Position numbers and translations under genes: made by a program
The notes under the pieces: generated by a model
Told to the model about the DNA's origin: nothing
The model's database searches: none
The model's input: the letters and a program-made list of their open reading frames with translations, nothing else
IMG/VR virus record: IMGVR_UViG_3300036832_001295
Span: 1-64,000 of that record
Direction: 5' to 3' (one strand)
Length of the DNA: 64,000 bases
Origin: a virus
In this document: positions 1 through 64,000 of the stretch, one piece after another
Layout: every line of letters starts with the position of its first letter
Position numbering within the stretch: the stretch's first letter is position 1

Positions 1-41
1 TTCGTGCCCGCCTCCCCTAACCGGACAGCGCCAGACCCCCC

Positions 42-437
42 TTACTGCGGGGCTGCGGGATCCTCGGGATGGGCCGTGGGGTCCTCGGCGGACCGCTCCT
101 GCGACTGCCCCTCGGCGGCAGCCTGATCCTCTTCGGTGGGCACACTCACCGAGGCGGCCTGGGCTGCGGCCTGGTCGGAGGCGGCCTGCAACGCCTCGGC
201 CTGTTCCTCGCTGGTGGCCTGACCGGCCGCGGTGGCCAACGCGTCGGCGCGGGCCTGCGCGAAGACCGGGCTGACCTGGTCGATGTTGCCGCCCTCGGCC
301 TGGGTGCTGTACTGCTGATGCATCCATACCGAGGTGGTCGGCGGGGTGGCCGGTTGGCTGTCCGGCGCGTCTTCGGCGGCCTGCTCTTCGGCGGCGGCTT
401 GCTCTTCGGCGGCGGGTTGTTCTTCGGTCATGGTCAC
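42..437 (-). CDS. hypothetical acidic Ala/Glu/Gln-rich protein
   Basis: 131 aa ORF with GGAG RBS, co-oriented with the head operon; low-complexity EEQAAA repeats. Confidence 0.7.
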   Translation of the reverse strand: MTMTEEQPAAEEQAAAEEQAAEDAPDSQPATPPTTSVWMHQQYSTQAEGGNIDQVSPVFAQARADALATAAGQATSEEQAEALQAASDQAAAQAASVSVPTEEDQAAAEGQSQERSAEDPTAHPEDPAAPQ

Positions 438-455
438 TCCTTCGGGATGGGTGGG

Positions 456-1031
456 TTAGGCGTTGGCGATGCCCGCGCGCCGCCAGACAATCTCGCTCTT
501 GCCGTTGGGCAGCACCTTGCCGGTCTCGTGCGGGATGTACTGCACCCCCAGATGCACGTGTTCGGAACACAGCGGGGGCCGCTCGTTCGGGTTCTGCCCG
601 GAGGCCAGCGCGTAAGAGCCGCACAGTTCTCCGGATCGGGACGATCCCTTGGGGGCGATGCAGGCCACACCACGGGCGATGGTGCGATCCGCGGCCCGGT
701 CCAGGGTGGCCTGCGACTCGGCCAGCCGGTTCTGCCGGGCCTCCCATTCCTTCTGCTGCAACCCGAGCGCCTCGGCTAGTGCCTCCGGGGCGTCTTCGAC
801 GGTGAGCAGGTCACGCAGCAGCGCCCGGCGGAAGTCCGGGTTGCGCAGCACCTGGCTGGACACCTCGCACACGTCCCGGCCGCCGCCGTCACCCTTCCCC
901 TCCCACACGTAGGTGATCTTCGTGGAGTCGTCGGTGAAGACGGTGATCCCGGCCTGGTTGTTGCGGACCACGATCACGTCGTTGGCCAGTTCGGCGGCCA
1001 GTTGGTTGAGCCGAGATGCGGCCAGTGGCAT
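456..1031 (-). CDS. conserved phage head-region protein with C-terminal Cys/His cluster
   Basis: 191 aa, GGAGG RBS; VRNNQAGITVF N-terminus and C..C..C..H resemble, from memory, genes downstream of the capsid in Bxz1-like phages. Confidence 0.75.
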   Translation of the reverse strand: MPLAASRLNQLAAELANDVIVVRNNQAGITVFTDDSTKITYVWEGKGDGGGRDVCEVSSQVLRNPDFRRALLRDLLTVEDAPEALAEALGLQQKEWEARQNRLAESQATLDRAADRTIARGVACIAPKGSSRSGELCGSYALASGQNPNERPPLCSEHVHLGVQYIPHETGKVLPNGKSEIVWRRAGIANA

Positions 1032-1075
1032 GGGTTCCTCCTGCGGTAAGCGCGGTCAGAGGGTCAAGTGTGGAT

Positions 1076-1747
1076 TTACGGCGCGGCCCCGGCGACCCAG
1101 GCCGGGGTGGCACCGACCCAGGAGGCCTTGGACCCGTCTTTGAGGCTGACGTACTGACCGGTGGTCCAGGCGGTGGCCGGTACGGCGGTGACCATGTTGG
1201 CGGTCAACGCGGCCAGGTTGGCCGGGACCGGGGCCGCGGAGCCGCCCAGCAGCCCGGTGCTGAAGCCGCCCGGGATGCCTGCGGTGGCGTTGACCTGCAC
1301 GATCCAGGCGGTGCCGTTCCAGGTGGCGGCGGAGCCGTCGGCGAGCAGCACGTACTGCCCGGCGGTCCAGGCCGTAGCGGGGGAGGCGGTGACCGGGCTG
1401 GTCAACGCCACCCGGTTGCCGCTGGTGTCCAGCCGCCAGGGCACCAGGTCGCTGAAGGTGGCCGGGACGACCTGCCCGGAGGAGAAACTGCCCGGTGACC
1501 CGGCGATGGCGGTGCGGACCGCGGGCCGGGCCGGTTGGGCGACCGTCGTCGGTGCGCTCAATGCCCGCAGCGTGGCGGTGTCCAACGCGGCGTACTCGGC
1601 GTCGGTGAGGGTGACCACGTCCCCGCTGGTGTAGGAGCGCTGCCCCACCGAGGCCACCAGCTGGTCGGCGGCGGAGGCGATGGCGGTGATGGTGCCCGGC
1701 AGTTTGATGGAACGGAAACCAGTCAGGATGGTGACTTGCTTGCCCAT
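1076..1747 (-). CDS. putative virion protein with internal duplication
   Basis: 223 aa; motif PATAWT(A/T)GQYVxLxDGSxAxW occurs twice; AAGGA RBS. Confidence 0.75.
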   Translation of the reverse strand: MGKQVTILTGFRSIKLPGTITAIASAADQLVASVGQRSYTSGDVVTLTDAEYAALDTATLRALSAPTTVAQPARPAVRTAIAGSPGSFSSGQVVPATFSDLVPWRLDTSGNRVALTSPVTASPATAWTAGQYVLLADGSAATWNGTAWIVQVNATAGIPGGFSTGLLGGSAAPVPANLAALTANMVTAVPATAWTTGQYVSLKDGSKASWVGATPAWVAGAAP

Positions 1748-1820
1748 CGAATCGTCCTTTCCCGGCGTGGTTCGGCTCGCTACTTCACGGGCCGAGCGCC
1801 GAGCCGGGACAGGACTGCGG

Positions 1821-2456
1821 TTAGGGCAGCTTGCTGTGCAGCCAGGCGGCGTCCTTGGCGTAGTGCGCCGCCTGGGTGGCCAGGTAGTACTTGGGGAAGC
1901 GCTGGTGCACCCAGCCGCGGTAGCAGCCGTAGCCGAAGAAGTAGCCCCCGACCAGCAGCCCGATGAGCACTCCCCACGGGGTGCCGTGGTAGGCGGAGAT
2001 GCCGAAGCCGATGACGAAGGCGAGCACCCCGACGATGAATCCGCCGACCCGGTCGTAGTGGCCTTCGGAGTTCTTCTGCCAGCGGCCCGCAGCCCGATAC
2101 CGGCGGTGCTGCTCGCGGGGGGTGAAGGTGGACGGGATGGTGATCCAGCCGGTCTGGCAGTACCAGGCGTCGTGCTCGAAGTCGTAGAGGGTGTCCCCGG
2201 GCGGGGTGATGGGCCCGAACCGGTCCACGAAGCACTGCTTCGCGACCGACCACTGCGGGCGTTCCACGTTCGGGTTCAGGGCCCGGTCGGCCCAGACCAT
2301 GGTGGCGGTGATGGCCTGCTGCTCGGGGCTGTTGGTGTTGGGCCGGGGCAGGTCGATGCCGGTGTACCAGACCGCAAACCTGTCGTAGTCGAAGTGATTG
2401 TTGGTGTTCCCGTAGGGGGTCAACGGTAGGTCGGGTATCAGTGCCGGAGTAGTCAT
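1821..2456 (-). CDS. membrane protein
   Basis: 211 aa with two hydrophobic helices (VGGFIVGVLAFVIGFGI; WGVLIGLLVGGYFFGY). Confidence 0.7.
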   Translation of the reverse strand: MTTPALIPDLPLTPYGNTNNHFDYDRFAVWYTGIDLPRPNTNSPEQQAITATMVWADRALNPNVERPQWSVAKQCFVDRFGPITPPGDTLYDFEHDAWYCQTGWITIPSTFTPREQHRRYRAAGRWQKNSEGHYDRVGGFIVGVLAFVIGFGISAYHGTPWGVLIGLLVGGYFFGYGCYRGWVHQRFPKYYLATQAAHYAKDAAWLHSKLP

Positions 2457-2487
2457 GCTTAGACCATAGCAAGTGACCTTGACGATT

Positions 2488-2880
2488 TCAAGTCATCACT
2501 TCGATAGTCCGCTTTGACTTATACGCTTCCAGTACCTCACGAAATGGTTCCTCCCCTGGCCCCGGGTAGGCCAGGAAGAAATCATCTACCCCCGCTTCGA
2601 GCAGCCTGCGCTGCTCCTGTCCCCAGGCCCGGCTGCCCTCGGTCACCCACGGGCTCTCGTGCCGCTCGGCCAACACGTCCTTGCCCAGGAACACCGACCA
2701 GGACCGCCACATCGCGCAGAAGGTATCCGCGGCCTGGTCCGCACCGCTCGGGTAGTCGCCGTGCACCACGGTCAGCACCCTGACCTCCGGCATCTTCAAG
2801 ATCCGGGTCAGGTCATTGACGATCCGGTCCGGGTACGGGCAGCGCGGGCCGCCCAACACCGCCACCCGGAAGTTCGTCAT
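2488..2880 (-). CDS. SLOG/YspA-like (DUF2493-like) protein
   Basis: MTNFRVAVLGG...VVHGDYPSGADQAA matches the family pattern; start set at ATG 2880. Confidence 0.6.
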   Translation of the reverse strand: MTNFRVAVLGGPRCPYPDRIVNDLTRILKMPEVRVLTVVHGDYPSGADQAADTFCAMWRSWSVFLGKDVLAERHESPWVTEGSRAWGQEQRRLLEAGVDDFFLAYPGPGEEPFREVLEAYKSKRTIEVMT

Positions 2881-2985
2881 GCGGCGCGATGGTAGCCGAC
2901 CGTTCGCGATCCACCGGCTGTGACGGCGCACGGGAGTAGGCGTCCACCATCGTCTCGATGTCGCGGTCCACCGCAGGTGGCAGGG

Positions 2986-3960
2986 TCAGGTCTTGACCAC
3001 CGAAGCGATGCCGCGCGGGTTGAGCACCAGCTGCGCCACCATCTCATCGAAGACCCAGCCGCGCAGGAACCGGTCCACGATGTGGTTCTCCTCCACGTCC
3101 AGGCTGTAGAGCACCGGGAACACGCCGAGGAAGTTCGGCTCCGGCAGCAGGAACAGGTGGTTCTGCTGCACCATGATCGAACGCTGCACCTGGAACTCGC
3201 CGAAGGACAGGATCGTCTCACCGGCCACCACCCGGTCCTTGAACGCCCAGCCGGTGGTGTTGATGTCCCAGCGGAAGAAGTCCCGGTAGTCCATCGGATG
3301 CACCAGCATCCGGGCCGAGACCAGTTCGTGCACGTCGGTCTGGGATACCGCCTGGTAGAAGCTGGCCGGGGTGTAGTAGCCGGAGGTCTCGGTGACCGTG
3401 TGGTTGGGCGAGACGACGTGGTCCGGGCGGGAGGCGTAGTCGGTCAACGCCGCCTGCAAGACCAGCATCAGCCGGGAGTCCTCCTGCTTCAGGATGGACT
3501 GCTTGGTCTCGTCCTGGGCCTGCTCGACGGCGTTGATCCGCAGGTACATCAGGTCTTCCTTGCGGATCTGCGCCTGGGATGCGATGCGGAAGAAGTCGAC
3601 CCGCACCCGCTTGCCCTCGAAGATCGTGATGGCAACTTCGCCGTCGTTGCCGTTCATGATGTAGGCCTGGCCCAGGTCGTCCCACACGTCGTACTCGACC
3701 GGGGTGCCCGGGGTGACCGGGTCCTCGACCAGCACGTTGCGGGTGATGCCCTGGTAGCGCAGCTTCAGCTGGATCGGGCCGATCATGCCGACACCGAGCC
3801 GCTTGAAACCGGAGACCTCGTCGGAGAGCACCCGGGCGATGGCTTCCAGCTTCTGACCGTGGCTGGCGGTCTTGCCTTGATGCCGGGCCAGAATCTGGGC
3901 GACGTAGTCGTCGCTCTTCATCGGGGTCTTGACGCCCTGAGGAACCATCAGCGTCGTCAT
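2986..3960 (-). CDS. major capsid protein (Bxz1/cluster C-like)
   Basis: motifs MIGPIQLKLRYQGI, FRWDINTTGWAFKD and FLGVFPVLYSLDVEE...LNPRGI recognised from cluster C mycobacteriophage capsids. Confidence 0.92.
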   Translation of the reverse strand: MTTLMVPQGVKTPMKSDDYVAQILARHQGKTASHGQKLEAIARVLSDEVSGFKRLGVGMIGPIQLKLRYQGITRNVLVEDPVTPGTPVEYDVWDDLGQAYIMNGNDGEVAITIFEGKRVRVDFFRIASQAQIRKEDLMYLRINAVEQAQDETKQSILKQEDSRLMLVLQAALTDYASRPDHVVSPNHTVTETSGYYTPASFYQAVSQTDVHELVSARMLVHPMDYRDFFRWDINTTGWAFKDRVVAGETILSFGEFQVQRSIMVQQNHLFLLPEPNFLGVFPVLYSLDVEENHIVDRFLRGWVFDEMVAQLVLNPRGIASVVKT

Positions 3961-4008
3961 GTCACTCTCCTGAGTTCTCTCCGGGCCGGAAATGGGTGTC
4001 CAGGGCTG

Positions 4009-4584
4009 TCAGACGGTGCCGGTCAGTCCGCCGATGGTGATCTGCGAGGGGCTGTCCACCGAGATCAGCCGGGCCGCGGTGATCACCGTGACGGCGCTGG
4101 ACGGCTTCAGCTGACCGCGGTAGGTGCCGCCGCTGTCGACCGCGTACGCATCGACGTACTGCGGGATGCCGGTGGCGATGGCGGTGTTCGCCGCGGCCCA
4201 GCCCGCGGCCGGGTCGAAGGCCGGGGACATCACCTGGAACAGCGAGTCCGGGCCGAGCACCCACACCGCGCAGGCGTTCACGCCGGAGTCGGAGATCTGC
4301 CGGATGCCGAGCTTGGGGGCCTCAAAGAAGTCCGAGAGCCCGAAGACCCGAGCACCCGCATTCGGGGTGATGGTCTGCGGCGGGTTGCCGCCCGTGTAGG
4401 CGGTGGTGCCGTACGGGGCGACCAGTTGACCGGCCCGTCGGTAGAGCGCCATCCCCGGGTAGATGTCGCAGCTGAAGTCCCAGTAGGGGTCCAGCAACAT
4501 GTTCTGCGGGGTCGCCTGGGTGTTGGCGTACAGCGGTCGGATAGTCCGCTTCAAGTAGTTGAGGTTCATTGGAGTGCGAAGCAC
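4009..4584 (-). CDS. capsid decoration protein
   Basis: KRTIRPLYANTQATP...FGLSDFFEAPKLG...PAFD; immediately upstream of the major capsid as in Bxz1-like phages. Confidence 0.8.
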   Translation of the reverse strand: MLRTPMNLNYLKRTIRPLYANTQATPQNMLLDPYWDFSCDIYPGMALYRRAGQLVAPYGTTAYTGGNPPQTITPNAGARVFGLSDFFEAPKLGIRQISDSGVNACAVWVLGPDSLFQVMSPAFDPAAGWAAANTAIATGIPQYVDAYAVDSGGTYRGQLKPSSAVTVITAARLISVDSPSQITIGGLTGTV

Positions 4585-4631
4585 TGGTCCAGTCCTCTCT
4601 TCGAGCCGCTGCTATTGCTTGGGTGTCTGGT

Positions 4632-7600
4632 TCACTCCCCGGACAGGGCATCGCCGAGCAGAACCAGCGACAGATCCAGGTCGTCGTCACGTTGGGCCGC
4701 CTCCCGGCGCAGCGGTGCCTGCCCGGCCAGCGACGGCACGGTGCGTGCCTGACCGGCCGAACGGGGCACCGCACGCCGCGGCGGTGGCTGCCCCTGACGC
4801 TTGGCCGCGGCCTTCGCCACCTTGTTCAGGGTGCCGATCTCGGCGTTGATGGCCGCAATGTCGGTGCTGTTGGCGATCTTCTGGGCGAGCGCCAGGTCTT
4901 CCTCGCCGTCGGCGTAGCCCGCCGCGATCTGCAACCGGGCCAGCCGCAACGCGGCCATGAAGCGCAGCTGGGTGTCCTCGCCGCCATCCAACGAGCCGGT
5001 GCGCTGCGCCTGCCCGAACGGACCACCGAGCGGGAACGCGACCTGCGAGTTCATCGTGTTCCCCGCCCGCACGTCCACCTCGGTCTTGGTCTCGCGCAGC
5101 GGCCGGGGCCCCTGGGTGCCGTCGATCGGGCGGGTCACGTCGACCAGCTGCTTGACCGCCGGGGAGGGCAGGTCCTGGCCGGGGGTGTAGGCGGTGGTGA
5201 CCGCGTCGGCGGCCACATCCTGGTTGACGCCGGGCACCATGCCGGGGGCGTTGACGTCGGCGAAGGCCTCCGGCTCCAACGCGTCCGGGGTGGACTGGCT
5301 GGGCGGCTCCGGGCGGGGTTCGATGACCGGCTGAGCGGGGTTCTGCTCGTCGGCGTGCTTGCGGACCATGGCGGTGCGGACCAGCGTGTCGACGTCCGGG
5401 CCCAGGTGCATGGCGATGGCTTGCAAACCGGCGGTGAGCCGCTGGATCTGGCTGTCCTTGACGCTCAATCGGCGTTGCAGCTTCAGGTTCTCCCGCTGCT
5501 GGTGCTCGACCAGTTCCTGTAGCTCGGCCAGCGCCGCGAGTGCGTGCTGCATGTCGAACTCCTTCACAGAGGCTCGGTACTTAGCGGCGGCGGACTTCTT
5601 GGGGACAGGGCGCTTGGCCGGTGGGGTTTGTGCCTGCTCCTCCTCCTCGTCCTCTTCCTCCGGCTCTTCCTCGTCCTCCTCCTCGTCCTCGGGGACCTCC
5701 TCCGGGGTGACGGTGGTCCGGGACGGGATCGGGGAAGTGTCCAACGGGCCTTCCTCGGGGCTGCCTTCCGGTGGCTGTTCCTCCTCACCGGGTTCGGGTT
5801 CTTCCTCCTCGCCCTGGCCGGTGGCCTCCAACAGCCCCTTGTTGCAGTTGGGGCACACATCACCCTCGGCGGGGCCTTCCGGTTGCCCGCCCTCGGTGGT
5901 CGGTGCGCCGGACTCGTACTCCATCCCGCACACCGGGCAACCCAACGTGGACGGGCCGCCCTCCCCGGCGACCTGCGCCTGCACGTCCTCGGTGTCCCCG
6001 GCCTCGAAGTCGGCTCCCTTGCGGGACGGGTCGACGTCGAGCAGCGCGTCATCGACCGACCGTTTCAATTCGTCAAGGTGTCGGGCCTTGTCCACATCCG
6101 GGTCACCCAGCGCCTTCGGTGGCGCGAGGTAACCGCAGACCAGGCATTCCCGGCCGTCGAAGGCGGTGTCGTTGCCGCAGATCGCGCACCGCTCGTCACG
6201 CAGCGTGTCGACGTCTTGTGGGGCTTTTGTCTCGTTATAGGCCAACGCCTGCACCATCGCGGCGGAGGTCAGCGAGGAGGTGGGCAACGCCCCGACGATC
6301 GCGTCGGCGGTCTTGCGGCCATGGTGGTGGGAAAGCAGGTCGTGCAGCTTGGACTTGTTGGTCGCCGCCAGCCCCTGCTTGGACCGCAACCGGGTGGTCA
6401 CGGTGCGCCGGGTCTCGTTCTCATCGGCGGCCTGCCGCTGCTGCCCGGCGTACCACCAGCCTGCTTGCAGGTGGTCGGAACGGTACTTGCGACGGTCCTG
6501 CTTGCCGATCATGTCGTGCGCGGTGCGGGCCACCGACTGGGCGGCCTCGTAGCCGCCCTTGTTGCCCAGCTGCGAGGAGATGTGGTGGTACCAGGCGTAG
6601 TCGGGCATGTTGCCGGACCCTGCCGCGTAGGTCTGCCGGTCCATGACGTACCGCTTCTCTCCCTGGTCGCCGGAGTTGGCGATGTGCCGGTGGAAGTCGG
6701 AGAACTTGTTCGACCTGATCACCTCGGTGGGTTCGGCCCCGTCCAGCAGCCGCCGGATCTGGCCGCGGGCCGCGCCGTTGAGGTGGTAGCCGCCGCCCGC
6801 GTAGTCCTTGCCGTACGGGTCGTCGGAGACGGCGATGGCGTGCGCGGTCGCCTTCTGCTGGTGGTATTCGGTCCCGGCCGAGGAGATCGTGTTGATGGCG
6901 TTGAGGGTGAGCGGGTGGATGGGGTGGAATCCCTGCTCGGTGCGGGCCCGGTTGATGTGCTTGGTCTCGCTGGCCAGCGTGTCGTGTTCCTTGGCGTACC
7001 AGACCTTCGCGTGTGCCTTCTGCGCCCGGCTCAACCCGTTCCAGGAGGTCACGAACTTCTCCGCGCTCAACGGGTTGGCCGCCGACCAGCGTTTGGCCTG
7101 CCCCTGGATGTAGCCGTGCTGGGCGGCGTGCTGGACCTGCTCGGTCCGCGGCAGCGTCTCGGTGATCTTCTTGCTGGGGGCCTTGTAGAACATCGGCTGC
7201 CCGTCCGGGTGCTCGTTGTTCTCGCCGTGGCTGCGGTAGACGCTACGCACGTTGGCCAGGTGTGCGTCGAACTCTTCCTCGCTCATCTTGGTAGTCCGCC
7301 GTCGGGCCACCGGCAGGTCAGGCAGAGTGTTCATCGGTGGTGCTTCGGCCTTGCTGGCCCCCTGCCGCCGGTCCAGGTCCCGCATCCGGGCCCGGTCGGC
7401 GTAGCTCATCGGCTCGATCTCGGGGTGGTTGAAGGACATGTACTCCGCGCCGTTGTCCCGTACCCACTTGTGCAGGCCACGTTCGAGGTGGTGCTGGCCG
7501 AACCGGTCCCGGTTGGCAGCGGCCTCGCTGGAAGACATCGCGTCGGAGTAGCCGGGCAACGGCGGTGAGTCGACCGGCTGGTCGCCCTCGTAGATGTGGT

Positions 7601-9053
7601 ACCGGTTGCCGCCGGTCCATTCGGCCCGGTAGCCGGAGGGGTGTTCGGCGAACATCCGCCGTTCCATCCCGGCCCGGTGCCGCTGCTGCCACCGCCGGAT
7701 GCGGGGGTCGTGTTGTTCCAGGTGGGCGGCGTACCCGCCGGTCTCTTCCGGGTCGCCGTTGACCCAGTGGTGCAGATCCTGTTCGGCTTCGGCCGGTCCG
7801 TAACCGGGCATCCGATGCTGGTTGCGGGTCTCCCGATCGTAATGCTGCAAATCAATCAAATCGTGTGATTCGTCACCGGTCGCTTGGTGCCGAATCTCCA
7901 AATGCGGCCCGGAATGGTCAATGGCATACCAACCGCGCGGGCCTTCGATATGCGCGTACGGGTGATCGTCATCGTCAGGGTCGAACTTGATGTGGTGCGG
8001 CTGGTATCCCAATCCCTGAAGATCATTCATAACCCCGATATTGCGGGTGGACTTACGGCTCTCCGGGGTGCTGCCCGGATCCATGACCTGGTGGAAGCCC
8101 TCCCACAGCCGCTCACCCATCTCCCGGCCCTTGGCCTTGTCGGCGGCGATCTGCTCCGGGGTCTTGGGCTTGTCGTTGCCTTGGAACCAGGGGTCGTCGT
8201 CACCCTGCCGGTGGTAGGGGTTGATACCGTTTGAAGCGGTATATTGAAGCGGCAAGGTCGAGGCGTGGCTGGGCGTGGTGAGGCGCGGCCTGGCATGACG
8301 AGGCGTGGCGAGGCTGGCAAGATTCGTTGCAGGTCGTTCACTAAGAACGGCCTCCAACGAAGCCACCTTCTGCTGTAGATGTTCCAATCCAGGACCCAGT
8401 ACCGGCCGGTCCAGGAAGTAGGCGGTCGGATCTGCCGGAGGTTCAACAAGCAGTGAATTCTCGAAGAAGGACAGGCCACTGCAAATTTCGAATACCAACA
8501 CGTCTTCGAACCGGCCGTCCGGGTTGCGCCGCCTGATCCGTTTGCCCTTCTTGCCGGGAATATGTGCACAGTATTCGAGCGGGGTGGTGGCCTTGTTGCC
8601 GCAGAACGAGCAGGTGGATATCGCCACATCGGTGCCCATGGAAGTCCGGTCGATATCACCATTGAGAATGGCCTGGGCCAGCTTCGGGAACCGGATCGCG
8701 TCGATTTCCATCAAACATTCGCACCAGGTATCCGGGGAGCCGTCCGGGTTGCGGTCCCGGTGCAGGGCCGCGTCGATGACCACCCCGCGGGCGTGCCGGT
8801 GGTCCTCGTTGACGTGATTGACGAACACCGGACGGCCGATGAACGTCTGGTAGGACTTGGCGATCTCCTCGGCCGGGAAGCAGTCCCAGTTGTCGTTGGT
8901 GCGCGAGGAGATGGCCCGCGACCGGACGTAGAGGTAACCCTCCCGGGGCACGTAGTGGAACACCGCCCGGTGCGCGTCCTTGGCCAAGCCGGGGATCGCC
9001 CCGCTGGCCGCGGCCAGCACCTGCGCCGCACCGAACCGTCGGAACACCGGCAC
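4632..9053 (-). CDS. capsid maturation protease / scaffold fusion with inserted modules
   Basis: N-terminal YLYVRSRAISSRTNDNWD...FIGRPVFVNH...TSMGTDV..CSFC..FFENSLLVEPPADPTA protease-type region; CxxC zinc ribbons, acidic linker and coiled-coil C-terminus. Confidence 0.8.
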   Translation of the reverse strand: MPVFRRFGAAQVLAAASGAIPGLAKDAHRAVFHYVPREGYLYVRSRAISSRTNDNWDCFPAEEIAKSYQTFIGRPVFVNHVNEDHRHARGVVIDAALHRDRNPDGSPDTWCECLMEIDAIRFPKLAQAILNGDIDRTSMGTDVAISTCSFCGNKATTPLEYCAHIPGKKGKRIRRRNPDGRFEDVLVFEICSGLSFFENSLLVEPPADPTAYFLDRPVLGPGLEHLQQKVASLEAVLSERPATNLASLATPRHARPRLTTPSHASTLPLQYTASNGINPYHRQGDDDPWFQGNDKPKTPEQIAADKAKGREMGERLWEGFHQVMDPGSTPESRKSTRNIGVMNDLQGLGYQPHHIKFDPDDDDHPYAHIEGPRGWYAIDHSGPHLEIRHQATGDESHDLIDLQHYDRETRNQHRMPGYGPAEAEQDLHHWVNGDPEETGGYAAHLEQHDPRIRRWQQRHRAGMERRMFAEHPSGYRAEWTGGNRYHIYEGDQPVDSPPLPGYSDAMSSSEAAANRDRFGQHHLERGLHKWVRDNGAEYMSFNHPEIEPMSYADRARMRDLDRRQGASKAEAPPMNTLPDLPVARRRTTKMSEEEFDAHLANVRSVYRSHGENNEHPDGQPMFYKAPSKKITETLPRTEQVQHAAQHGYIQGQAKRWSAANPLSAEKFVTSWNGLSRAQKAHAKVWYAKEHDTLASETKHINRARTEQGFHPIHPLTLNAINTISSAGTEYHQQKATAHAIAVSDDPYGKDYAGGGYHLNGAARGQIRRLLDGAEPTEVIRSNKFSDFHRHIANSGDQGEKRYVMDRQTYAAGSGNMPDYAWYHHISSQLGNKGGYEAAQSVARTAHDMIGKQDRRKYRSDHLQAGWWYAGQQRQAADENETRRTVTTRLRSKQGLAATNKSKLHDLLSHHHGRKTADAIVGALPTSSLTSAAMVQALAYNETKAPQDVDTLRDERCAICGNDTAFDGRECLVCGYLAPPKALGDPDVDKARHLDELKRSVDDALLDVDPSRKGADFEAGDTEDVQAQVAGEGGPSTLGCPVCGMEYESGAPTTEGGQPEGPAEGDVCPNCNKGLLEATGQGEEEEPEPGEEEQPPEGSPEEGPLDTSPIPSRTTVTPEEVPEDEEEDEEEPEEEDEEEEQAQTPPAKRPVPKKSAAAKYRASVKEFDMQHALAALAELQELVEHQQRENLKLQRRLSVKDSQIQRLTAGLQAIAMHLGPDVDTLVRTAMVRKHADEQNPAQPVIEPRPEPPSQSTPDALEPEAFADVNAPGMVPGVNQDVAADAVTTAYTPGQDLPSPAVKQLVDVTRPIDGTQGPRPLRETKTEVDVRAGNTMNSQVAFPLGGPFGQAQRTGSLDGGEDTQLRFMAALRLARLQIAAGYADGEEDLALAQKIANSTDIAAINAEIGTLNKVAKAAAKRQGQPPPRRAVPRSAGQARTVPSLAGQAPLRREAAQRDDDLDLSLVLLGDALSGE

Positions 9054-9100
9054 CTCCTCCGCCCGTGACTTCGCGGGCGTAGTCGCCGGTCAGGCAGAAC

Positions 9101-9304
9101 TCAACGGATGAACTGGCCGGTGATGTCGCTGCGGTAACCGTCCGGTGCGGCCTGGTTCACCTTCTCCCCGGCCCGGCGGTGCACCCGCACGTAACGGATC
9201 GCGCGGGCCCGACTCAGCCCCTCGATCGCCAGCCGTTCCCCGTGCAACACCGCCCAGGAGCCGTCCTGATGAGGTTCCAGCGTCCAGGCCATCAACCGCC
9301 TCAT
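9101..9304 (-). CDS. hypothetical protein
   Basis: 67 aa; ATGA overlap with the upstream gene. Confidence 0.55.
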   Translation of the reverse strand: MRRLMAWTLEPHQDGSWAVLHGERLAIEGLSRARAIRYVRVHRRAGEKVNQAAPDGYRSDITGQFIR

Positions 9305-12300
9305 AGGAACAGCGTCTCGTCCTCCAACGAATGCTCCCCGTCATCGAGCAGATGCTCGTAGTGGGTGCCCTGCACCTGCAGGTCGGTGAAGTTACGGGCC
9401 CGGCCGGTCAGGTTCTCGTTGATCAGCGCCTGCTGCTCGGCGAAGGTGAAGTCCTTCCCGGCCGCCTTCTGCAACACGGTGCGGGCCGCAGCGGCGATCT
9501 GCGCATCGGAGTACTCCGCCCCGGCCCGTGACCCACCCGAGCCGTTCATCGCCCGCTGCCGTTCGCTCTGCGGCGGCGGCGGGGCATCGTGCATCAGTGC
9601 CTGCCCGCCGGAGGTCGCCCAGAACGCGGCGACCACCGGGTCGACCGCACCCTGGATGCGCAACGCGTCGTTGTTGTCGGTGTCGTCGGTCAGGCCCCGG
9701 TCGTCGCCTTCCGGGATGAACGGCGGGCTGTCCTCCGGGTAGCCCCACGGCTGCTCACGCATCGTCTCGATACCGGGCTGCGCGGCATGCTCGACCTGCT
9801 GCTCCGGTCCCGGTTCGCCGATCTCCTCGGTCGTCCCGTCGGTGGACGGCAACGCCGGTTCCGGTTCCTCGTTCAAGGTGGACACCACGTCGAACCCGGC
9901 CCCGCGCAGCCGCCGGTTGCGCTCGATCTGATAGTTGGTGTCGTAGGCGGTGCCTGGTTCGGCCCCCAGTTCGGCCAGCTGGTCGTAGTGGCTGTGCAGA
10001 TGGGTGCTGGTGGACCCGTCGGCGTCCATGTGGTGGCAGGGCACCTTGGTTTGCAGCTGCTGCCGGGCACTGAACGGGCCCTCGAAGGCGTGGCTGCCGT
10101 CACGCCGCTCGTAGGGCCGGTAGGCCCCGCCGTCCGGGCCCAGGTAGATGCTGACACGGCTGATGCCGTGCTTGTACCGGCTCAGCACCGAGGACTGCGG
10201 CTGGCCTTCGTGAAAGGTGGTGCCCGGGTTGTTCTCCATGAACATCCAGCCGTGGTGCTCGGCCGGGGGGATGTCAGAGCGGTGCAGCGGCTCCCAGTTC
10301 ACCGCATACTTCACATCGTCCTGGTGCGCCGCGGCCTCCTGCTCGCGGGCCTGGTCCAGGGAGCGTTGCACGTCCAGGACCGGCGGGGACTCGCCTTCGG
10401 GGTGGGTGGCGGCCTGCTTGCCCCACTTCTGGCCCTGCGACTCCCGGCCCTCCTGGTAACCCTGCGCGTACCGGGTGGCGCGGATGTAGCCGCCCTCACC
10501 CTGTTCGTAGTCGGGCAGCTGGTAGGGCTGGTCGTCAATGGCGTGCGTGAACCCGATCTTCCAGTCCGGGTCGGTGGCCTTCTCCCGCGGGCTCTCCAAC
10601 GCGGCGGTTGTATCGCTCAGCTGCTCATATGTCGGCCCGACCCCGTTACCCCTCACCGATGTGACCGGAGTCACACTCGCCGCCTTCTTGATCTCGTCCC
10701 AGGGGGTGGATTTCACCTCCCGGCGCAACGCCGGGTTGGCCTTCGCGTGCTGAATTGTCCACCAGGCGGCCTGCTCATGGTCGTCGCCGTCCGGGTCGTC
10801 CGGGTTGAGGGTGGCCCGGCCGTCCTTGAAGGAGACCGCCGATTCTTCCGGGACGTGAACCATGTGCAGCACGTAATTGCGATTGCGATGCACACCGGTC
10901 AGATGCCCGCCGGGCGGGAAGGCCTGGCCGACTTCTTCTTCCCATTCGCGGATCGCACCGTGCAGCGAGGTCTGGTCGCCGTCCTCCAACTTGCCGCCGG
11001 GGAATTCCCAAGTGCCCGCGGCCGGGTCGTCCGGATCATGATTACTGCGTTGGATCATCAGGACCCGACCGGTATCGCCCGCCTTCAAACACAGACCGGC
11101 ATGAGTCGGAGGATCGCTTTGGGGCGATCCTCCGTTACTCGCTTGCCTGCCTTGCCATGCCTCGCCCAGCCCAGACGCGCCATGCCTGACCTCGCCGACA
11201 TCATCATAACCGTTTGAAACGGCTTCCCCGTGCGCCGCCGCGTCCCAATGGGTGAACCCGGAGGACACCGCCGAATCCGACCAGTTACCCGGGTCGGCGG
11301 AGGTCGCCCAACCGATGGAAGCCGGGTTCGGTGAGTCCGAATGCGGGGTAGTCGACTGGTACAGCTGCGCCGGGTTGCCGGGCATCAGCGAGTAGTTGTC
11401 GTAGCTGGCGGTGTGCAGGCTGGCGCTGGTCGCCCCGATCGGGTCGGACTGCTGCATGTCCCCGGCGTCCGGGCTCTCATCGCCGACCGGGTCGGTGGTG
11501 GCGGACAGGTCACCGGGCCCGCCCCCGGCCGCGTCGGTGGGGGCCGCCCCGACCTGCACCTGGCCGGTGCCGCCGCAGTGCCCGCAGCCGGAGCCCTCAC
11601 ACTGCGGACACCACACGTAGTTGCCGCCCCACGGCATCCCGTACCCCCAGTCCGGGGCGTGCATCCGGGTGTCGTTGGTGTGGTGCAGCAGGTGCTTCTT
11701 CTTCTGTTTCGCGTCCGACTGGTCCCGTTCGTCCAACCGCGGGATGTCGGTGCCGGGTTCGGCGGCCCCACCCATCGGGTCGGTGGTGGCCTCCTCCTCA
11801 TCGTCATCCTCGTTCTCGTCGTCGTCCTTCTTGGCGGCGAAATGCACCATCCCGGCCGGAACCACCCGACCGTCGGCCAGGGTGCAATCCCCGCCTGGTT
11901 CGACATGCACTAACCGGGCCACCACGCCGTCCACCAGCACGGTCGCGGCGGTCTCGGAGGCAACCGCCCAGGTCAACGACTCCCTGGCGGCCTGGTGGGT
12001 CATTCCCGTGGCCCTGAGGGCCGTCAGGGCCTCCGCCGGGGAGGTCCCTGCGGCCAGTGCCAGCCTGGCCCACTCGTGCGCCGGGGTTAGCTCCGGCTCG
12101 ACCAGGCTGCCCTTGATCCGGACCCGGGAGCGCGGTGTCCACTCGGTGCGCACATTGCCCGGCGGCACGGTACGGCGGGTCAAACCCCGGCCGGGGGCAT
12201 GTTCGGTGGGCCGTTGGTATTCGGTCTGTATCGGGCTGCGTTGGTACTGGCCGGGTAGCCGTTCGGTGTCCGGTTCGACCTCGCGGCCGAACATGCCCTT

Positions 12301-14394
12301 CGAGGCGACCGTGAACCGCAACGCCATGTTGTGGCTGCACGGCCGGTTCTGGAACCGCTTGTACGGCGGGGTGCGTTCCACGTTGGCCCAGGCGCTCCAT
12401 TGGCAGCCACAATGCCAGTACGCCACCCGGCGGGTGCTCGGCAGGTAAGAGAACTCGGTCTCGTAGGTTGCCGTGTCGCCCTGTACCTCACCGACCGCAC
12501 CGGTCGAATTGGCGGCCAGCACCCGAACCTTGCCTTCTTTGCGGAGCCGGACACCCTTGCGACGCACGTCCGCCCAGGAGGCGGTGAACTCGAAGCCGAC
12601 CTGCGGCGGGTCCGGTGCGGGCAACCCGGTGAAGATCGGGTACCCGGCCTCGGCGGTGGCGGCGGCATTCAGGGTGGCCGAATGCACCGTGCCCTCGGCC
12701 TTGATCTTGCGCAGCGCCCGGCCGTACTGGGCCTCGGTGCCCGGGTCGTCGTGGACCCAGTCGTACTCGCCCGCCTTGACCTCGTCCCGGTAGTTGTTCT
12801 TCAGATAGTGGTAGCCCTGGTGCCAGGGTTCGTGGATGGCCACGATCTGCGAGGGCGGCACGTCACCGCGCAGCGTGACGTGGGAGCGGTGACCTTCCAG
12901 GTGCTCGATGTGGTTCTGCAACGAGCCGCCCTGGCCGTAGTGCTCACCGATGTCCAGATCCTTGCCCCGGCTCGGGTCGGCGTGGAACTCGACGTAGGCC
13001 CGGTCATGGAAGGTGTCGGCCCTGGGCACCCCGGCCGCCGCCCACACCTGATCCGGTTCGCCGTAGGTGTGCCCGCGGGCATGACCCCGAACCAGGCCGT
13101 GCTCCCGGATCGAGGGCAGCGCGTCCGGTGAGGTGTAGTGGAAGAGCCGGACATGGCCCTCCGGGATCGGGGCGGTGCCGGGCTCGGGCGGGATCTCCTC
13201 CGGCCCGTTCACCGCCCTGTGCAGCGAGGCATCAAGGTGATGCCGCATGGCCTCCGGATTGTCCATCAGGCAGGAGGAGCAGATGTACTTACCCCCTGGC
13301 GTTTCGCGGAAGTCGTCCTCGTGCTTGTACTTTCCGCAGAAGTCGCACTGCAGGGAGTCGGGGTCGGGTTCCTCGTCGTAGCCGAGCACCTGCAGCACCG
13401 AGTAGTGCTCCAGTCCCTTGGTGGACCAGGTGTCCTCCTCGTCCTGCCGGGCGTCATACCACTTGCGGTGCTGGCGGTACTCCTGCTCCCCCGCGTCGTC
13501 CAGGTCGCCGTAGTCGTTGACCACGTGGTGCTGCATCAACGCTTCCATGTGCGGGTAACGCGGGTTGTCCAGGTGGGCGTTGAACGCGTCATAGGCGGCC
13601 CGCTCGTCCGGCTCCATCCCCGCGTACTCATCGAACTTGGCGTGCACCGCCCGCGGGTCGTTGATGACCGCCCGCGGGTCACCCTGCCGGGACGGGGCGT
13701 TGGCGGAGGAGTTCGGGAATTCCGGCTGCCACTGGATCCCGTCGTCGGTTTTGGCCATCGTGCCGCCGCACTGCGCACACCGGGCCCGTACCCCGCGCCC
13801 GGTGTCCTGGAAGTCCTCGAAGCTCTGGTTGCCGCACCAGGCGCAGGTGTCCGGTTGGCCCAGATCCTCGGTCGCCGGGGTGGCTTCCTCCTGGCTGCGG
13901 TCGATCTTGTCCTGCTGCGGGTCCAGCGTCTGGGTGCCACCCAGGCTCGGGTTGTCCTCCCAGTCCTGGTCCAGCGGCGCGTCCACCCCACCGAGGGAGC
14001 GCAGCGCCGCGTAGACGTGCAGGTTCTCCGGCGGCAGCCGTTCGGACAGGATCGAGCCCAACTCCGGGTAGTAGAAGCTGGCGTCGGAGCCGCCGGAGGC
14101 CTCCGCGGCGGCCGACACCTCATCCAGGGCCGCGGTCAACGCCCCGGCCGCGTTGAGGTCCTCACCCGGTTTGCTGATCTGGCTGGCCAGGTACTGCCCG
14201 CCGCCGACGCCATGGTCCAGGCGCACCTCGTAGGTCTCCGCGCCGTTGAACAGCCCGTCGTAGACCGCGATCACCCGGCCCGGATAACCGTCGGCGATGA
14301 CCGACTCACCGACCTGGTAGTCGTAGTTCGGATCGTCTTCGATGCCGTTGGCGATCGAGGCGGCGGTGCGGTGGAAGTTGTTCCTGCGCGACAT
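9301..14394 (-). CDS. large multi-domain virion-type protein (Zn ribbons, ART-like, SWIM, Nudix)
   Basis: 1697 aa; Nudix box GGKLEDGDQTSLHGAIREWEEEVG; SWIM CGC...CSH; RLFHYT...SIREHGL ART-like start; CxxCxGxG; GGAGG RBS. Confidence 0.8.
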   Translation of the reverse strand: MSRRNNFHRTAASIANGIEDDPNYDYQVGESVIADGYPGRVIAVYDGLFNGAETYEVRLDHGVGGGQYLASQISKPGEDLNAAGALTAALDEVSAAAEASGGSDASFYYPELGSILSERLPPENLHVYAALRSLGGVDAPLDQDWEDNPSLGGTQTLDPQQDKIDRSQEEATPATEDLGQPDTCAWCGNQSFEDFQDTGRGVRARCAQCGGTMAKTDDGIQWQPEFPNSSANAPSRQGDPRAVINDPRAVHAKFDEYAGMEPDERAAYDAFNAHLDNPRYPHMEALMQHHVVNDYGDLDDAGEQEYRQHRKWYDARQDEEDTWSTKGLEHYSVLQVLGYDEEPDPDSLQCDFCGKYKHEDDFRETPGGKYICSSCLMDNPEAMRHHLDASLHRAVNGPEEIPPEPGTAPIPEGHVRLFHYTSPDALPSIREHGLVRGHARGHTYGEPDQVWAAAGVPRADTFHDRAYVEFHADPSRGKDLDIGEHYGQGGSLQNHIEHLEGHRSHVTLRGDVPPSQIVAIHEPWHQGYHYLKNNYRDEVKAGEYDWVHDDPGTEAQYGRALRKIKAEGTVHSATLNAAATAEAGYPIFTGLPAPDPPQVGFEFTASWADVRRKGVRLRKEGKVRVLAANSTGAVGEVQGDTATYETEFSYLPSTRRVAYWHCGCQWSAWANVERTPPYKRFQNRPCSHNMALRFTVASKGMFGREVEPDTERLPGQYQRSPIQTEYQRPTEHAPGRGLTRRTVPPGNVRTEWTPRSRVRIKGSLVEPELTPAHEWARLALAAGTSPAEALTALRATGMTHQAARESLTWAVASETAATVLVDGVVARLVHVEPGGDCTLADGRVVPAGMVHFAAKKDDDENEDDDEEEATTDPMGGAAEPGTDIPRLDERDQSDAKQKKKHLLHHTNDTRMHAPDWGYGMPWGGNYVWCPQCEGSGCGHCGGTGQVQVGAAPTDAAGGGPGDLSATTDPVGDESPDAGDMQQSDPIGATSASLHTASYDNYSLMPGNPAQLYQSTTPHSDSPNPASIGWATSADPGNWSDSAVSSGFTHWDAAAHGEAVSNGYDDVGEVRHGASGLGEAWQGRQASNGGSPQSDPPTHAGLCLKAGDTGRVLMIQRSNHDPDDPAAGTWEFPGGKLEDGDQTSLHGAIREWEEEVGQAFPPGGHLTGVHRNRNYVLHMVHVPEESAVSFKDGRATLNPDDPDGDDHEQAAWWTIQHAKANPALRREVKSTPWDEIKKAASVTPVTSVRGNGVGPTYEQLSDTTAALESPREKATDPDWKIGFTHAIDDQPYQLPDYEQGEGGYIRATRYAQGYQEGRESQGQKWGKQAATHPEGESPPVLDVQRSLDQAREQEAAAHQDDVKYAVNWEPLHRSDIPPAEHHGWMFMENNPGTTFHEGQPQSSVLSRYKHGISRVSIYLGPDGGAYRPYERRDGSHAFEGPFSARQQLQTKVPCHHMDADGSTSTHLHSHYDQLAELGAEPGTAYDTNYQIERNRRLRGAGFDVVSTLNEEPEPALPSTDGTTEEIGEPGPEQQVEHAAQPGIETMREQPWGYPEDSPPFIPEGDDRGLTDDTDNNDALRIQGAVDPVVAAFWATSGGQALMHDAPPPPQSERQRAMNGSGGSRAGAEYSDAQIAAAARTVLQKAAGKDFTFAEQQALINENLTGRARNFTDLQVQGTHYEHLLDDGEHSLEDETLFL

Positions 14395-14439
14395 CGGGGC
14401 CTCCTCGCTTCTTCGCAGCCAGCAGCCTGCCTGGGGCAG

Positions 14440-15096
14440 TTAGTAGAACTCCTCCACGATCACCACCCCGGGACCGCCCGCTCCACCGGCAGTGTTCGCG
14501 GTGGAGGAAAGCGACCCGGATGCGCCGCCGCCGTAAGATTGCCCATCACCGCCACCGCCGACCGCGACGAGGCCTCTGCCGCCGCCACCCAGTTGTGAGG
14601 AGCCGCCCGCGCCGGACAGTGACGGCGGCGAGCCGATGGTGACGCCGCCGAAGCCCGGCTGTCCGGCGATCTGGATGGCACCTGCCGTGCCGGAACCCGA
14701 TACCCCGCCCTGTGCGGAGGAGTTGGCCGTGCTCGCCGTGCCACCTTGATTGCCTGCTCCACCGCCGTTGGCCGCGACCAGAGCGCCGAACGAGCTAGCC
14801 GATCCGGGGTTGCCGCTCGCTGCACTCACCCCGGTGCCACCCGCGCCGACCGTGACCGTCACGGTGGCGGTCAGATTTGCGGCGGGGATGAAATCCTCTG
14901 CGTAACCTGCGCCGCCGCCGCCACCGCCCGCAGCCCGTCCGGTCGCCGCCCCGGTGCAGCCACCACCGCCACCGCCACCGCCGACCAGCCGCACCCGGGC
15001 CGCTTTGATGTTGGCGGGTTTGTTCCACGTCGTGCTCGCCGTGTAAACGCGCAGGATGGGAGTTGGGACGGTGCCGGGGCCGTAAATGGTGGGCAT
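14440..15096 (-). CDS. glycine-rich minor tail protein
   Basis: start reset to ATG 15096; VRLVGGGGGGGG...GGAGGPGVVIVEEF is typical of Gly-rich actinophage tail proteins. Confidence 0.75.
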   Translation of the reverse strand: MPTIYGPGTVPTPILRVYTASTTWNKPANIKAARVRLVGGGGGGGGCTGAATGRAAGGGGGGAGYAEDFIPAANLTATVTVTVGAGGTGVSAASGNPGSASSFGALVAANGGGAGNQGGTASTANSSAQGGVSGSGTAGAIQIAGQPGFGGVTIGSPPSLSGAGGSSQLGGGGRGLVAVGGGGDGQSYGGGASGSLSSTANTAGGAGGPGVVIVEEFY

Positions 15097-15098
15097 CG

Positions 15099-16628
15099 CT
15101 AACCGATCCGTGCGAACTGCATCCAGTGCCCTGCGCCTTGTGGGTTCAGGGCGAGGTTCGCTCCGGTGGTCTGCCAGACCCGCAGGTCGATCACGTCCCC
15201 GGCAGCGGCCCGGTAGATGTGCGTGACCTGTTGGGCCATCGTCAGGGGGGAAGGCAAGTCGGTACGGTTCGCCTCGCTGTTGTTGATGAAGACGGCAAGT
15301 ATCCGCCGACCGGTGGTGTTGTTCGCCCAGCAGATCGTGAAGTTGATGAGCAGCAGCGCGCCGTCGTTCGCTGCGTTGACGGTGGCCGCGCCGCCAACTA
15401 GCGGGGCGATGGGCTGACCGCCGCCGGGGGTGACGTTCGCCCAACCGGTGAACGGCCCGTTCCACTGACCATTGATAATGCTGGTGACCTGCTGCCCGTT
15501 GTGGACCTGCCAGATGTTCGGCTGCCAAGGCGCTGGCGAGGCGGCGCTGCCGACACCGTAACCGGAAGTGATTCGCGTATTAGCCGCACCGTCGCACACC
15601 AACTGGGCACTCGCGTGTTGGCCGACCAGGTAGAGGTTGGCGTCACCGTCGATCAGCCCGGTGGTCATGGTGACGGTGCAGGTGTTCGATGTGTTGTCGA
15701 TCCGCTTGATCGTGTACACGTTGCCTGCCGTGGCCGGACAGGTGACGGTGACGTTGTTGCTGGTGCAGTCCACCTCGATGGTGTCCCGGTTCTGCAAGGT
15801 CGCGGTTGCCGCCGTGATGGTGTAGACCCGCCCGTCCACGTAGTTCTTGTTGGCGATTTCGGTGCCGGACGCCGGGAAGTCGGATACCTGCGAGCGACCG
15901 CTGGAATCCCGCAGCATGATGGACGGGTTGAAGGCGGCACCGACCGCCGCGTAGTTGACGTTGCCCAGGCCCTGCCAGCCGACGCTGGTGACGGCCCAGT
16001 TGGTGTTCGCGGCGTAGTAGGTGAACTCGACGTAGGCGTTCTGCCCGCCGACGGTCCAGGTGGTGTTGGTCTGCCCGCCGATGATCGTGTCGCTGCCGCC
16101 AGCGGTGACCGTCCAAGAGGTCGAGTAGAAGTTATTGTCCTGCCGGAAGAGCCGGATCCGAGTTCGGTCAGCGGGAATAGTCGGCAGTGTGATCGCCAAG
16201 CTACCCAGGCTGGCGGCAGCGTTGAGCCGGTAGAAGGTGTTCGCGACGGCCCCGAACGCGGCGTTCTTGGTGCCGCCGTCGAGCAGGTCGACGTAACCCT
16301 TGTTAGCGATGTCGGCCGCCACCAACGCGGTACCCACCTGGGCGTTGCCATTAGCGTCACGGGCCATCCACGAATTAGCCTGTGGGCCGGTTGCCGAGAC
16401 CGACCAGTTCACGTCGTAGTCAGCGGCGCTCTTCTTGGTCAGTACGGAAGTGAATGCACCTCCGGGTGGGAGAGGGTTCGCACCGCCACCGGTCGGCCAC
16501 GCCACCCAGGCACCACCCTGCGCGACGTAGAGCGTGCTGTTGGCGGTATTCCAGTACATGTCGCCGTTCGAGCCGACGGCCGGTGCCGAGGAGTACGCGG
16601 CAGCATTGGTGATACCCAGCGTGCGCAT
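15099..16628 (-). CDS. tail fibre / minor tail protein
   Basis: 509 aa Thr/Asn/Gly-rich; GDMYWNT, repeated MxRDxxG...IANKxYVD and C-terminal beta-sandwich pattern. Confidence 0.75.
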   Translation of the reverse strand: MRTLGITNAAAYSSAPAVGSNGDMYWNTANSTLYVAQGGAWVAWPTGGGANPLPPGGAFTSVLTKKSAADYDVNWSVSATGPQANSWMARDANGNAQVGTALVAADIANKGYVDLLDGGTKNAAFGAVANTFYRLNAAASLGSLAITLPTIPADRTRIRLFRQDNNFYSTSWTVTAGGSDTIIGGQTNTTWTVGGQNAYVEFTYYAANTNWAVTSVGWQGLGNVNYAAVGAAFNPSIMLRDSSGRSQVSDFPASGTEIANKNYVDGRVYTITAATATLQNRDTIEVDCTSNNVTVTCPATAGNVYTIKRIDNTSNTCTVTMTTGLIDGDANLYLVGQHASAQLVCDGAANTRITSGYGVGSAASPAPWQPNIWQVHNGQQVTSIINGQWNGPFTGWANVTPGGGQPIAPLVGGAATVNAANDGALLLINFTICWANNTTGRRILAVFINNSEANRTDLPSPLTMAQQVTHIYRAAAGDVIDLRVWQTTGANLALNPQGAGHWMQFARIG

Positions 16629-16629
16629 C

Positions 16630-16722
16630 TCATTTCCTCCGGCGGAAGAAGACCGACCAGGCCACCACGATGGCGACGATCGTCACCGCCCAACCCAGCA
16701 GCAGCCACTGGATGAGGTTCAC
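16630..16722 (-). CDS. small membrane peptide
   Basis: 30 aa (MNLIQWLLLGWAVTIVAIVVAWSVFFRRRK) fills the gap between tail genes. Confidence 0.5.
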   Translation of the reverse strand: MNLIQWLLLGWAVTIVAIVVAWSVFFRRRK

Positions 16723-16724
16723 GG

Positions 16725-18752
16725 CTAGCCCGTGATAACCACGCGATAGCCGACCGGGTTGATGACGTTGGAGTTGTAGCGGATGGTGGCATGGGTGGTG
16801 TCGGTGGCCTCCCAATCCACCTCTATGGCGTTCCACGGCGAGTTGTTGTTGATCACGGAGACCTGGATGTCGCGGGTGTTCAGGTTGTGCAAGAACACCT
16901 CACCGGTCGCATAGGCGACACTGCCCGCCAGCGCACTTGCGTATTTCTTCACCATGCCGGTGGTCGCGGTGGTCACGCTGGCCACGGTGGCGATCACGGC
17001 GGTGTTCACGATCACCGAGTCGGCGGCGACGGTGAGGCTGGTGTCCCCGGTGACGAAGTCGATGGTATTGCCGGTCTTGGTCAGTCCGTTCCCGGCGTTG
17101 ATCTGCGCCGCGCCGGAGAACTGCGTCCAGGTGACCGCGGTGGTGTTCAGCGTGCCGCCCTGATCCGCGGTGCACAGCCAACCGGTATCACCGTTGACGG
17201 TGCCCTGCTCCACCCAGGTGTAGGCCGAAGGCACCTCGGTCCAGGCATCCATGTCGGTGGCCCGGACCCAAGCCCCGGCCGCTACCACGTAGATGCCGTT
17301 GTTGGCCACGGTGGTCTGGTCCTTGCACAGCACCCGGTCATTGGCGATCAACGCGATGCCATCCACCGTCTGGGTGCCGGACAGGGTGAGGTTGGCGGTG
17401 CTGGCCGCCTTCACCGACTGCTTCGCGTCCAGGCCTTGCACGGTGTTGTCGACGTAGTTTTTGGTCGCGCCGTCCTGCGCGGCAGCTGGGTCAAGCAGCC
17501 CGGTGATCTTGTGGTTGTTCAGCGCGACGTCGGTGCTGGTGGGGTGTGCGGTGGCCAGTGCCCCCAGGTCGAAGGCGGTGGCGGTGTCGGCGACCACGAT
17601 GGTGCCGTCGGTGATGTTCGCGCTACTCACCGAGTTGTTCGCCAGCGTCGGGTTGGGGTAGGTGCCGGTCAGTGCACCACCGGCCGCACCGCCGGACTGG
17701 ATCGGGGTGAACGCCAGGTCGGTGGTGGCGATGGTGCCGTCCAGGATCTTCGCGCTGGTCACCGCGCCGTTGGCGATGACCGGGTTCGGGTAGGTCGACC
17801 CGGCCAGGTCGCCGCCTGCCGTCCCGCTGGGCGGGAAGGTGGCGGGCATCGGGTGCCGGTGATCCTCCCGGGCGTAGGTGGCGGCGGTGCCGACCTGGCC
17901 CGCATCCGCGACCGCCTCGGTCTGCACCGTGGTCGCCGGGCTCACTCCGGCTGCCGGGGTCGCCCAGATCACGTCGTAAGGAGTAATGCTGTTCTTGGTG
18001 AGCACTTGGTTGGCGGTACCTGCGGGCGGCAGGCTCTGCCCGTGCAGGTGCCAGAACCCGGCGTTATAAACGAACACCAGCATTTCGTTGTTGTTCAGCA
18101 GGTTGTACTGGTTACCTGTGCCGCCGCCTGTGCTGCCCGAGGTACGGAACAAATCAGCACCGCCGCAAGAAACTATGACGGTGTTGGCCGAGTTGATGTC
18201 GTTGCGGATGAATCCGATGGCGCTGCCCGACGCCGGGGTGGTCGGCAACGTGATCGTGATATTCGCCGATACAGTCACCAGGTAGCTGGTGTCTACCGCC
18301 GCCGCACCCGACGTGGTGATGGTGCCCCAGGTACTGGGAACCTGCTTCGTGTTCGCCGAAGCAGCAGGCGTGCCGTGCGTGTGGTCCGAGCGTGCGATGG
18401 TGGTCGCTGCGCCTACGTTCGATGCGAGGCCGTAGCTCGTCTCTGCCGTTACCGAGCCACCGAATGCAGGCATGCCGTGCTTGTGGTCCCCGGCGCTGGC
18501 CTGTGAGGAGACACCACCGACAGGTGCATCCCCGATCGCTTGGGTGGACGCCGAGGAAGACAACGACATCCCGGCCCCGGCCATCGCCTGCTGCCAGGAG
18601 GTGCCGTCCCACCACTTCAGGATGTTGTTGGTGGAGTCGTACCAGAGTTGCCCCTTGACCGGGGTGGGTGGCGCGCTGGTCAGGTTCTGCACCGCCGCCT
18701 GGCGCAGTTCGTTCTTGTTCAGGTCGAGGGGAACCAGGAAATTGGGCACCAC
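16725..18752 (-). CDS. tail fibre protein
   Basis: 675 aa; ARxDHxH repeats, GGDLxGTYPNP repeats and LSGTQTVDG...DRVLCKDQT...NGIY...WVRATD fibre motif. Confidence 0.85.
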   Translation of the reverse strand: MVPNFLVPLDLNKNELRQAAVQNLTSAPPTPVKGQLWYDSTNNILKWWDGTSWQQAMAGAGMSLSSSASTQAIGDAPVGGVSSQASAGDHKHGMPAFGGSVTAETSYGLASNVGAATTIARSDHTHGTPAASANTKQVPSTWGTITTSGAAAVDTSYLVTVSANITITLPTTPASGSAIGFIRNDINSANTVIVSCGGADLFRTSGSTGGGTGNQYNLLNNNEMLVFVYNAGFWHLHGQSLPPAGTANQVLTKNSITPYDVIWATPAAGVSPATTVQTEAVADAGQVGTAATYAREDHRHPMPATFPPSGTAGGDLAGSTYPNPVIANGAVTSAKILDGTIATTDLAFTPIQSGGAAGGALTGTYPNPTLANNSVSSANITDGTIVVADTATAFDLGALATAHPTSTDVALNNHKITGLLDPAAAQDGATKNYVDNTVQGLDAKQSVKAASTANLTLSGTQTVDGIALIANDRVLCKDQTTVANNGIYVVAAGAWVRATDMDAWTEVPSAYTWVEQGTVNGDTGWLCTADQGGTLNTTAVTWTQFSGAAQINAGNGLTKTGNTIDFVTGDTSLTVAADSVIVNTAVIATVASVTTATTGMVKKYASALAGSVAYATGEVFLHNLNTRDIQVSVINNNSPWNAIEVDWEATDTTHATIRYNSNVINPVGYRVVITG

Positions 18753-18762
18753 GGTCTCCTAG

Positions 18763-19644
18763 CTAGGAGCAGTACGCCTCACCCGCGAACTGCGCGGAGA
18801 AGGTCAACTGCACGGTGTTGTCATCCACGTAAAGCACGTCGCCGATCACCTCGGTGCCCGCCGAGTCGACCACCGTCACATTCGGCCGGAAGCCCAGGTA
18901 GTGGATCACCGTCCAGACCGTGGCCGGGGTGGACTGCCGATGCGTGTAGGAGGGCAGCATTGGCGGCTGGAAGGTGAAGGAGTTGCTGGTGGAATCCCAG
19001 ACGATGAAGTCGCCGGTCTGGGCGGTCCCGGTGTAGGGCGGGGCCGGTTCCAACAGCGCGATGCCTTCCCAGCTGGTTCCGTTCCAGCACATCAGCATGT
19101 CGTCGGTGGTGTCGTAGTAGACGTAGCCGACCTGCTCCGGGGTGACCGTCGGGGCGGCGGGCAGCCCCGGGATGGGCGGCCCGGGCGGGCCGGGTGGTCC
19201 GGGCGGGCCACCCGGATGAGCCTGGAAGTAGGCGAGCGTGACCAGGTCGGCGGGCAGGCTCGGGTCGGCGGCTTGCAGCTGGCCGGTGACGGTGTGGATC
19301 GCGCCGATCTCGGTGAAGTAACCGGTGGAGAACACGTCGGTGTGAGTGGCGGCGGTGCAGATCCAGAGCCGGTTCTGGTAAGTGAGCAGGTCGTAGAGGG
19401 CGTACTGCGAGCCGGGTATCCACGGTCCTCGCCAGTGGGTGGCGTTGACGTCCCAGGCCGACCCGCCACCCGGTGCGTTGGCCACTGCCACCGGTCCGCC
19501 GGGGGTGATGACCACCGCCCGCGGCTGCGGCTGGCCACCGGTCACGGCCACCGTCGGGGCCTGCCCGGGCAGTACCGCGGTGCTCGGGGTGGGCGCACCG
19601 ACCTGCGCGATCGGGGGTTTCGACGGCGGTACCACGGCCTGCAT
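18763..19644 (-). CDS. minor tail protein with short collagen stretch
   Basis: 293 aa; WRGPW..G.QY, GPPGPPGPPGPP and WTVIHYLGFRPNVTVVDSAG motif. Confidence 0.75.
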   Translation of the reverse strand: MQAVVPPSKPPIAQVGAPTPSTAVLPGQAPTVAVTGGQPQPRAVVITPGGPVAVANAPGGGSAWDVNATHWRGPWIPGSQYALYDLLTYQNRLWICTAATHTDVFSTGYFTEIGAIHTVTGQLQAADPSLPADLVTLAYFQAHPGGPPGPPGPPGPPIPGLPAAPTVTPEQVGYVYYDTTDDMLMCWNGTSWEGIALLEPAPPYTGTAQTGDFIVWDSTSNSFTFQPPMLPSYTHRQSTPATVWTVIHYLGFRPNVTVVDSAGTEVIGDVLYVDDNTVQLTFSAQFAGEAYCS

Positions 19645-19700
19645 CGGCTCCTCCTCGGCTGCATTACTTCGCCGCCGGGCGGACCGCTATGCCAGCGTGC

Positions 19701-20582
19701 TCAGATCTGGACACCCCACCCGTCGGCGAGCCCGGTGGCCGCCGCCACCGGTTGTTGATAGAGCACCTGCACCGAGACCCGGCCGGTGCGCATCTTCTGC
19801 GGCGGGCCGGACAACACCTGCATCGAGAGCCGCCCGGTGCGCGCCTTTGACCCGCTCACGGACAGCACCGCCCCCGCCAAGCGGGCATCACGGAGCCGGT
19901 CGGCCTGCATCGGCAGTGCGGCGTTGTAGTGCGCCAGCACCCGGGCCGCGGACAGCGCGCTGTTGTACTGCGCGTACTCGTCTATCACCGCGGCGGACAC
20001 GTTGACCGAATTGGACGGGTGCCCACCGAAGTTGTAGGTGTTGATCTGGGTGGTCTTCATGCTGGCGAAGGACTGGGAACCGACCAGCACGCCGTCCACG
20101 TAGAGCAGCGCCGTCAACCCGGACCGCACCCCGACGACGTGGTGCCGGTTGCCGTCGCGCAGGTCGATGCTCCCGGCCACGCCCGCGTTGCTGCTGCCGC
20201 CGGACAGGAAGGTGACCCAAGTGACCCGGCCGTTGAGCAGATACAGCTGGAACTGGGCGCTGGATGACTGCCCGGCCAACCACTGCTGCTGGCCCGCGAG
20301 GGTGCTGGTCGAGCGGAACCACATCTCGACGCTGGTGTCCGGGTTGGCGTCGAAGATCGTGTTGTAGGTGATCCCGACGTAGAGGGTGTTGTTGTCGGTG
20401 AAGTACCAGGCGGCGTCGGCCGGGTCACCGACCAGGCTGTGCAGCCCGCGCAGGCAGTTGGCGGTCTGCGACGCGCCGATGGCGAAGCCGTGCCCGGAGG
20501 AGTCGAGCGGGTTACCGGTGCTCTCAGCCAACCGGAAGTAGGCGGTCGGGGAATCGGCCAGCACCTCGCTGACGTAGCTCAC
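19701..20582 (-). CDS. LamG/concanavalin-like minor tail protein
   Basis: start GTG 20582 (GTGA overlap); SYVSEVLADSPTAYFRL, SVEMWF, HHVVGV, LYVDG, IDEYAQYNSALS. Confidence 0.85.
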   Translation of the reverse strand: MSYVSEVLADSPTAYFRLAESTGNPLDSSGHGFAIGASQTANCLRGLHSLVGDPADAAWYFTDNNTLYVGITYNTIFDANPDTSVEMWFRSTSTLAGQQQWLAGQSSSAQFQLYLLNGRVTWVTFLSGGSSNAGVAGSIDLRDGNRHHVVGVRSGLTALLYVDGVLVGSQSFASMKTTQINTYNFGGHPSNSVNVSAAVIDEYAQYNSALSAARVLAHYNAALPMQADRLRDARLAGAVLSVSGSKARTGRLSMQVLSGPPQKMRTGRVSVQVLYQQPVAAATGLADGWGVQI

Positions 20583-21631
20583 GCCACCTGCACCCCGGCC
20601 TGCGCGGAGTTGACGCCAGCCTGGTTCCAGGCCACCCCGGTGCCAGGGTCGACGGCGAACACGCCGCGCGCTGCCAGGAACGTGGCACCGGTCAGCGCCT
20701 GATTGGCCGACAGCGCCTCGGACACGCCTTGCCGCACTCCAAGGACCGCGCTGCGCCCGGCCCCACCGTCGGCGTTGGAACACCAGCCGGTGACCTGTAC
20801 GCCGAGGATGGTGGCGTTCGCGACCAGCGCGAGATCCTGCATCTGGTAGAAGTCCCGCTGGCCGGGGGTGGCCGACTCGACATAGCTGCTGACGACCGGC
20901 GCACCGACCTCGTTGACCAACGCGAAGTTGGACACCTGGTCGCCGTCGCTGCCGAGCAGCTGGGAGAAGCTGCCGTCACCGTTCGGGTAGAGGGTGCTGA
21001 CCTTGCAGTCGCCGAGAAAGTCGTTGGGGGTGCCGGTGCCGGTGAGCAAGTAGAAGTCGTCAATGTTCATCGCCGGGTTGCTGAAACCACTGCCCTGCGG
21101 ATAAGTAACCGAGTCGATGATCGTCTTGGTGCCCGCGTTCTTGGTGTCCACCCCGGTCAGGTCCAGCACCGGGCTGCCGTTATAGCGGACATGCACCTCA
21201 CCGACCGTGTCGGAGAGCACGCACTTGATCTCCCAATAGCCCCATGTGTTGGTGGCGATAGCTGCGCCAGACAGTGTGGTAGTGCCGAGCAGCGTCCCTG
21301 ATGGAGTACCCCGGTAGACGTTCAGTACCCCAGTGGACGGGGCCATCGTGACCGAGACGTGGGCGGTAGCGGCGTTATCGGACATGAACATGGCGAGCAG
21401 GCAGACGATATCCGCGAGATTTTGGAAGAAGCCCGCGAAGCCGGTAACCACCGTGGCGTCCCCACCGCCAGGGATCGGCAAGATCATGTAGGAGTTGAAG
21501 TTGTTCGTACCGATCTGCATGCTGGTGGTGCCGGTGCGGAATCGGGTGGTGTCGAAGGCGGGCGGATAGTTGCCGAACTGGCTTGCGGAGTGCATCTGGT
21601 CATCGAAGCCGTTGACGAACACCAGCGACAT
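20579..21631 (-). CDS. lectin-like virion protein (paralog A)
   Basis: start ATG 21631; shares MSL.F..GFD, DTKNAGT and IDDFY with 21861..22910. Confidence 0.75.
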   Translation of the reverse strand: MSLVFVNGFDDQMHSASQFGNYPPAFDTTRFRTGTTSMQIGTNNFNSYMILPIPGGGDATVVTGFAGFFQNLADIVCLLAMFMSDNAATAHVSVTMAPSTGVLNVYRGTPSGTLLGTTTLSGAAIATNTWGYWEIKCVLSDTVGEVHVRYNGSPVLDLTGVDTKNAGTKTIIDSVTYPQGSGFSNPAMNIDDFYLLTGTGTPNDFLGDCKVSTLYPNGDGSFSQLLGSDGDQVSNFALVNEVGAPVVSSYVESATPGQRDFYQMQDLALVANATILGVQVTGWCSNADGGAGRSAVLGVRQGVSEALSANQALTGATFLAARGVFAVDPGTGVAWNQAGVNSAQAGVQVA

Positions 21632-21864
21632 CAGGACCACCCCGCGTATGGCTGCGCGAAGCTGCCGGTGGTGACCACTTCGGCGTAGCACTCGGTCAAC
21701 AGCCGCATCTTCTGCCACACGGTGACCACCTCGGCGTAGTCCTCGCCCAACCGGGGGGTGCCTGCCTGGGTGGGCACCTCCGCGTAGTCCTCCACCAGCC
21801 GGGGCGTGCTGGCCTGGGTGACGACGACCTCGGCGTAGTCCTCAACAACCCGGCGGTCGGTCAC
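21631..21864 (-). CDS. small protein with four xExYAEV repeats
   Basis: 77 aa; VEDYAEV, VEDYAEV, GEDYAEV, TECYAEV; abuts both neighbours. Confidence 0.7.
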   Translation of the reverse strand: MTDRRVVEDYAEVVVTQASTPRLVEDYAEVPTQAGTPRLGEDYAEVVTVWQKMRLLTECYAEVVTTGSFAQPYAGWS

Positions 21865-22910
21865 GACACCTCAGCCCCCACCTGAAGCGCGTTCACACCC
21901 GCCACCGTCCAGGCTGCGCTGGTGGCCGGGTCGGTCTCCCGCACCGCCTGGGAATACACCTTGCTGGTCGCGCCGACGGTCACGGTGGGGTCGTAGTAGA
22001 TGGTGCCGCCGGAGCGCACCACCGGTTTGAAACCACCTGCCCCGGCGTCGCTGTTCTGTCCAGTGACAACGTTGCGGACGGCGAGCACGGCGCTGGTGCC
22101 GACTGCCAGGTCGGGCAGGTTGTAGCTGTCCCGGGTGCCGACCACTGCGGAGTAGTTGTAAGACGAGGCGTTCTGGTCGGACACGTTCTGGTAGTTGGAA
22201 CCCGCCGTTGGGGTCAACCCGGTGTCGGAGCCTGCCGCGTTCGGGGACAGCGTCTGGATGCGGATCGGACCGAGGAAGGAGTTGTTGCGGGAGCCGCTGG
22301 TGTCGGCGACGTAGAAGTCGTCAATCAGCATGGTGCCGGGCGTGCCTGACCCAGTAGAGGTGGTCCAGCCGATTTGCACCGTGTCGAAGCTGGTGTTGGT
22401 GCCCGCGTTCTTGGTGTCGATGTTGGTCAGGCTGCCATCGACGTTGCCGTCCACCCGCCAGGTGATCTCACCGATGGTGTCGCTGATCGTGATGCGAGCC
22501 TCGACGTAGTACCACTGGTTGTTCGCCATCGGCGTGGTGAACGAGCCAAGTGGTGTGGCGTTGCCGCCACGCCGCCACTGGAATGGACCGGATATCGGTA
22601 TCCAGAGTTCGACGTGGCTGGTTGTTCCACCGTCACCGAGCAGATGCAGGACCGCCTGGTCCCCGTTGCTCCCGGAGGGACGCACCATGACGTTTATCGC
22701 GAACCCGATGTAGACGGTTACGACAGCGGGAATCGTCTGCGAGAGCCGTGACCACTGCCCGTTAGCGGTGCCCGCGAAGTTGAGCGATTTGCCTGCGCTG
22801 AACGGGCTGCTGGTTGACGGCGTGGTGGTCGGTGTGCCGCTGACGGTGTAGGAACTCCACTTGCTCAGGTAGTCCCCGGTGTCGAACCCGTCGCAGAACA
22901 GCAGGCTCAT
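21861..22910 (-). CDS. lectin-like virion protein (paralog B)
   Basis: 349 aa; paralog of 20579..21631. Confidence 0.75.
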   Translation of the reverse strand: MSLLFCDGFDTGDYLSKWSSYTVSGTPTTTPSTSSPFSAGKSLNFAGTANGQWSRLSQTIPAVVTVYIGFAINVMVRPSGSNGDQAVLHLLGDGGTTSHVELWIPISGPFQWRRGGNATPLGSFTTPMANNQWYYVEARITISDTIGEITWRVDGNVDGSLTNIDTKNAGTNTSFDTVQIGWTTSTGSGTPGTMLIDDFYVADTSGSRNNSFLGPIRIQTLSPNAAGSDTGLTPTAGSNYQNVSDQNASSYNYSAVVGTRDSYNLPDLAVGTSAVLAVRNVVTGQNSDAGAGGFKPVVRSGGTIYYDPTVTVGATSKVYSQAVRETDPATSAAWTVAGVNALQVGAEVS

Positions 22911-22911
22911 C

Positions 22912-25053
22912 TCAGGCCAGTCCGATCTGCACGGTCAGCCCCGACCCGGCGAACGTGGAACCGACCTGGTCGATGTCCACCGTCAGGTAGTCCCCGGCCG
23001 CCAGCGCGGTGACATCCGGGGTGGAGGACAGGTCCGCGTTCGTCCCGGCCGCAATGGTGGGCCGGTTGGCCTGGGTGGTGAAGATGGTGGTGCCGTTGCG
23101 GTTCACGTCCACGATCGCTGCCGCGCCGGTCGGTGCGGTGCCCAGGCTGGCGATCACGTAGGAGATGGTGCGGGCCACCGGCAGGTAGATCCGCGGCTCG
23201 CCGACCTTGACGCTCACCGCCCCCGAGGCGGAGAAGGTGATCGGCGCGACCCCGGCGGCAGCACCGCCGGACAGCTGCACCGTGGCCCCGTTGACCCGGG
23301 CGAACACCCCGGCCGCGGTGACCCAGATGTCGCCGTTGACCAGCACCGTGGGAGCACTCGTCTCCGGGGTCAGGTTGAGCAGCCCAGGTACCTGCACGTG
23401 ATGCAACGCGGTGCCCAGCACGAAATCGTTGAGGTTGGCCGCCTGCGCCCCGTTACCCGCATTGTCGGTGCCGATGGCGACCGCACCTGCCTGGTCGGAC
23501 CAGGTGTTCGCACCCAGCGCGAGCGAGTTCGCACCGTTCGCGCCCGCGCCTGCCCCAGCCGCGGTCGAACTGTCCCCGTAGGCGGTGGCGGAGATGGCGA
23601 CCGAGTTGTCGGCCTGCGCCCAGGCGTTGGGGCCGAGCGCCAACGCCTGGTAGCCGCCCGAACCGGATATCCCGCACCAGGCCCGCCAGCCCAGCGCGGT
23701 CGCACCCACGTCCGGGGCAGCCGCCTCCCTGCCGATCGCGATGGCCTGACTGCCCGCTGCACTGGCCCGGTAGCCGATGCCGATCGAGTCGGCCCCGGAG
23801 GCGACCATGTTGTTCAGCGCGTCCCCGGAGCCGATGGCGACCGCGTTGTCACCGGAGGCGAGCACCCGGAAGCCCATCCCGATGCTGTACGCACCGGGGA
23901 CCCAGGCCAGCACCATCTCGCCGATGGCAATCGCGCCCTGCTTGGTGGCCTGCGCGCCGTTGCCGATCGCGATGCTGCTGTCCGTGTTGGTGGTGGACTC
24001 ACCCGCCCGCGCGCCGCTACCGATCGCGATGTGCGCGTTGGTGGTGCCGGAAGACAGCAGCGTGGCCGCGCCCAGCCCGATCGCCATGTCGGCTTGGTTG
24101 GTGGCATCACAGGCCCGTCCGAGCGCCAGCCCGGCGTAGTTGCGGGCTTCGCTGCGGTAGCCGATGGCGACGCCGTACTCGGCGGGGGCATCGACCGTCG
24201 CCCCGTCACCGATCGCGATGCCGTGGTCGACTCCGACGTCGGAGGTACCGCTGCCCGCGAGGGTGCTGGTGATCGAGACGGCGCTGGCATCGACCTGGGT
24301 GCCGGTGATGACATTGGTAGCCCCGGTAGCACCCGGCGGGCCAGCGGGACCGCTCGCCCCGGCAGGACCCGCGGGTCCGGTTACTCCGGCGGGACCGGCG
24401 GGTCCGGTTGACCCGGTCGCCCCGGTAGGCCCGGTGCTGCCTTGCGGACCGGCGGGTCCGACCACTCCCTGCGGACCGGCCGGACCGGTGGATCCGGCAA
24501 CCCCCGGCGGACCTTGCAACGGCTGGAACTGGAAGGCGACCATCACCTGCGCGCCGTCGGCCGGTTCGGTGCCCTGCGGCGACCCGGCGTCGGTGGTCAC
24601 CCCGACCCGGTACTGCTGGGCGGCGACCTGGGTGGGTGCGACGGTGATCGTGTACCGGTGCCAGGAGGCGGCGTTGTTGGCCTGTTGCAGGTAGATGTGA
24701 TCGCCGATCGCCAGCGGGGTGAGCACCTCGGCGAAGTCGACGTTGTTGATGTCCAGGGTGTTCAGCCACAGCGTGCTGGCCTGCGCGGGTAGGTCGGTGT
24801 TCACCCCGATGTGCTGGGCGGCGGGGGCTGCGGAGATGGGTGCGGCGGTCCAGTACCAGACCGACTGCTGGGTACCGCCCCCGGCCCCGCCCGGATTGCC
24901 TTGCGGACCGACCGCGCCCTGTGTCCCCGCGGGCCCGGCACTGCCTTGCGGTCCTGCCGGGCCCTGCGTCCCGGCAGGACCGGTCGGACCCTGTGCCCCG
25001 TAGGCGATGTAGAGCCAGGAGCCGTCTTGGGCCTTGACCTTCGTCGCGGTCAT
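22912..25053 (-). CDS. collagen-like tail fibre with YadA-head-like repeats
   Basis: 713 aa; two GXY tracts and about 18 (A/S)xAIG/LG repeats. Confidence 0.85.
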
Positions 25054-25060
25054 CGGGTCA

Positions 25061-25243
25061 CTACCTGGCGGCCCGGGTTTCGGCGCTGGGTTGTGCCGCC
25101 CCGTTGTCAGAAACCTTGAACTCGTTCAAAGTTGCCTCCAACGCTGCGATCCGCGCGTTGGCCTGGGCGAGCGCCAGCCCGACCTGGTTGAGCAGGTAGA
25201 TCAGACCCTCGATGTTCGGGACGTTGTTCACAGGCTGGGACAT
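25061..25243 (-). CDS. small coiled-coil protein
   Basis: 60 aa; [15 protein letters not shown] heptads; possible fibre chaperone. Confidence 0.55.
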
Positions 25244-25282
25244 GGGATGTTCCGTTCTGAGCCTTCCGGCCCGGGAAAACTG

Positions 25283-25552
25283 CTACGGCGTGTTGACCGC
25301 CTGCACGGCAGCGAGGATGTTGCCGTCGGTGATCACGTCGTCGCGCATCCCCAGGTCCGGGTTCTGGTTGACGGTCATCGAATCCACCGCAGAGGTCCAC
25401 TGGTCCGTCCAACCGGGTGAGGCAAGCAGCTTCCACCAGTTGGTGGCCACCCAGCCTTCCGGGCTGTCGATGCCCTCCCCGGCTGCGGCGGCGGTGCACC
25501 GGTTGCGCAACGACGTGCTGCCCGACATCGACACGCTCGCGTTGTAGGTCAT
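25283..25552 (-). CDS. hypothetical tail-associated protein
   Basis: 89 aa, GGAG RBS; VITDGNILAAVQA C-terminus. Confidence 0.7.
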   Translation of the reverse strand: MTYNASVSMSGSTSLRNRCTAAAAGEGIDSPEGWVATNWWKLLASPGWTDQWTSAVDSMTVNQNPDLGMRDDVITDGNILAAVQAVNTP

Positions 25553-25562
25553 ACGGGTCTCC

Positions 25563-28500
25563 TCACTTCCAGGCCGGGACGTAGACGGTGGTGCCGTCGC
25601 TAGAGGTCATCCTGAACCACGTGTAGGGGGCGGCGGCCACAGTGGCCGGGCTGTTCGCGCCGAGCGCGGCGCTGGCTGCGCCGGTCGCGTTGTTGCTGAT
25701 CTTCACTTGATGGTTGGCGGTGCCCAGCGCGATCTGGTTGGCCACCGCGGTACTGGCCCCGGCCGCGCCGCTGTCCGTGCCGATGGCCACCGAACCGTTG
25801 CCGCTGGCCACCGTGGCATAGCCGAGCGCGGTGGTATAGGCCAACGACGCGCCGCTGAAGTTGGCCTGGTAGCCCAGCGCGGTGTTGCCCGAGCCGTCGA
25901 CCAGCGAGAACAGCGGCCGGTAGCCGACCCCGGTGTTGCTGGCCCCGGTGGTGGCGCTGCGTACCGCGTTGTCGCCGACCCCGGTGTTGTTGATGCCGGT
26001 GGTCACCGAGAGCAGCGCCGCGTAGCCCAGCGCGGTGCAGGCCACTGCGCCAGCGGCGTTGTTCAGCGCCTGGTAGCCGACCGCCACCATGCTGCCGACG
26101 GTGGTGTTCTTCATCATCGCCTGCCAGCCGATGGCGACGTTCTGCGCCCCGGTGGTGTTGCCGAGCAACGCGCTGCTGCCGATCGCGATGTTGAATGCAG
26201 CGTCGGTAAGGCTCTTCAGTGCGTTGAATCCGACGGCGACGTTCTCTGTGGCGTTGACGGTTGGCGCGCCAGCGCTCATCGCCTGGGCACCTACCGCGAT
26301 GTTGTAGTTGGCGATCAGGGTGTTGCCCGCGTAGTAGCCGAGCGCGACGTTCTGCTGGCCGGTCGTCGTGTTCTGCAGCGCGCTCATCCCGACTGCGGTG
26401 TTGTACGCCCCGGAAGCCTTGTAGAGCGCGTTCTGGCCGATCGCGACACTGCCCGACCCGGCGGTGGCGATCTGCATCGCGTTCATCCCGATGGCGACTT
26501 GCCCGTCGCTGGCGGTGGCGGTGCTCAGCGCGTTCGCCCCGATGGCGACGCTGTTGTTGCTGCCAGCGACTATCGCCGACAGCGCGCCGTTGCCGAGCGC
26601 GGTGTTGCCGGAGCCGGTGGTGTTGTTCTGCATCGCGTTATAGCCGACCGCGGTGTTGCTGTTGCCGATCGTGTTCTGTAACGCCTGCGATCCGACGCCG
26701 ACATTGAAACTGCAAGCGTCGGACAGGTTCATCGCGTTGTAGCCGAGCGCGACATTGTTGTTGCCGGTCAGCATCGCCGCGAGGGTGCTGGTGCCGACCG
26801 CCACGATGGAGCCAGCGGTGGTGGCGGCGGTCATCGCGTTGTAGCCGACAGCGGTGTTGTTGACTCCGGTGGTGCTGGCTTTGAGGGCGTTGTTGCCGAC
26901 TGCGACGCTGATGCAGCTAGCAGAAGTGTTGGCGGCGAGCGTCGAGTAGCCGACTGCGACCGACCCGCCGATGCCATTGGCGTTCTGCATCGCGAGGGAG
27001 CCGACGGCGGTGTTGGTGCCACCGGAGACGTTCGCTGACAAGGCGAGAATGCCGACCGCGGTGTTGTTGCTGCCGGTCTGGTTCAGGGACAGCGCGGCGT
27101 GCCCGAGCCCAGTGTTGCTGGCCCCGGTGGTATTCACCTGCAACGTGGTGTAGCCCATCGCGATGTTGCCGGTGCCGCTGGTGTTGGCTTTCAGCGCGTT
27201 CAGCCCGACCGCGACCAGCCCGGTGGCGGTGTTGCTTTGCAACGCGCTGACGCCGATCGCGGTGCAGGAACTGGCCGTCGTGGTCCCGGACATAGCGTTA
27301 TAGCCGAGCGCAGTATTGGAAGCGCTGGTGGTGACCGCTGCCAGCGCGCCGAGGCCGACGGCGGTACTGCTGCTGCCGTCTACGTTCGCGGCCAGCGCGC
27401 TGCTGCCGACCGCGGTGTTGCTGCCTCCGGTGGTGTCCGCAGCGAGCGCGACGTATCCGAGGGCGGTGTTGCCCGTCCCGCTGGTGTTGGCCTTCAGCGC
27501 GTTCAGCCCGACCGCGGTCTGGTTGCTGACGGTGGTGTTCTGCAGCGCGGCGTAGCCGACCGCGACATTCTGCGACCCGCTGGACAACTGCATGCAGGTG
27601 CTGCCGACCGCGGTGTTGTAGCCGGTGGTGTTGGTGTTGCCGGACAGGGCGTTGACTCCCACCGCGACGTTATTAGCGCCGGTCACGGTGGTAGACAGTG
27701 CGGCGTAGCCGAGCGCGGTGTTGTTGATGCCGGAGGTGTTGGCGTTCAGCGCCTGGTAGCCAAGCCCAACATTGGCGGTGCCGGTGGTGTTCTGCTGCAT
27801 CGCGGCGTAACCGACCGCGGTCTGGTTGCCCGAGGTCGTGTTCTGCAGGGCGAGGTAGCCCACTGCGACATTCGCGCCCCCGGACGTGGACAGCTGCATC
27901 GCGGCGTAGCCGAGTGCGGTGTTGGTGCCACTGCTGGTCGCTCCGGCCAGCGCCGACCAGCCGAACGCGGTGTTGCCAGTGGCCGTGGCGTTCTGCAACG
28001 CGGATGTGCCAACTGCGGTGTTGTTCGCGCCGCTGACGTTGGCGAGTAGCGCGTTGTAGCCGAGCGCGACGTTGCTGCCGCCGGTCGTGTTGTTGGATAG
28101 GGCGGCATTGCCGACCGCAGTGTTCGCAGCGCCGGTCGTGTTCAGGCAGAGCGCCTGGATGCCGAACGCGGTGCCCGCGACGGTGCTGTTCTGCAGCGCC
28201 CGGTAGCCCATCGCGGTGCCGCTCGGGCCGGTGCAGAGTTGCATCGCCAGTTCACCGACGGCGGTGTTGAAGTTGCCGGTGGCGTTGGTGGCCAGCGCGA
28301 GGTAGCCGACGGCGGTGTTGTTGACGGCGGTGGTGAGCGCGGCGAGGGCGCTGTTGCCGACGGCGGTGTTGTTGCCGGAGCCGGTGGTCTGGGCAGCCAT
28401 TGCGCCCAGCCCGAAGCCTTCGTTGTGGTTGGCGGGTTCACCGAAGACTTGGGACAGCACTGAGCCGTGCGCGTCGATCCCGACCACGTTGGCCCAACCG

Positions 28501-30119
28501 ATGGCGTAGTCGGTGCCGCTGGTCTTGGTCAGCGCCTGCCCGGTGGTGCCACCGGCAGGCACACCTATCACGGTCTGATCTGCGGTCACCTGGACCCGGA
28601 AGTAGGCGATGTCGGTCGCACTGGCGGTCATCGAGACCTGGAACTGGTTATTCGACTGCGCGGACACCCGAGCCTGCAACGCCAGCGTCTGCCCATGGGT
28701 GATCGGATTGGCGTTCACCACGGCCAGCGCAGCGGTCTGCGTCGTGTTGGCGGCGACGTTGACGAAGGCGTTGCGGGTCAGCGGTGCCGCCCCGTTGACC
28801 GAGACGCCGAACTCCACCGTCCCGGTCCGGGTGGTGGTGTTCGTCAGGGTCATCTGGGCGGAGATCGTCGCGTCCCCGACCGGGATGTCGCGTCCGACCA
28901 CCAACGACAGGCCGAGATCCACCCACGGAGAAGGTGCGGCGACACCCGCAGCCTTGATCGTCACGCCGGTCTGGGTCGACGCGCTGATCTGGTAGCCGAG
29001 GGCCGGTGGCGCACCCCAGCCGAGGATCGCGTTGTTCGAGTTGTCGAAGCCCGCGATCACCAGCGGCGAGTCCTGCTGGCCGCCGAGCATGGTGGACATG
29101 GGCATCTGCGAGTCCAGCAGCAGACGCGGTGCACTGACGATGATGCCGTCCGGGGACGAGACGCCCAGCGCGTCGGCGTTCGGGTTCTCTACGTCGGGGA
29201 CGATGCCGATGGTGCCGGACGAGGCGTCGTAGGCGATCCCCAACGCGCCGGTCATCGTGTCCCCGGTGGTGTTCACGTACAACCCGTCCGCGATGGCCTG
29301 GTCAAGACCGGGCACCCCGACCTCCTGCCAGGGCGACCAGGCCTGCGTGGTGCTCCCGGTGGTGTAGGTGCGGAAGAAGCGTCGCCCGGAGGTCAACCCG
29401 GTCCAGGTCTGGGTCTGGGCCTGCGGCGTGTCGGTGGCGGTGCCGTCCACCCAGTCGTAGTCGGCCAGGTCGACGGTCAGGATCGCCTGCTCACCGGTCA
29501 GCGGGCCGCTGGCGGCGCGGTAGCTTCCGTTCATGAACACGTGATCCGGGTCGGCGCTGACATTGCCGGTGAACGACAACGGGGTCCACACCGACCAGAG
29601 GTTCTGCTGGCTGTGCCGCACCCACACGTCGTTGTTCAGGTCGGTGGTGTGTGGGCCGTCCGCGATCCACGTCTGGCTGATGTGCCGCAGTGACGGGTCG
29701 GCCCCCTGGCCGGTGCCGAAGACCTGCAAGACGCCGGTCGGGTCCTGCCCCTCGATGTCGACGCTGGCGACGTCCATCGCGATCGGCAACTGGGTGCGGT
29801 GGATCAGGTAGAAGCCCGGTTCGGTCAGGTCGTCGGCGGTGCCGACCCCGGTCATGTCCTGCAGCTGCCCCAGGCCGCCGTCGACCCCGGTCATGTCATC
29901 GGTGTCCACCCAGAAATCGCCGGTCTGTGCCGTGCCCGGCTCGTCCGGCTGGATGAAGACGTCCGGACCGTCCTCGCCGTCCGTACCCGGTGGACCTGCC
30001 GGGCCCGGTGGACCAGGCGGGCCGGGCGAGGTGGGCCAGACGTCGACATTCCCAGCGCCGCCGGTCCCGCCCAGGTCGAAGTCGATCGGGGTAGAGGCAG
30101 TTACCCGGTAGTTGGTCAT
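25563..30119 (-). CDS. long beta-solenoid tail fibre/adhesin
   Basis: start reset to ATG 30119 (ATGA overlap), 1518 aa; dozens of ~14 aa NTAVGxxAL/M repeats after an N-terminal collagen/fibre region. Confidence 0.85.
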   Translation of the reverse strand: MTNYRVTASTPIDFDLGGTGGAGNVDVWPTSPGPPGPPGPAGPPGTDGEDGPDVFIQPDEPGTAQTGDFWVDTDDMTGVDGGLGQLQDMTGVGTADDLTEPGFYLIHRTQLPIAMDVASVDIEGQDPTGVLQVFGTGQGADPSLRHISQTWIADGPHTTDLNNDVWVRHSQQNLWSVWTPLSFTGNVSADPDHVFMNGSYRAASGPLTGEQAILTVDLADYDWVDGTATDTPQAQTQTWTGLTSGRRFFRTYTTGSTTQAWSPWQEVGVPGLDQAIADGLYVNTTGDTMTGALGIAYDASSGTIGIVPDVENPNADALGVSSPDGIIVSAPRLLLDSQMPMSTMLGGQQDSPLVIAGFDNSNNAILGWGAPPALGYQISASTQTGVTIKAAGVAAPSPWVDLGLSLVVGRDIPVGDATISAQMTLTNTTTRTGTVEFGVSVNGAAPLTRNAFVNVAANTTQTAALAVVNANPITHGQTLALQARVSAQSNNQFQVSMTASATDIAYFRVQVTADQTVIGVPAGGTTGQALTKTSGTDYAIGWANVVGIDAHGSVLSQVFGEPANHNEGFGLGAMAAQTTGSGNNTAVGNSALAALTTAVNNTAVGYLALATNATGNFNTAVGELAMQLCTGPSGTAMGYRALQNSTVAGTAFGIQALCLNTTGAANTAVGNAALSNNTTGGSNVALGYNALLANVSGANNTAVGTSALQNATATGNTAFGWSALAGATSSGTNTALGYAAMQLSTSGGANVAVGYLALQNTTSGNQTAVGYAAMQQNTTGTANVGLGYQALNANTSGINNTALGYAALSTTVTGANNVAVGVNALSGNTNTTGYNTAVGSTCMQLSSGSQNVAVGYAALQNTTVSNQTAVGLNALKANTSGTGNTALGYVALAADTTGGSNTAVGSSALAANVDGSSSTAVGLGALAAVTTSASNTALGYNAMSGTTTASSCTAIGVSALQSNTATGLVAVGLNALKANTSGTGNIAMGYTTLQVNTTGASNTGLGHAALSLNQTGSNNTAVGILALSANVSGGTNTAVGSLAMQNANGIGGSVAVGYSTLAANTSASCISVAVGNNALKASTTGVNNTAVGYNAMTAATTAGSIVAVGTSTLAAMLTGNNNVALGYNAMNLSDACSFNVGVGSQALQNTIGNSNTAVGYNAMQNNTTGSGNTALGNGALSAIVAGSNNSVAIGANALSTATASDGQVAIGMNAMQIATAGSGSVAIGQNALYKASGAYNTAVGMSALQNTTTGQQNVALGYYAGNTLIANYNIAVGAQAMSAGAPTVNATENVAVGFNALKSLTDAAFNIAIGSSALLGNTTGAQNVAIGWQAMMKNTTVGSMVAVGYQALNNAAGAVACTALGYAALLSVTTGINNTGVGDNAVRSATTGASNTGVGYRPLFSLVDGSGNTALGYQANFSGASLAYTTALGYATVASGNGSVAIGTDSGAAGASTAVANQIALGTANHQVKISNNATGAASAALGANSPATVAAAPYTWFRMTSSDGTTVYVPAWK

Positions 30120-30871
30120 GAAGTCACCGTCACATCCCCGACCGCGATCGTGACGATCCCCTCCGGCAGGCTCAGGCGGCACTCCCACCGACAGACCGGC
30201 GGCAAAGTCACGGTGATGGTGTGGTCCAACATCAGGTGGATCACGTTGACGTTGACGGACAGCACGGTGAACACACCCAGCTGTTGACCGCCGTGGAAGA
30301 CGTCGGCGGCGACCATGTCGCCGCTCAGGTCGGCGGGGGCCCCGGTGTCCTGGTCGGTGAGAGTGAGGTCGAGGAAGTAGTCGTCGCCGCCCCGGAAACG
30401 GATGTTGACGATGGCCGGTTCGGCTTCCACGGTCTGCGGCGGTTCGGTCGGTTCCGGCGGGCCCGGCGGTATCTCCCCGGCAGGCAACGGCGGCCAGGCG
30501 GTGACCCGCGGGGTGACGGTGAGCACCCCGGAGGCGATCTTGGCGGTGTCCCCGTCGACCAGCCCGAAGCAGTCCCAGAAGCCGCGCCCGGAGGGCATCA
30601 GGGCGGTCACCGAGGCAGCCAGGTGCAGCAGCCATTGACCGACCGCGATGATCTGGATCAGGCCGTCGGCGGTGCCGGTGACATCCAGCCGGGCCAGCAG
30701 TTGGGAGTCGGGGTTGGTGTCCCGGCGCATCTCGATGACCGGCTCATCGACCGGCAGCGGGGTGACCGCGTCGGAGCGGTAGACCCAGAACGGTTCGGTG
30801 AACGCCGCCCCGCAGGCGATGCTCATCGCCAGCTGGGTGTTGCCGGGCAGCGTGTAGCTGGGCGCGCTCAC
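30116..30871 (-). CDS. tail/baseplate attachment-like protein (tandem beta domains)
   Basis: 251 aa; two similar domains ending SGVLTVT and VGDVTVT, BppU-N-like by recollection. Confidence 0.6.
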   Translation of the reverse strand: MSAPSYTLPGNTQLAMSIACGAAFTEPFWVYRSDAVTPLPVDEPVIEMRRDTNPDSQLLARLDVTGTADGLIQIIAVGQWLLHLAASVTALMPSGRGFWDCFGLVDGDTAKIASGVLTVTPRVTAWPPLPAGEIPPGPPEPTEPPQTVEAEPAIVNIRFRGGDDYFLDLTLTDQDTGAPADLSGDMVAADVFHGGQQLGVFTVLSVNVNVIHLMLDHTITVTLPPVCRWECRLSLPEGIVTIAVGDVTVTS

Positions 30872-30896
30872 GTTACTTTGGCGCTCAGCGGGGCGG

Positions 30897-31562
30897 TTAG
30901 CCCATCACGCAGACGTGCAGCATGTAGGTCTGGCTCTTCTCCTTGATCTGGATCGTCTGTGGGTGGAACGCCTCCGGGCAGAACGGACCGGCGGGCCCCT
31001 GCGGTCCTTGGACACCTTGCTTGCCCCGCGGGCCCGGTGCGCCACGTGGTCCGGCGGGACCCGCGGCCCCTTGTTTGCCGGTGGCCCCACGCTGGCCCTG
31101 TGCGCCCTGCTGTCCGGTCGCGCCGCGTGCCCCCTGCTGCCCGGTCGCGCCCTGCTGTCCTTGTGCGCCACGCGCTCCCGCGGCACCCTGGGCACCGGAC
31201 GCGCCGGGTGCGCCTTCGGGGCCTACCCTCCCAGGTTGGCCGGAGGTCCCCGGCGCTCCGTTGCGTCCCGCCGAGCCGGTTGCCCCGCTGGCCCCGGGAC
31301 TGCCTGCCGTCCCGGCTGGCCCGCTCGGCCCGGCACTGCCGGGGGTGCCGTTGGGTCCCATCAGCCCGGCACTGCCCGCCGGTCCCGGTGACCCGGCCGG
31401 ACCGGCAGGACCGCGGGGGCCGGGAATCCCGGCGTTGGCCTGCGCCTGCTTCTGGCCCAGCACCAGCGCCGCGACCGAGACGCTCAGCAGCAGCCCGGCG
31501 ATGATGAACGCCGCGCTAGCTTTGCCGAAGATCCGGTCCGCCCAACTCGTCACCTGGTTCAT
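30897..31562 (-). CDS. membrane-anchored collagen-like protein
   Basis: start ATG 31562; N-terminal TM helix, about 50 GXY triplets, C-terminal Cys pair. Confidence 0.8.
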   Translation of the reverse strand: MNQVTSWADRIFGKASAAFIIAGLLLSVSVAALVLGQKQAQANAGIPGPRGPAGPAGSPGPAGSAGLMGPNGTPGSAGPSGPAGTAGSPGASGATGSAGRNGAPGTSGQPGRVGPEGAPGASGAQGAAGARGAQGQQGATGQQGARGATGQQGAQGQRGATGKQGAAGPAGPRGAPGPRGKQGVQGPQGPAGPFCPEAFHPQTIQIKEKSQTYMLHVCVMG

Positions 31563-31824
31563 CGTCGTCCTCCTTCTCCGGTTCGGGTTCGGGCACCGCG
31601 ATGCCATGTTCGGCCAGCAGCATCATCAGTCGATAGTTGGCCAGTTCGGCCTGCACCCGACCGTGCCGCTCCTCGGCAAGCATCCCCTCGACCTCGCCTA
31701 GCTCGCCCTTGGCCGCCCGGCGTTCCTTGCTGCGCGCCGCCCGGATGGCCAGCAGCACTCCGGCGACGGCGGTGATGATCGCAGCCAGCCCGGTGACGAT
31801 GGCGACGATGTTGAAGGTGTCCAT
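31516..31824 (-). CDS. putative holin-like membrane protein
   Basis: start ATG 31824; one TM helix (FNIVAIVTGLAAIITAVAGVLLAI) plus coiled coil; directly downstream of the lysin. Confidence 0.6.
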   Translation of the reverse strand: MDTFNIVAIVTGLAAIITAVAGVLLAIRAARSKERRAAKGELGEVEGMLAEERHGRVQAELANYRLMMLLAEHGIAVPEPEPEKEDDDEPGDELGGPDLRQS

Positions 31825-31841
31825 CGCCCTCCCGCCACGGT

Positions 31842-32810
31842 TCACCAGTACAAGATCCGCCACCAGGCTCGGGTGACGGTGGCCGCCTTGCTGGCCGAGA
31901 CGAGCAGTCGCAGGTTGGTCTTGTCCCCGACCGTGCCGACCTGGCTGTAGACGAACTCGCTGCTGGCGGTGGGGGCGGCCAGCAGCTGCCCGCGCGGGAA
32001 GATGGACTTCTGGTTGTTGCCGCGGTCCAGGTTCTGCACCTGCACGTAGAGAACGCCGTCCGGGCCGAGCCCGGCGACGTAGAGCCAGGCGGTGAGGCTG
32101 ATGAACCGGGCGGTGTTGGGCAGGATCGCCGATGCCCCGCCGGAGGCGGTTGTCGGGTTCCAGCCGTCCCACTGCAGGTAGGTGTTGGTAGGCGCGGCGG
32201 GCACCTTGGTGGGTTTCTTCGCGGAGGCGGTCAGGTACAGCTGGGCGGGCATGTCGACCTCCGGCGGGGGAGTGGGGACGGGGCTGGTGGGCAGAATCGC
32301 GGTGCCCAGCGACAGGCAGTGCTTGTAGCGGGTGGTGCGGTCGGCCAGCCCGTTCAACCCGCCGTTGATGGCCCGGGTGGCCCCGACGATGTCGCCCTGG
32401 TCGGAGAGGGTGTTCAGCTGCGGGCGGGACACCGTCCAGTACCAGACCGGGCCGAGCCAGGCCCATTGGTCGGCAGCCAGGGTGGGCGGGTGGTTGAGGA
32501 ACAGATTCGGGTCGTTGAGCAGGTTCTTGCGGGCGCACCACTGCCCGAAGGCGGCGTAGTTGTAGTCCCAGGTGATCTGGATGAAGGTGCGCCCGATGTA
32601 GGGCGGGTAGGTTGCCCCGGGCGGTGGCTGGATTTCCTGCTTGTAGCGCAGCGAGCCGGATTCATGCCCGATCTGGGCCAGGAACATGGCGGCCCGGCGC
32701 ACGTTGGTGATCTCGCCGATGACCATCGCGGCGTTGGCCCCGTTGACCAGCTGGCTGGCGCGGGGCAAGTCCAGCCCGGGCATCGCCTTGACGAGGGTGG
32801 CGGCGTCCAC
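31842..32810 (-). CDS. endolysin, glycoside hydrolase family 19
   Basis: AMFLAQIGHESG, YIGRTFIQITWDYNY and TRAINGGLNGLADR GH19 motifs. Confidence 0.9.
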   Translation of the reverse strand: MDAATLVKAMPGLDLPRASQLVNGANAAMVIGEITNVRRAAMFLAQIGHESGSLRYKQEIQPPPGATYPPYIGRTFIQITWDYNYAAFGQWCARKNLLNDPNLFLNHPPTLAADQWAWLGPVWYWTVSRPQLNTLSDQGDIVGATRAINGGLNGLADRTTRYKHCLSLGTAILPTSPVPTPPPEVDMPAQLYLTASAKKPTKVPAAPTNTYLQWDGWNPTTASGGASAILPNTARFISLTAWLYVAGLGPDGVLYVQVQNLDRGNNQKSIFPRGQLLAAPTASSEFVYSQVGTVGDKTNLRLLVSASKAATVTRAWWRILYW

Positions 32811-32895
32811 ATTCCTTCGTATGGTGCGGTGCGGGTCGGACAGGGGGGCCTTGAACCGGGACGTTTGAAACCGTCAAGAAATAGAGGCGATGGTC

Positions 32896-32996
32896 TTGCA
32901 CACCTGGCGCTGGGATGTGCTACAGTTCCTGTGTCATCGCTTCCGCGGTGCAAACCACACAGGGTTCATAACCCACTACTCAAAGCCTATAGGAGG
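32896..32996 (+). promoter_or_regulatory. putative SigA-type promoter, leader hairpin and RBS of the RAMP-like operon
   Basis: TTGCAC (32896), 19 nt, TG-n-TACAGT (32921); CCTGTGT...ACACAGG stem; AGGAGG at 32991. Confidence 0.55.
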
Positions 32997-33002
32997 CTTA
33001 CT

Positions 33003-33650
33003 ATGACCGCAGCACCTACTGCTGCTCTGCACATCCCACGCATCAACGTGGAGACCCTGCTGGTGCCGATCCTCGGGACCAGCCCGCTGCTCGTGCACCA
33101 GTGGTCCCAGAAGGCCAAGCTGCAGATGCTCAACGCGCAGCAGGGCATCAAGACCATCAAGGAACCCCGCGACCCGCAGTCGGAGTACGAGGCCAGCCTG
33201 TACCGGGCCGGGGACGACGGCTACGGCATCCCGTCGGTCGCCTTCAAGGCGGCCACCGTGTCCGCGGCCCGCGTCTACGGCAAGGCGGTCCGGATGACCG
33301 AACTGCGCCAGTTCCTGTTCTTCCGCGGCAAGATGTACAAGGGCAACAACGGCAAGTTCAGCTGCAACCAACAGCTGTTCCTGCTCGACGGCACCCCGCA
33401 GATGCGCGAAGACATGGTCACCGTCGGCATCTCCGGCACCGACCTGCGCTACCGGGGCGAGTTCACCGAGTGGTCGACCACGCTGACCGTCGAGTACATC
33501 AAGTCCTCGATCACCAAGGAGTCGGTGCTCGGCATCATCGAGGCGGCCGGAACCACCGTCGGGGTCGGCGAGTGGCGGCCGGAGAAGGACGGCGAGTTCG
33601 GCACCTTCAAGCTCGACCCGTCCCGTGAGGTGCAGGTCATCTCGGCATGA
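33003..33650 (+). CDS. RAMP/Cas7-like protein, putative effector of the GGY-NN repeat system
   Basis: 215 aa from ATG 33003 with strong RBS; RAMP-like layout ILGTSPLLVH, YGIPSVAFKAA and C-terminal G-rich loop GVGEWRPEKDGEFGTF. Confidence 0.8.
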   Translation: MTAAPTAALHIPRINVETLLVPILGTSPLLVHQWSQKAKLQMLNAQQGIKTIKEPRDPQSEYEASLYRAGDDGYGIPSVAFKAATVSAARVYGKAVRMTELRQFLFFRGKMYKGNNGKFSCNQQLFLLDGTPQMREDMVTVGISGTDLRYRGEFTEWSTTLTVEYIKSSITKESVLGIIEAAGTTVGVGEWRPEKDGEFGTFKLDPSREVQVISA

Positions 33651-34015
33651 GCGGCGACCCGCAGCAGTGGTTGCGGACGGAGTTGAAGGGGGTGCGCGTC
33701 CGGCAGGGCGCGCTCACCCCGGCCACGTTGCTGGCTGACGTGACCCAGACCGGCCCGACGCATCCGCTCTATGACCGGTTCCTGTGGTCGGTGGACACGC
33801 CGCAGGACAAGGCCCAACTGGCCCGCATGCTGATCCACGAGGCCCATCCGGAGCAGGCCTGCCGCCAGGCCACCCTGGACGAGGTACAGGCCGGGTTCGC
33901 CCGGCTGGGGTTTTCCACCGGCAGCTTGCAGACCAACTACCACCGTGAGGACCACATTCTGTTCACGGTGGACGACGCACAGCGGCTGCTGGCCGCATTA
34001 GGGGGACAGTCATGA
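33647..34015 (+). CDS. accessory protein, divergent paralog of 34012..34467
   Basis: ATGA-coupled; GALTPATLLA...HPLYDRFLW. Confidence 0.75.
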   Translation: MSGDPQQWLRTELKGVRVRQGALTPATLLADVTQTGPTHPLYDRFLWSVDTPQDKAQLARMLIHEAHPEQACRQATLDEVQAGFARLGFSTGSLQTNYHREDHILFTVDDAQRLLAALGGQS

Positions 34016-34467
34016 GCTTCTCCGCCTACGAGGCGCAGCGGGAACTGATCACGCAGCTGGAAGAGGTTCGCGAACACCGCGGCGAACTGACCCCGCAGGC
34101 GGTGTTGGCCGAGGTCGAGGAGACCGGCAAGCGGCACCCGCTCTACGACCGGTTCGAGTGGAACAACCGGGTCGCCGGGCACGGCTACCGCCTCGACCAG
34201 GCGCACCGGCTGATCATGTCCGTGAAGGTGATCTTCCGGGGACCGACCGACGAGGAACGCAAGATCCGCAAGTACGTCGCGGTGCCGCAGCCGATGGCCC
34301 ACCAACCCAACTACGAGCCGATCGAGGACGTCGCGATGGACGACCTGAAACGCAAGCTGGTGCTGCAGGACGCGGAACGGCGCTGGAAGGCGTTGCGGAC
34401 CCAGTTCGGCCACCTGCAGGAGTTCATCGACCTGGTGCTGGGCGACCTGAACGGCAAGGCCAGCTGA
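34012..34467 (+). CDS. accessory protein of the RAMP-like operon
   Basis: ATGA-coupled; GELTPQAVLA...HPLYDRFEWNN...YRLDQAHRLI. Confidence 0.8.
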   Translation: MSFSAYEAQRELITQLEEVREHRGELTPQAVLAEVEETGKRHPLYDRFEWNNRVAGHGYRLDQAHRLIMSVKVIFRGPTDEERKIRKYVAVPQPMAHQPNYEPIEDVAMDDLKRKLVLQDAERRWKALRTQFGHLQEFIDLVLGDLNGKAS

Positions 34468-34470
34468 GCT

Positions 34471-34554
34471 AAACACGCTCGGCCAGGTGCCGATCGTGTT
34501 TGTCGAGATCCGGGATGCCCAACCGCGGGGGAGGGAGCATCCCGGATCTTCGGC
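34471..34554 (+). other. two stem-loops forming the array leader
   Basis: AAACACGcTCGGC-caggt-GCCGAtCGTGTTT (34471-34501) and GATCCGGGATGC...GCATCCCGGATC (within 34502-34554). Confidence 0.7.
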
Positions 34555-34561
34555 GTCTGCG

Positions 34562-34957
34562 GGCAGGGCTTGGTTCGGCACGGTTCGGCACGGCAGGGCT
34601 GGGCAGGCACGGCAAGGCTGGGCCCGTCGAGGTTCGGCGTGGCAAGGCCCGGCAGGCCAGGCAGGGTGTGGCACGGCACGTCGTGGCGGGGTTCGGCAGG
34701 GCTGGGCAGGCAAGGCGAGGCACGGCATGGCACGGCCTGGCGCGGCCGGGCAGGCAAGGCGTGGATGGCCCGGCGGGACGTGGCAAGGCGGGGCAGGCAC
34801 GGCTTGGTTGGGCACGGCAGGGCTAGGTTCGGCATGGCGGGGCAGGCAGGGCTTGGTGCGGCCAGGCGCGGTTGGGGTTGGCGCGGTGCGGCGGGGCAGG
34901 CGTGGCACGGCTTGTCATGGCTGGGCAGGGCTGGTCTTGGCGCGGCGTGGCAGGCTG
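34562..34957 (+). repeat. GGY-NN pentamer array 1 (putative guide ncRNA, about 8 units)
   Basis: period-5 GGC/GGT plus a variable dinucleotide, interrupted every 8-10 pentamers by GGCA. Confidence 0.9.
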
Positions 34958-34999
34958 TGCCGAACAGGTCAAACGGTGATCTGGTTAGGGGGAATCGGG

Positions 35000-35446
35000 A
35001 TGAAGATTCATACGCTGTTGGCGTTGGCCGCGGCCGGGGTGTGCACCGCCGGAATGGTGGTCTTCGCGGCACCGGCCTCGGCGGCGCAGTCGGAGTTGAC
35101 CCTCAACTGCACCGGCCTCGGCATGGTGACGGTGGCGACCAACAACAACAACTCATCCGAGCACGGTGGTTGGGGCGCGGCGCAGACCGTGAACATTCCC
35201 GGGCACGGTATCGCGACCTCGTTCTCCGGCACGATTACCGACCTGGTGACCGGCACCAGCGTGAGCTTCACCCAGGTCAAGGGCAACGGCAACGCCAACC
35301 AGAACACCACCGGGCAACCCACCATGTGCTCACAGACGATCACCGGCACGGTGGTCGACTTCACCGGGGGGTTCATCCCGCCGGGCATGTCGGGCTCTGA
35401 CCCGGCCACCTTCATGCTCACGGTGGGCGTGATTTACAAGGCCTGA
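35000..35446 (+). CDS. secreted protein embedded between the two arrays
   Basis: 148 aa; Sec signal MKIHTLLALAAAG...AAPASA-A; two Cys in the mature part; GC3-rich codons. Confidence 0.8.
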   Translation: MKIHTLLALAAAGVCTAGMVVFAAPASAAQSELTLNCTGLGMVTVATNNNNSSEHGGWGAAQTVNIPGHGIATSFSGTITDLVTGTSVSFTQVKGNGNANQNTTGQPTMCSQTITGTVVDFTGGFIPPGMSGSDPATFMLTVGVIYKA

Positions 35447-35449
35447 CTC

Positions 35450-38300
35450 GGCAGGCAGGGCTTGGCGGGGCATGGTTCGGCGCGGCATGGCACGGTGTGG
35501 CAGCCAGGGCACGGCGCGGCACGGCACGGCCTGGCTCGGCGCGGCAGGCGCGGCGCGGCGCGGCGGGGTCGGGCCCGGCCTGGTGCGGCGAGACATGGCG
35601 CGGCGAGGCAGGCATGGTGTGGCTCGGCCTGGCTCGGCAAGGCAGGGCAGGCACGGCATGGTTGGGCTCGGCGCGGTTGGGCGTCGCAGGGCTTGGCAGG
35701 CAGGGCGAGGTGTGGCGGGTCCAGGCATGGCGCGGCAGGCATGGCCCGGCGCGGCTCGGTACGGCAAGGTGGGGCGTGGCAGGCGGGGTTGGGTTCGGTT
35801 TGGCATGGCGCGGTTGGGCACGGCACGGCTCGGCAGGCGTGGCTTGGCGTGTCGAGGCGGGGCTGGGTTCGCTGGGCCAGGCGGGGCAGGGCAGGCGTGG
35901 CTGGGCGGGTTCCGGCAAGGCAAGGCATGGCCAGGCAGGCACGGCCCGGTTCGGTATGGCACGTCGTGGCCAGACTTGGCTTGGCAGGCGTGGCTTGGTG
36001 TGGCACGGCCGGGTCAGGCACGGTTGGGCGCGGCAGGCTCGGCGAGGCGTGTCATGGCAAGGCTCGGCTAGGTAGGGCACGGCAGCCGAGGCCTGGTGAG
36101 GCAGGGCAACGCGAGGCATGGCTAGGCCCGGCAGTCGGGGCGTGGCATGACCCGGTGTGGCAGGTCACGGCAAGGCGTGGCGCGGCAGGCACGGCTAGGT
36201 CGGGCGCGGATCGGCGTGGCATGGCGTGGCAGCTAAGGCGCGGCGGGGCACGGCACGGCTGGCTAGGCAAGGCTCGGCCCGGTGCGGCATGGCAGGTCAG
36301 GGCAGGCGTGGCAGGGTGCGGCAGGGTCAGGCGCGGCAGGGCTAGGCGGGGCTTGGCAGGCAAACGTGGTTTAGCTGGGCCCGGCGTGCCGGGGCACGGT
36401 GGGGCGTGGCAGGCAGAGCAAGGCTCGGCTTGGTTCGGCGTGGCATGGCAGGCAGGGCTAGGCAAGGTATGACAAGGCTGGGTGCGGCATGGCGTGGCTG
36501 GCATTCGTGGTTTGGCTGGGCGGGCCGCGGCGGGGCAGGCAAGGCATGGCTTGGCATCGCATGGTGTGGCTCGGCTAGGCGCGGCAGGGCAGGCAGGCGA
36601 GGCCGGGCAGGCAGGGCTGGATTCGGCCGGGCATGGCTTGGCGCGGTTTGGCAGGCAAGGCAGGCATGGTGAGGCACGGCAGGGCACGGCGCGGCTAGGC
36701 GCGGCAGGCGAGGCAGGGCCCGGCTAGTCCAGGTGCGGCGGGTCGCGGCCGGGTTCGGCAGGGCAGGCTCGGTTGGGCTGGGCGGGGCGTGGTTTGGCAA
36801 GGCAGGGTTGGGCACGGCAGGCAGGCAGGGCGTGGTTGGGCTCGGGCGGCTGGGCACGGCAGGGCAGGCACGGCGGGTCCGGGCGAGGCTCGGCAAGGTC
36901 CGGCCTGGCGGGGTAGGGCCTGGCAGGCGAGGCGGGGTGTGGCGGGGCCTGGCGGGTCAAGGCACGTCATGGCGCGGCAGGCATGGCGAGGCAGGGCTTG
37001 GTCCGGCAGGGCACGTCCCGGCTTGGCTTGGCAGGCTCGGCCAGGCGCGGTTGGGCGAGGCATGGCAAGGCAGGGCTCGGCCAGGCAGGCATGGCCCGGC
37101 GAGACCCGGCTCGGCTCGGTGCGGCATGGCGCGGCATGGCAGGCAGGGCGCGGCGCGGCCAGGCGAGGCCGGGCTTGGCTCGGTCCGGCCTGGCGAGGCG
37201 AGGCAGGCATGGCCCGGTATGGCACGGTGCGGCACGTCCCGGCGTGGTATGGCAGCCGAGGCCCGGCTTAGCGTGGCAGGTCTTGGCGAGGCCTGGTGTG
37301 GCACGGCAAGGCAGGGCGTGGCAGGCATCGCGTGGTGTGGCACGGCCCGGTGGGGCACGGCTTGGCAGGCATCGCACGGCGCGGCATGGCAGGTCGAGGC
37401 AAAGCCTGGCGGGCACGGCAGGCATGGCCCGGTCCGGTTCGGCACCGCACGGCGGGGCATGGCAGGCATGGTTCGGCTTGGCGTGGTGTGGTGGGGCACG
37501 GCAGGGCACGGCAGGCAGGGCTCGGCGTGGTTCGGCACGGCACGGTGTGGCGTGGCTTGGCGGGCAGGGCTCGGCCGGGTTGGGTACGGCGTGGTCAGGC
37601 GAGGCGCGGCGCGGTGTGGCAGGCAGGGCTCGGTACGGCGGGGCATGGCAGGGTGTGGCTAGGCCCGGCGGGCATGGCATGGCGCGGCAAGTCCAGGCGA
37701 GGCGCGGCGAGGCGTGGCGAGGCGAGGCGAGGCAGGCAAGGCAAGGTCGGGCAGGGCACGGTATGGCCCGGTGTGGTTGGCATGGCGCGGCATGGCAGGC
37801 AGGGCGCGGCAGGCTGGGCTCGGCACGGCTAGGCGCGGCTCGGCAAGGCGTGGTGGGGCAGCCGGGGCTGGGCGAGTTGGGCATGGCCGGGCGCGGCGTG
37901 GCAGTCCAGGCAGGGCAGGACGAGGCAGGGCTAGGCGCGGCTTGGCAGGGCAGGCTTGGCCCGGCGGGGCATGGTTGGGCTAGTCAAGGTCGGGCATGGC
38001 AGGCAGGGCAGGGCTTGGCCCGGCAACGCAGGGCTTGGCCCGGCGCGGCAGGCACGGCAGGGTTAGGCGGGGCGGGGTCCGGCTAGGCCTGGCAGGCAAG
38101 GCGGGGCAGGTCCCGGCTTGGTTGGGCACGGCTCGGCGCGGCAGGCGTGGCAGAGTTCGGCGAGGCTAGGCGTGGCAAGGCCCGGCTAGGCAGCCACGGC
38201 GGGGCCTGGCCAGGCATGGCAAGGTGAGGTGCGGCGCGGCATGGCAGGCGTGGCTTGGCGTGGCACCGTGTGGCCACGCGTGGCACGGCACGGCAGGCTC
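35450..38300 (+). repeat. GGY-NN pentamer array 2 (putative guide ncRNA, roughly 55-60 units by hand estimate)
   Basis: about 2.85 kb of period-5 GGY-NN with GGCA (occasionally GGCT/GGCG) punctuation; strong G skew; no coherent ORF. Confidence 0.92.
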
Positions 38301-38317
38301 GGAAAACCGGGCCTGCC
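38292..38317 (+). terminator. stem-loop closing the array
   Basis: GGCAGGCTCGG-AAAA-CCGGGCCTGCC, 11 bp stem with one G-U pair, at a convergent junction; no U-tract. Confidence 0.65.
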
Positions 38318-38320
38318 CGC

Positions 38321-38494
38321 TCACCCCTCGCTGTCGCTGCACCCCACGTCGCGGTACTCCACCTCGGTCGTCTGGCTCGGCGGGTCCACCTGCGGGTAGT
38401 CGTAGTCCTCGACCAGGTCGAAGCGTTCCTCCTCGTAGGAGGTCTCCGGCGGCGGCGGCTCCTCGGTCGGCTCCGGGATCGGCACCTCGCTCAT
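38321..38494 (-). CDS. small acidic protein
   Basis: 57 aa from ATG 38494 with GGGAGAG RBS. Confidence 0.55.
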   Translation of the reverse strand: MSEVPIPEPTEEPPPPETSYEEERFDLVEDYDYPQVDPPSQTTEVEYRDVGCSDSEG

Positions 38495-38504
38495 CGTCTC
38501 TCCC

Positions 38505-39299
38505 TCAGTAGGTGAACAGCCGGGTCCAGTCGCCCCGCCACACCTGGCCGACATGCTTGCTGCGCGGGGTGTGCTTCTTCTGCCACTTGGTCACCGCGGC
38601 GGTAGTAGTTGCTCCGTAGACGCCCGGGGTCCACTTGCCGCCGAAGCCGAGGGCCGCCAGCCGGTTCTGGATGGCCTGGATGTCCGGGCGTTCGGCGACG
38701 TAGTAGCCGCCGTGGCTGGTGTTCGGCCCGGCGATCGGCCCGAAGTAGTGGCCCTTCTTCATGTAGGAGGGCCAGCGGCGGCGCAACTTCTTCTCCTTGC
38801 CCGGTTTGGCCGGTGCCTTGGGGGCCGAACCCTGCCCGCAGAAGACCTGCGCGACCCGCTGCCAGGCGGGTCCGTCGTTGACGTAGGCGCGGTGCCCGGA
38901 CAGATGCACGTGCCAAAGATGTGATTTGTCCGAACTGACCCATTTCAGGGTCTGCACGTCCAGCCCGGTGACGTCCTTGCCGTTGACGGTGCCGAAGAAC
39001 TCGCGCAGCGTCTGCATCCGCACGTCGTGCGCCTTGGCGGCGTTGATCAGCCGTTGGGTGACCTTGCGCATCTGCGCCGCGGGCAGCGTGACGTCCAGGG
39101 CGGACGCGGCCTGCCCGTCGCCCTTGCGGTCGATCGGTTGGGTCACCGAATAGTCGTCCTTGGGCAGCACGTCCCGGCAACGGTGGTAGCCGTAGGCGTG
39201 GCTGCGGTCCCCGACGATGCCGGACAGCTGCGCCTGCGGGATGAAATGGTGGATGGTGTTGTAGGCCGCCTGGATCGCCTGCGGGGCATATTCGCTCAT
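38505..39299 (-). CDS. second lysin: putative Zn peptidase (M15-like) plus peptidoglycan-binding domain
   Basis: GYH...ALDV...HLWHVHLS metal ligands; C-terminal DIQAIQNRL...GVYGATTTAAVTKWQ...GQVW PG-binding pattern. Confidence 0.75.
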   Translation of the reverse strand: MSEYAPQAIQAAYNTIHHFIPQAQLSGIVGDRSHAYGYHRCRDVLPKDDYSVTQPIDRKGDGQAASALDVTLPAAQMRKVTQRLINAAKAHDVRMQTLREFFGTVNGKDVTGLDVQTLKWVSSDKSHLWHVHLSGHRAYVNDGPAWQRVAQVFCGQGSAPKAPAKPGKEKKLRRRWPSYMKKGHYFGPIAGPNTSHGGYYVAERPDIQAIQNRLAALGFGGKWTPGVYGATTTAAVTKWQKKHTPRSKHVGQVWRGDWTRLFTY

Positions 39300-39314
39300 C
39301 GGTGTTCCTCCCGT

Positions 39315-39557
39315 TCAGCCCACACCGTCACCGGGCAGGGCAACCGTAACCCGGCCTCCCGTTATCCACTGCCCCCAGACCGACCTGATCCGGGGACCGG
39401 GCGGCGGCAGCACCGGCACCTCGACGTTGACCAGCGCCCGGCAGCACCGGCAGCGGTACTCCCGGTAGGCGGCACCATCCAGCGTGATGCAGGACCGCTC
39501 GTCACTGTCCAGGTCCTGCTGCCCGCAGTTCGGGCAGACCGCGCCGATCTCACACAT
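39315..39557 (-). CDS. small Cys-rich zinc-ribbon protein
   Basis: CPNCG...CRCC; GTG start overlapping the portal end. Confidence 0.5.
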   Translation of the reverse strand: MCEIGAVCPNCGQQDLDSDERSCITLDGAAYREYRCRCCRALVNVEVPVLPPPGPRIRSVWGQWITGGRVTVALPGDGVG

Positions 39558-42375
39558 CCTCTTCCTCTTCCTCCTCGTCGCCGTAATGGGTGTCCCCGGC
39601 CAGCTTCGGCACCGCGGAGGTGTCCAGATACTTGCGCATTCCGTACACCTTCGGGTCCCCGAAACGCCCGGTCGGCCGGTAATGGGTCGGGTCGTCTTCC
39701 TCGGAGTTGTCCGGGGCGATCCAGTGCCGTTTGGTGACCACGCTGATGCCGAAGCGCTGCCCCGGCTGGTACCCGGCCAGCTTGCTCAGCTTGGCCGCCT
39801 TCTTCCGGGGCCGTTTGCCGTCCTTGTTGTCCTTCGGCGCGTCCTCGCGCTCCTCGTCGGACTCCTCCGGGCCGGACTCCTGGCCGGGCATCGGGGCGGG
39901 CAACCCCAACGCCGGGTTGCCGACCGGCGGGGCGTTGATGTCGCCTTGCTCGGCCATCATCGCCTGCTCCGGGTCCGGCGACATCACCGGGTTGTCGTCC
40001 ACCCCCATGCCCAGCGAAGGCACCGCCGCGTCGTTGGCGTTGTAGACCGGCGAGGGCTGGCTGCCCGCCTCGATCGCCTTCGGGGCGAAGTCGGCGGCCA
40101 GGTCCGCCGGGATCGGGTAGCCCTCCCGTTGCAGGGACTGGAAGATCTTGCGGCGGGTGTCCTGCTCGGCGACCGCCAGGGCCACCGCCTCCTCGCTACG
40201 CTGCTCGATGGCCTCGTTGAACTCGATGCCGGTGGTGGACAGCCGCTGCTTGTACGGGATCGGCACCCCGGCCGCGGCGAGGGTCTCCACGAACTGCCGC
40301 TCGGTCTCCTCATCGGAGATGTTCAGCGTCTTGAAGGTCAGCCGCGGGATCAGCAGCTTGGGCTGTTCGATGATGCGTTCCTCGCCGGACTCCTCGTCTA
40401 TCTCATAGATCTCCTCGGTGATCAGGTACCGTTTCCCGCCGCGCACCTCGTAGTCGAAATGCTCCTGCGCCTCGGCGACGATCGCGGCCCGGTCGAAGAC
40501 GAACTTGGCCAGCATCCGCTGGTAGTGGGTCAGCAGCTGGGTGACCACATCCCTGTTCAAGGCATCCGCGGCGTAGGTCTCCCCGGCCTGCGCGCCGGTC
40601 AGCATCGTCTGAGACAGCCCGAACACCATCAAGATCCGTTCGGTGATCCGGTCGAAGTCGTTGGACAGGTCCGGCACGTTCTCCCGGCCGAAGACCGGCT
40701 GCATGTCGATCGCCCAGTGGTAGGTCAGCACCCGGAAATCGGCGGCCAGCGCCGCGTCCAGGGAGGCGTTGAACTCCTCCATGTCCTCCTGAGTGGGGAT
40801 CCACGGGGTGCCGGTGCCCAGGTCCTGCGCGGTCGCGCCCAGCTTGGTCAGGATCAGCGGGGTGTAGAGCCGATCGGCGATGGAGTCCAGCGCGGAGTTC
40901 AGCATCTCCTCCTGGATGATCATCCGGAAGGCCCGCATCAGCAGCGGGATGCCACGGTTAGAAAACCGGTCGGCCTTGAACCGCAGCTGCTTCAGGATGA
41001 TGTTGGAGACGGGCATCAGCGCGTCTTCCTGGGCGTAGTTCAGCAGTTCCGGGAACTGCCGGACCAGCTGCGTGTACTGCCAGTGCGGGGTGCGGCTGGT
41101 GAGCACCTTGCGCAGCGACTCGGGCAGCCGCATCAGGTACCGCGGGTCGTTCAGGAACAGCGACTTCTCGATCTCCACGTCATCCGGGTTGATCAGTTCG
41201 TCGGCTTCCCAGACGCCCAGCGTGTCGTTCCAGCCGCCCAGCGCCCAGGACTCGCCGGACAACCAGTACTCGGTGCCCAGGTCGAGCAGGAAGTCCTCGA
41301 AGTTCAGCTGGTCGAAGAACAGGTCGGAGTAGAAGTCGATCAGCTGCTGGTCCTGGCATTCGAAGGCCATGCCCTGCATCGGCAGCTTGGAGTAGACGTC
41401 GATGCAGGCCGGGATCACCGGGTGGGTGACGTAAAGCAGGCGGCAGTTCTTGGACTGGTAGCCCCAGGCGACGTAGTTGCCGGTGCTGGTCTGCATGCTG
41501 ATCACGGTGGCGGTGCCCGCGTCGGTAACCGAGAGCACCTTGTCCGGCCCGCCGTGCGGCAGGGTGTACCAGCGCCCGACCGCGTTCATCCCGGACTCCA
41601 CCGAAGACAGCCCGAACAGTTCGTCGCCTTCGTTGGCGACGAAGTACTCGGTAGTGATCTTGCCGGTGTCGATCGGGTGACCGCGCAGGTCGACCTGCTG
41701 ACGGCCGAACCACGGGTTGAACCAGCGGTGGTCGGGGGTGCAGGTGATGACCTGGCCGGAGGCCATGGTCAGCTTCACCACCGGCACGTCATCGCGGGAC
41801 AGAGTGGCCAGCACGGTGGCCGGGAGGTAGTGCACGCCCAGCCCGCCGTTGCTGTGCAGCGTGTACTTCCAGCCCTGCACCGCATCGCCGGGGGTGATCT
41901 CACCCAGCGGTTTGGAGGTGCCGTCGGCCATCAGGATCGGCGCGTCCGGGGTATTGCAGAACTCCCGGATCCGTTCCAACTCGACCGGGTCGGTGAAGTT
42001 GAAGGGCAGGTTGTTCTGCCGCCAGTACCACATCGGGTCACGCGGGCGGGCGGTGGCGATCTGCATCGAGCCACCGGTCCCGTAGGCCGCGGTGCGGCGC
42101 ATCGACGTGCCGACCGCCCGGGAGCCGCTCAGCCGGTTGTTGATGGTGCGCTCGGGCAGGTGCGGGGCCCCGAACGGCAACCCGGCAGGGGTGCGCTGGT
42201 CGGACTCGCGGACCCGCCGGGTCGCGACCCGGCGCGGCGACGCGATGTTGGCTCCGGTGCCGGGCAGGTCCGGCAGCGGCACCCGGCGGCCCCGCCGGTC
42301 GGTCACGGAAAAGTCGGCCACGTTACTTCGCGGCCCCAGCCGGGTGACGGGCAGCGGGTCGCCCGCTAGGTTCAC
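39550..42375 (-). CDS. portal protein (Bxz1-like) containing an intein; exact start uncertain
   Basis: RPRDPMWYW, IDVYSKLP, RGIPLLMRAFR, IADRLYTPLIL.KLG and ALAADFR recognised from cluster C portals. Confidence 0.88.
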   Translation of the reverse strand: MNLAGDPLPVTRLGPRSNVADFSVTDRRGRRVPLPDLPGTGANIASPRRVATRRVRESDQRTPAGLPFGAPHLPERTINNRLSGSRAVGTSMRRTAAYGTGGSMQIATARPRDPMWYWRQNNLPFNFTDPVELERIREFCNTPDAPILMADGTSKPLGEITPGDAVQGWKYTLHSNGGLGVHYLPATVLATLSRDDVPVVKLTMASGQVITCTPDHRWFNPWFGRQQVDLRGHPIDTGKITTEYFVANEGDELFGLSSVESGMNAVGRWYTLPHGGPDKVLSVTDAGTATVISMQTSTGNYVAWGYQSKNCRLLYVTHPVIPACIDVYSKLPMQGMAFECQDQQLIDFYSDLFFDQLNFEDFLLDLGTEYWLSGESWALGGWNDTLGVWEADELINPDDVEIEKSLFLNDPRYLMRLPESLRKVLTSRTPHWQYTQLVRQFPELLNYAQEDALMPVSNIILKQLRFKADRFSNRGIPLLMRAFRMIIQEEMLNSALDSIADRLYTPLILTKLGATAQDLGTGTPWIPTQEDMEEFNASLDAALAADFRVLTYHWAIDMQPVFGRENVPDLSNDFDRITERILMVFGLSQTMLTGAQAGETYAADALNRDVVTQLLTHYQRMLAKFVFDRAAIVAEAQEHFDYEVRGGKRYLITEEIYEIDEESGEERIIEQPKLLIPRLTFKTLNISDEETERQFVETLAAAGVPIPYKQRLSTTGIEFNEAIEQRSEEAVALAVAEQDTRRKIFQSLQREGYPIPADLAADFAPKAIEAGSQPSPVYNANDAAVPSLGMGVDDNPVMSPDPEQAMMAEQGDINAPPVGNPALGLPAPMPGQESGPEESDEEREDAPKDNKDGKRPRKKAAKLSKLAGYQPGQRFGISVVTKRHWIAPDNSEEDDPTHYRPTGRFGDPKVYGMRKYLDTSAVPKLAGDTHYGDEEEEEEDV
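41446..41958 (-). mobile_element. mini-intein (171 aa, no endonuclease) in the portal
   Basis: starts CNTPDAPILMADG, block B CTPDHRW, ends TGNYVAWGYQSKN followed by +1 Cys; removal gives RIREF-CRLLYVTH. Confidence 0.88.
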
Positions 42376-42414
42376 TTCAAACGGTCCACCTCCCGAGAAC
42401 AGGAGCTACTACTG

Positions 42415-42669
42415 ATGACCGATGTGGCCGACCGGCCGTTTACCGGCCAGATGCATGACCTGAACGAGAAGGGCGACACCAAGATCGTCTGGAGCGCCGA
42501 CAACCCGGACGAGGTGGCGATTGCCAAGACCGCCTTCGACGCGGCCCGCAAGAAGGGCATGCTGGCCTACAAGGCCGAGGGCCGCAAGGGCGAACGCGGC
42601 AGCCAGATCCGCGAGTTCGACCCGGACGCGGAACGGATCATCCTTGTGAAACCCCTCCAAGGCGGCTGA
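42415..42669 (+). CDS. small protein ending in Gly-Gly
   Basis: 84 aa, AGGAG RBS; GDTKIVW...IREFDPDAERIILVKPLQGG. Confidence 0.8.
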   Translation: MTDVADRPFTGQMHDLNEKGDTKIVWSADNPDEVAIAKTAFDAARKKGMLAYKAEGRKGERGSQIREFDPDAERIILVKPLQGG

Positions 42670-42670
42670 C

Positions 42671-43339
42671 TTGGCCACCTACTGGCCCACCGACAGCACC
42701 TGGTATTGGTCCACGACTACCTCTGCGACCACTACGATCACGTGGCCGCATGACCTCGCCTGGCAGACCTGGGGCACGCAGACCAACACGATCCAGTTGA
42801 ACTCCACCTGGGAGACGTGGAACTGGACCGACCCGGTCTACCCCGTCCGACCCATCTCCGTACCGCCGACCCCCGAACAACTGATCGAGGCGGAGGCCCA
42901 CAGAGCCGCCCAGGAGCGGCTGTGGGCCGACCAGCAGCAGGAACGTGAACTGGCCAACGCCACCGCCCGCGTGTTGCTGGAAGCGGTGCTGTCCGAAACA
43001 CAGCTGCGCGACCACCAGCAACACGGCTTCTTCGAGGTGTTGAGTGCGGCCGGACGGCGCTACCGGATCCACACCGGCAACGGCTCCAACGCGGGCAACA
43101 TCAAGTTGATGGTCGGCGAGAGCGGCGAACAGGTGGCCGCCTCGCTGTGCGCGCATCTGTACGGCCGAGAGCCGGTCGCCGACTCGTGGATCGCGCAGAA
43201 GCTGGCCTTGGAGGACGACGAGGAAGGTTTCTGGGCGGTGGCCAACCCGTCCTGGCACCGGCCACGCGAGATCGAGGTGCCGACTCCGCAGTTCCGGACT
43301 CGTGGGTTGCGGGAACGGCCGGTGCAGCTGGCAGCATGA
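42671..43339 (+). CDS. conserved phage hypothetical protein (LCAH motif)
   Basis: 222 aa; Trp/Thr-rich N-terminus; GRRYRI...LCAH...AQKLALEDDEEGF. Confidence 0.75.
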   Translation: MATYWPTDSTWYWSTTTSATTTITWPHDLAWQTWGTQTNTIQLNSTWETWNWTDPVYPVRPISVPPTPEQLIEAEAHRAAQERLWADQQQERELANATARVLLEAVLSETQLRDHQQHGFFEVLSAAGRRYRIHTGNGSNAGNIKLMVGESGEQVAASLCAHLYGREPVADSWIAQKLALEDDEEGFWAVANPSWHRPREIEVPTPQFRTRGLRERPVQLAA

Positions 43340-43500
43340 ACACACCGGGGCACAGCGTCGGGGACCTCTGGTGCTACGGCGGCGTGGGCTCGTGCGAGGC
43401 CGCGCCGGACAGCCGCCACAAGTGGATCAAGATAGGGGACGGCGGGGACAGCAACGAACTGTTCGAGTGTGAGTACTGCCACCAACGGATCTGGGACTGA
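43336..43500 (+). CDS. small Cys/His protein
   Basis: 54 aa; ATGA overlap; C..HKW...CEYC. Confidence 0.55.
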   Translation: MNTPGHSVGDLWCYGGVGSCEAAPDSRHKWIKIGDGGDSNELFECEYCHQRIWD

Positions 43501-43501
43501 G

Positions 43502-43657
43502 ATGCGACGCCGGTTCGCGCTCTGGCGGTGCCGGGTGCTGGGCTGGCATCCGCAGCGTTACCGCGAGGCGTTCGGCTTCGACGGTTGCTCGGTGCATGCT
43601 CGGTGCAGACGGTGCGGCTTCGAGGGGATGGAGGACAGCCAGGGCGGGTTGTTCTAA
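43502..43657 (+). CDS. small Cys-rich protein
   Basis: 51 aa; CRVLGWH...CRRCG. Confidence 0.55.
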   Translation: MRRRFALWRCRVLGWHPQRYREAFGFDGCSVHARCRRCGFEGMEDSQGGLF

Positions 43658-43775
43658 CCGACGTGCGAGTACCCACGACGATGAGTCGAGAACCAGCGCG
43701 GTGAGGATTGCCGGGTGACACTCCGCCACTCGCACGCGGACGGCTAACCCCAGCGGATCTGCTGGTCGAGGTGGC

Positions 43776-44009
43776 CTAACCGGGCGGTGCGGCCAACAAC
43801 CCGACGTGCGTGTGCGAACAGCGCTCGGCGTCCAGGTCGTGACTCTCGATCAGGCAACTCTCAAAGCCGCGCACCCGCATCGGCTCGCCGTCGATGCGCA
43901 CCGTGGTGCCGACCAACTCGCGCAGGTTGCCGAGTCCGAACCGCTTGACCAGATACACCGTGCCGTGCCCGGTGACGGTGAAGGTGTCCTCGGCGTGCAA
44001 CTCGATCAC
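43776..44009 (-). CDS. small protein resembling EF-Tu domain II
   Basis: EDTFTVTGHGTVY...VRGFES versus EF-Tu EDVFSIxGRGTVV...VTGVEM. Confidence 0.5.
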   Translation of the reverse strand: MIELHAEDTFTVTGHGTVYLVKRFGLGNLRELVGTTVRIDGEPMRVRGFESCLIESHDLDAERCSHTHVGLLAAPPG

Positions 44010-44032
44010 CGCCGCAGCCTAGCGGCGGCGGC

Positions 44033-44365
44033 CTAATGCCTGCGCCGGGCGTCGTCGGCCAGTATCCGTTGCCCGTAGGCGCGGATCTGGTTGCCGAACT
44101 CGCGCAGCATCTCCCACGGCAGCCCGTCCGGGTTGGCGTGGGACAGGTGCAGGAAGCATTCCAGGTTGGCGGTGCAGGTCGGGCACAACCACGCCACCGT
44201 CCGGCCGTGGTGGGTGTAGGCGCGGGTGGTCAACGGGGTGGGGGAATGGAACTTCACCCCTTCGCAGGGGTGTTCGGCGGCTCGTGAACCCAGCTGCGGC
44301 GGCACTCCGTTGATCGCCAGGGCTGCGCCGATGGTGAAGGAACGAGTGGGCTGCGTCATGGTCAT
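44033..44365 (-). CDS. hypothetical protein
   Basis: 110 aa; WLCPTC. Confidence 0.65.
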   Translation of the reverse strand: MTMTQPTRSFTIGAALAINGVPPQLGSRAAEHPCEGVKFHSPTPLTTRAYTHHGRTVAWLCPTCTANLECFLHLSHANPDGLPWEMLREFGNQIRAYGQRILADDARRRH

Positions 44366-44948
44366 CGGCGACTTGCCTTGATCTTCGCGGCGGTGCGGGC
44401 CGGGTCGGTGCTGGACATGATCGCCAAGTGCCGCAGGAAGTCCGCCTCGCCCAGTTCGTCCCCGGCGACAGTACGGTACGACTTCTTCTTGGTGAACGGC
44501 GGCGGACCTTTGCTGCCGCCCACCTCGGCTTCCTCCTCGTCCTCGTCTTCCTCGGGCTCGCCCTCCTCGTCTTCTTCACCCTCCTCGCCTTGTTCGGCGA
44601 ACGGGTTCTCGCCGTTCTCGTCCGCGAACGGCTCCTCGCCGGGGTTGGCCATCCCGCCGTCGCCGCCGGGCATCGGCATCCCGCCCGAGTCGGGACGTCC
44701 CGGCCACGGGTACGGCTCGCCGCCCACCGACATCGGGAAGGCCGGGAACTGCGGCTGCACCTGCACGGTGAAGGCGGCGGTGCAGAAGGAGCATTCGATG
44801 GAGCCGTCGGAGCGGGCCGTCACCGACCCGCTGCCACAAAAGGGCAGTGCAGCACGTCCACCGCGTTGCCGGAGACGTGCCCGATCTTGACGAAGACCGG
44901 CATCCCTTCCGGGCCGGTGTCCAACACCGCGATCCGGTCCTGGCTCAT
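44362..44948 (-). CDS. zinc-ribbon protein spanning a -1 frameshift (44948..44820 joined to the frame ending 44362)
   Basis: C CCT TTT at 44844-44838 joins HCPF to CGSGSVTARSDGSIECSFC. Confidence 0.65.
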
Positions 44949-45418
44949 GTCGGCTCCTCCCCGAACGCGTCGCGCAGCAGCCGACGGGCCCCGACCGAGA
45001 CCACCCGGTCCATCTGCTCGGAGGACAGCTGCTCGTAAGCCAGATCCAGTGAGGTGTCCACCTTCAGCCGGGCCTCCACGTAATTCAGCACGTCCCGGGC
45101 GATCCGTTCCCAGTTGGCCAGCCGGTTGGCCCGGGCCAGCAGGTTGATGACGCCTTGTTCGCCTTCGGAGCCCATCACCATCCGCACCGACATGGTGGTC
45201 AACGTCGGGGCGTGCAGCGCCGCCTGGGACGGCTCCGGCACCAGGTCGTAGATGGACACCATGTCGATCTCGCCCTGCCGCGGGCCGGTGGACCATTTCA
45301 CGTTCGCGGCAGTGTCGGAGGCGAAGTACACCAGCGTCCCGGAGGCGGGTTGCAGCCCGTCCCGGCCGTCCCCGAGGTAGGCGACCGAGTCCCCTTCGTA
45401 GAGGCTGATGTAGCTCAC
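44945..45418 (-). CDS. hypothetical protein
   Basis: 157 aa in the operon; its stop overlaps the next start. Confidence 0.7.
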   Translation of the reverse strand: MSYISLYEGDSVAYLGDGRDGLQPASGTLVYFASDTAANVKWSTGPRQGEIDMVSIYDLVPEPSQAALHAPTLTTMSVRMVMGSEGEQGVINLLARANRLANWERIARDVLNYVEARLKVDTSLDLAYEQLSSEQMDRVVSVGARRLLRDAFGEEPT

Positions 45419-45422
45419 TTAC

Positions 45423-46253
45423 CTACCCTCCGTGTGCGACCAGCGTGGCGCGGGCCAAGGTGAGCGCCTCCTGGGCGGAAACCTGGTTGGCGGCGTGCAC
45501 CCGGGTCAGGATCGCCAGCAGCCGCCCGTCCCGGCGTGGTTTGCGGGCCAGCTTCGCGGTCCGGGTCTTCATCGACCGGTCCGGTCTGAAGTTCTCACCG
45601 GGCCGGTACGGATCCAGGTCCGGGTGCCGGTCCAGGTCGGCCAGGCTGCCGCACTTGCACACCCACCAGGCGTGATGGGCCCGGTCCGGGGCCAACGCGG
45701 TGCCGTGGTTGGCGCAGCTGGGGCAGTTGGCCTGGGCGAGCAGGTAGCGGCGTTCGTCCGGGGCGGGCAGCGTCACCTGCCGGGCCGGACGTTCGGTCTT
45801 GGCGGCCCGGCCCTGCCAGCGGGCCCCGCCGGAGGGCGGGCCGCTCGGCTCGGTGGCGTCCATCGTCTCCGGGTGCAGGTAGTCATTGCCAGGCGGTCCG
45901 GTGGCGATGCCGGTGACCGTCCCGGCCCCCATGCAGCGGCGGCAGACGGTTTCCGGGTAGGCCGGATCCAGTCCGGTGCCGTGACATTGCGGGCAGACGT
46001 GGGTATCCATGTCACGCGGCGCGCGGGGTGGGGTGCCGGGTAACGGACCTGCATAGTCGGACCAACCGCGGGTCGGGGAGGGCATCGGCTTGCCCCACCC
46101 GGTGCCGCCCGCGCCTTGCGCCATCATCGACGGTTTCGGGTCGACGCCTTCCAGGCCGAGGTTGGACGACCCGCACCGGCACATCAGGTCGGTGGACAGT
46201 TTTGCGATCACACCGCGGGCCCCGCAGTCGGCGCAGAACACTGGGATCGGCAT
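45423..46253 (-). CDS. multi-zinc-finger protein (DnaJ-type CxxCxGxG)
   Basis: start ATG 46253; CADC, CRCG, CPQCHGTG, CRRCMGAG, CPSC, CKCG. Confidence 0.7.
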   Translation of the reverse strand: MPIPVFCADCGARGVIAKLSTDLMCRCGSSNLGLEGVDPKPSMMAQGAGGTGWGKPMPSPTRGWSDYAGPLPGTPPRAPRDMDTHVCPQCHGTGLDPAYPETVCRRCMGAGTVTGIATGPPGNDYLHPETMDATEPSGPPSGGARWQGRAAKTERPARQVTLPAPDERRYLLAQANCPSCANHGTALAPDRAHHAWWVCKCGSLADLDRHPDLDPYRPGENFRPDRSMKTRTAKLARKPRRDGRLLAILTRVHAANQVSAQEALTLARATLVAHGG

Positions 46254-46254
46254 C

Positions 46255-49200
46255 TCAACCCTCGTCCTCTTCGGTGTCGTCCTCGTCCATGTCGGTCTCG
46301 CCCCGGGAGCCCTGATCCCCCAACCCGGGGGTGGGGGTGTTGATCTGCCGGGTTTGCAGCCGTTCACCGGGTTGGGTGGGGGTGTTGATGCCGCGCTGCT
46401 CGGCGGGCTGCATCGGGCGTTGCTTGACCAAGCCCTCCCAGGTGTTGGCGCGGTACTCGTCCTCGGACAGCCCGGACGGGTTCTCCGGGGTGGGTTGGCT
46501 CAACGTGCGGCCCCCGACCCGTTGCGGGGCCATGTTCGGCGGGGCGGCGTTCGGAGCCGCCGGGGCGGGGGCTGCGCTCGGCCCGCCGGTCCCGGGTGCG
46601 GCGTCCCCGCCGGGGGTCGCGCCGGGTGGTGCGCCCGCGCCCGTGTCGTTGGCGGGCGGCACCGCCGGAGGCAGCGAGGCAAGCAACGACCGGGAGAAGA
46701 ACTGCGGGGCTTGCTTACCTTCGTACAACCACGGGAACTCCCGTTCGTGGCTGCCCTGCCCGTAGAGGTCGTCGTGGGCATGGATCCAATGCTGGTCCTG
46801 ATGGTCGCTGGCCATCGCCCGCGCGATGCCTTCGGCCGGGTGGCTGACCACCGGCCCGCACGCCTCGCAGGTGACCCGGTAGTTCTCGCCGGGGTGTTCC
46901 GGGTGCCAGATGGTGGTTTTCGGGTGTGGCACCGCGGCCAGCTTGGAGACCTTCGCCGACCACGCCCCGTCGCCGCACTTGTGGCTGCCGTTGTGCAGGT
47001 GTTCCAGGTGCTCTTCCTCCTCGCCGCCCGCCGCGGTGTGCCACCGCACCGGCATCCGGCAGTGGTCGCAGTGCCCGACGATCAACCCGTCGGTGGCGGC
47101 CCGCTTGGAGTACCGGGACGGGCCGGTCGGGTTGGACCGCAGGAATTGCATCTGCTCCGGGCTGGACTGTTCCCGGATGGACTGGAACAGCGGCCCGATC
47201 ACCTGCCGGTTGTGGTTGTTCTCATTCGCCATGTGCTCGTGCGCCAACCGGTAACCGCGCTGGTAACCCTCCGATTCGTCCTTGAAGTCCTGCTGCCCGC
47301 GCCAGTCGAAGTTGCGGGTGGCGTGGTGCATCGCGTCGGAGTAGCCGTCCCGCTCGTCCTCCTCGTGCACGGTGTCCGGCGGGCCGGTGGTGTACCGGTT
47401 CATGTACGGGTACAGGCCTTTGCCCATCACGTCGGCGGTGGCCGGGTGCTGACCCCATTCGTAGGCGGCCTGGCGGCTCAGCCGGGTGACGCCTTCCCGG
47501 GCGAAGTGGCCGTGCTCGCGGCAGGCCGGGTTGACATGGCAGGTGCCTTCGCTGTCGTAACGGCAGGTGCAGTCGTCCTCCTCATTGGCAGGCGGCTGCC
47601 GTTCCTCGTTGCGGTACCCGGCACCGGGTGGGACCGGTGGCCCGCTAAGCGGGTACCCGGCGCGGCGGGCGAAAGGGCGCGGCCCCAGGGCGGCTTCCTT
47701 CTCCTCGCCGACCTTCGGTTCGCCGTACTGCTCGGCCCAGTGATTGATGTGTTTGACCACGGTGGCCCGGTCGTGTTTGGTGCGGCCGATGTCGTGCTTG
47801 GCGTTGCGGACATCCTCCGCGGAGTTGATCGGGAAACTGCCGTCACTAAGCGCGTGGCCGGACTCGGCGGCCTTGTCCCGCTGCTCCTGGGTGAACTCCT
47901 TGGCCCAGTACACCAACCCGTCACGGCGGGCGGCGGTGAACGGGTAGTCCTCCCGGCCGAAGTGGGTGTCGGTCGCGTCGGCGTGCCCGTGGATGGTCCG
48001 TATCGCCGCCCGGTAGGCCGACTGTTGACCACCCCGGCCGTACTCGTGGTGGCCGATCTTGTCCCCGGCGTAGGTGTGCGGGATGTACACCCCGTGCCCG
48101 CCCTCCTCATCATGAAAATGTTCGAGGCGGTACCGGTTGTCCGCGTCGTAGCCGGTCCCGGCGTGGATGATCTCGGAGTCGAAGGCGGCCTGCCGCCGCA
48201 ATGCGGCCCGGTGCCAGGCGGACTCCTTCTCCGCCGACTCGGAGGCCCCGGGCACGTTGACGTACAACGCCTTCTGGTGGCGGCGGGCCTGCTCGCGGGT
48301 GGCGTACCCCTTCTCTTCCTTCTTCTCGCCCTTGTCGTTGACGACGAAGAACCGCCCGCCCTCCTCCTTGATCCGGTACGGGGCGTGTTCACCGCCGCCG
48401 GGCGCGGTGTGCCGCATCCCGGTGGCACCGCGCGAGTAACCCTGCCCGTCGACCTGGCCCATCGCGCTGCCGGAGGACTGTTCGGGTGGGACGTCGCCGT
48501 AGAAGTCGTCGGTCCGGTTGTCGGTCTTCGGTTCGATGCCTTCGGCCGGGTCGACCGGGAAACCGGAGGTGGCGGACTGGTCGCCCATCGCGAAATAGCT
48601 CGGGTTCGGCCCCGGGGTGGGTGCGGCCCCTTCGACCCCCGTGTGCCGGGAGGCGTGCTTGACGGCGCGTTCCACGGACTGGTCCAGGCCCGCCTTGGCG
48701 TAGTCGTACTCGGACTTCAACGCCCCGATCGGGTGCCCCGCCGCCTGCGGGTGGGTGTCGTGGTGGAAGGCGTTGATGCCGCAGGTGGCGCAGTAGCGCG
48801 GCGTGCGGTCGGCCTTCTCCATGATCGACTTGGCGGTGGCCAGTTCACGCAGCGCGTTGTTGCGTTGCGCGTGCGGGTTGGGGCCCTGGTAGTTCGGGTT
48901 GGTCGGCGGATCGCCGGAGTTGTGCGTCATCTCGTGCCAGACGTCGCCGCCATGCCAGTGCTGATCCATGTACGCCTTGGCCTCGCCGGGGGTGTGCACG
49001 ATGTCCCAGGTGGATTCGTTGGAGACCGCCGGGCTACCTTTTGGGATCTGCCCGCCGCAGTGGTCACACCAGGTGTCGGCCCCGGCCGGGTGCGAATGCC
49101 AGTGGTTGGAGGGCAGGTCGCCGGGGGTGGCGTTGCCGTAGTCGTCGCCTTCCAGGTAGCCGCCTGCCGCGCTGCGCCGGGACCCGGTGGCGGCGTTGCC

Positions 49201-50082
49201 CCCGGGCGGGGGTGCGCCTTGCGGCAGCCCGGTGGCGGCGTTGGGCGGTTGCGGCCATTCGGTGCCCGGCGTGACGGCCCACACGCCGGGGGTGAGTTGG
49301 CGTTGGTAACCGACCTGGGAGCGTTGTTCACCTTCGGCCAGGTCGACCGGGAAACCGTCCGGGCCGAGGTTGGTGCCGGGTTGGGTGACCCCGCCGCCGG
49401 TCGAGGGGGCCGGTTGTGGATCCGGGTAGTGCGAGTAGCGGGCCGCGTCGGAGGGGTCGGGGGTGAACAACCCGACCCGGATCCAGCGCTTGGATTCGGC
49501 GTCGTAGAACTCCTGCCCGGCCTGCACGGGCGGGAACAGGGCACCTTCGACGTGGTGGCCGTCCAGGTAGATCGGTAACCCGGCCGGGAGGCCGAACTGG
49601 CGGGCGTAGTCCATCGCCTCGTCCTTGGCCGAGGCGCGGGTCAGCGTCTTGACCCAGCTTGGGGAGGCGACGTGGTCGACCTGGAAGTACTCGTCCTCGC
49701 CGCCGCCGTGCGCATGTACGTGCACGTAGGAGCGCGGCAGTTCCTCGTGCCCGGCGGGGGACCGGGCCGCGGTGACGCGCAACGCTGCGGTACGGCCCAC
49801 CGCGGCCTGTGCGGCACGTTCGGCCGACAAGGTGCGGTAGTCCTCCCGCAATCGGGCCAACACATCGTCCAAGGCGTCCGGGGCGACCTTGGCGACCACA
49901 TCCGGCAGGACGAGGTCCAACCGGTGCCCGAACTCCTCCTCGCTGCCCGCGGCGGCCAGGAACGGCCAACACCCGGAAAGCGCCACCCGGGCCGCGATGA
50001 CCGCTTCGTGGTGTTGGCGGGCGACGACGTCGGTGTTCGCCTCAGACCACATCGCGGTGAAGGCGAGTTCATTCACAGGCAT
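46255..50082 (-). CDS. large modular head-associated protein
   Basis: 1275 aa; CWPFLAAAGSEEEFGHRL N-terminus, ALSDGSFPINS..DVRNA module, several Cys/His clusters. Confidence 0.75.
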   Translation of the reverse strand: MPVNELAFTAMWSEANTDVVARQHHEAVIAARVALSGCWPFLAAAGSEEEFGHRLDLVLPDVVAKVAPDALDDVLARLREDYRTLSAERAAQAAVGRTAALRVTAARSPAGHEELPRSYVHVHAHGGGEDEYFQVDHVASPSWVKTLTRASAKDEAMDYARQFGLPAGLPIYLDGHHVEGALFPPVQAGQEFYDAESKRWIRVGLFTPDPSDAARYSHYPDPQPAPSTGGGVTQPGTNLGPDGFPVDLAEGEQRSQVGYQRQLTPGVWAVTPGTEWPQPPNAATGLPQGAPPPGGNAATGSRRSAAGGYLEGDDYGNATPGDLPSNHWHSHPAGADTWCDHCGGQIPKGSPAVSNESTWDIVHTPGEAKAYMDQHWHGGDVWHEMTHNSGDPPTNPNYQGPNPHAQRNNALRELATAKSIMEKADRTPRYCATCGINAFHHDTHPQAAGHPIGALKSEYDYAKAGLDQSVERAVKHASRHTGVEGAAPTPGPNPSYFAMGDQSATSGFPVDPAEGIEPKTDNRTDDFYGDVPPEQSSGSAMGQVDGQGYSRGATGMRHTAPGGGEHAPYRIKEEGGRFFVVNDKGEKKEEKGYATREQARRHQKALYVNVPGASESAEKESAWHRAALRRQAAFDSEIIHAGTGYDADNRYRLEHFHDEEGGHGVYIPHTYAGDKIGHHEYGRGGQQSAYRAAIRTIHGHADATDTHFGREDYPFTAARRDGLVYWAKEFTQEQRDKAAESGHALSDGSFPINSAEDVRNAKHDIGRTKHDRATVVKHINHWAEQYGEPKVGEEKEAALGPRPFARRAGYPLSGPPVPPGAGYRNEERQPPANEEDDCTCRYDSEGTCHVNPACREHGHFAREGVTRLSRQAAYEWGQHPATADVMGKGLYPYMNRYTTGPPDTVHEEDERDGYSDAMHHATRNFDWRGQQDFKDESEGYQRGYRLAHEHMANENNHNRQVIGPLFQSIREQSSPEQMQFLRSNPTGPSRYSKRAATDGLIVGHCDHCRMPVRWHTAAGGEEEEHLEHLHNGSHKCGDGAWSAKVSKLAAVPHPKTTIWHPEHPGENYRVTCEACGPVVSHPAEGIARAMASDHQDQHWIHAHDDLYGQGSHEREFPWLYEGKQAPQFFSRSLLASLPPAVPPANDTGAGAPPGATPGGDAAPGTGGPSAAPAPAAPNAAPPNMAPQRVGGRTLSQPTPENPSGLSEDEYRANTWEGLVKQRPMQPAEQRGINTPTQPGERLQTRQINTPTPGLGDQGSRGETDMDEDDTEEDEG

Positions 50083-50088
50083 CCGAGA

Positions 50089-50379
50089 TCACCTCAGTGT
50101 CGTCGTATCCACGTCGGGGCCTTGCTGGTGCGGCACCGGCTGGCCGGGGTGGATGGGCCGGTCCAGCATCGGATCCTCGGTGACCGGGACGCCGTACGGG
50201 CCTTGTGCGGAGTTGTACGGGGCGGGCCCGCCGGGTGCGGCCGGGTCCAGGCCGTCGGTCTGGGGCGGTGGTTGACTGATGACCGGGCGGCGGGTCGGCC
50301 AGGGCACCTCGTGATGCACCTGGGCGTCCGGGTCCAGGTCCGCCATGGCTCGTAGTGCCGCCCGGTAGTCGATGCTCAT
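50089..50379 (-). CDS. hypothetical Pro-rich protein
   Basis: 96 aa; ATGA-coupled. Confidence 0.65.
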   Translation of the reverse strand: MSIDYRAALRAMADLDPDAQVHHEVPWPTRRPVISQPPPQTDGLDPAAPGGPAPYNSAQGPYGVPVTEDPMLDRPIHPGQPVPHQQGPDVDTTTLR

Positions 50380-52952
50380 TGCCGGGTAAGCATCCGGTTG
50401 CGGGTGGCGATCAACCGCTGCTGCCGGACGATCTCCTCCTGGGCGGCGGCGATGAACGGGTCACTCGACCCGGAGGTGGTCAACCGGGGGCCGGACTCGG
50501 ACGCACCTTCGTCGTCCTGGGTGGGTTGGCCGGGTTGCCAGTTCTGGCCGGGGTTGTTGGTGTAGTCGAGCGCCTCCTGATGCCCGTAGGGCAGGTGCGG
50601 GGCGTTGGGTTCGTCGCCGCCGTAGTTGTAGACCGGGTTGGGTTGGCCCAGGTTGGTCGACCCGTCGTAGCCGCTCGGGGCGGACTCACCGGGGTAGTCG
50701 ATGCCGCGCCCGCCCATGTCCCCGACCCAACCGGAGTTGTCCCGCCCGCCGGTCCGGGAGGCGGCCACACTGCCGCCTGCCCCGCCACCACCGCCGGGTG
50801 CGCCGGGACGGCCCTGCGGGCGGGCCTGGATCTGCTGCTCGGCCTCGTTGACGGTGTTCTGGACCGCGTCCGGCCCCCAGCCGACGATCGGGAACGCGAC
50901 GTCGGGCGGGTACGGGGCGGACTGGCCCGGCGCGGGGGTGACACCGGGGGAGTCGTCGGCGTTGACGATCTGGTCGATCTGCGGAAGCCCGCTGTAGGCC
51001 AAGGTGCGGACGGCAACCTTGCCGAGGCCGCCGCAGGTCGGGCACTGGGCGTGCTCGGTCATGGTGTGCTCCTTCGCGGTGTGGGTGATGCCGTCTGGTT
51101 CGTTGTCGTGGTAGGCCGCGCCGACCGGGAAGCCTGCCCTGCCCCCGGAGGCCGCATCGGAGACCGGCCGGTGACCTGCGCCGTTGTCCTCGGTGGTGGG
51201 GTCGGAGGCACCGAGGCCGGGGTCGTTCGGGTCGACCACGGACGCCCCGTCATAGCCGGTGAAGCCCTGCAACTCCTGCAGGGCGGGCGCGCGGTTGGAG
51301 TCGGTGGCCGGGTCAAGCACCGCGGTGGCCGGGTGCCGGGCCTGGGCGGCGTAGTCGCGGGCGTAGTCGTCGTACGGGTCGTCACCGAAGATGTTCTCGA
51401 CCAGCGCCTCATCCCGGCCCGCGTCGGGCACTTGGGCCGCGGTGACGTCGAACCCGGCCAACAAGGCGGACAGGTCCGTGTTGGGCAGACCCGGGTCGGC
51501 GTTGTCCAGGTGCGGGTCGTGGCCAGGGCCCAGGTGGCCCAACACGGCAAGCCGGGTGCCGCCGCCGGACAGCTGGCGTTGCACGTGCGCCTGGGTCAAG
51601 CCTTCCAGCCCGGACGTGTCGGTGCCCGCCCACAACGGCCCCCACACGGTGTGCCCGGGCAGCTGCTCCTTGTAGAAGCGGTTGCGTTCGGCTTCCCGGG
51701 CGGCCTGGTTGCGTTCGATCTCCTCGTGTTCGGCCTGGGACATGCCGCCGTCCTGCCCGCCCTTGTCCTTGCCGCCCTGCCCGCCCTTGTCCTGTCCGCC
51801 CTTGCCGCCAGGTGGCTGCTTGCCGCCCGGTGGTGTGGTCGTGCCGCCTCCGCCGTCGCCTGGTGGGCTGGGTGGCGGGGTCAGGGTCGGCGGGTTGGTG
51901 GACAGATCCCAGCTGCCCTGCTGCCCGGACGGGATGATCGGGTTGGGGGCCAGGGTCGGGGTGTTCTGCGCCCGGGTCGGGACGTGCTGTTCAGACGGGG
52001 CCGGGGTGGGCGGTGGCAGGTGCGGGTTGATGGCGTGCTGCATCTGCTGCAAGGCCGGGTTGACCCGGTGCTGCACCTGGCTGCCGTGGGACGGCTCGGG
52101 CTCGGGCTCGCTGCGCAAGGCCCGCAGCCGCTCTTCCAGGTTCGCCCCGGTGGCGTGCAGGGCGGCCTGCCTGCGCCCGGTGACCGGGGCCATGTCGTCC
52201 AGGTCCTCGCCCTGCCCTGCCGTGCCCGGCTCGGGTTGGCCGCTCGCGTCGGTGCCCGCGGGCCTGGCGGCGGCCTGCCCGGACAGGGCCCGGTCCACCT
52301 GGGCCTTGCTGTCCTGGTCCAGGCTGCTGATCGGCCCCCCGGCAGGCAGGGTGGACTTGTGCCCTTCCCCGCCGCCGGGCATGCCAGGCAGCTTGGGCAT
52401 GCCGCCCAACCCGCCGCCTGCCTCTGCCCCGCCTGCCTCTGCCCCACCGGCAAGCTCGGGCAGTAGCTCCACCGCTGCCGCTGCCGCCGTTCGTGCCCAC
52501 CTGGCCCGTAACCGGTCGGCCTCGGACAGGAACGCCGCCTGCGCGTGCTCGGCCCACTGGCCGTGGGTGGAGGCCTGGCGGCGGGCCAGCCCGTGCGCTT
52601 GGACGGCGTACTCGTCCGGGTCGGCCTTGACCACGTCCGGCACCCGGTCGAACCAGGCCACTGCGGTGGCGATCAGGGCGTGTTCGGCCTCGGCCTGGCT
52701 GCTGGTGTGCCAGCCCGCGTCGGCCACCTCGGTCAACCAGTCGGTGGCCGCGGTGTGGTGTTCGTGCACGTGCCCGGGGACGACGGCGGCGGGGATGTGG
52801 GTCAGGTCCAGGGCGCGGGCGGCGTCGTGGGCTGCCATCCGGGCGGTGCGGGCCGCCTCTGCCGCTGCGGTCCAGTGCGCCTGGGCGGGGTAGTCGTGGG
52901 CGGCGGCGGCCAGCGCCAGGCACTGCGCCTCACTCAGGTCGGTGTCGGTCAC
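50376..52952 (-). CDS. large low-complexity head-associated protein
   Basis: 858 aa; HEHHTAATDWL, VKADPDEY..QAHG, CPTCGG.G. Confidence 0.7.
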   Translation of the reverse strand: MTDTDLSEAQCLALAAAAHDYPAQAHWTAAAEAARTARMAAHDAARALDLTHIPAAVVPGHVHEHHTAATDWLTEVADAGWHTSSQAEAEHALIATAVAWFDRVPDVVKADPDEYAVQAHGLARRQASTHGQWAEHAQAAFLSEADRLRARWARTAAAAAVELLPELAGGAEAGGAEAGGGLGGMPKLPGMPGGGEGHKSTLPAGGPISSLDQDSKAQVDRALSGQAAARPAGTDASGQPEPGTAGQGEDLDDMAPVTGRRQAALHATGANLEERLRALRSEPEPEPSHGSQVQHRVNPALQQMQHAINPHLPPPTPAPSEQHVPTRAQNTPTLAPNPIIPSGQQGSWDLSTNPPTLTPPPSPPGDGGGGTTTPPGGKQPPGGKGGQDKGGQGGKDKGGQDGGMSQAEHEEIERNQAAREAERNRFYKEQLPGHTVWGPLWAGTDTSGLEGLTQAHVQRQLSGGGTRLAVLGHLGPGHDPHLDNADPGLPNTDLSALLAGFDVTAAQVPDAGRDEALVENIFGDDPYDDYARDYAAQARHPATAVLDPATDSNRAPALQELQGFTGYDGASVVDPNDPGLGASDPTTEDNGAGHRPVSDAASGGRAGFPVGAAYHDNEPDGITHTAKEHTMTEHAQCPTCGGLGKVAVRTLAYSGLPQIDQIVNADDSPGVTPAPGQSAPYPPDVAFPIVGWGPDAVQNTVNEAEQQIQARPQGRPGAPGGGGGAGGSVAASRTGGRDNSGWVGDMGGRGIDYPGESAPSGYDGSTNLGQPNPVYNYGGDEPNAPHLPYGHQEALDYTNNPGQNWQPGQPTQDDEGASESGPRLTTSGSSDPFIAAAQEEIVRQQRLIATRNRMLTRQ

Positions 52953-54030
52953 GGCCCTGCTCCCCTGCTCGGTGGCGTTGCCCTCTACCCCTTCGCGGGC
53001 GGGCAGCCCCAGGCAGGCAGGGCGGCGGGGTGGGGGCGCTTGCGCCGGGGCGGGCCGTGCCGGGGCCAGGCTGGCCGTTGGCAGGCTGGGGCGGCGTGGT
53101 CGCGGCTCGGGTAGGCCGTGGCGGCTGCGGGCCGTTCAGGCTGTCGCTGGTCGGTCCGGCGCACCGTGCCTGGTCGGCCTGACCTGCCCTGATCAGGCCG
53201 TCTGCCATGATCCACTGGCCGCTGACCCTGGACCACTGGTCGAGGCCGGTGTATGGGAGTGGGTTTGACGACGGATTTCGTTGTTCACAGGTGATATACA
53301 GCTACACCATTATGGTTGAAGGCTTCAAAGCGTCTTCTCAGCTGGGCACAACTGATTCCGCAGCTTTAGCGGGTTTCGGACGTGTGATCAACAGTGCTAA
53401 CCGGAGGTGGATCTTGATTCGCTGCCAGGTCGCCTGGGGGTTGGGGAGCGGCTGTCGGACGGCTCTGCCCCCGGTGATTGCTGGGGTGGACGGGTCGGGG
53501 CGCTAACCGGAGGGTCAAGATCCAACAGCGGGGGTTCTGGGGGGTGGTCGGCGGCTGCCTCGCGCGGGCGTGAAACAGGCCAAGTGGGGAGCGGAGTGCC
53601 TCTGGGTAGGGATGAGGGGGGTCGCTGGGGGGTCGGAGTGGGGCGGAATGGCCGGGTATAAAGGCATGTACCCCAGCAAACACGGGCGGTTGGTCGGTAT
53701 CCATTGATCACTTGGGGGGTTCCTAACAGCCCGGTGGTGGCCGGTGGTGGCTGCTGCTACCGTGCCGGGGTCCCCGCGGGGGCCGTTCCGTTTCGGGTCC
53801 CCTCGTTGCCGGTCCCTGCGGGGGCCGCCCGCCTGCGGGGCCTGTGGCCGGGGGGTGCTCCCGTCCTCGCCAGCTGCTCTCTTGCTGGGGCCCTGGTGAG
53901 GTGTGGGACAACGAACTACCCGGGGTGGGGTCCCTGGACGCCGGATCCGGCAGGGACCCGTTCAGGGCCGCGCCGGGGGGTGTCTCTCGCTGTGCAATTG
54001 GCAAGGTTCAGGCGGGGGTGGTTACGGGGC

Positions 54031-54417
54031 CTACTGGGCCAGCAGCCAGGAGAAGTCCGGTACCTCACCGCGCAGCACCGCGACCACCAGCCGCAGATCC
54101 ATCGTGGTGGCCCCGTCGGCGGTGCCCTCCGCGAGGACCCGGTTCAGAGTGTCCTCGACGCTCTGCCACAGATACTGCGGCAACGCGACCGGCGCGATCG
54201 GGGAGTCCTGCGGCTCCGGCAGGGGGCCGCAGCTGACCGCGAACGGGTCCACGGTGGTCCAGTGCTGGGACCCGTCGGCGGTGCGTACCACCCAGGTGCG
54301 GGCCTCAACCAGCACCGTCGGGGCCAACTCGCCCAGCACATCCACCTGCACGCCGTTGAACATGCCGCGGGTTCCCTCGGCGTACCGGCTCGCCCGGTCG
54401 GTGTCGTTATTGGTCAT
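54031..54417 (-). CDS. hypothetical early protein
   Basis: 128 aa; AGGAG RBS in an A/C-rich leader. Confidence 0.65.
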   Translation of the reverse strand: MTNNDTDRASRYAEGTRGMFNGVQVDVLGELAPTVLVEARTWVVRTADGSQHWTTVDPFAVSCGPLPEPQDSPIAPVALPQYLWQSVEDTLNRVLAEGTADGATTMDLRLVVAVLRGEVPDFSWLLAQ

Positions 54418-54461
54418 GATCAGTAACTCCTGTCAGTAGTTGATGTTGATGGTGGGTGGTG

Positions 54462-54490
54462 CCGCAAGGCCCCCGGAGGGGGCCCTGCGG
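54462..54490. terminator. GC-rich hairpin
   Basis: CCGCAAGGCCCCC-gga-GGGGGCCCTGCGG just past the stop of the 54498 gene. Confidence 0.55.
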
Positions 54491-54497
54491 GTGAGCC

Positions 54498-55493
54498 TCA
54501 GGCCGCTTCCGGGGTCCGCTCGGTGATCTCGAACTGGGTCGGGCGGGAGTAGAAGCCGAAGCTCGGGTCCTTATCGGAGACCTTCACCGCGGCGGCGAAA
54601 CGAACCTTGTCGCCCTTGCTGGTCTCGAACGCTGAGGGCTCCGTGCCGTACACCCGGGTCCCGTCGGCAAGCTCGACAAGCATCTTCCAGGTGGTCCCGC
54701 CGTGGTAGCTGTACGGGTCCTCCACCTCTTTGCGGGAGATGATGGTGCCCTCGATGACCTGACGCTTGCCGGTGACCTGAAGCGTCGCCGCGGGAGCCTC
54801 GTCGGCCTTGACCGTCATCCGGTCCAGGTAGGAGTCCCACTTGGACTCCTGCTCGGCCACGATCCGCGCCACCAGCGCGATCTGCTTGTCCGAGGCCTCC
54901 CCGTACTTGCGGGACTTGGCGGCGATGTCGGCCATCGTGTGCAGGCCCCAGGTCAGCCCGGAGGCGAGCACGTAGTCGTCGGCCGCGAGCCGGGAGTCCC
55001 GCACCGGACGCAGGGACCCGGCGCGAGCCAGGTCGTGGGACTCCTGCTCCATGCCGATCTCGATGTTGTGCGAGTAGGTGGCGTAGGCCATCGCGGGGTG
55101 CTCCTCGCAGAGGACCCGGAACGCGGACAGCTTGGCCTGGCGGGCCCGGTCCAACGCGGCCTGCTTGCGGAGCTTGTCGAACTCGGGCTTGCTCATCGCG
55201 AACCGGCCGTCCAGGCAGGTCTCGCCGATCCAGATCCACTGCTTGGCGTCCTCGCGGACCATCAGCGCCGCGTAGCGGATGTAGGCCCCGCAGTGCCCGC
55301 ACTGGCCCATCCCGTGGGCCCCGCAGCGGAAACCACGCGCGATCAGGTCGTTGATCAACTTGAGCCGGTAGGCGACCGAGGTCGGGTTCGGGTAGTCCGG
55401 GTTCAGGTCGAACACGCCCGCCAGGCTGTAGGCAGCCGGGTCGAATTCCGGGGCCGAAGGCCGGTGGATGTCGTTGCGCTCGATGGTGGTCAT
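54498..55493 (-). CDS. early protein with Zn-finger-like N-terminus and OB-fold-like C-terminus
   Basis: start ATG 55493; CGHCG...IGETC; IEGTIISRK...KGDKVRFAA.V...FGFYSRPT. Confidence 0.7.
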   Translation of the reverse strand: MTTIERNDIHRPSAPEFDPAAYSLAGVFDLNPDYPNPTSVAYRLKLINDLIARGFRCGAHGMGQCGHCGAYIRYAALMVREDAKQWIWIGETCLDGRFAMSKPEFDKLRKQAALDRARQAKLSAFRVLCEEHPAMAYATYSHNIEIGMEQESHDLARAGSLRPVRDSRLAADDYVLASGLTWGLHTMADIAAKSRKYGEASDKQIALVARIVAEQESKWDSYLDRMTVKADEAPAATLQVTGKRQVIEGTIISRKEVEDPYSYHGGTTWKMLVELADGTRVYGTEPSAFETSKGDKVRFAAAVKVSDKDPSFGFYSRPTQFEITERTPEAA

Positions 55494-55532
55494 GGTGGTG
55501 GCTCCCAGTAAGAGTGAGTAAGTGATGGTCCC

Positions 55533-55588
55533 ATTATAGGCACACCGTTTCCGGGGTGTCCACTTCCTGGGTCCCAAAGTTTGTTGTG
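55533..55588 (-). promoter_or_regulatory. repeated early promoter
   Basis: CACAACAAA...TGGACA-18-TATAAT. Confidence 0.75.
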
Positions 55589-55681
55589 ACCTGGGTCACC
55601 GCTCGGTGGGGGCCTCGACGCGGGGGTAGTGCCGCGACCTGACACCCAGCAGCGCGATGCTCCACAGCGCGAGTAGCTCCC

Positions 55682-55921
55682 TCATGAGGGCACCTGCGCA
55701 CGTAGCACCGGCTCGTGCCGCTCATCGGCCCGGGGGCCCAGCAGCAGCGGTTCCTTGTCCGGGCAGTCCCGCGGGTCCCCCTCGGGCGAACCGTCCTCCC
55801 AGTACAGCCAGCCGTCATCGGCGGGAAACTGGAACAGCACCTGACCGCAGTACAGGCACACCACGTCAAGCTCCTCGGCCAGGTACCGACCGGTGCGGCG
55901 CGGGATGTGGGTGGTGCTCAT
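55682..55921 (-). CDS. small Cys protein
   Basis: 79 aa; CLYCG; ATGA coupling. Confidence 0.55.
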   Translation of the reverse strand: MSTTHIPRRTGRYLAEELDVVCLYCGQVLFQFPADDGWLYWEDGSPEGDPRDCPDKEPLLLGPRADERHEPVLRAQVPS

Positions 55922-56052
55922 CGAGACTCCTCACGCAGCACCCGGCCCGCGGAGGGCCGGTGGTAGCGCTTGCGGTTGCGGTGCGGGGTGGCCGCATTGC
56001 TGCGGCGCACCTCCTGCACCTTGATGATCTTGGTCTGGGGCTGCTTGCTCAT
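55918..56052 (-). CDS. small basic protein
   Basis: 44 aa; RRSNAATPHRNRKRYHR. Confidence 0.55.
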   Translation of the reverse strand: MSKQPQTKIIKVQEVRRSNAATPHRNRKRYHRPSAGRVLREESR

Positions 56053-56054
56053 GA

Positions 56055-56393
56055 TCAGGAGTCCTCCCGGTAGAGGGCCAGTGCGTAGGAGGTGGTCGCC
56101 TCGGTGCGCACCCCCACCGGCAGCTGCGCGGGCTTGGTGTGCGCGATAGCACCCGGCTTGAACTCCTGCATCATGATGGTGAGTTCCTCGTCCACACCGC
56201 CACCGGGGAACCGGAAGGTCCACTCGTAGGGGCCCTCCTCCCACAGGATGGTGGGCCGGGGGCCCCAGCCCAGGTCGGCGTCCATGACCAGCGTGGGACC
56301 CGCCTCGGGCCGCTCCGGGTCGCAGTACCCGGCGAAGGTGCGACGCACCGCGGCCAGTACCTGCTCGGCCTGCCGCTTGGTGACCGCGCTCAT
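56055..56393 (-). CDS. hypothetical early protein
   Basis: 112 aa; ILWEEGPYEW. Confidence 0.7.
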   Translation of the reverse strand: MSAVTKRQAEQVLAAVRRTFAGYCDPERPEAGPTLVMDADLGWGPRPTILWEEGPYEWTFRFPGGGVDEELTIMMQEFKPGAIAHTKPAQLPVGVRTEATTSYALALYREDS

Positions 56394-56641
56394 CGGGCGG
56401 TGCCCCAGCGGGAGCCCGCCAGACGCTCGGTCTCGGTGACCTCGGCGCGCACGTTGCGGAAGGTGTAGCTCTCGCCCACCGTGATGTTGTAGGCCAGCGT
56501 GCTGACCCCCAGCGCCGCCAGCGTGGCAGCGGGAGTGTTCAGCCAGGCGTCGCGCTCGGCCCCGGTGAGGTCCAGGTTCACCTGGGACTGGTCGCCGTCG
56601 GCGGTGATGAAGGTGACCTTGACGTTGTGGGTGGTGGTCAT
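56390..56641 (-). CDS. hypothetical early protein
   Basis: 83 aa; GAGGAGCC RBS. Confidence 0.7.
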   Translation of the reverse strand: MTTTHNVKVTFITADGDQSQVNLDLTGAERDAWLNTPAATLAALGVSTLAYNITVGESYTFRNVRAEVTETERLAGSRWGTAR

Positions 56642-56680
56642 GATGGCTCCTCGTATCAGTGAGTAAATGTTGACGGTTTC

Positions 56681-56734
56681 ACCATAACGGTTGCGGCTGG
56701 ATTACCGCAACCCTACGGCGTAAAGTTTGTTGTG
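56681..56734 (-). promoter_or_regulatory. repeated early promoter
   Basis: CACAACAAA...TTGCGG-18-TATGGT. Confidence 0.7.
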
Positions 56735-56751
56735 GTCTGCGTCACACAGGC

Positions 56752-57201
56752 TCAGGCGATGCCTGCGATCTGCGCCCAGGTCTCCCCGGCGTCCAGACGG
56801 GCGGCGGTCTGCGGGTCCCGGGCGGCAAAGTCCTCGACCATCGCTTCCAGGCGCTCCTGCGCCTGCTGGGCGGGCGAGCCGTAGGCCAGGTGCTCATGGC
56901 CTGCGCGGCAGGTCCAGCCCTCGTCCAGGGACCCGTTCAGGGCGTGCATGGGGGCCCCACAGTCGACGGTGGTGTACACGTCCGCAGGGCTGTCCGGGTA
57001 CCACTCCTCCTCGGGCGAGTGCAGCGAGGCGGTGGGGATCTCGACCCACCACGAGCAGGTACCGATCGCCTTGCCGTGGGTGGCCTCGAAGCGGTACTTG
57101 CGCTCGAAGCAGTCACGCACCTCGGCGATCGTGTCGTGCTTGACCTGGCAGCCCAGCGCGCGGCCGAGGGAGGCGGTGCATTCTCCGCAGGTGATGCTCA
57201 T
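56752..57201 (-). CDS. Cys/His-rich early protein
   Basis: start ATG 57201 after AGGAGCCAC; HDTIAEVRDC, WTCRAGHEH. Confidence 0.7.
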   Translation of the reverse strand: MSITCGECTASLGRALGCQVKHDTIAEVRDCFERKYRFEATHGKAIGTCSWWVEIPTASLHSPEEEWYPDSPADVYTTVDCGAPMHALNGSLDEGWTCRAGHEHLAYGSPAQQAQERLEAMVEDFAARDPQTAARLDAGETWAQIAGIA

Positions 57202-57242
57202 AACGTGGCTCCTAGTAGCTGGTGCAGTAGTTGACGGTGCCA

Positions 57243-57296
57243 ACGTTAGTCGTCGTAACCCGATGGTGCAACCCATGTGGGCATATCTCTGTTGTG
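57243..57296 (-). promoter_or_regulatory. repeated early promoter
   Basis: CACAACAGA...TTGCAC-17-TAACGT. Confidence 0.75.
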
Positions 57297-57370
57297 GGCT
57301 GCGCCACAGTGTCTGGATGGGGGCCCAGGTTTGGATGAGCACCCGGTATCCCGGGCCCCCACAACGGCCC

Positions 57371-58294
57371 TCAGGCCGCGTCTGCGCTCACCTCCTCCTC
57401 GGTGTAGGCGGCGATGCCCAGCACGTGCTCTGCGGCCTTCTGGGCCTGCGCCGCGGCCTGCACGATGAGCTTGTGGTCGGCCTTCAGGACCCGCAGCCAG
57501 CTGGCCAGGTAGGCCGCTGAGTTGTCCAGGGTGGTCTCGATGCCCGCCTGGGCGCACAGGAACGCGGCGGTCATCTCCGCGCAGAGTTCCTCCTTCGAGT
57601 ACTTCTCGTCGCCGAAGTGACTAAAGCTGGTGATGTTGGGCCGGTCCAGCCGGGACGGGTGGCCGGTGGAGTGCCCCATCTCGTGGAACAACGTCGAGTA
57701 GAACTCCTCGGCGTGCGCGTACTGGCCGATCTCCGGGACGGTGATCTCATCGGTGGTAGGCACGTAGAAGGCCTGGTCGGAGGCGGTCCGGGTGATCCGC
57801 GGCGCGTCCGGATAGCCCGCCACGATCGCCTCCGCGGCCTCGATCGGGTCATGCTGGGTACGGCTGGTCGCCGGGTTCACCGGCTCCTTGCCCTCGGCCC
57901 AGTCGGCCTGCTCGGCGTTGAAGACGGAGTAGACCCGCAGCATGAAGATGATCTTGGGCTTCTTCTCGCCGGTCACCTCGTCCGTCTCGGTGATCTTGAT
58001 CCGCTTCCAGAGCGTCACCATGGTCGACTTCTCGCCCTTGCGGACCTGACCGCCCATCTCGGAGATGCGCTTGTAGGTGCCCCACCACGGCGAGGTGTAG
58101 CCGCCCTCTAGCGCAGAGAGGCTCAGCAGCAGCGGGTTGATGCCGCGGTAGGCCTTCTTCGTGGACAGGCTCAGCGGCAGCGTGCCGGACGCGCCCCACG
58201 GCTTGCGCCAGGGCACGGTACCCGCTTCCAGGGCCTTGATGATGGTGGCGGTGACGGCCTCGTAGGCGTCGAACTTGGTCTTGGTGCTGGTCAT
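57371..58294 (-). CDS. ardC: ArdC-like antirestriction protein (ssDNA-binding plus zincin-like metallopeptidase)
   Basis: PWRKPW, YRGIN, GGQVRKGEK, VFNAEQ, TLFHEMGHSTGHPSRLDR, YSKEELCAE, SAAYLASW. Confidence 0.88.
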   Translation of the reverse strand: MTSTKTKFDAYEAVTATIIKALEAGTVPWRKPWGASGTLPLSLSTKKAYRGINPLLLSLSALEGGYTSPWWGTYKRISEMGGQVRKGEKSTMVTLWKRIKITETDEVTGEKKPKIIFMLRVYSVFNAEQADWAEGKEPVNPATSRTQHDPIEAAEAIVAGYPDAPRITRTASDQAFYVPTTDEITVPEIGQYAHAEEFYSTLFHEMGHSTGHPSRLDRPNITSFSHFGDEKYSKEELCAEMTAAFLCAQAGIETTLDNSAAYLASWLRVLKADHKLIVQAAAQAQKAAEHVLGIAAYTEEEVSADAA

Positions 58295-58339
58295 GGTGGT
58301 GGCTCCTCAGTAGCGAGTGAGTAGAAGTTGACGGTGCTA

Positions 58340-58393
58340 ACGCTAGTGGTCGAAAGCCGATGGCGCAAGCCCTACGGCGTAATCTCTGTTGTG
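58340..58393 (-). promoter_or_regulatory. repeated early promoter
   Basis: CACAACAGA...TTGCGC-17-TAGCGT. Confidence 0.75.
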
Positions 58394-58400
58394 GGCTGCG

Positions 58401-58781
58401 TCACAGGTACCGCTGCCGGTTGTCGGGCAGCACCTCGATGATCGCCATCCCAGGCTTGCGGGCCTTGCGCGCGGTCTCCAACGACGCGGTGCGCTTGATG
58501 ACGTGGGCGTGCGTGGGGTTGTAGGCCACCACGAAGTACCGGTTCGAGCGCGCGGTGCGCACGGTGGCCCCGCTGGGCGCGACCAGGGTCACGGTGCGGC
58601 TGGGGGCCACGGTGGGCGTGCTCGGGGTGGGCAACGGCTGCGCGTGCTCGGCGCACTCGGCGTAGACGGTGCCGCCCTCACGGGCAAAGGCCAACGTGGC
58701 GGGCTTGCCGCAGCGTTCGCCCTGGGCACCGACGATGACGGTGCAGGTCCGGCCCTCGGCGGGCACTCGACGGATGGCCAT
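58401..58781 (-). CDS. hypothetical early protein
   Basis: 126 aa; C..CGKPA...CAEH. Confidence 0.65.
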   Translation of the reverse strand: MAIRRVPAEGRTCTVIVGAQGERCGKPATLAFAREGGTVYAECAEHAQPLPTPSTPTVAPSRTVTLVAPSGATVRTARSNRYFVVAYNPTHAHVIKRTASLETARKARKPGMAIIEVLPDNRQRYL

Positions 58782-58782
58782 C

Positions 58783-59046
58783 TCAGATCACCCGTCCACC
58801 GAACAGCGGCCGGTCGGCGTGCTTGACCAACTCGGTGATGGTGAAGTCGGCGACCTGGTTGGGCGCGCTCGGGATCGCGACCGCGACTGCGGTCACGCCG
58901 CGGCGGCGCAGGTTGCGTACCGCGTCCCAGGTCAGCGACTGGCGACGGTTGTGCTCCTGCCAGCCCTGGCGGGGGACGAAGGACTGCACTAGGACCGGTG
59001 CGGTGTCGGTGCCGAAGTGTTCGGCGATCAGAGCGGGTGTGCTCAT
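58783..59046 (-). CDS. hypothetical early protein
   Basis: 87 aa; GAGGAGCCACC RBS. Confidence 0.7.
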   Translation of the reverse strand: MSTPALIAEHFGTDTAPVLVQSFVPRQGWQEHNRRQSLTWDAVRNLRRRGVTAVAVAIPSAPNQVADFTITELVKHADRPLFGGRVI

Positions 59047-59090
59047 GATGGTGGCTCCTCAGTAGCAGTGAGTAGAAGTTGACGGAGCTA

Positions 59091-59144
59091 ACGCTACTGG
59101 TTCAAACCCAGTGGCGCAAGCCATGTGGTGATATCTTTGTTGTG
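59091..59144 (-). promoter_or_regulatory. repeated early promoter
   Basis: CACAACAAA...TTGCGC-17-TAGCGT. Confidence 0.75.
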
Positions 59145-59263
59145 ACCTGGGTCACCTGAAGTTTGGGGGCTGCCGCCCCGCCCGTACGGCCGAACGTGGC
59201 CTGCGCGCCATGTCAAGACGCAGGGTGCCCCACGCTCTACGGGGCGGCAGCCGGTCTGTGGGG

Positions 59264-59674
59264 TCAGAAGCTGCGCACCGCGGACGGCGCGGCCAGCGGC
59301 TGGTGGATCATCTGCCACCGCGCATCACGCCAGTCCAGGCCCTCGACAAGCTCGTTGAGCAGGTCGTAGGTCTGCACGATGCCCAGGCCGGTGGCGAGCG
59401 CCAGGGCGGCGACGAAGCCGTCCATCTGGCCACGCCCGTCGGCGGCGGCGATGTTGGCGTTGGACGGGCGGCGGGTCTCGGCCTTGTGGCGGCGGCTGAC
59501 CTCGCCTTTGAGCAGCAGGAAGACGGACGGTGCGCCGATCCGTTGGAGTGCGGCCTTGGCCTGCTCGACGCGGGCCTGCTCCTGGTCGCGGCGGACCTGG
59601 TTCTCGGCCTCGACCGCTTCGCTGATGCGGCGTATCGCGCTGAAGTTGATCGACAGTTCCTGGTTGTCGTTCAT
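59264..59674 (-). CDS. hypothetical early protein
   Basis: start ATG 59674 after AGGAG. Confidence 0.7.
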   Translation of the reverse strand: MNDNQELSINFSAIRRISEAVEAENQVRRDQEQARVEQAKAALQRIGAPSVFLLLKGEVSRRHKAETRRPSNANIAAADGRGQMDGFVAALALATGLGIVQTYDLLNELVEGLDWRDARWQMIHQPLAAPSAVRSF

Positions 59675-59719
59675 GGTGGTAACTCCTGAAGTAGTGGTGG
59701 TGAGTAACTGATGTGTTCC

Positions 59720-59773
59720 ACCGTAAGGGTTGCAACCCAAGGGCGCAACCCCTACGGCGCAAACTCTGTTGTG
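59720..59773 (-). promoter_or_regulatory. repeated early promoter
   Basis: CACAACAGA...TTGCGC-17-TACGGT. Confidence 0.75.
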
Positions 59774-59780
59774 GCCTGCG

Positions 59781-60263
59781 TCACTTGCTCTGGTGGTACA
59801 GCAGGAAGTCGGCCACCAGCCCCTCGTACTCGGCCCAGTGGTTGGCGATCAACGTCGCGGTGGCCTCCCGCTCGGCCCTGGCCTTCTGCTCCGCGGCCTG
59901 CCGCTCGGCGTCCTTCTGGGCCCAGCGGGCCGCGTTGGCGGCATCCTGCTCGGCCTTCATCTCGTCCCAGACTGCCTGCACCGTCGGGTCGGCGGTGTAC
60001 CGGACATGGGTCCGGTGGCCGTCCAGCGAGACCTCCTCGCGGACCGCCAGGCCACGCTTGACCAGTGAGTCCAGCAGCCGCTCGGTGGTGCGCGGCCCGC
60101 TCCATGACCAGCCGCCGCCGTTGGACCAGCCGTGGTGACTGGCCAGGGTACGCAGGATGCCCCACTGGTCACCACTCATCCGGGCGAACTTGTAGCCGCT
60201 GGCGGTGTGTGTCTCGGCCAGCGCCGCGACCCGGGTGCGGAAGGTGTCCGGCACGGCGCTCAT
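59781..60263 (-). CDS. hypothetical early protein, possible winged helix plus coiled coil
   Basis: start ATG 60263; TERLLDSLVKRGLA. Confidence 0.65.
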   Translation of the reverse strand: MSAVPDTFRTRVAALAETHTASGYKFARMSGDQWGILRTLASHHGWSNGGGWSWSGPRTTERLLDSLVKRGLAVREEVSLDGHRTHVRYTADPTVQAVWDEMKAEQDAANAARWAQKDAERQAAEQKARAEREATATLIANHWAEYEGLVADFLLYHQSK

Positions 60264-60475
60264 GACGGCATCCAGGCATCGCTGGCGTTCGAGGCCTGGG
60301 CCGAGATGCCCAGCAACCGCAGCGCGGCCAGCACCTTGTCGATGGCCTCGGCCTGGTTCTGACCTTGCTCGATAGCCACGCTGATGGTGACCGGGCACAA
60401 CCAGCCGCCGCGCTGGCGGTCGAAGCCGGTCAGTACCGCCAGTGCCTCAGCAGCAGCATCATTGGACGGGTTCAT
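60260..60475 (-). CDS. hypothetical protein
   Basis: 71 aa; coupled to its neighbour. Confidence 0.55.
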   Translation of the reverse strand: MNPSNDAAAEALAVLTGFDRQRGGWLCPVTISVAIEQGQNQAEAIDKVLAALRLLGISAQASNASDAWMPS

Positions 60476-60485
60476 GGCTGCCCCC

Positions 60486-60914
60486 TCAGGCCGTCGCCGC
60501 GACGACCCAGCCGTTGATGAGCCGCAGGTCGTCCCCGATGGCGTCCATCAACTGCTTGATCTGAGCGAAGTCGTTGTCGTGGATGGCTTGGGCCAGCGGC
60601 GCAGCCATAGTCACCAAGTCACGGGCGTAGCCCTCGACGCGGACCTGGCGGGCGAGCAGTTCACCTGCTCGGTAGCCGGTGACTTGGTTCTTGTCCAGCA
60701 GGGTGCGTAGCTCCTGCTCGGCCTTGTCCAGTGCGGCCTTGTCGGCGGCGTAGATGGCCTCGCCACCATTGCCGTAGTGGTCTTCATCGTTCTTGCTGCC
60801 GTAGTTGGCGATGTAACCGGGCAGGTGGCCGCCGTGGTCTTCGAGCCACTGGCGGTGCTCGTCGCGCCGCTGGATGGCTGAAGCAATCAGCCTGGTGAGG
60901 TTGCGGGTGGTCAT
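60486..60914 (-). CDS. hypothetical early protein
   Basis: 142 aa; AAGGAG RBS. Confidence 0.7.
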   Translation of the reverse strand: MTTRNLTRLIASAIQRRDEHRQWLEDHGGHLPGYIANYGSKNDEDHYGNGGEAIYAADKAALDKAEQELRTLLDKNQVTGYRAGELLARQVRVEGYARDLVTMAAPLAQAIHDNDFAQIKQLMDAIGDDLRLINGWVVAATA

Positions 60915-60953
60915 GGTGGTAGCTCCTTGGGTTGTCGTAACTGACTGGTGCTC

Positions 60954-61007
60954 ACGCTACCTGTCGTAACCCAGGGGCGCAAGCTATATGGCATTAGCTT
61001 TGTTGTG
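60954..61007 (-). promoter_or_regulatory. repeated early promoter
   Basis: CACAACAAAGCTAA...TTGCGC-17-TAGCGT. Confidence 0.75.
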
Positions 61008-61068
61008 GTGTGGGACACAGGGGAAGCGGGCAGGGCTGCCCACCACAAACAGCCCCGCCCGCAAGCTC

Positions 61069-61392
61069 TCAGCCGCAGTCCATCTCCGGGTGGCCGCGGT
61101 ACTTGACCAGCACGCAGCCCATCCCGCCTGCGCCGTAGTCGCCCAGCGGGGCGTAGCAGGCGTCCTCGGTCTGGCCCTCGTCGGTGATCATTCGGCCGGT
61201 GACGTAGCGGATGCCGTCATCGTCGTACATCGAGAAGCGGTAGATCACCGCATCCGCGGGCAACGGCTTGTTGCCGTTGAGCACCGCGCACAACTCGTCC
61301 GGGGCCTCTCTGGGGCCCATCACGCCCGCGGCGCTGTGGTCGTCCGGGCCCTCGGCCAGGTGATCCTTGTCGATGATCCATGCGTAGCTCAT
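61069..61392 (-). CDS. hypothetical early protein
   Basis: start ATG 61392; FSMYDDDGIRY.G motif. Confidence 0.7.
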   Translation of the reverse strand: MSYAWIIDKDHLAEGPDDHSAAGVMGPREAPDELCAVLNGNKPLPADAVIYRFSMYDDDGIRYVTGRMITDEGQTEDACYAPLGDYGAGGMGCVLVKYRGHPEMDCG

Positions 61393-61434
61393 TTGGTGGC
61401 TCCTTGTAACAGTGGTTAGTAGCTGATGAGTACA

Positions 61435-61488
61435 ACCGTAATGGTTGCAACCCAGTGATGCAAGCCCTAGGGCGTTAGCTTTGTTGTG
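61435..61488 (-). promoter_or_regulatory. repeated early promoter
   Basis: CACAACAAAGCTAA...TTGCAT-17-TACGGT. Confidence 0.75.
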
Positions 61489-61495
61489 ATGTGGG

Positions 61496-62083
61496 TCACG
61501 AATCCAACAGGATGGCCAACTCGTCCAGGGTGATCTCGACCCGGTCCTTGCGCAGGGCGGGGTCCAGCTTGCGTACCAGGCTGTCCAGACCGCGGGCCTG
61601 GGCCAATGGGATGAGCGCACGACGCTGCTCGGCAAGCTGCTGCCGGTACGCCTCCATCCGGGCCTCATGGACCGCAGAGGCATGCGCAACCTCTGCCTTG
61701 CGTACGGCGTGAGTGGTCCATAGCTCGGCCACCTCGGCACCGGTCCGAAATTCCAGACTCAGCTTGACAGTGCCGAACCCGGGCACATCGCGGGTGATGA
61801 TGCGGGCCACGATGTCCTCGTCGGTGATGCTGGCCAGGTCGACGGCGGCGAGCAGATCGGCAGCCTTGTCCTTCTCGGTCCAGCTGACATTCTGCGGGGA
61901 GAGGAACACGTAGCCGTGCCGGTAGGCGCTGTAGGGCTTGCGGCCGGTGTAGCGGCGGGTGCCATGGCTGGTGGACGTCCAGGTGTCCAGGCTGACCAGC
62001 CTGGCCGGGTAGTGGTTCAAGGCGTACTTGTTTGCTCGGCCGACGGCGTAGACCTCGCCGACCTTCATCTCGCTCTTGTTCAT
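61496..62083 (-). CDS. hypothetical early protein
   Basis: start ATG 62083 after AAGGAGCCACC. Confidence 0.7.
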   Translation of the reverse strand: MNKSEMKVGEVYAVGRANKYALNHYPARLVSLDTWTSTSHGTRRYTGRKPYSAYRHGYVFLSPQNVSWTEKDKAADLLAAVDLASITDEDIVARIITRDVPGFGTVKLSLEFRTGAEVAELWTTHAVRKAEVAHASAVHEARMEAYRQQLAEQRRALIPLAQARGLDSLVRKLDPALRKDRVEITLDELAILLDS

Positions 62084-62120
62084 GGTGGCTCCTTGTAGCA
62101 GTGAGTAGTTGATGGGTTCC

Positions 62121-62174
62121 ATCGTAATCGTTGCAACCCATTGGTGCAAGGCCTATGGCGTTAGCTTTGTTGTG
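62121..62174 (-). promoter_or_regulatory. repeated early promoter
   Basis: CACAACAAAGCTAA...TTGCAC-17-TACGAT. Confidence 0.78.
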
Positions 62175-62205
62175 ATGTGGGTCACCGCGTCCACTCGGTA
62201 CTGGC

Positions 62206-62709
62206 TCATGCCGTCGCCGCCGCCCGTGCGCCCGCGTCGTGGCAGAGCACCCGGAACAGGAACCCGGCGTCCGGCCCCATGAACTCGCCGATGATCTCCT
62301 CGAAGACGGCCACGAACCGCGGCCCGTGGCTTTCCTCGGTGCGGGTCAGGTGATGGGCCACCTCGTGCAGCACGACAAGCTCACGCATCGCCCAGGACCG
62401 GTCCCAGGACTCGTGCGGCGGGATGGCGATGGTCTGGGTGTCAGGCTCGTAGTGCGCCTGGGCAAGGCCTTGACGGGCCCGTACGGCCACCTGCGGGCTC
62501 ACCCCGTACTTGCGGGCCCAGCGGGCCAGCACGACATCCACGTAGCGCTGCACGGCGTCCAGGTCCCCGAACTTGCGCTCGATGGGCACCGGGATGCTGG
62601 ACCCGGCCACGTGCAGAAGCGCGAGCCCGTGCTGGTTCGCGTTGTCCAGCAGCTGACGCAGCTGCTGCTCCGCGGCGTACAGCTTGCCGCGCTGCGCATC
62701 GCGGCTCAT
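62206..62709 (-). CDS. HExxH metallohydrolase (TIGR04338-like)
   Basis: start ATG 62709; RDAQRGKLYAAE, WAMRELVVLHEVAHHL, HGPRF. Confidence 0.8.
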   Translation of the reverse strand: MSRDAQRGKLYAAEQQLRQLLDNANQHGLALLHVAGSSIPVPIERKFGDLDAVQRYVDVVLARWARKYGVSPQVAVRARQGLAQAHYEPDTQTIAIPPHESWDRSWAMRELVVLHEVAHHLTRTEESHGPRFVAVFEEIIGEFMGPDAGFLFRVLCHDAGARAAATA

Positions 62710-63620
62710 GACGTGAGCCCGGGCCGAGACCCGCCGATGGCCCGCTCGCCGCCCAGTCGGGCACTCGCGCCCGCGGTGCGACCGGCGGCACTGGCGTGGT
62801 CGGAGCGACCGGTGGAAGAGCGTCCGCCGCGGTAGCTGCCACGGGCCCGGGAGTGCTGCTTGTAGTAGTCGGCGACCTCGACCTCCTTGGCGCGCAGCAC
62901 CAATTCGGTGCTGGTCGACTCGGGAGACAGGTCGGTCATCGCAGCCTCGGCGGTGAGCACGGCCTCGCTCAGGGCGTCCTGGCGGGCTTCCTCGGCGGCT
63001 TGGATGGCCTGGTTGCGGGCCAGCCGCAGCCGGGTGCCGACCTTGATCGCGAACGCCTCCTGGAAGGACTTGCGCGCGGTGATGCTGCTGACCGACACGT
63101 AGTCGCCGTCCACCCACTCTCGGTCGCGGACGTAGCGGCCCTCCCAAGAGGAGTAACGGCGCTCGCCGGTCGCCTTGTAGCGGCCGCTGCGCCAGACCTT
63201 CTCCTGCTTGTACTCACCGCTGCGCAGGTACTCATCGCACGCCCGCACCATCTGGATGACCAGGGAGGCGTAGAGGGCCTCGCACATGGCGATGTCGGAG
63301 TCGAAACCGAAGGCGTTGACGGAGGTGGAGTTGTGCGCGATGTTGATCTTGATGTCGTTCGCCTGGGCGATCTGGTGGAACAGTTCGACGTAGGTGAACA
63401 GCAGCTTCTTGCCGCGCTCACCGATCACGATCCGGCGGTGCGTGGGAACCTGCCGCTTGCTCTTGTCGGCCACGTGCTGACGGGCCCGTTCCAGGTCGAT
63501 CGCGTTGGTGACGGCCAACGCCTGGGCCTTGGCCATGAAGGTGGCGGCCTCGTCCTCGGTGCCTGCTGCCTCGGCCTGCCGCAGCAGTTTCCCGATCAGC
63601 TCCAGGTACTTCTCGCTCAT
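62706..63620 (-). CDS. DUF2786-domain protein
   Basis: start ATG 63620; LIGKLLRQAE...EAATFMAKAQAL; usual neighbour of the HExxH gene in actinobacteria. Confidence 0.8.
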   Translation of the reverse strand: MSEKYLELIGKLLRQAEAAGTEDEAATFMAKAQALAVTNAIDLERARQHVADKSKRQVPTHRRIVIGERGKKLLFTYVELFHQIAQANDIKINIAHNSTSVNAFGFDSDIAMCEALYASLVIQMVRACDEYLRSGEYKQEKVWRSGRYKATGERRYSSWEGRYVRDREWVDGDYVSVSSITARKSFQEAFAIKVGTRLRLARNQAIQAAEEARQDALSEAVLTAEAAMTDLSPESTSTELVLRAKEVEVADYYKQHSRARGSYRGGRSSTGRSDHASAAGRTAGASARLGGERAIGGSRPGLTS

Positions 63621-63720
63621 TGTGGTGGCTCGCTTTCTGACGAGTAGCAATGTGACTGTATGAATCAATCGTAGCAGACGTGTCAAGCGCTTCCTGCGTT
63701 GACCGGATCTGATGCGTAGA

Positions 63721-63775
63721 ACACTAGCGACCTCAAAGTCAGCGGTGCAAGCCCTATGGCGTTAGCTTTGTTGTG
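63721..63775 (-). promoter_or_regulatory. repeated early promoter
   Basis: CACAACAAAGCTAA...TTGCAC-18-TAGTGT. Confidence 0.72.
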
Positions 63776-63782
63776 GGCTGGG

Positions 63783-64000
63783 TCATAGGTGCATCTCGAT
63801 CCGGAAGAAGTGCCCGCCACGGACCCGCTCATCCTGATCGAAGAGCGCATCCAACATGGCGTGCGCCTTGCTCCGGTAATCCGCCGGGTCACTGCGCGGC
63901 TCCATCCAGGTCGGCGCGGCGTGGACCATCTCGGTCGGCGGATCGACCTGCGTATCGGCAGTCGCCGGACACTTCAGCACCTCTGCCCGAATCCAACTCA
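63783..64000 (-). CDS. 3' part of a hypothetical gene running off the window
   Basis: open frame ending at 63783. Confidence 0.45.
   Translation of the reverse strand, partial: SWIRAEVLKCPATADTQVDPPTEMVHAAPTWMEPRSDPADYRSKAHAMLDALFDQDERVRGGHFFRIEMHL

What the first reader, a model, noticed from the sequence alone, without database searches (positions are those of the whole stretch)
32896..38317. Phage RAMP/Cas7-like gene with ~3.2 kb of GGY-NN pentamer arrays: candidate non-CRISPR RNA-guided system
Seen: a plus-strand operon of promoter, 215 aa gene, two coupled paralogous genes, hairpin leader, two non-coding arrays with a constant GGC/GGT triplet alternating with a variable dinucleotide, and a closing hairpin. 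Known: the protein has the RAMP layout (N-terminal strand with GxxPL, internal xxP-helix, C-terminal G-rich loop), and Cas7-type RAMPs polymerise along RNA with a fixed nucleotide step. Inferred: each pentamer binds one subunit through GGY and presents NN for pairing. No cas1/cas2, nuclease or classical repeat-spacer array is in the window. From memory this matches the recently reported VIPR architecture, which I cannot verify here, so novelty may lie in the details below.
Basis: partly seen in the sequence, partly recalled or inferred. Interest (0 to 1): 0.97.

Follow-up and report, generated by a model that had tools for sequence, protein, structure and literature searches.

The report
Phage VIPR locus, giant guide array
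This soil phage carries a member of the recently described VIPR RNA-guided silencing systems, with one of the longest guide arrays seen among its relatives, so it is a striking example of a known kind of system and not a new one.

Summary
At 33003-38317 (+) lie a 215-aa RAMP gene, two translationally coupled small genes, a strong double hairpin, and two non-coding arrays split by a 148-aa secreted-protein gene. The arrays hold 590 pentamers; 526 start with GGC or GGT.

The interpretation also holds, but it is already published. Three 2026 bioRxiv preprints describe VIPR: a Vipr RAMP polymerises on GGY/NN repeats and reads DNA with a one-nucleotide skip. The window's protein matches the solved SUSP1 Vipr by sequence (E 7e-7; profile 2.6e-8). 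It keeps the residues aligned to R138, W178 and R179, has Glu at D177, and probably keeps H17. Its model folds like Csm and type VII backbone subunits.

Of 150 homologous loci, 117 carry a same-strand array and 133 carry the accessory gene. A 4-nt GGCA unit shifts the register about every 10 pentamers, as in the preprint's "staggered arrays". It cuts this array into 74 blocks, 57 of them with 7-13 pentamers. At about 3.2 kb the array is second longest of 151.

No target of this window's guides was found. Overlapping notes in this scan cover this same stretch, not other DNA.

Verdict: new member of a known kind.

The parts
32811..33002 (.). Intergenic region between the divergent lysin A-like gene (minus strand, start 32810) and vipr. 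This is the presumed promoter region.
   Evidence: ORF list. The sigma-70 scan found no site. The promoter is inferred from divergent gene starts only.
33003..33650 (+). vipr, a 215-aa RAMP protein.
   Evidence: phmmer to PDB 36pp_D 'SUSP1 Vipr protein', E 7e-7. Profile search E 2.6e-8, the only hit at E up to 0.01. AlphaFold2 pLDDT 86.3. Foldseek top hits are Csm and type VII complex chains, E 3.6e-6. phrog_4652 E 5.8e-40.
33647..34015 (+). vapA-like gene, 122 aa. It looks like a partial duplicate of the accessory gene.
   Evidence: 4-nt overlap with vipr. 51% identity to vapB over residues 4-48 only. tblastn hits in 15 of 150 loci. In the 13 of these that fell among the 60 rows printed, the hit covers mainly the N-terminal part of vapA and lies within the vapB-homologous gene.
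34012..34467 (+). vapB, the conserved Vipr accessory gene, 151 aa.
   Evidence: phrog_15946 E 2.9e-22. A homologue lies next to vipr in 133 of 150 loci. AlphaFold2 pLDDT 91.3. Residues 1-108 resemble winged-helix domains only weakly (Z up to 5.8). No Foldseek hit at E up to 0.001.
34471..34554 (+). Two adjacent leader hairpins between vapB and array 1.
   Evidence: -55 kcal/mol, z -4.4. The closest relative L004 has a hairpin in the same position with a different sequence. Stems of 9 or more pairs occur upstream of arrays in 12 of 99 loci against 4 of 89 controls, so this is not a family-wide feature.
34562..34963 (+). vrRNA array 1, in 9 blocks.
35000..35446 (+). 148-aa gene with a signal-peptide-like N terminus, lying between the arrays.
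   Evidence: ORF. Four metagenomic homologues, E 6e-37 to 1.5e-19, one named by JGI 'membrane-bound inhibitor of C-type lysozyme'. No homologue in 150 VIPR loci. No Pfam or PHROG family.
35450..38295 (+). vrRNA array 2, in 65 blocks.
38292..38317 (+). Closing hairpin with an 11-bp stem and a 4-nt loop.
   Evidence: z -2.2 for the 66-nt stretch folded around it. It abuts the 3' end of a minus-strand ORF at 38321..38554.

Best explanation
The locus is a VIPR (Viral Interference Programmable Repeat) system of the staggered-array kind, carried by a large actinophage-like virus from soil.

Shown here by homology: the 215-aa protein is a Vipr RAMP, and the arrays are GGY/NN repeats co-oriented with it.

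Inferred from the SUSP1 work: the operon and arrays are transcribed from the plus strand. One Vipr protomer binds each pentamer, holds GGY through the G-loop and thumb, and presents NN. Each block of about 8-13 pentamers forms one guide filament. The filament pairs with double-stranded DNA at NN-x-NN-x spacing and blocks transcription of a competing mobile element. vapB assists, perhaps by binding DNA.

My own inference: the 4-nt GGCA unit shifts the GGY register by one base. That ends one filament and starts the next, so guide length would be set without a Cas6-like nuclease, and host RNases would trim the exposed joints.

The targets of this phage's 57 full-length guides remain unknown.
For: Protein.
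- Sequence homology to the solved SUSP1 Vipr.
- In those alignments SUSP1 R138, D177, W178 and R179 align with R151, E190, W191 and R192. All four are invariant among 40 relatives.
- H17 aligns with H32, but only in a low-scoring stretch.
- RAMP fold: 85 Foldseek matches at E up to 0.001, led by Csm and type VII complex chains.

Array.
- Period 5 is present and period 3 is absent.
- 89% of pentamers carry a GGY anchor, and the NN entropy is near its maximum.
- Only 1 pair among the 57 blocks is similar.

Family.
- 117 of 150 homologous loci have a same-strand array; 1 has an opposite-strand array.
- 4-nt staggers occur in 95 of 96 loci with 20 or more pentamers; GGCA accounts for 613 of about 800 four-mers.
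- Block lengths are mostly 8-13, within or near the 9-16 repeats per vrRNA given in the preprint.
- The legend of fig. S18 describes staggered arrays with a 1-nt overlap between neighbouring vrRNAs.
- vapB is conserved in 133 of 150 loci.

Skip rule in this clade.
- A 13-NN guide of L040 matches the vipr gene of L092 at 25 of 26 positions.
- A 10-NN guide of L009 matches vipr of L012 at 19 of 20 positions, and the window's own vipr (33582..33610) at 18 of 20.
- Both matches are in codon phase with the wobble base skipped. Both guides mismatch their own locus's vipr, at 18 of 26 and 15 of 20.

Context.
- No Cas1, Cas2 or CRISPR-type repeat.
- No hammerhead or other Rfam family.
- The record is viral, with portal and lysin genes like those of actinophages.
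Against: - No RNA data exist for this DNA, so transcription, processing at GGCA and RNP formation are untested.
- No target was found for this window's guides.
  - Own contig: mean best match 0.735, the same as shuffled guides.
  - 1.14 Mb of related loci: 0.803 against 0.792 for shuffles.
  - Six guide patterns gave 0 exact hits in viral contigs.
  - One pattern gave 0 exact hits in genome contigs.
  - One GC-rich core gave 51 metagenome hits, spread over unrelated gene families.
  - One 8-NN core gave 17 viral hits, none extending beyond 4 of 8 flank bases.
- Counted by distinct guides, matches to vipr and vap genes at 2 or fewer mismatches are not enriched: 8 of 624 against 6-8 in shuffles. 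The apparent excess of 33 hits against 9 comes from one guide hitting many homologous genes. Support for the skip rule in this clade therefore rests on two long guides.
- The antisense codon-position-1-2 model fits the NN composition no better than a uniform model: lnL -1470 against -1472.
- D177 of SUSP1 is Glu here.
- The preprint states that staggered arrays were not among the architectures confirmed by small-RNA sequencing.
- The winged-helix likeness of vapB is weak.
Confidence: 0.9

Rival explanations
1. It is a VIPR system, but its guides silence host genes such as defence genes, and not competing phages or satellites.
For: - Earlier unchecked notes of this scan decoded block 37034 as a TIR-like motif and block 37088 as a GHKL-like motif. 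My decode reproduces those degenerate peptides.
- 42 of 57 blocks fit antisense codon positions 1-2 better than sense.
- No phage target was found in any scan.
Against: - The TIR-like pattern has 0 exact matches in genome contigs and 0 in viral contigs.
- It has 1 match at 2 or fewer mismatches in 401 genomes of the order of a Gordonia MAG, which is no more than chance.
- It has 0 matches at 3 or fewer mismatches in five actinobacterial genomes that carry Vipr homologues.
- The GHKL-like and P-loop-like patterns have 0 exact hits in viral contigs.
- Reading motifs from 148 degenerate peptides carries a large look-elsewhere effect.
- The strand bias is driven largely by AG (55) over CT (13). 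AG is also the commonest first dinucleotide after a stagger.
Confidence: 0.07
2. The arrays act as DNA or as bulk RNA and not as guides. Examples would be G-rich structure-forming repeats, or a sponge that soaks up rival phages' Vipr protein.
For: - G content is 49-50% with GG every 5 nt.
- The array is far longer than the family median of 244 nt.
- No targets were found.
- Rival VIPR systems do aim at vipr genes, so counter-measures are plausible.
Against: - NN is nearly maximally diverse and the blocks are almost all different. A sponge or structural repeat does not need that.
- Block lengths match published guide lengths.
- Strict co-orientation with vipr in 117 loci against 1 points to a transcript.
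- The phage encodes its own intact Vipr.
Confidence: 0.03
3. The region is protein-coding, for Gly/Ala/Arg-rich ORFs, or it is a CRISPR-like array.
For: Many ORFs of 50-367 aa are listed across the arrays on both strands. In Gordonia phage UmaThurman the equivalent array is annotated as CDS gp40.
Against: - Period 5 without period 3.
- ORFs open in several frames on both strands are what a G-rich, stop-poor repeat gives.
- No repeat-spacer structure and no cas1 or cas2.
Confidence: 0.01

Closest known systems
VIPR with staggered vrRNA arrays (bioRxiv 10.64898/2026.04.26.720920, text and legend of fig. S18; the figure and supplementary tables were not visible)
   Same: - A Vipr RAMP gene with an accessory gene and GGY/NN pentamers on a virus.
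- Neighbouring guides share one base, which shows up here as a 4-nt GGCA unit.
- No cas genes.
   Different: - I could not assign a type (I-VII), because the classification data are in figures and supplements.
- The array is about 3.2 kb with 74 blocks, second longest of 151 loci examined.
- The array is split by a secreted-protein gene.
- There is an extra partial duplicate of the accessory gene.
- The preprint says this architecture was not among those confirmed by small-RNA sequencing.
SUSP1 type II VIPR (PDB 36pp; bioRxiv 10.64898/2026.04.26.720927, sections 5-6 read; 10.64898/2026.10.15.759431, search listing and passages only)
   Same: - Homologous Vipr with a conserved thumb Arg and a G-loop (D/E)-W-R.
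- GGY/NN repeats in units of about 9-16.
- A relative's guides obey the 1-nt skip in codon phase.
   Different: - SUSP1 has four separate vrRNAs of about 100 nt, each with a conserved 3' tail and pseudoknot.
- Here there is no tail, only a register shift between units.
- Detectable sequence similarity covers only the C-terminal 60-120 residues.
- The host is probably an actinobacterium.
Class 1 CRISPR backbone subunits (Cas7/Csm3; type III-A Csm and type VII complexes)
   Same: RAMP fold: Foldseek E 3.6e-6 to 1e-4, TM about 0.45-0.55. Both polymerise along a guide RNA at a fixed step. That these chains are the Cas7-type subunits is recalled, not shown by a call.
   Different: - 10-15% sequence identity.
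- No repeat-spacer array, cas1, cas2 or Cas6.
- A 5-nt step with 2 read bases, instead of 6 nt with 5 read.
Gordonia phages UmaThurman (gp39) and ODay (gp19)
   Same: vipr homologues at about 65% nucleotide identity, each followed by a same-strand GGY/NN array and a vapB homologue.
   Different: - Arrays of only about 290 and 140 nt.
- Genomes of 50-59 kb, one with an integrase.
- In UmaThurman the array is annotated as a hypothetical protein.

Membership tests
VIPR | A Vipr protein: a single-RRM RAMP with G-loop and thumb, homologous to characterised Vipr. | tested here: met
   36pp_D SUSP1 Vipr at E 7e-7 and profile E 2.6e-8. The model has pLDDT 86.3. Csm and type VII chains lead the Foldseek list.
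VIPR | Residues that hold GGY in SUSP1: H17, R138, D177, W178, R179. | tested here: met
   They align with H32, R151, E190, W191 and R192. R151, E190, W191 and R192 are invariant and H32 nearly invariant in 40 relatives. D177 is Glu here. The H17-H32 pairing comes from a low-scoring aligned stretch.
VIPR | Tandem GGY/NN pentanucleotide repeats next to vipr on the same strand. | tested here: met
   In the family, 117 of 150 loci have a same-strand array against 1 with an opposite-strand array.
VIPR | Guide units of about 9-16 repeats with a defined boundary. | tested here: met
   57 blocks of 7-13 pentamers (mode 9), bounded by 4-nt GGCA. No 3' tail or pseudoknot of the SUSP1 kind and no Rfam ribozyme. 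This agrees with the staggered architecture of the fig. S18 legend.
VIPR | An adjacent accessory (vap) gene. | tested here: met
   A vapB homologue lies beside vipr in 133 of 150 loci. Which of vap1-6 it is could not be told. The DNA-binding fold is only weakly suggested.
VIPR | No cas genes or CRISPR array; viral carrier. | tested here: met
   The record is only 62% complete by CheckV's estimate.
VIPR | vrRNAs expressed, processed and bound by Vipr. | not testable with these tools
   See Tried and rejected.
VIPR | Guides match DNA targets under the 1-nt skip rule. | tested here: inconclusive
   No target was found for this window's guides. Two long guides of relatives match rival vipr genes at 25 of 26 and 19 of 20 positions, in codon phase. 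There is no enrichment by distinct guides.
CRISPR-Cas (class 1) | A repeat-spacer array and an adaptation module (cas1, cas2). | tested here: not met
   Only the RAMP fold is shared.

The most novel reading that the evidence does not exclude
The 3.2-kb staggered array is a nuclease-free guide factory. A one-base register shift at each GGCA ends one Vipr filament and starts the next, so a single transcript yields about 57 different guides whose length is measured by the protein itself. In this reading the repertoire is aimed largely at targets other than rival phages, for example host genes read antisense to their mRNAs. That would make this a phage-borne multiplex silencer of the host.
Probability: 0.12. 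Interest if true: 0.7.

Novelty: new member of a known kind. Interest (0 to 1): 0.36.

Why it matters
VIPR is months old as a concept, and its biology has been worked out in E. coli and Pseudomonas systems with a few tailed guides each.

This locus shows the other extreme. One actinophage-like virus carries 74 blocks, 57 of them full-length, in tail-less arrays punctuated only by a register shift. That architecture is the one the preprint says was not confirmed by RNA sequencing.

Cultured Gordonia phages (UmaThurman, ODay) carry small versions of the same clade. The processing question could therefore be answered at the bench with available phages.

The family survey here also shows three further points:
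- Guide repertoires are almost entirely private to each locus. Only 1 of the 54 guides of this window with 8 or more pentamers has a near-identical counterpart elsewhere.
- Some guides of relatives aim at the conserved C-terminal motif of rival vipr genes while sparing their own.
- Phage annotations mislabel such arrays as protein genes.

Tried and rejected
Target hunting
- Self-targets on the 85.7-kb record: none.
- Related loci, 1.14 Mb: no excess over shuffled guides.
- Exact 1-nt-skip patterns:
  - Blocks 37034, 37088, 34655 and 36926, and cores of 37255 and 37142, in viral contigs: 0 hits each.
  - Block 37034 in genome contigs: 0 hits.
  - Core of 35547 in metagenome contigs: 51 hits in unrelated families (a transporter-like family, a sensor-like family, an efflux-pump-like family and others). 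None matched both flanking dinucleotides, so I read them as chance in GC-rich coding DNA.
  - 8-NN core of 36295 in viral contigs: 17 hits, flanks at most 4 of 8, mostly low-GC contigs, so chance.
- Exact scans cannot see targets with one mismatch. Absence here is therefore weak evidence.

Codon-phase likelihoods
- The wobble-skip phases beat the other phases by 150-360 lnL units. This largely reflects the high GC3 of the reference genes.
- The best model equals a uniform model.

Leader hairpin as a family feature: rejected.

Expression: no RNA holder listed. One soil-metagenome DNA run holds the stretch and may be its source.

Type assignment (I-VII) and the vap number were not possible, because the figures are not held and supplements are closed. 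Those files may also show whether arrays this long, or this clade, are already listed.

vapB: no PDB sequence match and no Foldseek match at E up to 0.001. VIA-align gave only Z up to 5.8 to winged-helix proteins.

Full report
WHAT IS THERE

The window is the first 64 kb of an 85,708-bp IMG/VR virus record, linear and 62% complete by CheckV's estimate. The stretch sits between minus-strand lysis and structural genes. A lysin A-like gene ends its reading at 32810. A portal gene lies at 39550..42375. Their nearest cultured relatives are phages of Mycobacterium, Gordonia and Rhodococcus, and the portal is 37-41% identical to those of 135-158-kb phages.

The plus-strand cassette reads as follows:
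- vipr, 33003..33650.
- A 122-aa gene, 33647..34015, and a 151-aa gene, 34012..34467. Each overlaps its neighbour by ATGA.
- Two hairpins, 34471..34554, at -55 kcal/mol and z -4.4.
- Array 1, 34562..34963.
- A 148-aa gene with a signal-peptide-like start, 35000..35446.
- Array 2, 35450..38295.
- An 11-bp hairpin, 38292..38317.

THE ARRAYS ARE REAL AND NON-CODING

Base identity at lag 5 is 0.58, against 0.27-0.28 in coding controls, and the lag-3 signal of coding DNA is missing. A parse into GGY-anchored units gives 590 pentamers, 526 of which begin with GGC or GGT. The NN entropy is 3.87 of 4 bits.

Seventy-eight 4-nt units, nearly all GGCA, shift the register by one base. They cut the arrays into 74 blocks. 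Fifty-seven blocks hold 7-13 pentamers, with a mode of 9. Tandem Repeats Finder independently reports periods of 5n+4. Only one pair of blocks is alike. The many ORFs listed across the arrays are what a stop-poor G-rich repeat produces.

THE PROTEIN

Pfam gives nothing above threshold. PHROGs places the protein in phrog_4652, of unknown function. The family is large: 1,968 of 2,321 candidates at E up to 0.001, and 3,315 50%-identity representatives.

phmmer against PDB sequences finds 'SUSP1 Vipr protein' (36pp_D) at E 7e-7. A 40-sequence profile finds it, and nothing else, at 2.6e-8 over positions 79-197.

The structural preprint names H17, R138, D177, W178 and R179 as the residues holding GGY. 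These align with H32, R151, E190, W191 and R192. Four of these are invariant in the alignment and H32 is nearly so. The H17 pairing rests on a weak aligned stretch.

The AlphaFold2 model (pLDDT 86.3, pTM 0.80) matches chains of type III-A Csm and type VII effector complexes best, at E 3.6e-6 and TM about 0.5, with 85 matches at E up to 0.001.

THE LITERATURE

A full-text search found bioRxiv 10.64898/2026.04.26.720920. I read its Results, Discussion and four methods sections. It defines VIPR as follows:
- A phage-borne ancestral RAMP, an accessory vap gene, and vrRNAs of 9-16 YNNGG repeats.
- DNA recognition with a 1-nt skip that tends to fall on the wobble base.
- Silencing of competing elements.
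- Seven types.
- 'Staggered arrays with overlapping vrRNAs', whose neighbours share one nucleotide.

Staggered arrays are not among the architectures the text says were confirmed by RNA sequencing. Sections 5-6 of 10.64898/2026.04.26.720927 give the filament structure. A third preprint, 10.64898/2026.10.15.759431, has no occurrence of 'staggered', 'actino', 'mycobacteri' or 'gordonia' in a term search. That search returned only two methods passages, so I did not read its content.

THE FAMILY SURVEY

I fetched 80 viral loci, 68 loci from bacterial genomes and two Gordonia phages. Among the bacterial loci, the closest are in Actinomycetota: a Gordonia MAG, Kribbellaceae, Micromonosporaceae, Streptomyces and Microbacterium.

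- Of these 150 loci, 117 have a GGY period-5 array of at least 40 nt near vipr on the same strand, and 1 has one on the other strand.
- Several of the 33 loci without an array are cut off next to vipr, or are distant relatives.
- Array length has a median of 244 nt, a 95th percentile of 933 nt and a maximum of 3,926 nt (L012). The window's 3,167 nt ranks second of 151.
- In 95 of 96 loci with 20 or more pentamers there is about one 4-nt unit per ten pentamers. GGCA accounts for 613 of roughly 800 four-mers.
- A vapB homologue lies beside vipr in 133 of 150 loci. The 122-aa gene resembles only vapB's first 45 residues. The 148-aa gene has no counterpart in these loci.
- In UmaThurman the array is annotated as CDS gp40.

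TARGETS

This window's guides have no match on their own contig and none in 1.14 Mb of related loci beyond what shuffled guides give. Nine exact pattern scans of public collections gave nothing convincing.

Its pattern has no exact match in 596 Gb of genomes. It has one match at 2 or fewer mismatches in 401 genomes of the order of a Gordonia MAG. I do not support that reading.

Across the family, 624 unique guides were scanned against all vipr and vap genes. This gave 33 hits at 2 or fewer mismatches under the 1-nt skip, against about 9 for shuffles, and 31 of the 33 were in codon phase. By distinct guides, however, there is no excess: 8 against 6-8.

What stands is two long guides:
- L040, 25 of 26 positions, on the vipr gene of a Streptomyces caeni locus.
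- L009, 19 of 20 positions, on vipr of L012, and 18 of 20 on this window's vipr.

Both lie on the conserved E-K-x-G-(D/E)-(F/M)-G-T motif. Both skip the wobble base, and both mismatch their own vipr. [quoted passage not shown]

Guide sets are private. Only 1 of the 54 guides of this window with 8 or more pentamers has a near-identical counterpart elsewhere, in L004.

VERDICT

The locus is a member of the published VIPR family with the published staggered architecture. Its scale is remarkable: 74 blocks, the second longest array of 151 loci. It also has a gene embedded in the array and a partial duplicate of the accessory gene.

The mechanism is inferred from SUSP1. The idea that the register shift sets guide length is my inference. 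The targets are unknown.

Noticed in passing
L002 (Gordonia phage UmaThurman NC_031249.1) 6581-6876: The CDS annotated as gp40 'hypothetical protein' (locus 6589-6912) is a GGY/NN array with GGCAG staggers directly after the vipr homologue gp39. It is probably a mis-called gene.
   Followed up: partly
window 33582-33610: A 10-NN guide of another viral contig (L009, at 8621) matches this phage's own vipr at 18 of 20 NN positions in codon phase, on the conserved C-terminal motif. This phage may itself be a target of rival VIPR systems.
   Followed up: partly
window 36365-36380 and 36506-36521: Two exact copies of a 16-nt motif lie inside array 2, and a third copy with 2 mismatches lies at 36788. 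The first two each follow a double GGCA and sit in blocks with degenerate anchors. The chance expectation is 0.15 matches. They could be internal landmarks such as a promoter or processing site. The block at 36363 is also the only one shared with the closest relative L004.
   Followed up: partly
window 35000-35446: A 148-aa protein with a signal-peptide-like start is encoded between the two arrays, and array 2 begins 4 nt after its stop codon. It has four metagenomic homologues, one named MliC-like by JGI, and none in 150 other VIPR loci.
   Followed up: partly
window 60934-63789: A 50-85-nt intergenic element occurs in four copies (60972, 61453, 62139, 63740), sharing an 18-mer that is exact in three copies. 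These may be repeated promoters or operators of an early-gene block.
   Followed up: no
L012 8728-12653 (IMGVR_UViG_3300043313_001352): This is the only locus with a longer array than the window: 3.9 kb, 683 pentamers and 120 four-mers. Here the array lies between vipr and the vapB homologue, preceded by a stem scored 15.5 (G-U pairs counted as half).
   Followed up: no
window 25563-30635 (-) and 30897-31607 (-): A 1,690-aa ORF has a collagen-like stretch and hundreds of residues of N-T-A-V-G-type repeats. It sits next to a 236-aa collagen-like ORF. Both are probably tail-fibre proteins.
   Followed up: no
window 59172-59246 (-): A single tRNA-Val (GAC) gene.
   Followed up: no

What the first reader, a model, noticed from the sequence alone, without database searches (positions are those of the whole stretch)
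34562..38291. The variable dinucleotides spell codon positions 1-2 of protein-coding targets (wobble-skipping code)
Taking the NN string of each unit, reverse-complementing it and reading each dinucleotide as the first two codon bases gives protein-like peptides. Examples: 34845-34894 P-A-A-K/N-Q/H-A-W-A-K/N-L; 35782-35831 E-V-V-Q-A-I-K-E-H-P; 38247-38291 V-V-T-W-T-V-T-N-T (Ig/CARDB-like strand). By eye AG exceeds CT, TC exceeds GA and TG exceeds CA, as expected antisense to Leu (CT), Asp/Glu (GA) and His/Gln (CA) codons. Inferred: the target is NNxNNx..., with the skipped base on the wobble position, so synonymous mutation cannot escape recognition. Ambiguous residues were chosen by me, so single decodings are not proof.
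Basis: partly seen in the sequence, partly recalled or inferred. Interest (0 to 1): 0.93.

Follow-up and report, generated by a model that had tools for sequence, protein, structure and literature searches.

The report
Phage VIPR guide array, wobble-skipping code
This soil phage carries a very large guide-RNA array of the VIPR type, a CRISPR-like system first described in 2026, so the "read two bases, skip the wobble base" idea is the published mechanism, though the real targets of these guides were not found.

Summary
The repeat is real. On the + strand, 34551-34962 and 35448-38305 hold 592 pentamers NN-GGY (535 are GGC or GGT). 77 four-base steps (56 are AGGC) cut them into 74 units, mostly of 8-10 pentamers.

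Just upstream on the same strand lies a 215-aa gene. It matches the solved SUSP1 Vipr protein (E 7e-7) and folds like Cas7/Csm3. A conserved accessory gene follows it.

This is a VIPR system with a "staggered" vrRNA array, as in bioRxiv 10.64898/2026.04.26.720920 and .720927.

Tests on this array give only partial support:
- NN composition fits antisense codon positions 1-2 best of six phase models.
- Units differ in strand type more than chance (p 0.0014).
- Two units lie 1-2 bases from in-frame SNF2 and TIR motifs.
- Gap-1 patterns gave no excess over shuffles in 2.4 Mb.
- Four exact IMG/VR scans found nothing, and two metagenome scans gave one hit at chance level.

The natural targets remain unknown. 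This scan has noted such arrays before on other DNA (264 notes, at least 157 genomes). It is a new member of a known kind.

The parts
33003..33650 (+). vipr gene (215 aa), a Cas7/RAMP-like protein
   Evidence: An AGGAGG sequence lies before the ATG, and GC3 is 0.90-0.98 in this frame. phmmer hits PDB 36pp_D 'SUSP1 Vipr protein' at E 7e-7 over the G-loop region. It matches phrog_4652 at E 5.8e-40. The AF2 model has pLDDT 92.5. The top Foldseek hits are Csm3/Cas7 chains at prob 1.00, E 8.5e-6. 1968 homologues have E<=1e-3.
33647..34015 (+). vapA, a 122-aa partial paralogue of the accessory gene
   Evidence: It is 51% identical to vapB over 45 N-terminal residues, E 6e-14. Only 2 of 147 related loci hold a match. 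It has no Pfam or PHROG family.
34012..34467 (+). vapB, a 151-aa conserved vipr-accessory (vap) candidate
   Evidence: It matches phrog_15946 at E 2.9e-22. A homologue lies just downstream of vipr on the same strand in 119 of 147 related loci, with a median gap of 68 nt. The Atlas search returns only viral hypothetical clusters. Structural likeness to winged-helix Rep3_N is faint (TM 0.32-0.35), which is no more than a lead.
34502..34554 (+). strong hairpin between vapB and the array
   Evidence: It folds at -38.6 kcal/mol, z -4.49, and 0 of 200 shuffles fold as well. Its role is unknown; it could be a terminator, an attenuator or a processing signal.
34551..34962 (+). vrRNA array, segment 1 (9 units)
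   Evidence: Parse: NNGGY pentamers separated by AGGC steps.
35000..35446 (+). 148-aa ORF that splits the array (hydrophobic N-terminus, Thr/Gly/Asn-rich); probably not part of the system
   Evidence: ORF. It has no Pfam or PHROG family and no homologue in the 147 related loci.
35448..38305 (+). vrRNA array, segment 2 (about 65 units)
   Evidence: Parse. TRF periods are 19, 24, 29, 34, 44, 49, 54 and 64, all of the form 5n+4. GC reaches 0.74-0.76 and GC skew +0.29 to +0.33.
38292..38317 (+). hairpin at the 3' end of the array
   Evidence: 11-bp stem, -27.3 kcal/mol, z -3.38.

Best explanation
The region is the guide array of a phage VIPR system (Viral Interference Programmable Repeat).

Shown here: the vipr gene (33003-33650) encodes a Cas7-like protein, a vap gene follows it, and then come 74 abutting guide units on the same strand. 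Each unit is 8-12 repeats of NN-GGY. Each unit ends in a four-base step AGGC, which shifts the pentamer register by one base. This is the 'staggered' array type.

Inferred from the published SUSP1 work: the array is transcribed and cut into unit-length vrRNAs. One Vipr protomer binds each repeat, buries the GGY bases and presents the NN pair. The filament then pairs with DNA that reads NN-x-NN-x, flipping out every third target base, and blocks transcription.

Because the skipped base tends to fall on codon position 3, a guide tolerates synonymous changes in its target. On this array most units (45 of 58) look antisense to coding DNA and 13 look sense. Which genes are targeted is not known.
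For: Vipr homology. The protein hits PDB 36pp_D 'SUSP1 Vipr protein' at E 7e-7. That alignment pairs SUSP1 R138, W178 and R179 with R151, W191 and R192 here, and D177 with E190. The companion preprint names those SUSP1 residues as GGY contacts. R151, E190, W191 and R192 are invariant in 43 homologues. The model has pLDDT 92.5, and its best fold matches are Csm3/Cas7.

Array grammar. 535 of 592 pentamers are GGY, and 56 of 77 steps are AGGC. The same grammar appears in seven related loci that I printed.

Gene-array linkage. 75 of 80 viral loci holding a Vipr relative have an NNGGY array next to the gene on the same strand. 119 of 147 loci have the vap homologue.

Hypervariable NN. No guide is shared with 175 units of related arrays.

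Code, published. The 1-nt skip and wobble alignment are described in the text read. The legend of fig. S18 describes staggered arrays with 1-nt overlap.

Code, here. Log-likelihoods of the NN counts under models built from the phage's own genes are: antisense codon positions 1-2, -1469; sense positions 1-2, -1520; uniform, -1483; genome dinucleotides, -1551; all four wobble-containing phases, -1702 or lower. The variance of the per-unit sense/antisense score is 0.506 against 0.317 +/- 0.056 in permutations, p 0.0014, and 0 of 60 random axes reach this.

Near-matches. Unit 36929 gave 12 hits at up to 3 mismatches in 5 actinobacterial genomes, against 1 for the reversed control. 6 of 6 tested 18/20 hits are in-frame SNF2-rel_dom proteins. 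Unit 37037 has one 18/20 in-frame hit at the first residues of a TIR domain.
Against: No natural target was found.

- Local scans. 55 units against 1.4 Mb, 55 units against 2.44 Mb and 218 units of all arrays against 2.36 Mb show gap 1 no better than shuffled units, and hardly better than gaps 0, 2 and 3. In one search, 14 units had 2 or fewer mismatches at gap 1 against 8.4 for shuffles, and one of the 14 came from loci I had fetched because of that unit.
- Exact gap-1 scans. Units 37037, 36929, 35785 and 36769 gave 0 hits in IMG/VR. Unit 37145 gave 0 hits in JGI metagenomes. Unit 36929 gave 1 metagenome hit, in a LytS-type histidine kinase rather than an SNF2 gene. By my estimate that is about the chance number.
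- Unit 37037 had no hit at 1 mismatch or fewer in 401 Actinomycetes genomes, and none at 3 or fewer in 5 genomes.
- Composition is only a little better than uniform. A fitted model with independent N1 and N2 does better still (-1441), so an intrinsic base preference could explain much of the asymmetry.
- The over-dispersion rests partly on one GA-rich unit. Without unit 37674, z falls from 3.46 to 2.18 (p 0.02).
- The tool's control reverses each dinucleotide (AT becomes TA), which lowers control counts in GC-rich DNA.
- Expression and processing of the array are not shown. The skip rule has been tested in print for types II, III and V, and I could not see which type this clade belongs to.
Confidence: 0.8

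Rival explanations
1. It is a VIPR guide array, but in this staggered, actinophage clade the pairing rule or the target class differs from the published one. It might use another gap, only part of each unit, or non-coding and regulatory targets. The codon reading would then be a by-product of base preferences.
For: No gap-1 excess appeared. There were no exact hits. An independent-position model fits the NN counts better than any codon model. The Methods mention variant repeats (NNNGG, YNNNG, NNNNG) in some VIPR loci.
Against: Four of the five named GGY-contact residues are identical here and the fifth is a D-to-E change. The published skip pocket holds one nucleotide. Units are over-dispersed along the sense/antisense axis and not along random axes. 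Near-matches of units 36929 and 37037 sit in frame on conserved motifs.
Confidence: 0.1
2. The array is a largely decayed or runaway tandem expansion. It would be relic guides amplified by slippage or recombination, few of them functional, which would explain why no targets are found.
For: 57 of 592 pentamers have lost GGY, and 21 of 77 steps are not AGGC. 16 of 74 units have fewer than 7 pentamers. TRF finds internal duplications such as 37993-38166. An unrelated ORF splits the array. The array is 11 times the median length of relatives.
Against: NN strings are nearly all different from each other: the best pairs share 5 of 8-9 NN, about the chance level by my estimate. So the array is not a recent amplification of a few units. 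90% of GGY is kept over 3.2 kb. A second relative, L017, keeps a 3.9-kb array.
Confidence: 0.06
3. It is not an RNA guide at all. It would be a DNA-level element (protein-binding iterons, or G-rich structure-forming DNA) or a repetitive protein-coding region.
For: The + strand carries GG every five bases and has a strong GC skew. Long ORFs cross the array in several frames.
Against: Unit lengths of 5n+4 break any reading frame. Within the repeat only NN = TA can make a stop codon, so long ORFs follow from the repeat itself. The array is always on the strand of a Cas7-like gene in relatives, which fits a transcript and not a symmetric DNA site. The homologous system is shown in print to act through RNA.
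Confidence: 0.03

Closest known systems
VIPR systems with staggered vrRNA arrays (bioRxiv 10.64898/2026.04.26.720920, legend of fig. S18, read)
   Same: Both have a stand-alone Vipr gene with a vap gene and GGY/NN pentamer guides. Units abut with a one-base register shift, so the end of one guide is the start of the next. There is no tail between units.
   Different: This array is far larger than most: 74 units and 3.2 kb, against a median of 294 bp in 124 related arrays. It is split by an unrelated ORF and has a second, partial vap copy. The preprint text says only the ribozyme and single-guide architectures were confirmed by RNA sequencing, so the staggered type is still a prediction. I could see neither the figure nor the supplements.
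Type II VIPR of Escherichia phage SUSP1 (same preprint and 10.64898/2026.04.26.720927; PDB 36pp)
   Same: The Vipr protein is homologous (E 7e-7), with the G-loop motif and GGY-contact residues kept. Both use GGY/NN repeats of 9-16 per guide. The presumed 1-nt skip code falls on the wobble position.
   Different: SUSP1 has four separate vrRNAs of about 100 nt, each with an invariant 3' tail and pseudoknot. Here there is no tail, and no Rfam family or ribozyme is found. The host is an actinobacterium rather than E. coli. SUSP1 targets are known (a satellite phage), whereas here they are not.
Class 1 CRISPR backbone (Cas7/Csm3 filaments on crRNA)
   Same: The RRM/RAMP fold is shared. One protomer binds per RNA repeat step, and thumb insertion flips bases periodically (text read).
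   Different: This locus has no CRISPR repeats or spacers, and none of the 10 neighbouring ORFs scanned matched a cas family. The guide information is non-contiguous: 2 of every 5 RNA bases pair with 2 of every 3 DNA bases.

Membership tests
VIPR system | Vipr protein: a small stand-alone RAMP (RRM core, G-loop, thumb) related to characterised Vipr | tested here: met
   The 215-aa protein hits the PDB SUSP1 Vipr chain at E 7e-7. The model has pLDDT 92.5. The best fold matches are Csm3/Cas7 at prob 1.00.
VIPR system | Residues that hold the GGY bases in SUSP1 Vipr (H17, R138, D177, W178, R179) | tested here: met
   The phmmer alignment pairs R138/R151, D177/E190, W178/W191 and R179/R192. All four are invariant in 43 homologues. 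The H17/H32 pairing comes from a stretch that is not significant, so it is tentative.
VIPR system | vrRNA of tandem YNNGG repeats, with GGY conserved and NN hypervariable, 9-16 repeats per guide | tested here: met
   535 of 592 pentamers are GGY. All 16 NN occur, at 2.4-10.1% each. The commonest unit lengths are 9, 8 and 10 pentamers (20, 13 and 13 of the 74 units); 55 of 74 units have 8 or more. No guide is shared with relatives.
VIPR system | Array next to vipr on the same strand, with a vap gene | tested here: met
   This is the arrangement here. It also holds in 75 of 80 viral relatives, and the vap homologue is in 119 of 147 loci.
VIPR system | vrRNAs are expressed, processed and bound by Vipr | not testable with these tools
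   Only one DNA run, a soil metagenome that is probably the source, holds the stretch.
VIPR system | Natural targets follow the 1-nt skip rule with the skip on the wobble position | tested here: inconclusive
   Gap 1 showed no excess in local scans. Exact scans gave 0 hits for 4 of 4 units in IMG/VR and 1 hit from 2 metagenome scans. Composition and strand-type tests lean towards the rule.
Type II VIPR (SUSP1-like) | Each vrRNA ends in an invariant structured 3' tail (pseudoknot) | tested here: not met
   Units abut through a 4-base step. No Rfam match appears in 32800-38600.
Staggered vrRNA array | Successive guides overlap by 1 nt, so the end of one is the start of the next | tested here: met
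   GGC-A-GGC junctions account for 56 of 77 steps, so unit periods are 5n+4. The same junction is seen in L009, L014, L017, L029, L058, L062 and L074.
CRISPR array | Direct repeats of about 23-47 nt alternating with unique spacers, with cas genes nearby | tested here: not met
   The only constant elements are 3-4 bases long. None of the 10 neighbouring ORFs scanned matched a cas family in Pfam.

The most novel reading that the evidence does not exclude
Large staggered VIPR arrays such as this one may be aimed not only at rival phages, as the preprint proposes, but at conserved catalytic motifs of host anti-phage defence genes. The wobble skip would then let one guide cover many diverged alleles, making the array a programmable, broad anti-defence weapon.

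Evidence for:
- Unit 36929 lies 1-2 bases from motif I of SNF2 helicases, which PADLOC calls DrmD/BrxH-like (E 1e-115 and 3e-71).
- Unit 37037 lies 2 bases from the first strand of a ThsB-like TIR domain (PADLOC E 3e-37 to 4e-61).
- A unit of a related Streptomyces prophage (L097) lies 2 bases from the P-loop of PprDinG-like helicases in 8 hits across 7 of 151 Streptomyces genomes.

Evidence against:
- No exact match was found.
- The best matches of unit 37091 are a housekeeping glucose-6-phosphate isomerase and not a defence ATPase.
- The one exact hit of unit 36929 is a histidine kinase.
- The units were picked by eye.
- GxGK[ST] decodes are only 2 observed against 0.21 expected in 233 units (p 0.015).
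Probability: 0.25. Interest if true: 0.75.

Novelty: new member of a known kind. Interest (0 to 1): 0.33.

Why it matters

Its value is as material. It is one of the largest VIPR arrays in my sample: only 1 of 147 related loci has a longer one. It belongs to the staggered type, whose processing has not, by the preprint's own text, been confirmed experimentally, and whose targets the preprint does not analyse in the sections I read. It comes from a high-GC soil actinophage, where wobble positions are nearly all G or C, so the test of codon phase is sharp.

If its guides prove to be aimed at host defence genes, that would widen the known role of VIPR from phage-against-phage conflict to phage-against-host.

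Tried and rejected
Structure prediction. A single-sequence AF2 run on the Vipr candidate gave pLDDT 31 and was unusable. I replaced it with an alignment-based model.

Local target scans. Three scans used gaps 0-3 and shuffled units: 1.4 Mb, 2.44 Mb and 218 units against 2.36 Mb. None gave a signal. I looked for several units converging on the one 19/20 locus (G079, 60 kb fetched) and found none. That hit also lies in a 120-aa ORF with no Pfam family.

Exact scans. IMG/VR gave 0 hits for units 37037, 36929, 35785 and 36769. JGI metagenomes gave 0 hits for unit 37145 and 1 hit for unit 36929, in a histidine kinase.

Rule-picked units in 121 Actinomycetes genomes at 2 mismatches or fewer. Unit 35785 gave 1 hit against 0 for the control, in an AMP-binding enzyme, which is about chance. 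Unit 37037 gave 1 against 0. At 1 mismatch or fewer in 401 genomes it gave 0.

The 'GHKL' reading of unit 37091. It gave 8 hits against 1 for the control, but 5 of the 8 are PGI-family proteins, 1 is a CheA-type kinase, 1 is a glycosyltransferase/PD40 protein and 1 has no family. In the 5-genome search the 5 hits were 1 HATPase_c_3 protein (MzaB-like), 2 histidine kinases, 1 solute-binding protein and 1 untested. I therefore reject the GHKL assignment as unproven.

Shared or duplicated guides. None are shared with relatives. The two within-array pairs sharing 5 NN are about what chance gives, by my estimate.

Other checks. Motif counts for DxGxG, a DE-box and GK[ST] show no excess. The Rfam scan of 32800-38600 found nothing above threshold and no ribozyme. 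The sigma-70 promoter scan found 0 sites, which says little for actinobacteria. No RNA holder is listed for the stretch, and I did not use read laying. I considered protein-coding, CRISPR and DNA-iteron readings and rejected them (see rivals). I did not open the supplements of either preprint (type tables, data S3/S4, figures). They may already list this clade, its type and its targets.


Full report
WHAT IS THERE

The window is the first 64 kb of an 85.7-kb IMG/VR virus record. The only sequencing run that holds the stretch is a soil metagenome. Between 34551 and 38305 the + strand is built from five-base steps. GGC recurs at spacing 5 (274 times), 10 (91) and 4 (56) in the main block.

A dynamic-programming parse gives 592 pentamers NN-GGY, of which 446 are GGC and 89 are GGT. 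It also gives 77 four-base steps, 56 of them AGGC. Together these make 74 units, most often of 9, 8 or 10 pentamers. Tandem Repeats Finder reports periods of 19, 24, 29, 34, 44, 49, 54 and 64, all of the form 5n+4.

The array is in two pieces, 34551-34962 and 35448-38305. They are separated by a 148-aa ORF (35000-35446) that has no known family and no counterpart in relatives. Strong hairpins sit before and after the array.

WHAT IT BELONGS TO

A note from this scan on the same stretch used the word VIPR. That led me to two 2026 preprints.

- From the first (10.64898/2026.04.26.720920) I read Results, Discussion, four Methods sections and passages of figure legends.
- From the second (10.64898/2026.04.26.720927) I read the abstract and two Results sections.

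They describe phage systems made of a small Cas7-like protein (Vipr), an accessory gene (vap) and vrRNAs of 9-16 YNNGG repeats. The NN pairs read DNA with one skipped base between them, and that base mostly falls on the codon wobble position. The legend of fig. S18 describes 'staggered' arrays in which successive vrRNAs overlap by one nucleotide.

THE LOCUS FITS

The gene at 33003-33650 has a ribosome-binding site and the GC3 of a real gene. Its product matches the solved SUSP1 Vipr chain at E 7e-7 over the G-loop.

Four of the five residues that the structural preprint names as GGY contacts are identical in the significant part of that alignment or change conservatively: R151, W191 and R192 are identical, and D becomes E at 190. 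All four are invariant in 43 homologues.

An alignment-based model has pLDDT 92.5. Its best structural matches are Csm3/Cas7 subunits of type III and type VII CRISPR complexes.

The family is large: 1968 proteins have E<=1e-3. In 75 of 80 viral loci that encode a relative, an NNGGY array lies beside the gene on the same strand, with the same AGGC junction in the seven loci I printed. The 151-aa gene that follows vipr has a homologue in the same place in 119 of 147 loci.

The nearest genomic relatives are in Actinomycetota. The phage's lysin resembles those of Mycobacterium and Gordonia phages.

This array spans 3,235 bp, against a median of 294 bp in 124 related arrays. Only one relative, L017, has a longer one.

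DOES THE CODE HOLD ON THIS ARRAY?

Three intrinsic tests lean towards it.

1. I built six phase models from the phage's own genes. Antisense codon positions 1-2 fit the 535 NN best (logL -1469). Sense positions 1-2 give -1520, uniform gives -1483, and any phase that includes the wobble base gives -1702 or worse. The margin over uniform is small, and a fitted independent-position model does better (-1441).

2. If each unit copies one strand of a gene, units should fall into sense-like and antisense-like classes. The variance of the per-unit score is 0.506, against 0.317 +/- 0.056 when NN are dealt out at random (p 0.0014). None of 60 random axes reaches this. Without one GA-rich unit, z falls to 2.18. 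45 units look antisense and 13 look sense.

3. Some units sit very close to conserved motifs, in frame.
- Unit 36929 gave 12 hits at 3 mismatches or fewer in five actinobacterial genomes, against 1 for the control. Six of six tested 18/20 hits lie in SNF2-domain proteins, two of them DrmD/BrxH-like by PADLOC.
- Unit 37037 has one 18/20 hit in 121 genomes. By my arithmetic it falls at residues 129-138 of a DUF1883-TIR protein whose TIR domain starts at 128-131. PADLOC calls that protein ThsB-like.

THE DIRECT TEST DID NOT SUCCEED

- Gap-1 patterns of 55 units found no better matches than shuffled units, or than gaps 0, 2 and 3, in 1.4 and 2.44 Mb of related phage and prophage DNA plus the phage's own genome.
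- The same was true for 218 clean units from all arrays.
- Exact scans of IMG/VR with four units found nothing.
- One metagenome scan found nothing. The other found one in-frame site, in a LytS-type histidine kinase. I estimate that as about the chance number for 20 fixed bases in a collection of that size.
- Unit 37037 has no match at 1 mismatch or fewer in 401 genomes.
- Unit 37091, read by the first stage as a GHKL ATPase box, matches glucose-6-phosphate isomerase genes best (two at 19/20, five of eight hits). This shows how loose decoding by eye is.
- In GC-rich coding DNA, in-frame phase of near-matches follows from composition alone.
- The tool's reversed control is weakened because it turns AT into TA.

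So the natural targets are unknown. For this clade the skip rule rests on homology plus suggestive statistics.

VERDICT

The scan has met such arrays many times on other DNA: 264 notes in at least 157 genomes. Several follow-up notes there read guides as defence-gene motifs. I treated those as leads only.

The boldest reading that my data leave open is that part of this repertoire is aimed at host defence genes (SNF2, TIR). A related Streptomyces prophage unit lies close to DinG-type helicase P-loops. I put that reading at about one in four.

Noticed in passing
window 35000-35446 (+): A 148-aa ORF with a hydrophobic N-terminus, rich in Thr, Gly and Asn, sits inside the guide array and splits it in two. 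It has no Pfam or PHROG family and no homologue in 147 related VIPR loci.
   Followed up: partly
window 33647-34015 and 34012-34467 (+): The accessory gene is present twice. The first copy (122 aa) shares only its N-terminal 45 residues (51% identity) with the conserved 151-aa copy, and is found in 2 of 147 relatives.
   Followed up: partly
window 31842-32810 (-) and 38505-39299 (-): The VIPR locus is flanked on both sides by lysis genes on the opposite strand. One is a lysin A-like glycoside hydrolase, with best hits in Mycobacterium and Gordonia phages. The other is a PG_binding_1 endolysin-like gene.
   Followed up: partly
window 30897-31607 (-) and 25563-30635 (-): There is a collagen triple-helix repeat protein (Pfam E 1.8e-25), and beside it a 1690-aa ORF with a weak, below-cutoff YadA_head match. 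These are probably tail fibre or tape-measure region genes.
   Followed up: no
L097:10882 (Streptomyces caeni prophage VIPR array): An 11-NN unit decodes antisense to a P-loop string. It has 8 in-frame hits at 20/22 in 151 Streptomyces genomes, against 1 for the control. The hits lie in proteins of 779 aa or more (each cut by an end of its 3-kb locus) that Pfam barely recognises. PADLOC calls the 3 of 8 that I scanned PprDinG (E 1e-37 to 6e-48).
   Followed up: partly
L017:10697-14676: A related viral contig carries an even longer staggered array, about 3.9 kb in two blocks, so kilobase-scale VIPR arrays recur in this clade.
   Followed up: no
window 37993-38166: TRF reports a 93-nt period with 76% matches. 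This is an internal duplication of about two units, which hints at how the array grows.
   Followed up: no
G001 (uncultured Gordonia MAG), nine contigs: This 5.6-Mb MAG holds nine SNF2-type motif I sites within 3 mismatches of unit 36929, most of them on contigs with high contig numbers. That is an unusual load of SNF2 helicase genes and may reflect mobile elements or mixed binning.
   Followed up: no

What the first reader, a model, noticed from the sequence alone, without database searches (positions are those of the whole stretch)
34562..38300. Second-level punctuation: a 4-nt GGCA unit splits the arrays into blocks of about 7-13 pentamers
Seen: the period-5 register slips by one base at recurrent GGCA|GGC junctions (e.g. 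34841, 34895, 35778, 35832, 36922, 36976, 37030, 37084, 37138), with rare GGCT/GGCG variants. Decoded motifs start and stop at these junctions. Inferred: GGCA is a processing or filament boundary giving ~40-65 nt guides with 14-26 specified bases, the role CRISPR repeats play.
Basis: partly seen in the sequence, partly recalled or inferred. Interest (0 to 1): 0.78.

Follow-up and report, generated by a model that had tools for sequence, protein, structure and literature searches.

The report
Guide boundaries in phage VIPR array
The four-base GGCA steps are real and mark the borders between about 57 separate guide RNAs in the array of a soil phage's VIPR system, a CRISPR-related DNA silencer described in 2026, so this is a large new example of a known kind.

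Summary
Observation confirmed. Two + strand tracts (34562-34952, 35450-38295) are GGY-NN pentamers broken by 4-nt units, 68 of 78 being GGCA. All nine quoted junctions are there. 46 of 73 blocks hold 8-10 pentamers.

It is the guide array of a VIPR system (bioRxiv 10.64898/2026.04.26.720920). The 215-aa gene at 33003-33650 matches the solved SUSP1 Vipr protein (PDB 36pp, E 7e-7; profile 4.5e-8). A conserved 151-aa partner gene follows.

The GGCA step fits that paper's 'staggered arrays' with 1-nt overlaps (fig. S18; legend only seen). Three lines make GGCA the guide border:
- It is the main 4-nt unit beside vipr in 73 of 80 viral and 57 of 79 genome loci across several phyla, with blocks of 9-10 units.
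- Blocks shared between otherwise different arrays end exactly at GGCA.
- For 12 guides with near-perfect one-base-skip matches, identity is 224/244 inside the block but 16/56 and 16/60 in the neighbouring units.

RNA ends could not be tested: no RNA run is listed. No natural target with a recognisable gene was found for a window guide. This scan met the same grammar in at least 16 other genomes. Verdict: new member of a known kind.

The parts
33003..33650 (+). vipr gene (215 aa), the RAMP-type effector; AGGAGG ribosome-binding site upstream
   Evidence: phmmer against PDB finds 36pp_D 'SUSP1 Vipr protein' at E 7e-7, aligning the GVG-x-WRP glycine loop. A profile of 25 homologues gives E 4.5e-8. 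There are 1968 homologues at E<=1e-3. Start chosen.
33647..34015 (+). 122-aa ORF of unknown function lying between vipr and the conserved partner gene
   Evidence: tblastn finds it in only 2 of 82 viral/phage loci (L003, L018) and 0 of 79 genome loci. No Pfam family.
34012..34467 (+). candidate vipr-accessory (vap) gene, 151 aa
   Evidence: A homologue is found in 79 of 82 viral/phage loci and 50 of 79 genome loci. In the 60 closest listed cases it starts 0-77 nt after vipr on the same strand. phrog_15946, unknown function. No Pfam or PDB match.
34471..34554 (+). two strong hairpins between the vap stop and array 1
   Evidence: RNA fold -57.7 kcal/mol, z -5.25, 0 of 200 shuffles as stable. The first is a terminator-like site at 34479-34493. 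Function not tested.
34562..34952 (+). vrRNA array 1: 9 blocks (8, 9, 10, 8, 2, 5, 9, 10, 10 pentamers), 8 GGCA units
   Evidence: parse
35000..35446 (+). 148-aa ORF with a signal-peptide-like N-terminus that splits the two arrays
   Evidence: ORF. No Pfam or PHROG family. No homologue in 161 related loci.
35450..38295 (+). vrRNA array 2: starts and ends with GGCA; 60 GGCA, 4 GGCG, 3 GGCT, 1 GGGC, 1 GGTT units
   Evidence: parse; block lengths
36926..36975 (+). example guide of 10 units between GGCA 36922 and GGCA 36976; reads in sense as helicase motif I, D-G-V-G-L-G-K-T-I-A
   Evidence: Decode. 12 matches with <=2 mismatches in 151 actinobacterial genomes against 0 for the backwards control. 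In 8 fetched loci identity is 144/160 inside the block, 1/48 in upstream and 10/48 in downstream neighbour units.
37034..37083 (+). example guide of 10 units between GGCA 37030 and GGCA 37084; reads antisense as the first TIR-domain strand, W-D-L-F-I-S-H-A-W-E
   Evidence: Decode. 32 matches with <=3 mismatches in 401 genomes against 11 for the control. The best, at 18/20, lies at the start of a Pfam TIR_2 domain in L214.
36359..36411 (+). block with degenerate GGY anchors, the only block shared with the closest sibling contig L003 (40/49); partial copy at 36504-36537
   Evidence: meaning unknown
33582..33610 (+). site inside this phage's own vipr (glycine-loop codons E-K-D-G-E-F-G-T-F-K) matched 18/20 by a guide of another viral contig (L009)
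38292..38317 (+). last GGCA and an 11-bp hairpin closing array 2
   Evidence: fold -27.3 kcal/mol, z -3.4

Best explanation
The 3.7-kb region is the guide-RNA array of a phage VIPR system of the tail-less, back-to-back ('staggered') type.

How it most likely works, drawing on the published SUSP1 mechanism: the + strand is transcribed in the same direction as vipr. One Vipr protomer binds each GGY-NN pentamer and the protomers form a helical filament. The NN pairs read double-stranded DNA with one target base skipped per unit, usually the codon wobble base.

A GGCA unit is one base short. It therefore breaks the five-base register, ends one filament or guide and starts the next. The array is thus cut into about 57 usable guides of 7-13 units (mostly 8-10, or 44-54 nt, with 16-20 specified bases), plus about 16 short remnants.

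Shown here: the grammar, its link to a Vipr homologue and a conserved partner gene, deep conservation of GGCA, block-wise turnover ending at GGCA, and target matches confined to single blocks.

Inferred: that the RNA is physically cleaved at or next to GGCA, by Vipr itself or a host RNase, and that filaments assemble as in the published SUSP1 structures.
For: Effector. The 215-aa protein matches PDB 36pp 'SUSP1 Vipr protein' (E 7e-7; profile E 4.5e-8). The glycine-loop GVG-x-WRP and the Y-R of the thumb region are aligned.

Grammar. 524 of 585 pentamers are GGY-NN. 68 of 78 4-nt units are GGCA. 46 of 73 blocks hold 8-10 units, P 3e-25 against random slips.

Association. 77 of 83 sequences with a vipr homologue carry such arrays on the vipr strand.

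Conservation of GGCA. It accounts for 564 of 768 4-nt units in 73 of 80 viral loci and 261 of 329 in 57 of 79 genome loci. These include Firmicutes, Proteobacteria and Myxococcota at about 30-40% Vipr identity. GGCA-to-GGCA lengths peak at 9-10 units.

Cassette borders. Shared blocks are 49/49, 39/39, 44/44, 45/49, 44/49, 41/49, 40/44 and 40/49 identical. Flanks are 22-45 of 70 identical. The one exception is a flank at 67/70, where the next blocks are shared too.

Targets. The one-base-skip rule gives 10 hits against 2 for shuffled guides, while skip 0 gives 1 against 1 and skip 2 gives 0 against 0. With 651 guides it gives 17 against 3. For 12 distinct guides identity is 224/244 inside the block, 16/56 upstream and 16/60 downstream. 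One 14-unit block matches a rival vipr at 26/28 over its full length.

Window guides. The helicase guide gives 12 hits against 0 for the control, with 144/160 inside, 1/48 upstream and 10/48 downstream. The TIR guide gives 32 against 11.

Literature (read: Results, Discussion, Methods and figure legends of 10.64898/2026.04.26.720920; passages of 10.64898/2026.04.26.720927). vrRNAs have 9-16 repeats and follow the 1-nt skip rule. 'Staggered arrays with overlapping vrRNAs' come from '1 nt overlapping positions'. One protomer binds per repeat.
Against: No RNA data exist for this phage, so transcription, strand and RNA ends are untested.

No natural target in a recognisable gene was found for any window guide. 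Exact scans gave 0 hits for five guides. The only exact hits, two metagenome contigs with one shared sequence, lie in a 99-codon open frame that ends 18 codons after the motif, too short for a TIR domain by my reading. They may be chance.

Window guides showed no excess of matches over shuffles in 121 related loci or in the phage's own genome.

The sequence match to SUSP1 Vipr covers only the C-terminal 58-84 residues.

I saw only the legend of fig. S18. That the published 'staggered' arrays use GGCA is therefore my inference. The paper says only the ribozyme and single-guide architectures were confirmed by small-RNA sequencing.

16 of 73 blocks are too short to be guides, so the grammar is not clean.
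Confidence: 0.85

Rival explanations
1. GGCA breaks the filament register but the RNA is not cut. One long transcript carries many independent Vipr filaments like beads on a string, each block acting as a guide while still joined to its neighbours.
For: None of the comparative results separates a filament border from a cleavage site. There is no conserved hairpin, tail or ribozyme at junctions that could direct a nuclease: Rfam gives none, and only GGCA plus a purine-biased next base is conserved.
Against: Published VIPR RNAs co-purify as discrete species of about 100 nt or less. The fig. S18 legend speaks of 'individual processed vrRNAs'. [quoted passage not shown] By my inference, that would be hard for 57 tethered filaments.
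Confidence: 0.2
2. GGCA is the start of a constant last pentamer GGCAG that shares its final G with the next guide. This last unit pairs with the target (x-A-G), so it acts as a fixed anchor or PAM-like requirement and not as a pure delimiter.
For: This is the literal reading of '1 nt overlapping positions'. In 12 guide-target pairs the target unit after the guide's 3' end began with A in 6 and had G second in 5. It was exactly AG in 3, slightly above chance.
Against: The excess is not significant with 12 pairs. The best-supported pairs do not show AG: the rival-vipr targets read AT or CT and the TIR targets read CG or GC. The published type II system needs no flanking motif.
Confidence: 0.1
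3. The 4-nt units are neutral slippage or deletion scars in a pentamer satellite and have no function.
For: Short and irregular blocks exist (16 of 73), as do back-to-back GGCA pairs.
Against: The lost base would be random, yet 63 of 73 units are GGCA (P 3e-20). The spacing is regular (P 3e-25). The same unit and spacing recur across phyla.
Confidence: 0.02

Closest known systems
VIPR systems with 'staggered vrRNA arrays' (bioRxiv 10.64898/2026.04.26.720920, main text and legend of fig. S18)
   Same: Phage-borne Vipr homologue, GGY-NN pentamers on the vipr strand, guides lying back to back with a one-base overlap or slip, no tail between guides, and a conserved small partner gene.
   Different: Nothing found that differs in kind. 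The text I could read names neither GGCA nor block lengths, and this architecture was not among those confirmed by small-RNA sequencing there. This locus is unusually large (about 57 guides, 3.2 kb). Among 161 related loci only L012 is comparable, with 72 GGCA units.
Type II VIPR of phage SUSP1 and the P. fulva prophage (same preprint; structures in 10.64898/2026.04.26.720927, PDB 36pp)
   Same: Homologous effector (E 7e-7), the same GGY-NN code, similar guide length (9-16 repeats there, mostly 8-10 here), and the one-base-skip rule supported for this clade.
   Different: SUSP1 guides are separate RNAs of about 100 nt, each closed by a conserved tail of about 40 nt with a pseudoknot that caps the filament. 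Here there is no tail, and a single missing base marks the border.
CRISPR arrays processed by Cas6-type RAMPs
   Same: An array of many variable guides separated by a constant delimiter, block-wise gain and loss of units, and an effector of the RAMP family.
   Different: The delimiter is 4 nt rather than a 24-37-nt repeat. The constant protein-binding part is interleaved in every unit. Guides pair discontinuously. No Cas1/Cas2-like acquisition genes lie in the region annotated.
Hammerhead-ribozyme-interspersed VIPR arrays (same preprint, fig. S19 legend)
   Same: Multi-guide VIPR arrays that need a way to separate guides.
   Different: No ribozyme or any Rfam family is found in 32800-38500 at E<=0.1.

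Membership tests
VIPR system | Vipr protein: a small (about 20 kDa) RAMP homologue with glycine-rich loop and thumb | tested here: met
   215 aa. Matches PDB 36pp 'SUSP1 Vipr protein' at E 7e-7; profile E 4.5e-8 over positions 112-195. The GVG-x-WRP loop is aligned.
VIPR system | vrRNA made of alternating GGY / NN pentamers next to vipr, on its strand | tested here: met
   524 of 585 pentamers start GGC or GGT. The arrays lie 900 nt downstream of vipr on the + strand. The same holds in 77 of 83 related sequences.
VIPR system | Guides of about 9-16 repeats | tested here: met
   This holds if GGCA is the border. GGCA-to-GGCA blocks of 7-13 units make up 46 of 48, with the mode at 9.
VIPR system | NN pairs read DNA with one skipped base per unit (xNN rule) | tested here: met
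   For the clade: skip 1 gives 10 hits against 2 shuffled, skip 0 gives 1 against 1, and skip 2 gives 0 against 0. With 651 guides, 17 against 3. For window guides: 12 against 0 and 32 against 11 in the tool's backwards control. No exact natural target in a recognisable gene was found for a window guide.
VIPR system | Accessory vap gene beside vipr | tested here: met
   A 151-aa homologue is found in 79 of 82 viral/phage loci and 50 of 79 genome loci, in the listed cases 0-77 nt after vipr. I could not determine which published vap class it belongs to.
VIPR system | vrRNAs are expressed and co-purify with Vipr | not testable with these tools
   Only one DNA run of a soil metagenome holds the stretch; no RNA holder is listed.
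Staggered vrRNA array (fig. S18) | Adjacent guides start and end at positions overlapping by 1 nt, with no tail between them | tested here: met
   GGCA followed by GGC equals two pentamers sharing one G; there are 68 such steps. Only the legend of the figure was visible, so the equivalence is inferred.
Type II VIPR (SUSP1 type) | Conserved 3' tail of about 40 nt with a pseudoknot after each repeat tract | tested here: not met
   Blocks follow each other with only GGCA between them. Only the first base after a junction shows any bias.
CRISPR-Cas | Direct repeats of 24-37 nt alternating with contiguous spacers, plus cas1/cas2 | tested here: not met
   The period is 5 nt, with higher-order periods of 5n+4 only. 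No Cas families were found in neighbouring genes.

The most novel reading that the evidence does not exclude
The single missing base is a complete, self-sufficient guide delimiter. Vipr filaments measure out their own guides, and the RNA is cut at the register break with no repeat hairpin, tail or ribozyme. This allows the densest known guide arrays.

This phage would then use about 57 such guides largely as an RNA-guided anti-defence library aimed at conserved motifs of host immune genes: the first TIR strand, a helicase motif I, and possibly a GHKL ATPase. That differs from the published cases, where guides mostly target rival phages.
Probability: 0.3. Interest if true: 0.6.

Novelty: new member of a known kind. 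Interest (0 to 1): 0.33.

Why it matters
VIPR was published only in 2026, and its tail-less 'staggered' arrays are the architecture that the discovery paper did not list among those confirmed by RNA sequencing. This locus and its 150-odd relatives give a simple, testable rule for calling guides in such arrays: cut at GGCA and expect 8-13 units. They also show that the rule holds from actinobacterial phages to prophages of Firmicutes and Proteobacteria.

A correct guide caller is needed before targets can be predicted. With it, this phage's guides read as conserved motifs of TIR and helicase genes. This raises the possibility, untested here, that phages use VIPR against host immunity as well as against rival phages. 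For engineering, a 4-nt delimiter would make very compact multiplex guide arrays.

Tried and rejected
So the Vipr and Vap folds were not modelled, and no fold search or complex prediction was made. I used the search for related loci in place of the look-up of encoding contigs.

RNA evidence. The look-up of sequencing runs listed one DNA run of a soil metagenome, probably the source, and no RNA holder.

Exact one-base-skip pattern scans for window guides.
- TIR guide: 0 hits in genome contigs.
- Helicase and GHKL guides: 0 hits in viral contigs.
- Guides at 36134 and 36980: 0 hits in viral contigs.
- TIR guide in metagenome contigs: 2 contigs carrying one identical sequence. It reads C-E-L-F-I-S-Q-A-C-E inside a 99-codon open frame that ends 18 codons later. 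I did not run Pfam on it. I treat it as a possible chance match.

Window guides against DNA in hand. Against the phage's own genome plus 82 loci there was no excess over shuffled guides at any skip. Against 39 portal-relative loci there were 7 real hits against a shuffled mean of 20.

Other negative searches.
- Megablast of 32000-42400 against phage records: no match.
- Rfam at E<=0.1: nothing.
- Sigma-70 consensus scan: no promoter-like site.
- Pfam on three long ORFs that run through the array: nothing. I reject a coding reading, because the 5-nt period with one-base slips fits no reading frame.

Does the terminal GGCAG pair with the target? Inconclusive, with exact AG in 3 of 12.

Nature of the 151-aa partner. 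No PDB match. The protein atlas shows only viral hypothetical clusters and a weak resemblance to Rep3 winged-helix domains (TM 0.32-0.35). This is a lead only.

Host. Not identified. The portal is 38% identical to those of Mycobacterium, Gordonia and Rhodococcus phages.

Not visible. Supplementary files and figures of the VIPR papers were not visible. Fig. S18, the data files with type assignments and the target tables may already show GGCA, block lengths or this clade.
Full report
WHAT IS THERE

The window is the first 64 kb of an 85.7-kb single-contig virus record. It holds a portal gene (39550-42375, minus strand), an endolysin, a collagen-like tail fibre and a 1690-aa virion protein. The only sequencing run that holds the region is a soil metagenome.

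Two G-rich tracts lie on the + strand, between a rightward gene block ending at 34467 and the leftward lysis and packaging genes. They span 34562-34952 and 35450-38295 and are about 50% G. A 148-aa ORF with a signal-peptide-like start (35000-35446) separates them.

A dynamic-programming parse shows that both tracts are runs of five-base units, GGC or GGT followed by two free bases. 524 of 585 units fit this form. The runs are interrupted by four-base units. In-array, 68 of 78 four-base units are GGCA; the rest are GGCG (4), GGCT (3), GGGC, GGTT and GGAT.

Both arrays begin and end with a GGCA, so every block is bracketed on both sides. Block sizes cluster tightly: 46 of 73 blocks hold 8, 9 or 10 pentamers and 57 of 73 hold 7-13. 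The remainder are 16 short blocks of 1-6 units and four GGCA-GGCA doublets.

If the one-base slips were random deletions, about a third would leave an A, and block lengths would follow a geometric distribution. Both nulls fail, at P 3e-20 and P 3e-25. Tandem Repeats Finder independently reports higher-order periods of 29, 34, 44, 49, 54 and 64, all of the form 5n+4.

WHAT IT IS

A full-text search for pentanucleotide repeats in phages led to bioRxiv 10.64898/2026.04.26.720920. I read its Results, Discussion, most of the Methods and the figure legends.

The paper describes VIPR systems. A small RAMP protein, Vipr (about 20 kDa), binds guide RNAs made of 9-16 YNNGG repeats. The NN pairs recognise double-stranded DNA with one target base skipped per unit. 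Companion preprints show that one protomer binds each repeat and that the protomers form a helical filament (10.64898/2026.04.26.720927, passages). I saw passages of two further VIPR preprints.

The gene at 33003-33650 begins after an AGGAGG site and encodes 215 aa. It matches the solved SUSP1 Vipr chain, PDB 36pp, at E 7e-7. A profile of 25 homologues matches at E 4.5e-8. The alignment covers the thumb-side Y-R and the glycine loop GVG-x-WRP. The family is large, with 1968 proteins at E<=1e-3.

The 151-aa gene at 34012-34467 has a homologue in 79 of 82 viral/phage loci and 50 of 79 genome loci, in the listed cases directly after vipr. It is the obvious accessory (vap) candidate. Its function stays unknown. 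A 122-aa gene between the two is shared with only two other loci.

So the locus meets the sequence-level criteria of a VIPR system. Expression could not be tested.

THE GGCA STEP AS GUIDE BORDER

The discovery paper mentions 'staggered arrays with overlapping vrRNAs'. I saw only the legend, and the paper lists the ribozyme-type and single-guide architectures, not this one, as confirmed by small-RNA sequencing. I tested the border idea in three ways.

First, conservation. With the Vipr profile I fetched 80 viral contigs, 79 loci from species genomes and two Gordonia phage records.
- Arrays on the vipr strand occur in 77 of 83 sequences of the first batch, which includes the own genome.
- GGCA is 564 of 768 four-base units in the viral loci (73 of 80 loci) and 261 of 329 in the genome loci (57 of 79 loci).
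- It is 9 of 10 in the two Gordonia phages.
- The genome loci include Gordonia, Nocardia, Streptomyces and Microbacterium. At about 30-40% Vipr identity they also include Lachnospiraceae, Oscillospiraceae, Sphingomonas, Rhizobiaceae and Sorangium.
- GGCA-to-GGCA lengths peak at 9-10 units in every set.
- Around the junction only GGCA and a mild A or purine bias at the next free base are conserved: window 37 of 59 A against 0.33 overall; viral loci 242 of 560 against 0.32.

Second, turnover. Guides are almost all unique between loci. Where two otherwise different arrays share a block, the shared stretch starts and stops at GGCA.
- L042/L054: 49/49, with flanks at 45/70 and 39/70.
- L074/L078: 39/39.
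- L069/L073: 44/44.
- L037/L065: 45/49.
- A second L042/L054 block: 44/49.
- L071/L074: 41/49.
- L014/L016: 40/44.
- The window block at 36363 against its closest sibling L003: 40/49.
Flank identity of 22-45 per 70 is what the shared GGC scaffold alone gives. The one flank at 67/70 is a case where the next blocks are shared as well. Blocks thus behave as cassettes, as CRISPR spacers do.

Third, targets. I decoded every block of at least 8 units from the related loci and slid it over all DNA in hand.
- The one-base-skip rule gave 10 near-perfect matches (at most 10% mismatches) against 2 for shuffled guides. Skip 0 gave 1 against 1 and skip 2 gave 0 against 0.
- With 651 distinct guides of at least 9 units and 4.6 Mb counted on both strands, it gave 17 against 3.
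- Taking the best target of each of the 12 distinct guides, identity at the variable positions was 224/244 inside the block. It was 16/56 in the three units of the upstream neighbour block and 16/60 in the downstream one, which is chance level.
- A 14-unit block of L042 matched the glycine-loop codons of a rival vipr at 26/28 over its whole length.
- A 10-unit block of L009 matched the same region of four other vipr genes and of this phage's own vipr (33582-33610, 18/20).

For the window's own guides I found no natural target in a recognisable gene, but family-level matches behave the same way.
- The block at 36926 reads in sense as D-G-V-G-L-G-K-T-I-A.
  - With at most 2 mismatches it hit 12 places in 151 actinobacterial genomes, against 0 for the tool's backwards control.
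  - 11 of the 12 read D-x-V-G-L-G-K-T-I-(D/E) (my translation of the rows; 8 of them confirmed).
  - In the 8 fetched loci identity was 144/160 inside the block, 1/48 upstream and 10/48 downstream.
- The block at 37034 reads antisense as W-D-L-F-I-S-H-A-W-E.
  - With at most 3 mismatches it hit 32 places in 401 genomes, against 11 for the control.
  - The best hit, at 18/20, is the first strand of a Pfam TIR_2 domain.
  - A guide of the sibling contig L003 matches a second TIR variant, R-D-L-F-L-C-H-A-W, at 17/18 in two of the loci fetched.
These decodings were leads from first-reader notes that I checked myself.

WHAT REMAINS OPEN

- No RNA run exists for this phage, so neither transcription nor RNA ends are shown.
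- The comparative results cannot tell a cleavage site from a mere filament stop on an uncut transcript.
- Whether the last GGCAG unit pairs with the target is undecided (exact AG in 3 of 12 pairs).
- Exact pattern scans for five window guides found nothing in the species genomes or viral contigs. The metagenome scan gave two contigs with one sequence in a short open frame, which may be chance.
- The window guides do not target the phage's own genome, 82 vipr-bearing loci or 39 portal relatives above shuffle level.

MECHANISM, STEP BY STEP

- Shown: the grammar, the link with vipr and its partner gene, conservation of GGCA, cassette borders, and target matches confined to blocks.
- From the literature: one protomer binds per pentamer, adjacent protomers hold the GGY, and the NN pairs bind DNA with a skipped base.
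- Inferred: a unit with only one free base cannot seat the next protomer in register. The filament therefore ends there and a new one starts on the next GGC. The exposed junction is then cut by Vipr or a host RNase, giving guides of 44-54 nt with 16-20 specified bases.
- The two strong hairpins before array 1 and the hairpin after the last GGCA may bound the transcript. This is untested.

COMPARISON AND NOVELTY

This is a member of the VIPR family of the staggered type, not the tailed type II of SUSP1 and not a CRISPR array. The grammar is thus already in print in outline, and this scan has met it in at least 16 other genomes, with the same conclusion by other follow-ups.

What this locus adds is size: about 57 usable guides in 3.2 kb, matched among 161 related loci only by L012. 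It also adds the explicit rule that GGCA is the border, with its cross-phylum conservation, and guides that read as motifs of TIR and helicase genes. I rate it a new member of a known kind, of modest interest.

Noticed in passing
window 33582-33610: This phage's own vipr gene (glycine-loop codons) is matched 18/20 under the one-base-skip rule by the first guide of another viral contig (L009 6621). The same guide matches four other vipr genes at 18-19/20. A 14-unit guide of L042 matches the vipr of a Streptomyces genome locus (L130) at 26/28. Rival VIPR systems appear to target each other's effector gene.
   Followed up: partly
L001 3686-4009 (Gordonia phage UmaThurman, NC_031249.1 gene 40): The annotated 'hypothetical protein' gp40 is in fact a GGY-NN guide array with 5 GGCA steps. 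It lies between a roughly 207-aa gene (gp39) and the homologue of the 151-aa partner gene. Gordonia phage Ecliptus has the same array in an unannotated gap (L002 3753-3978).
   Followed up: partly
window 37034-37083 and L003 8128: The window guide and a guide of its closest sibling contig each read as a variant of the first TIR-domain strand. The sibling's guide matches TIR_2 genes of two actinobacterial genomes at 17/18. This hints that the phages aim guides at host TIR immune genes.
   Followed up: partly
window 36359-36411 and 36500-36537: Two blocks have degenerate anchors (AAC, AGC, GCC in place of GGY) and a shared start. Each follows a doubled 4-nt unit: GGCA-GGCA before the first, GGCT-GGCA before the second. 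The first is the only block shared with sibling L003 (40/49). It could be a conserved guide or an internal signal.
   Followed up: no
L034 7097, L040 987, L042 7281, L047 7268, L024 2413, L005 2615, L030 935, L044 7711, L048 7273: One guide-like string recurs in at least 9 different viral loci, with differing block ends, while nearly all other guides are unique. It may be a guide against a widely conserved target or a conserved terminal element. It is not present in the window.
   Followed up: no
window 34471-34554 and 38292-38317: Two very stable hairpins (z -5.25) lie between the partner gene's stop and array 1. An 11-bp hairpin lies right after the last GGCA. They may be transcript bounds or processing signals.
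   Followed up: partly
window 35000-35446: A 148-aa ORF with a signal-peptide-like N-terminus sits between the two arrays. It has no Pfam or PHROG family and no homologue in 161 related loci. It may be an inserted cargo gene.
   Followed up: partly
G000 75643-75665 (outside the window): An 8-unit guide of viral contig L067 matches this phage's genome at 15/16. With only 16 specified bases this may be chance.
   Followed up: no
window 36596, 36654, 37412, 37779, 37798, 37861 and others: 16 blocks of 1-6 units and four GGCA-GGCA doublets look like remnants of decayed or truncated guides. They are concentrated in 36350-36870 and 37400-37900.
   Followed up: no
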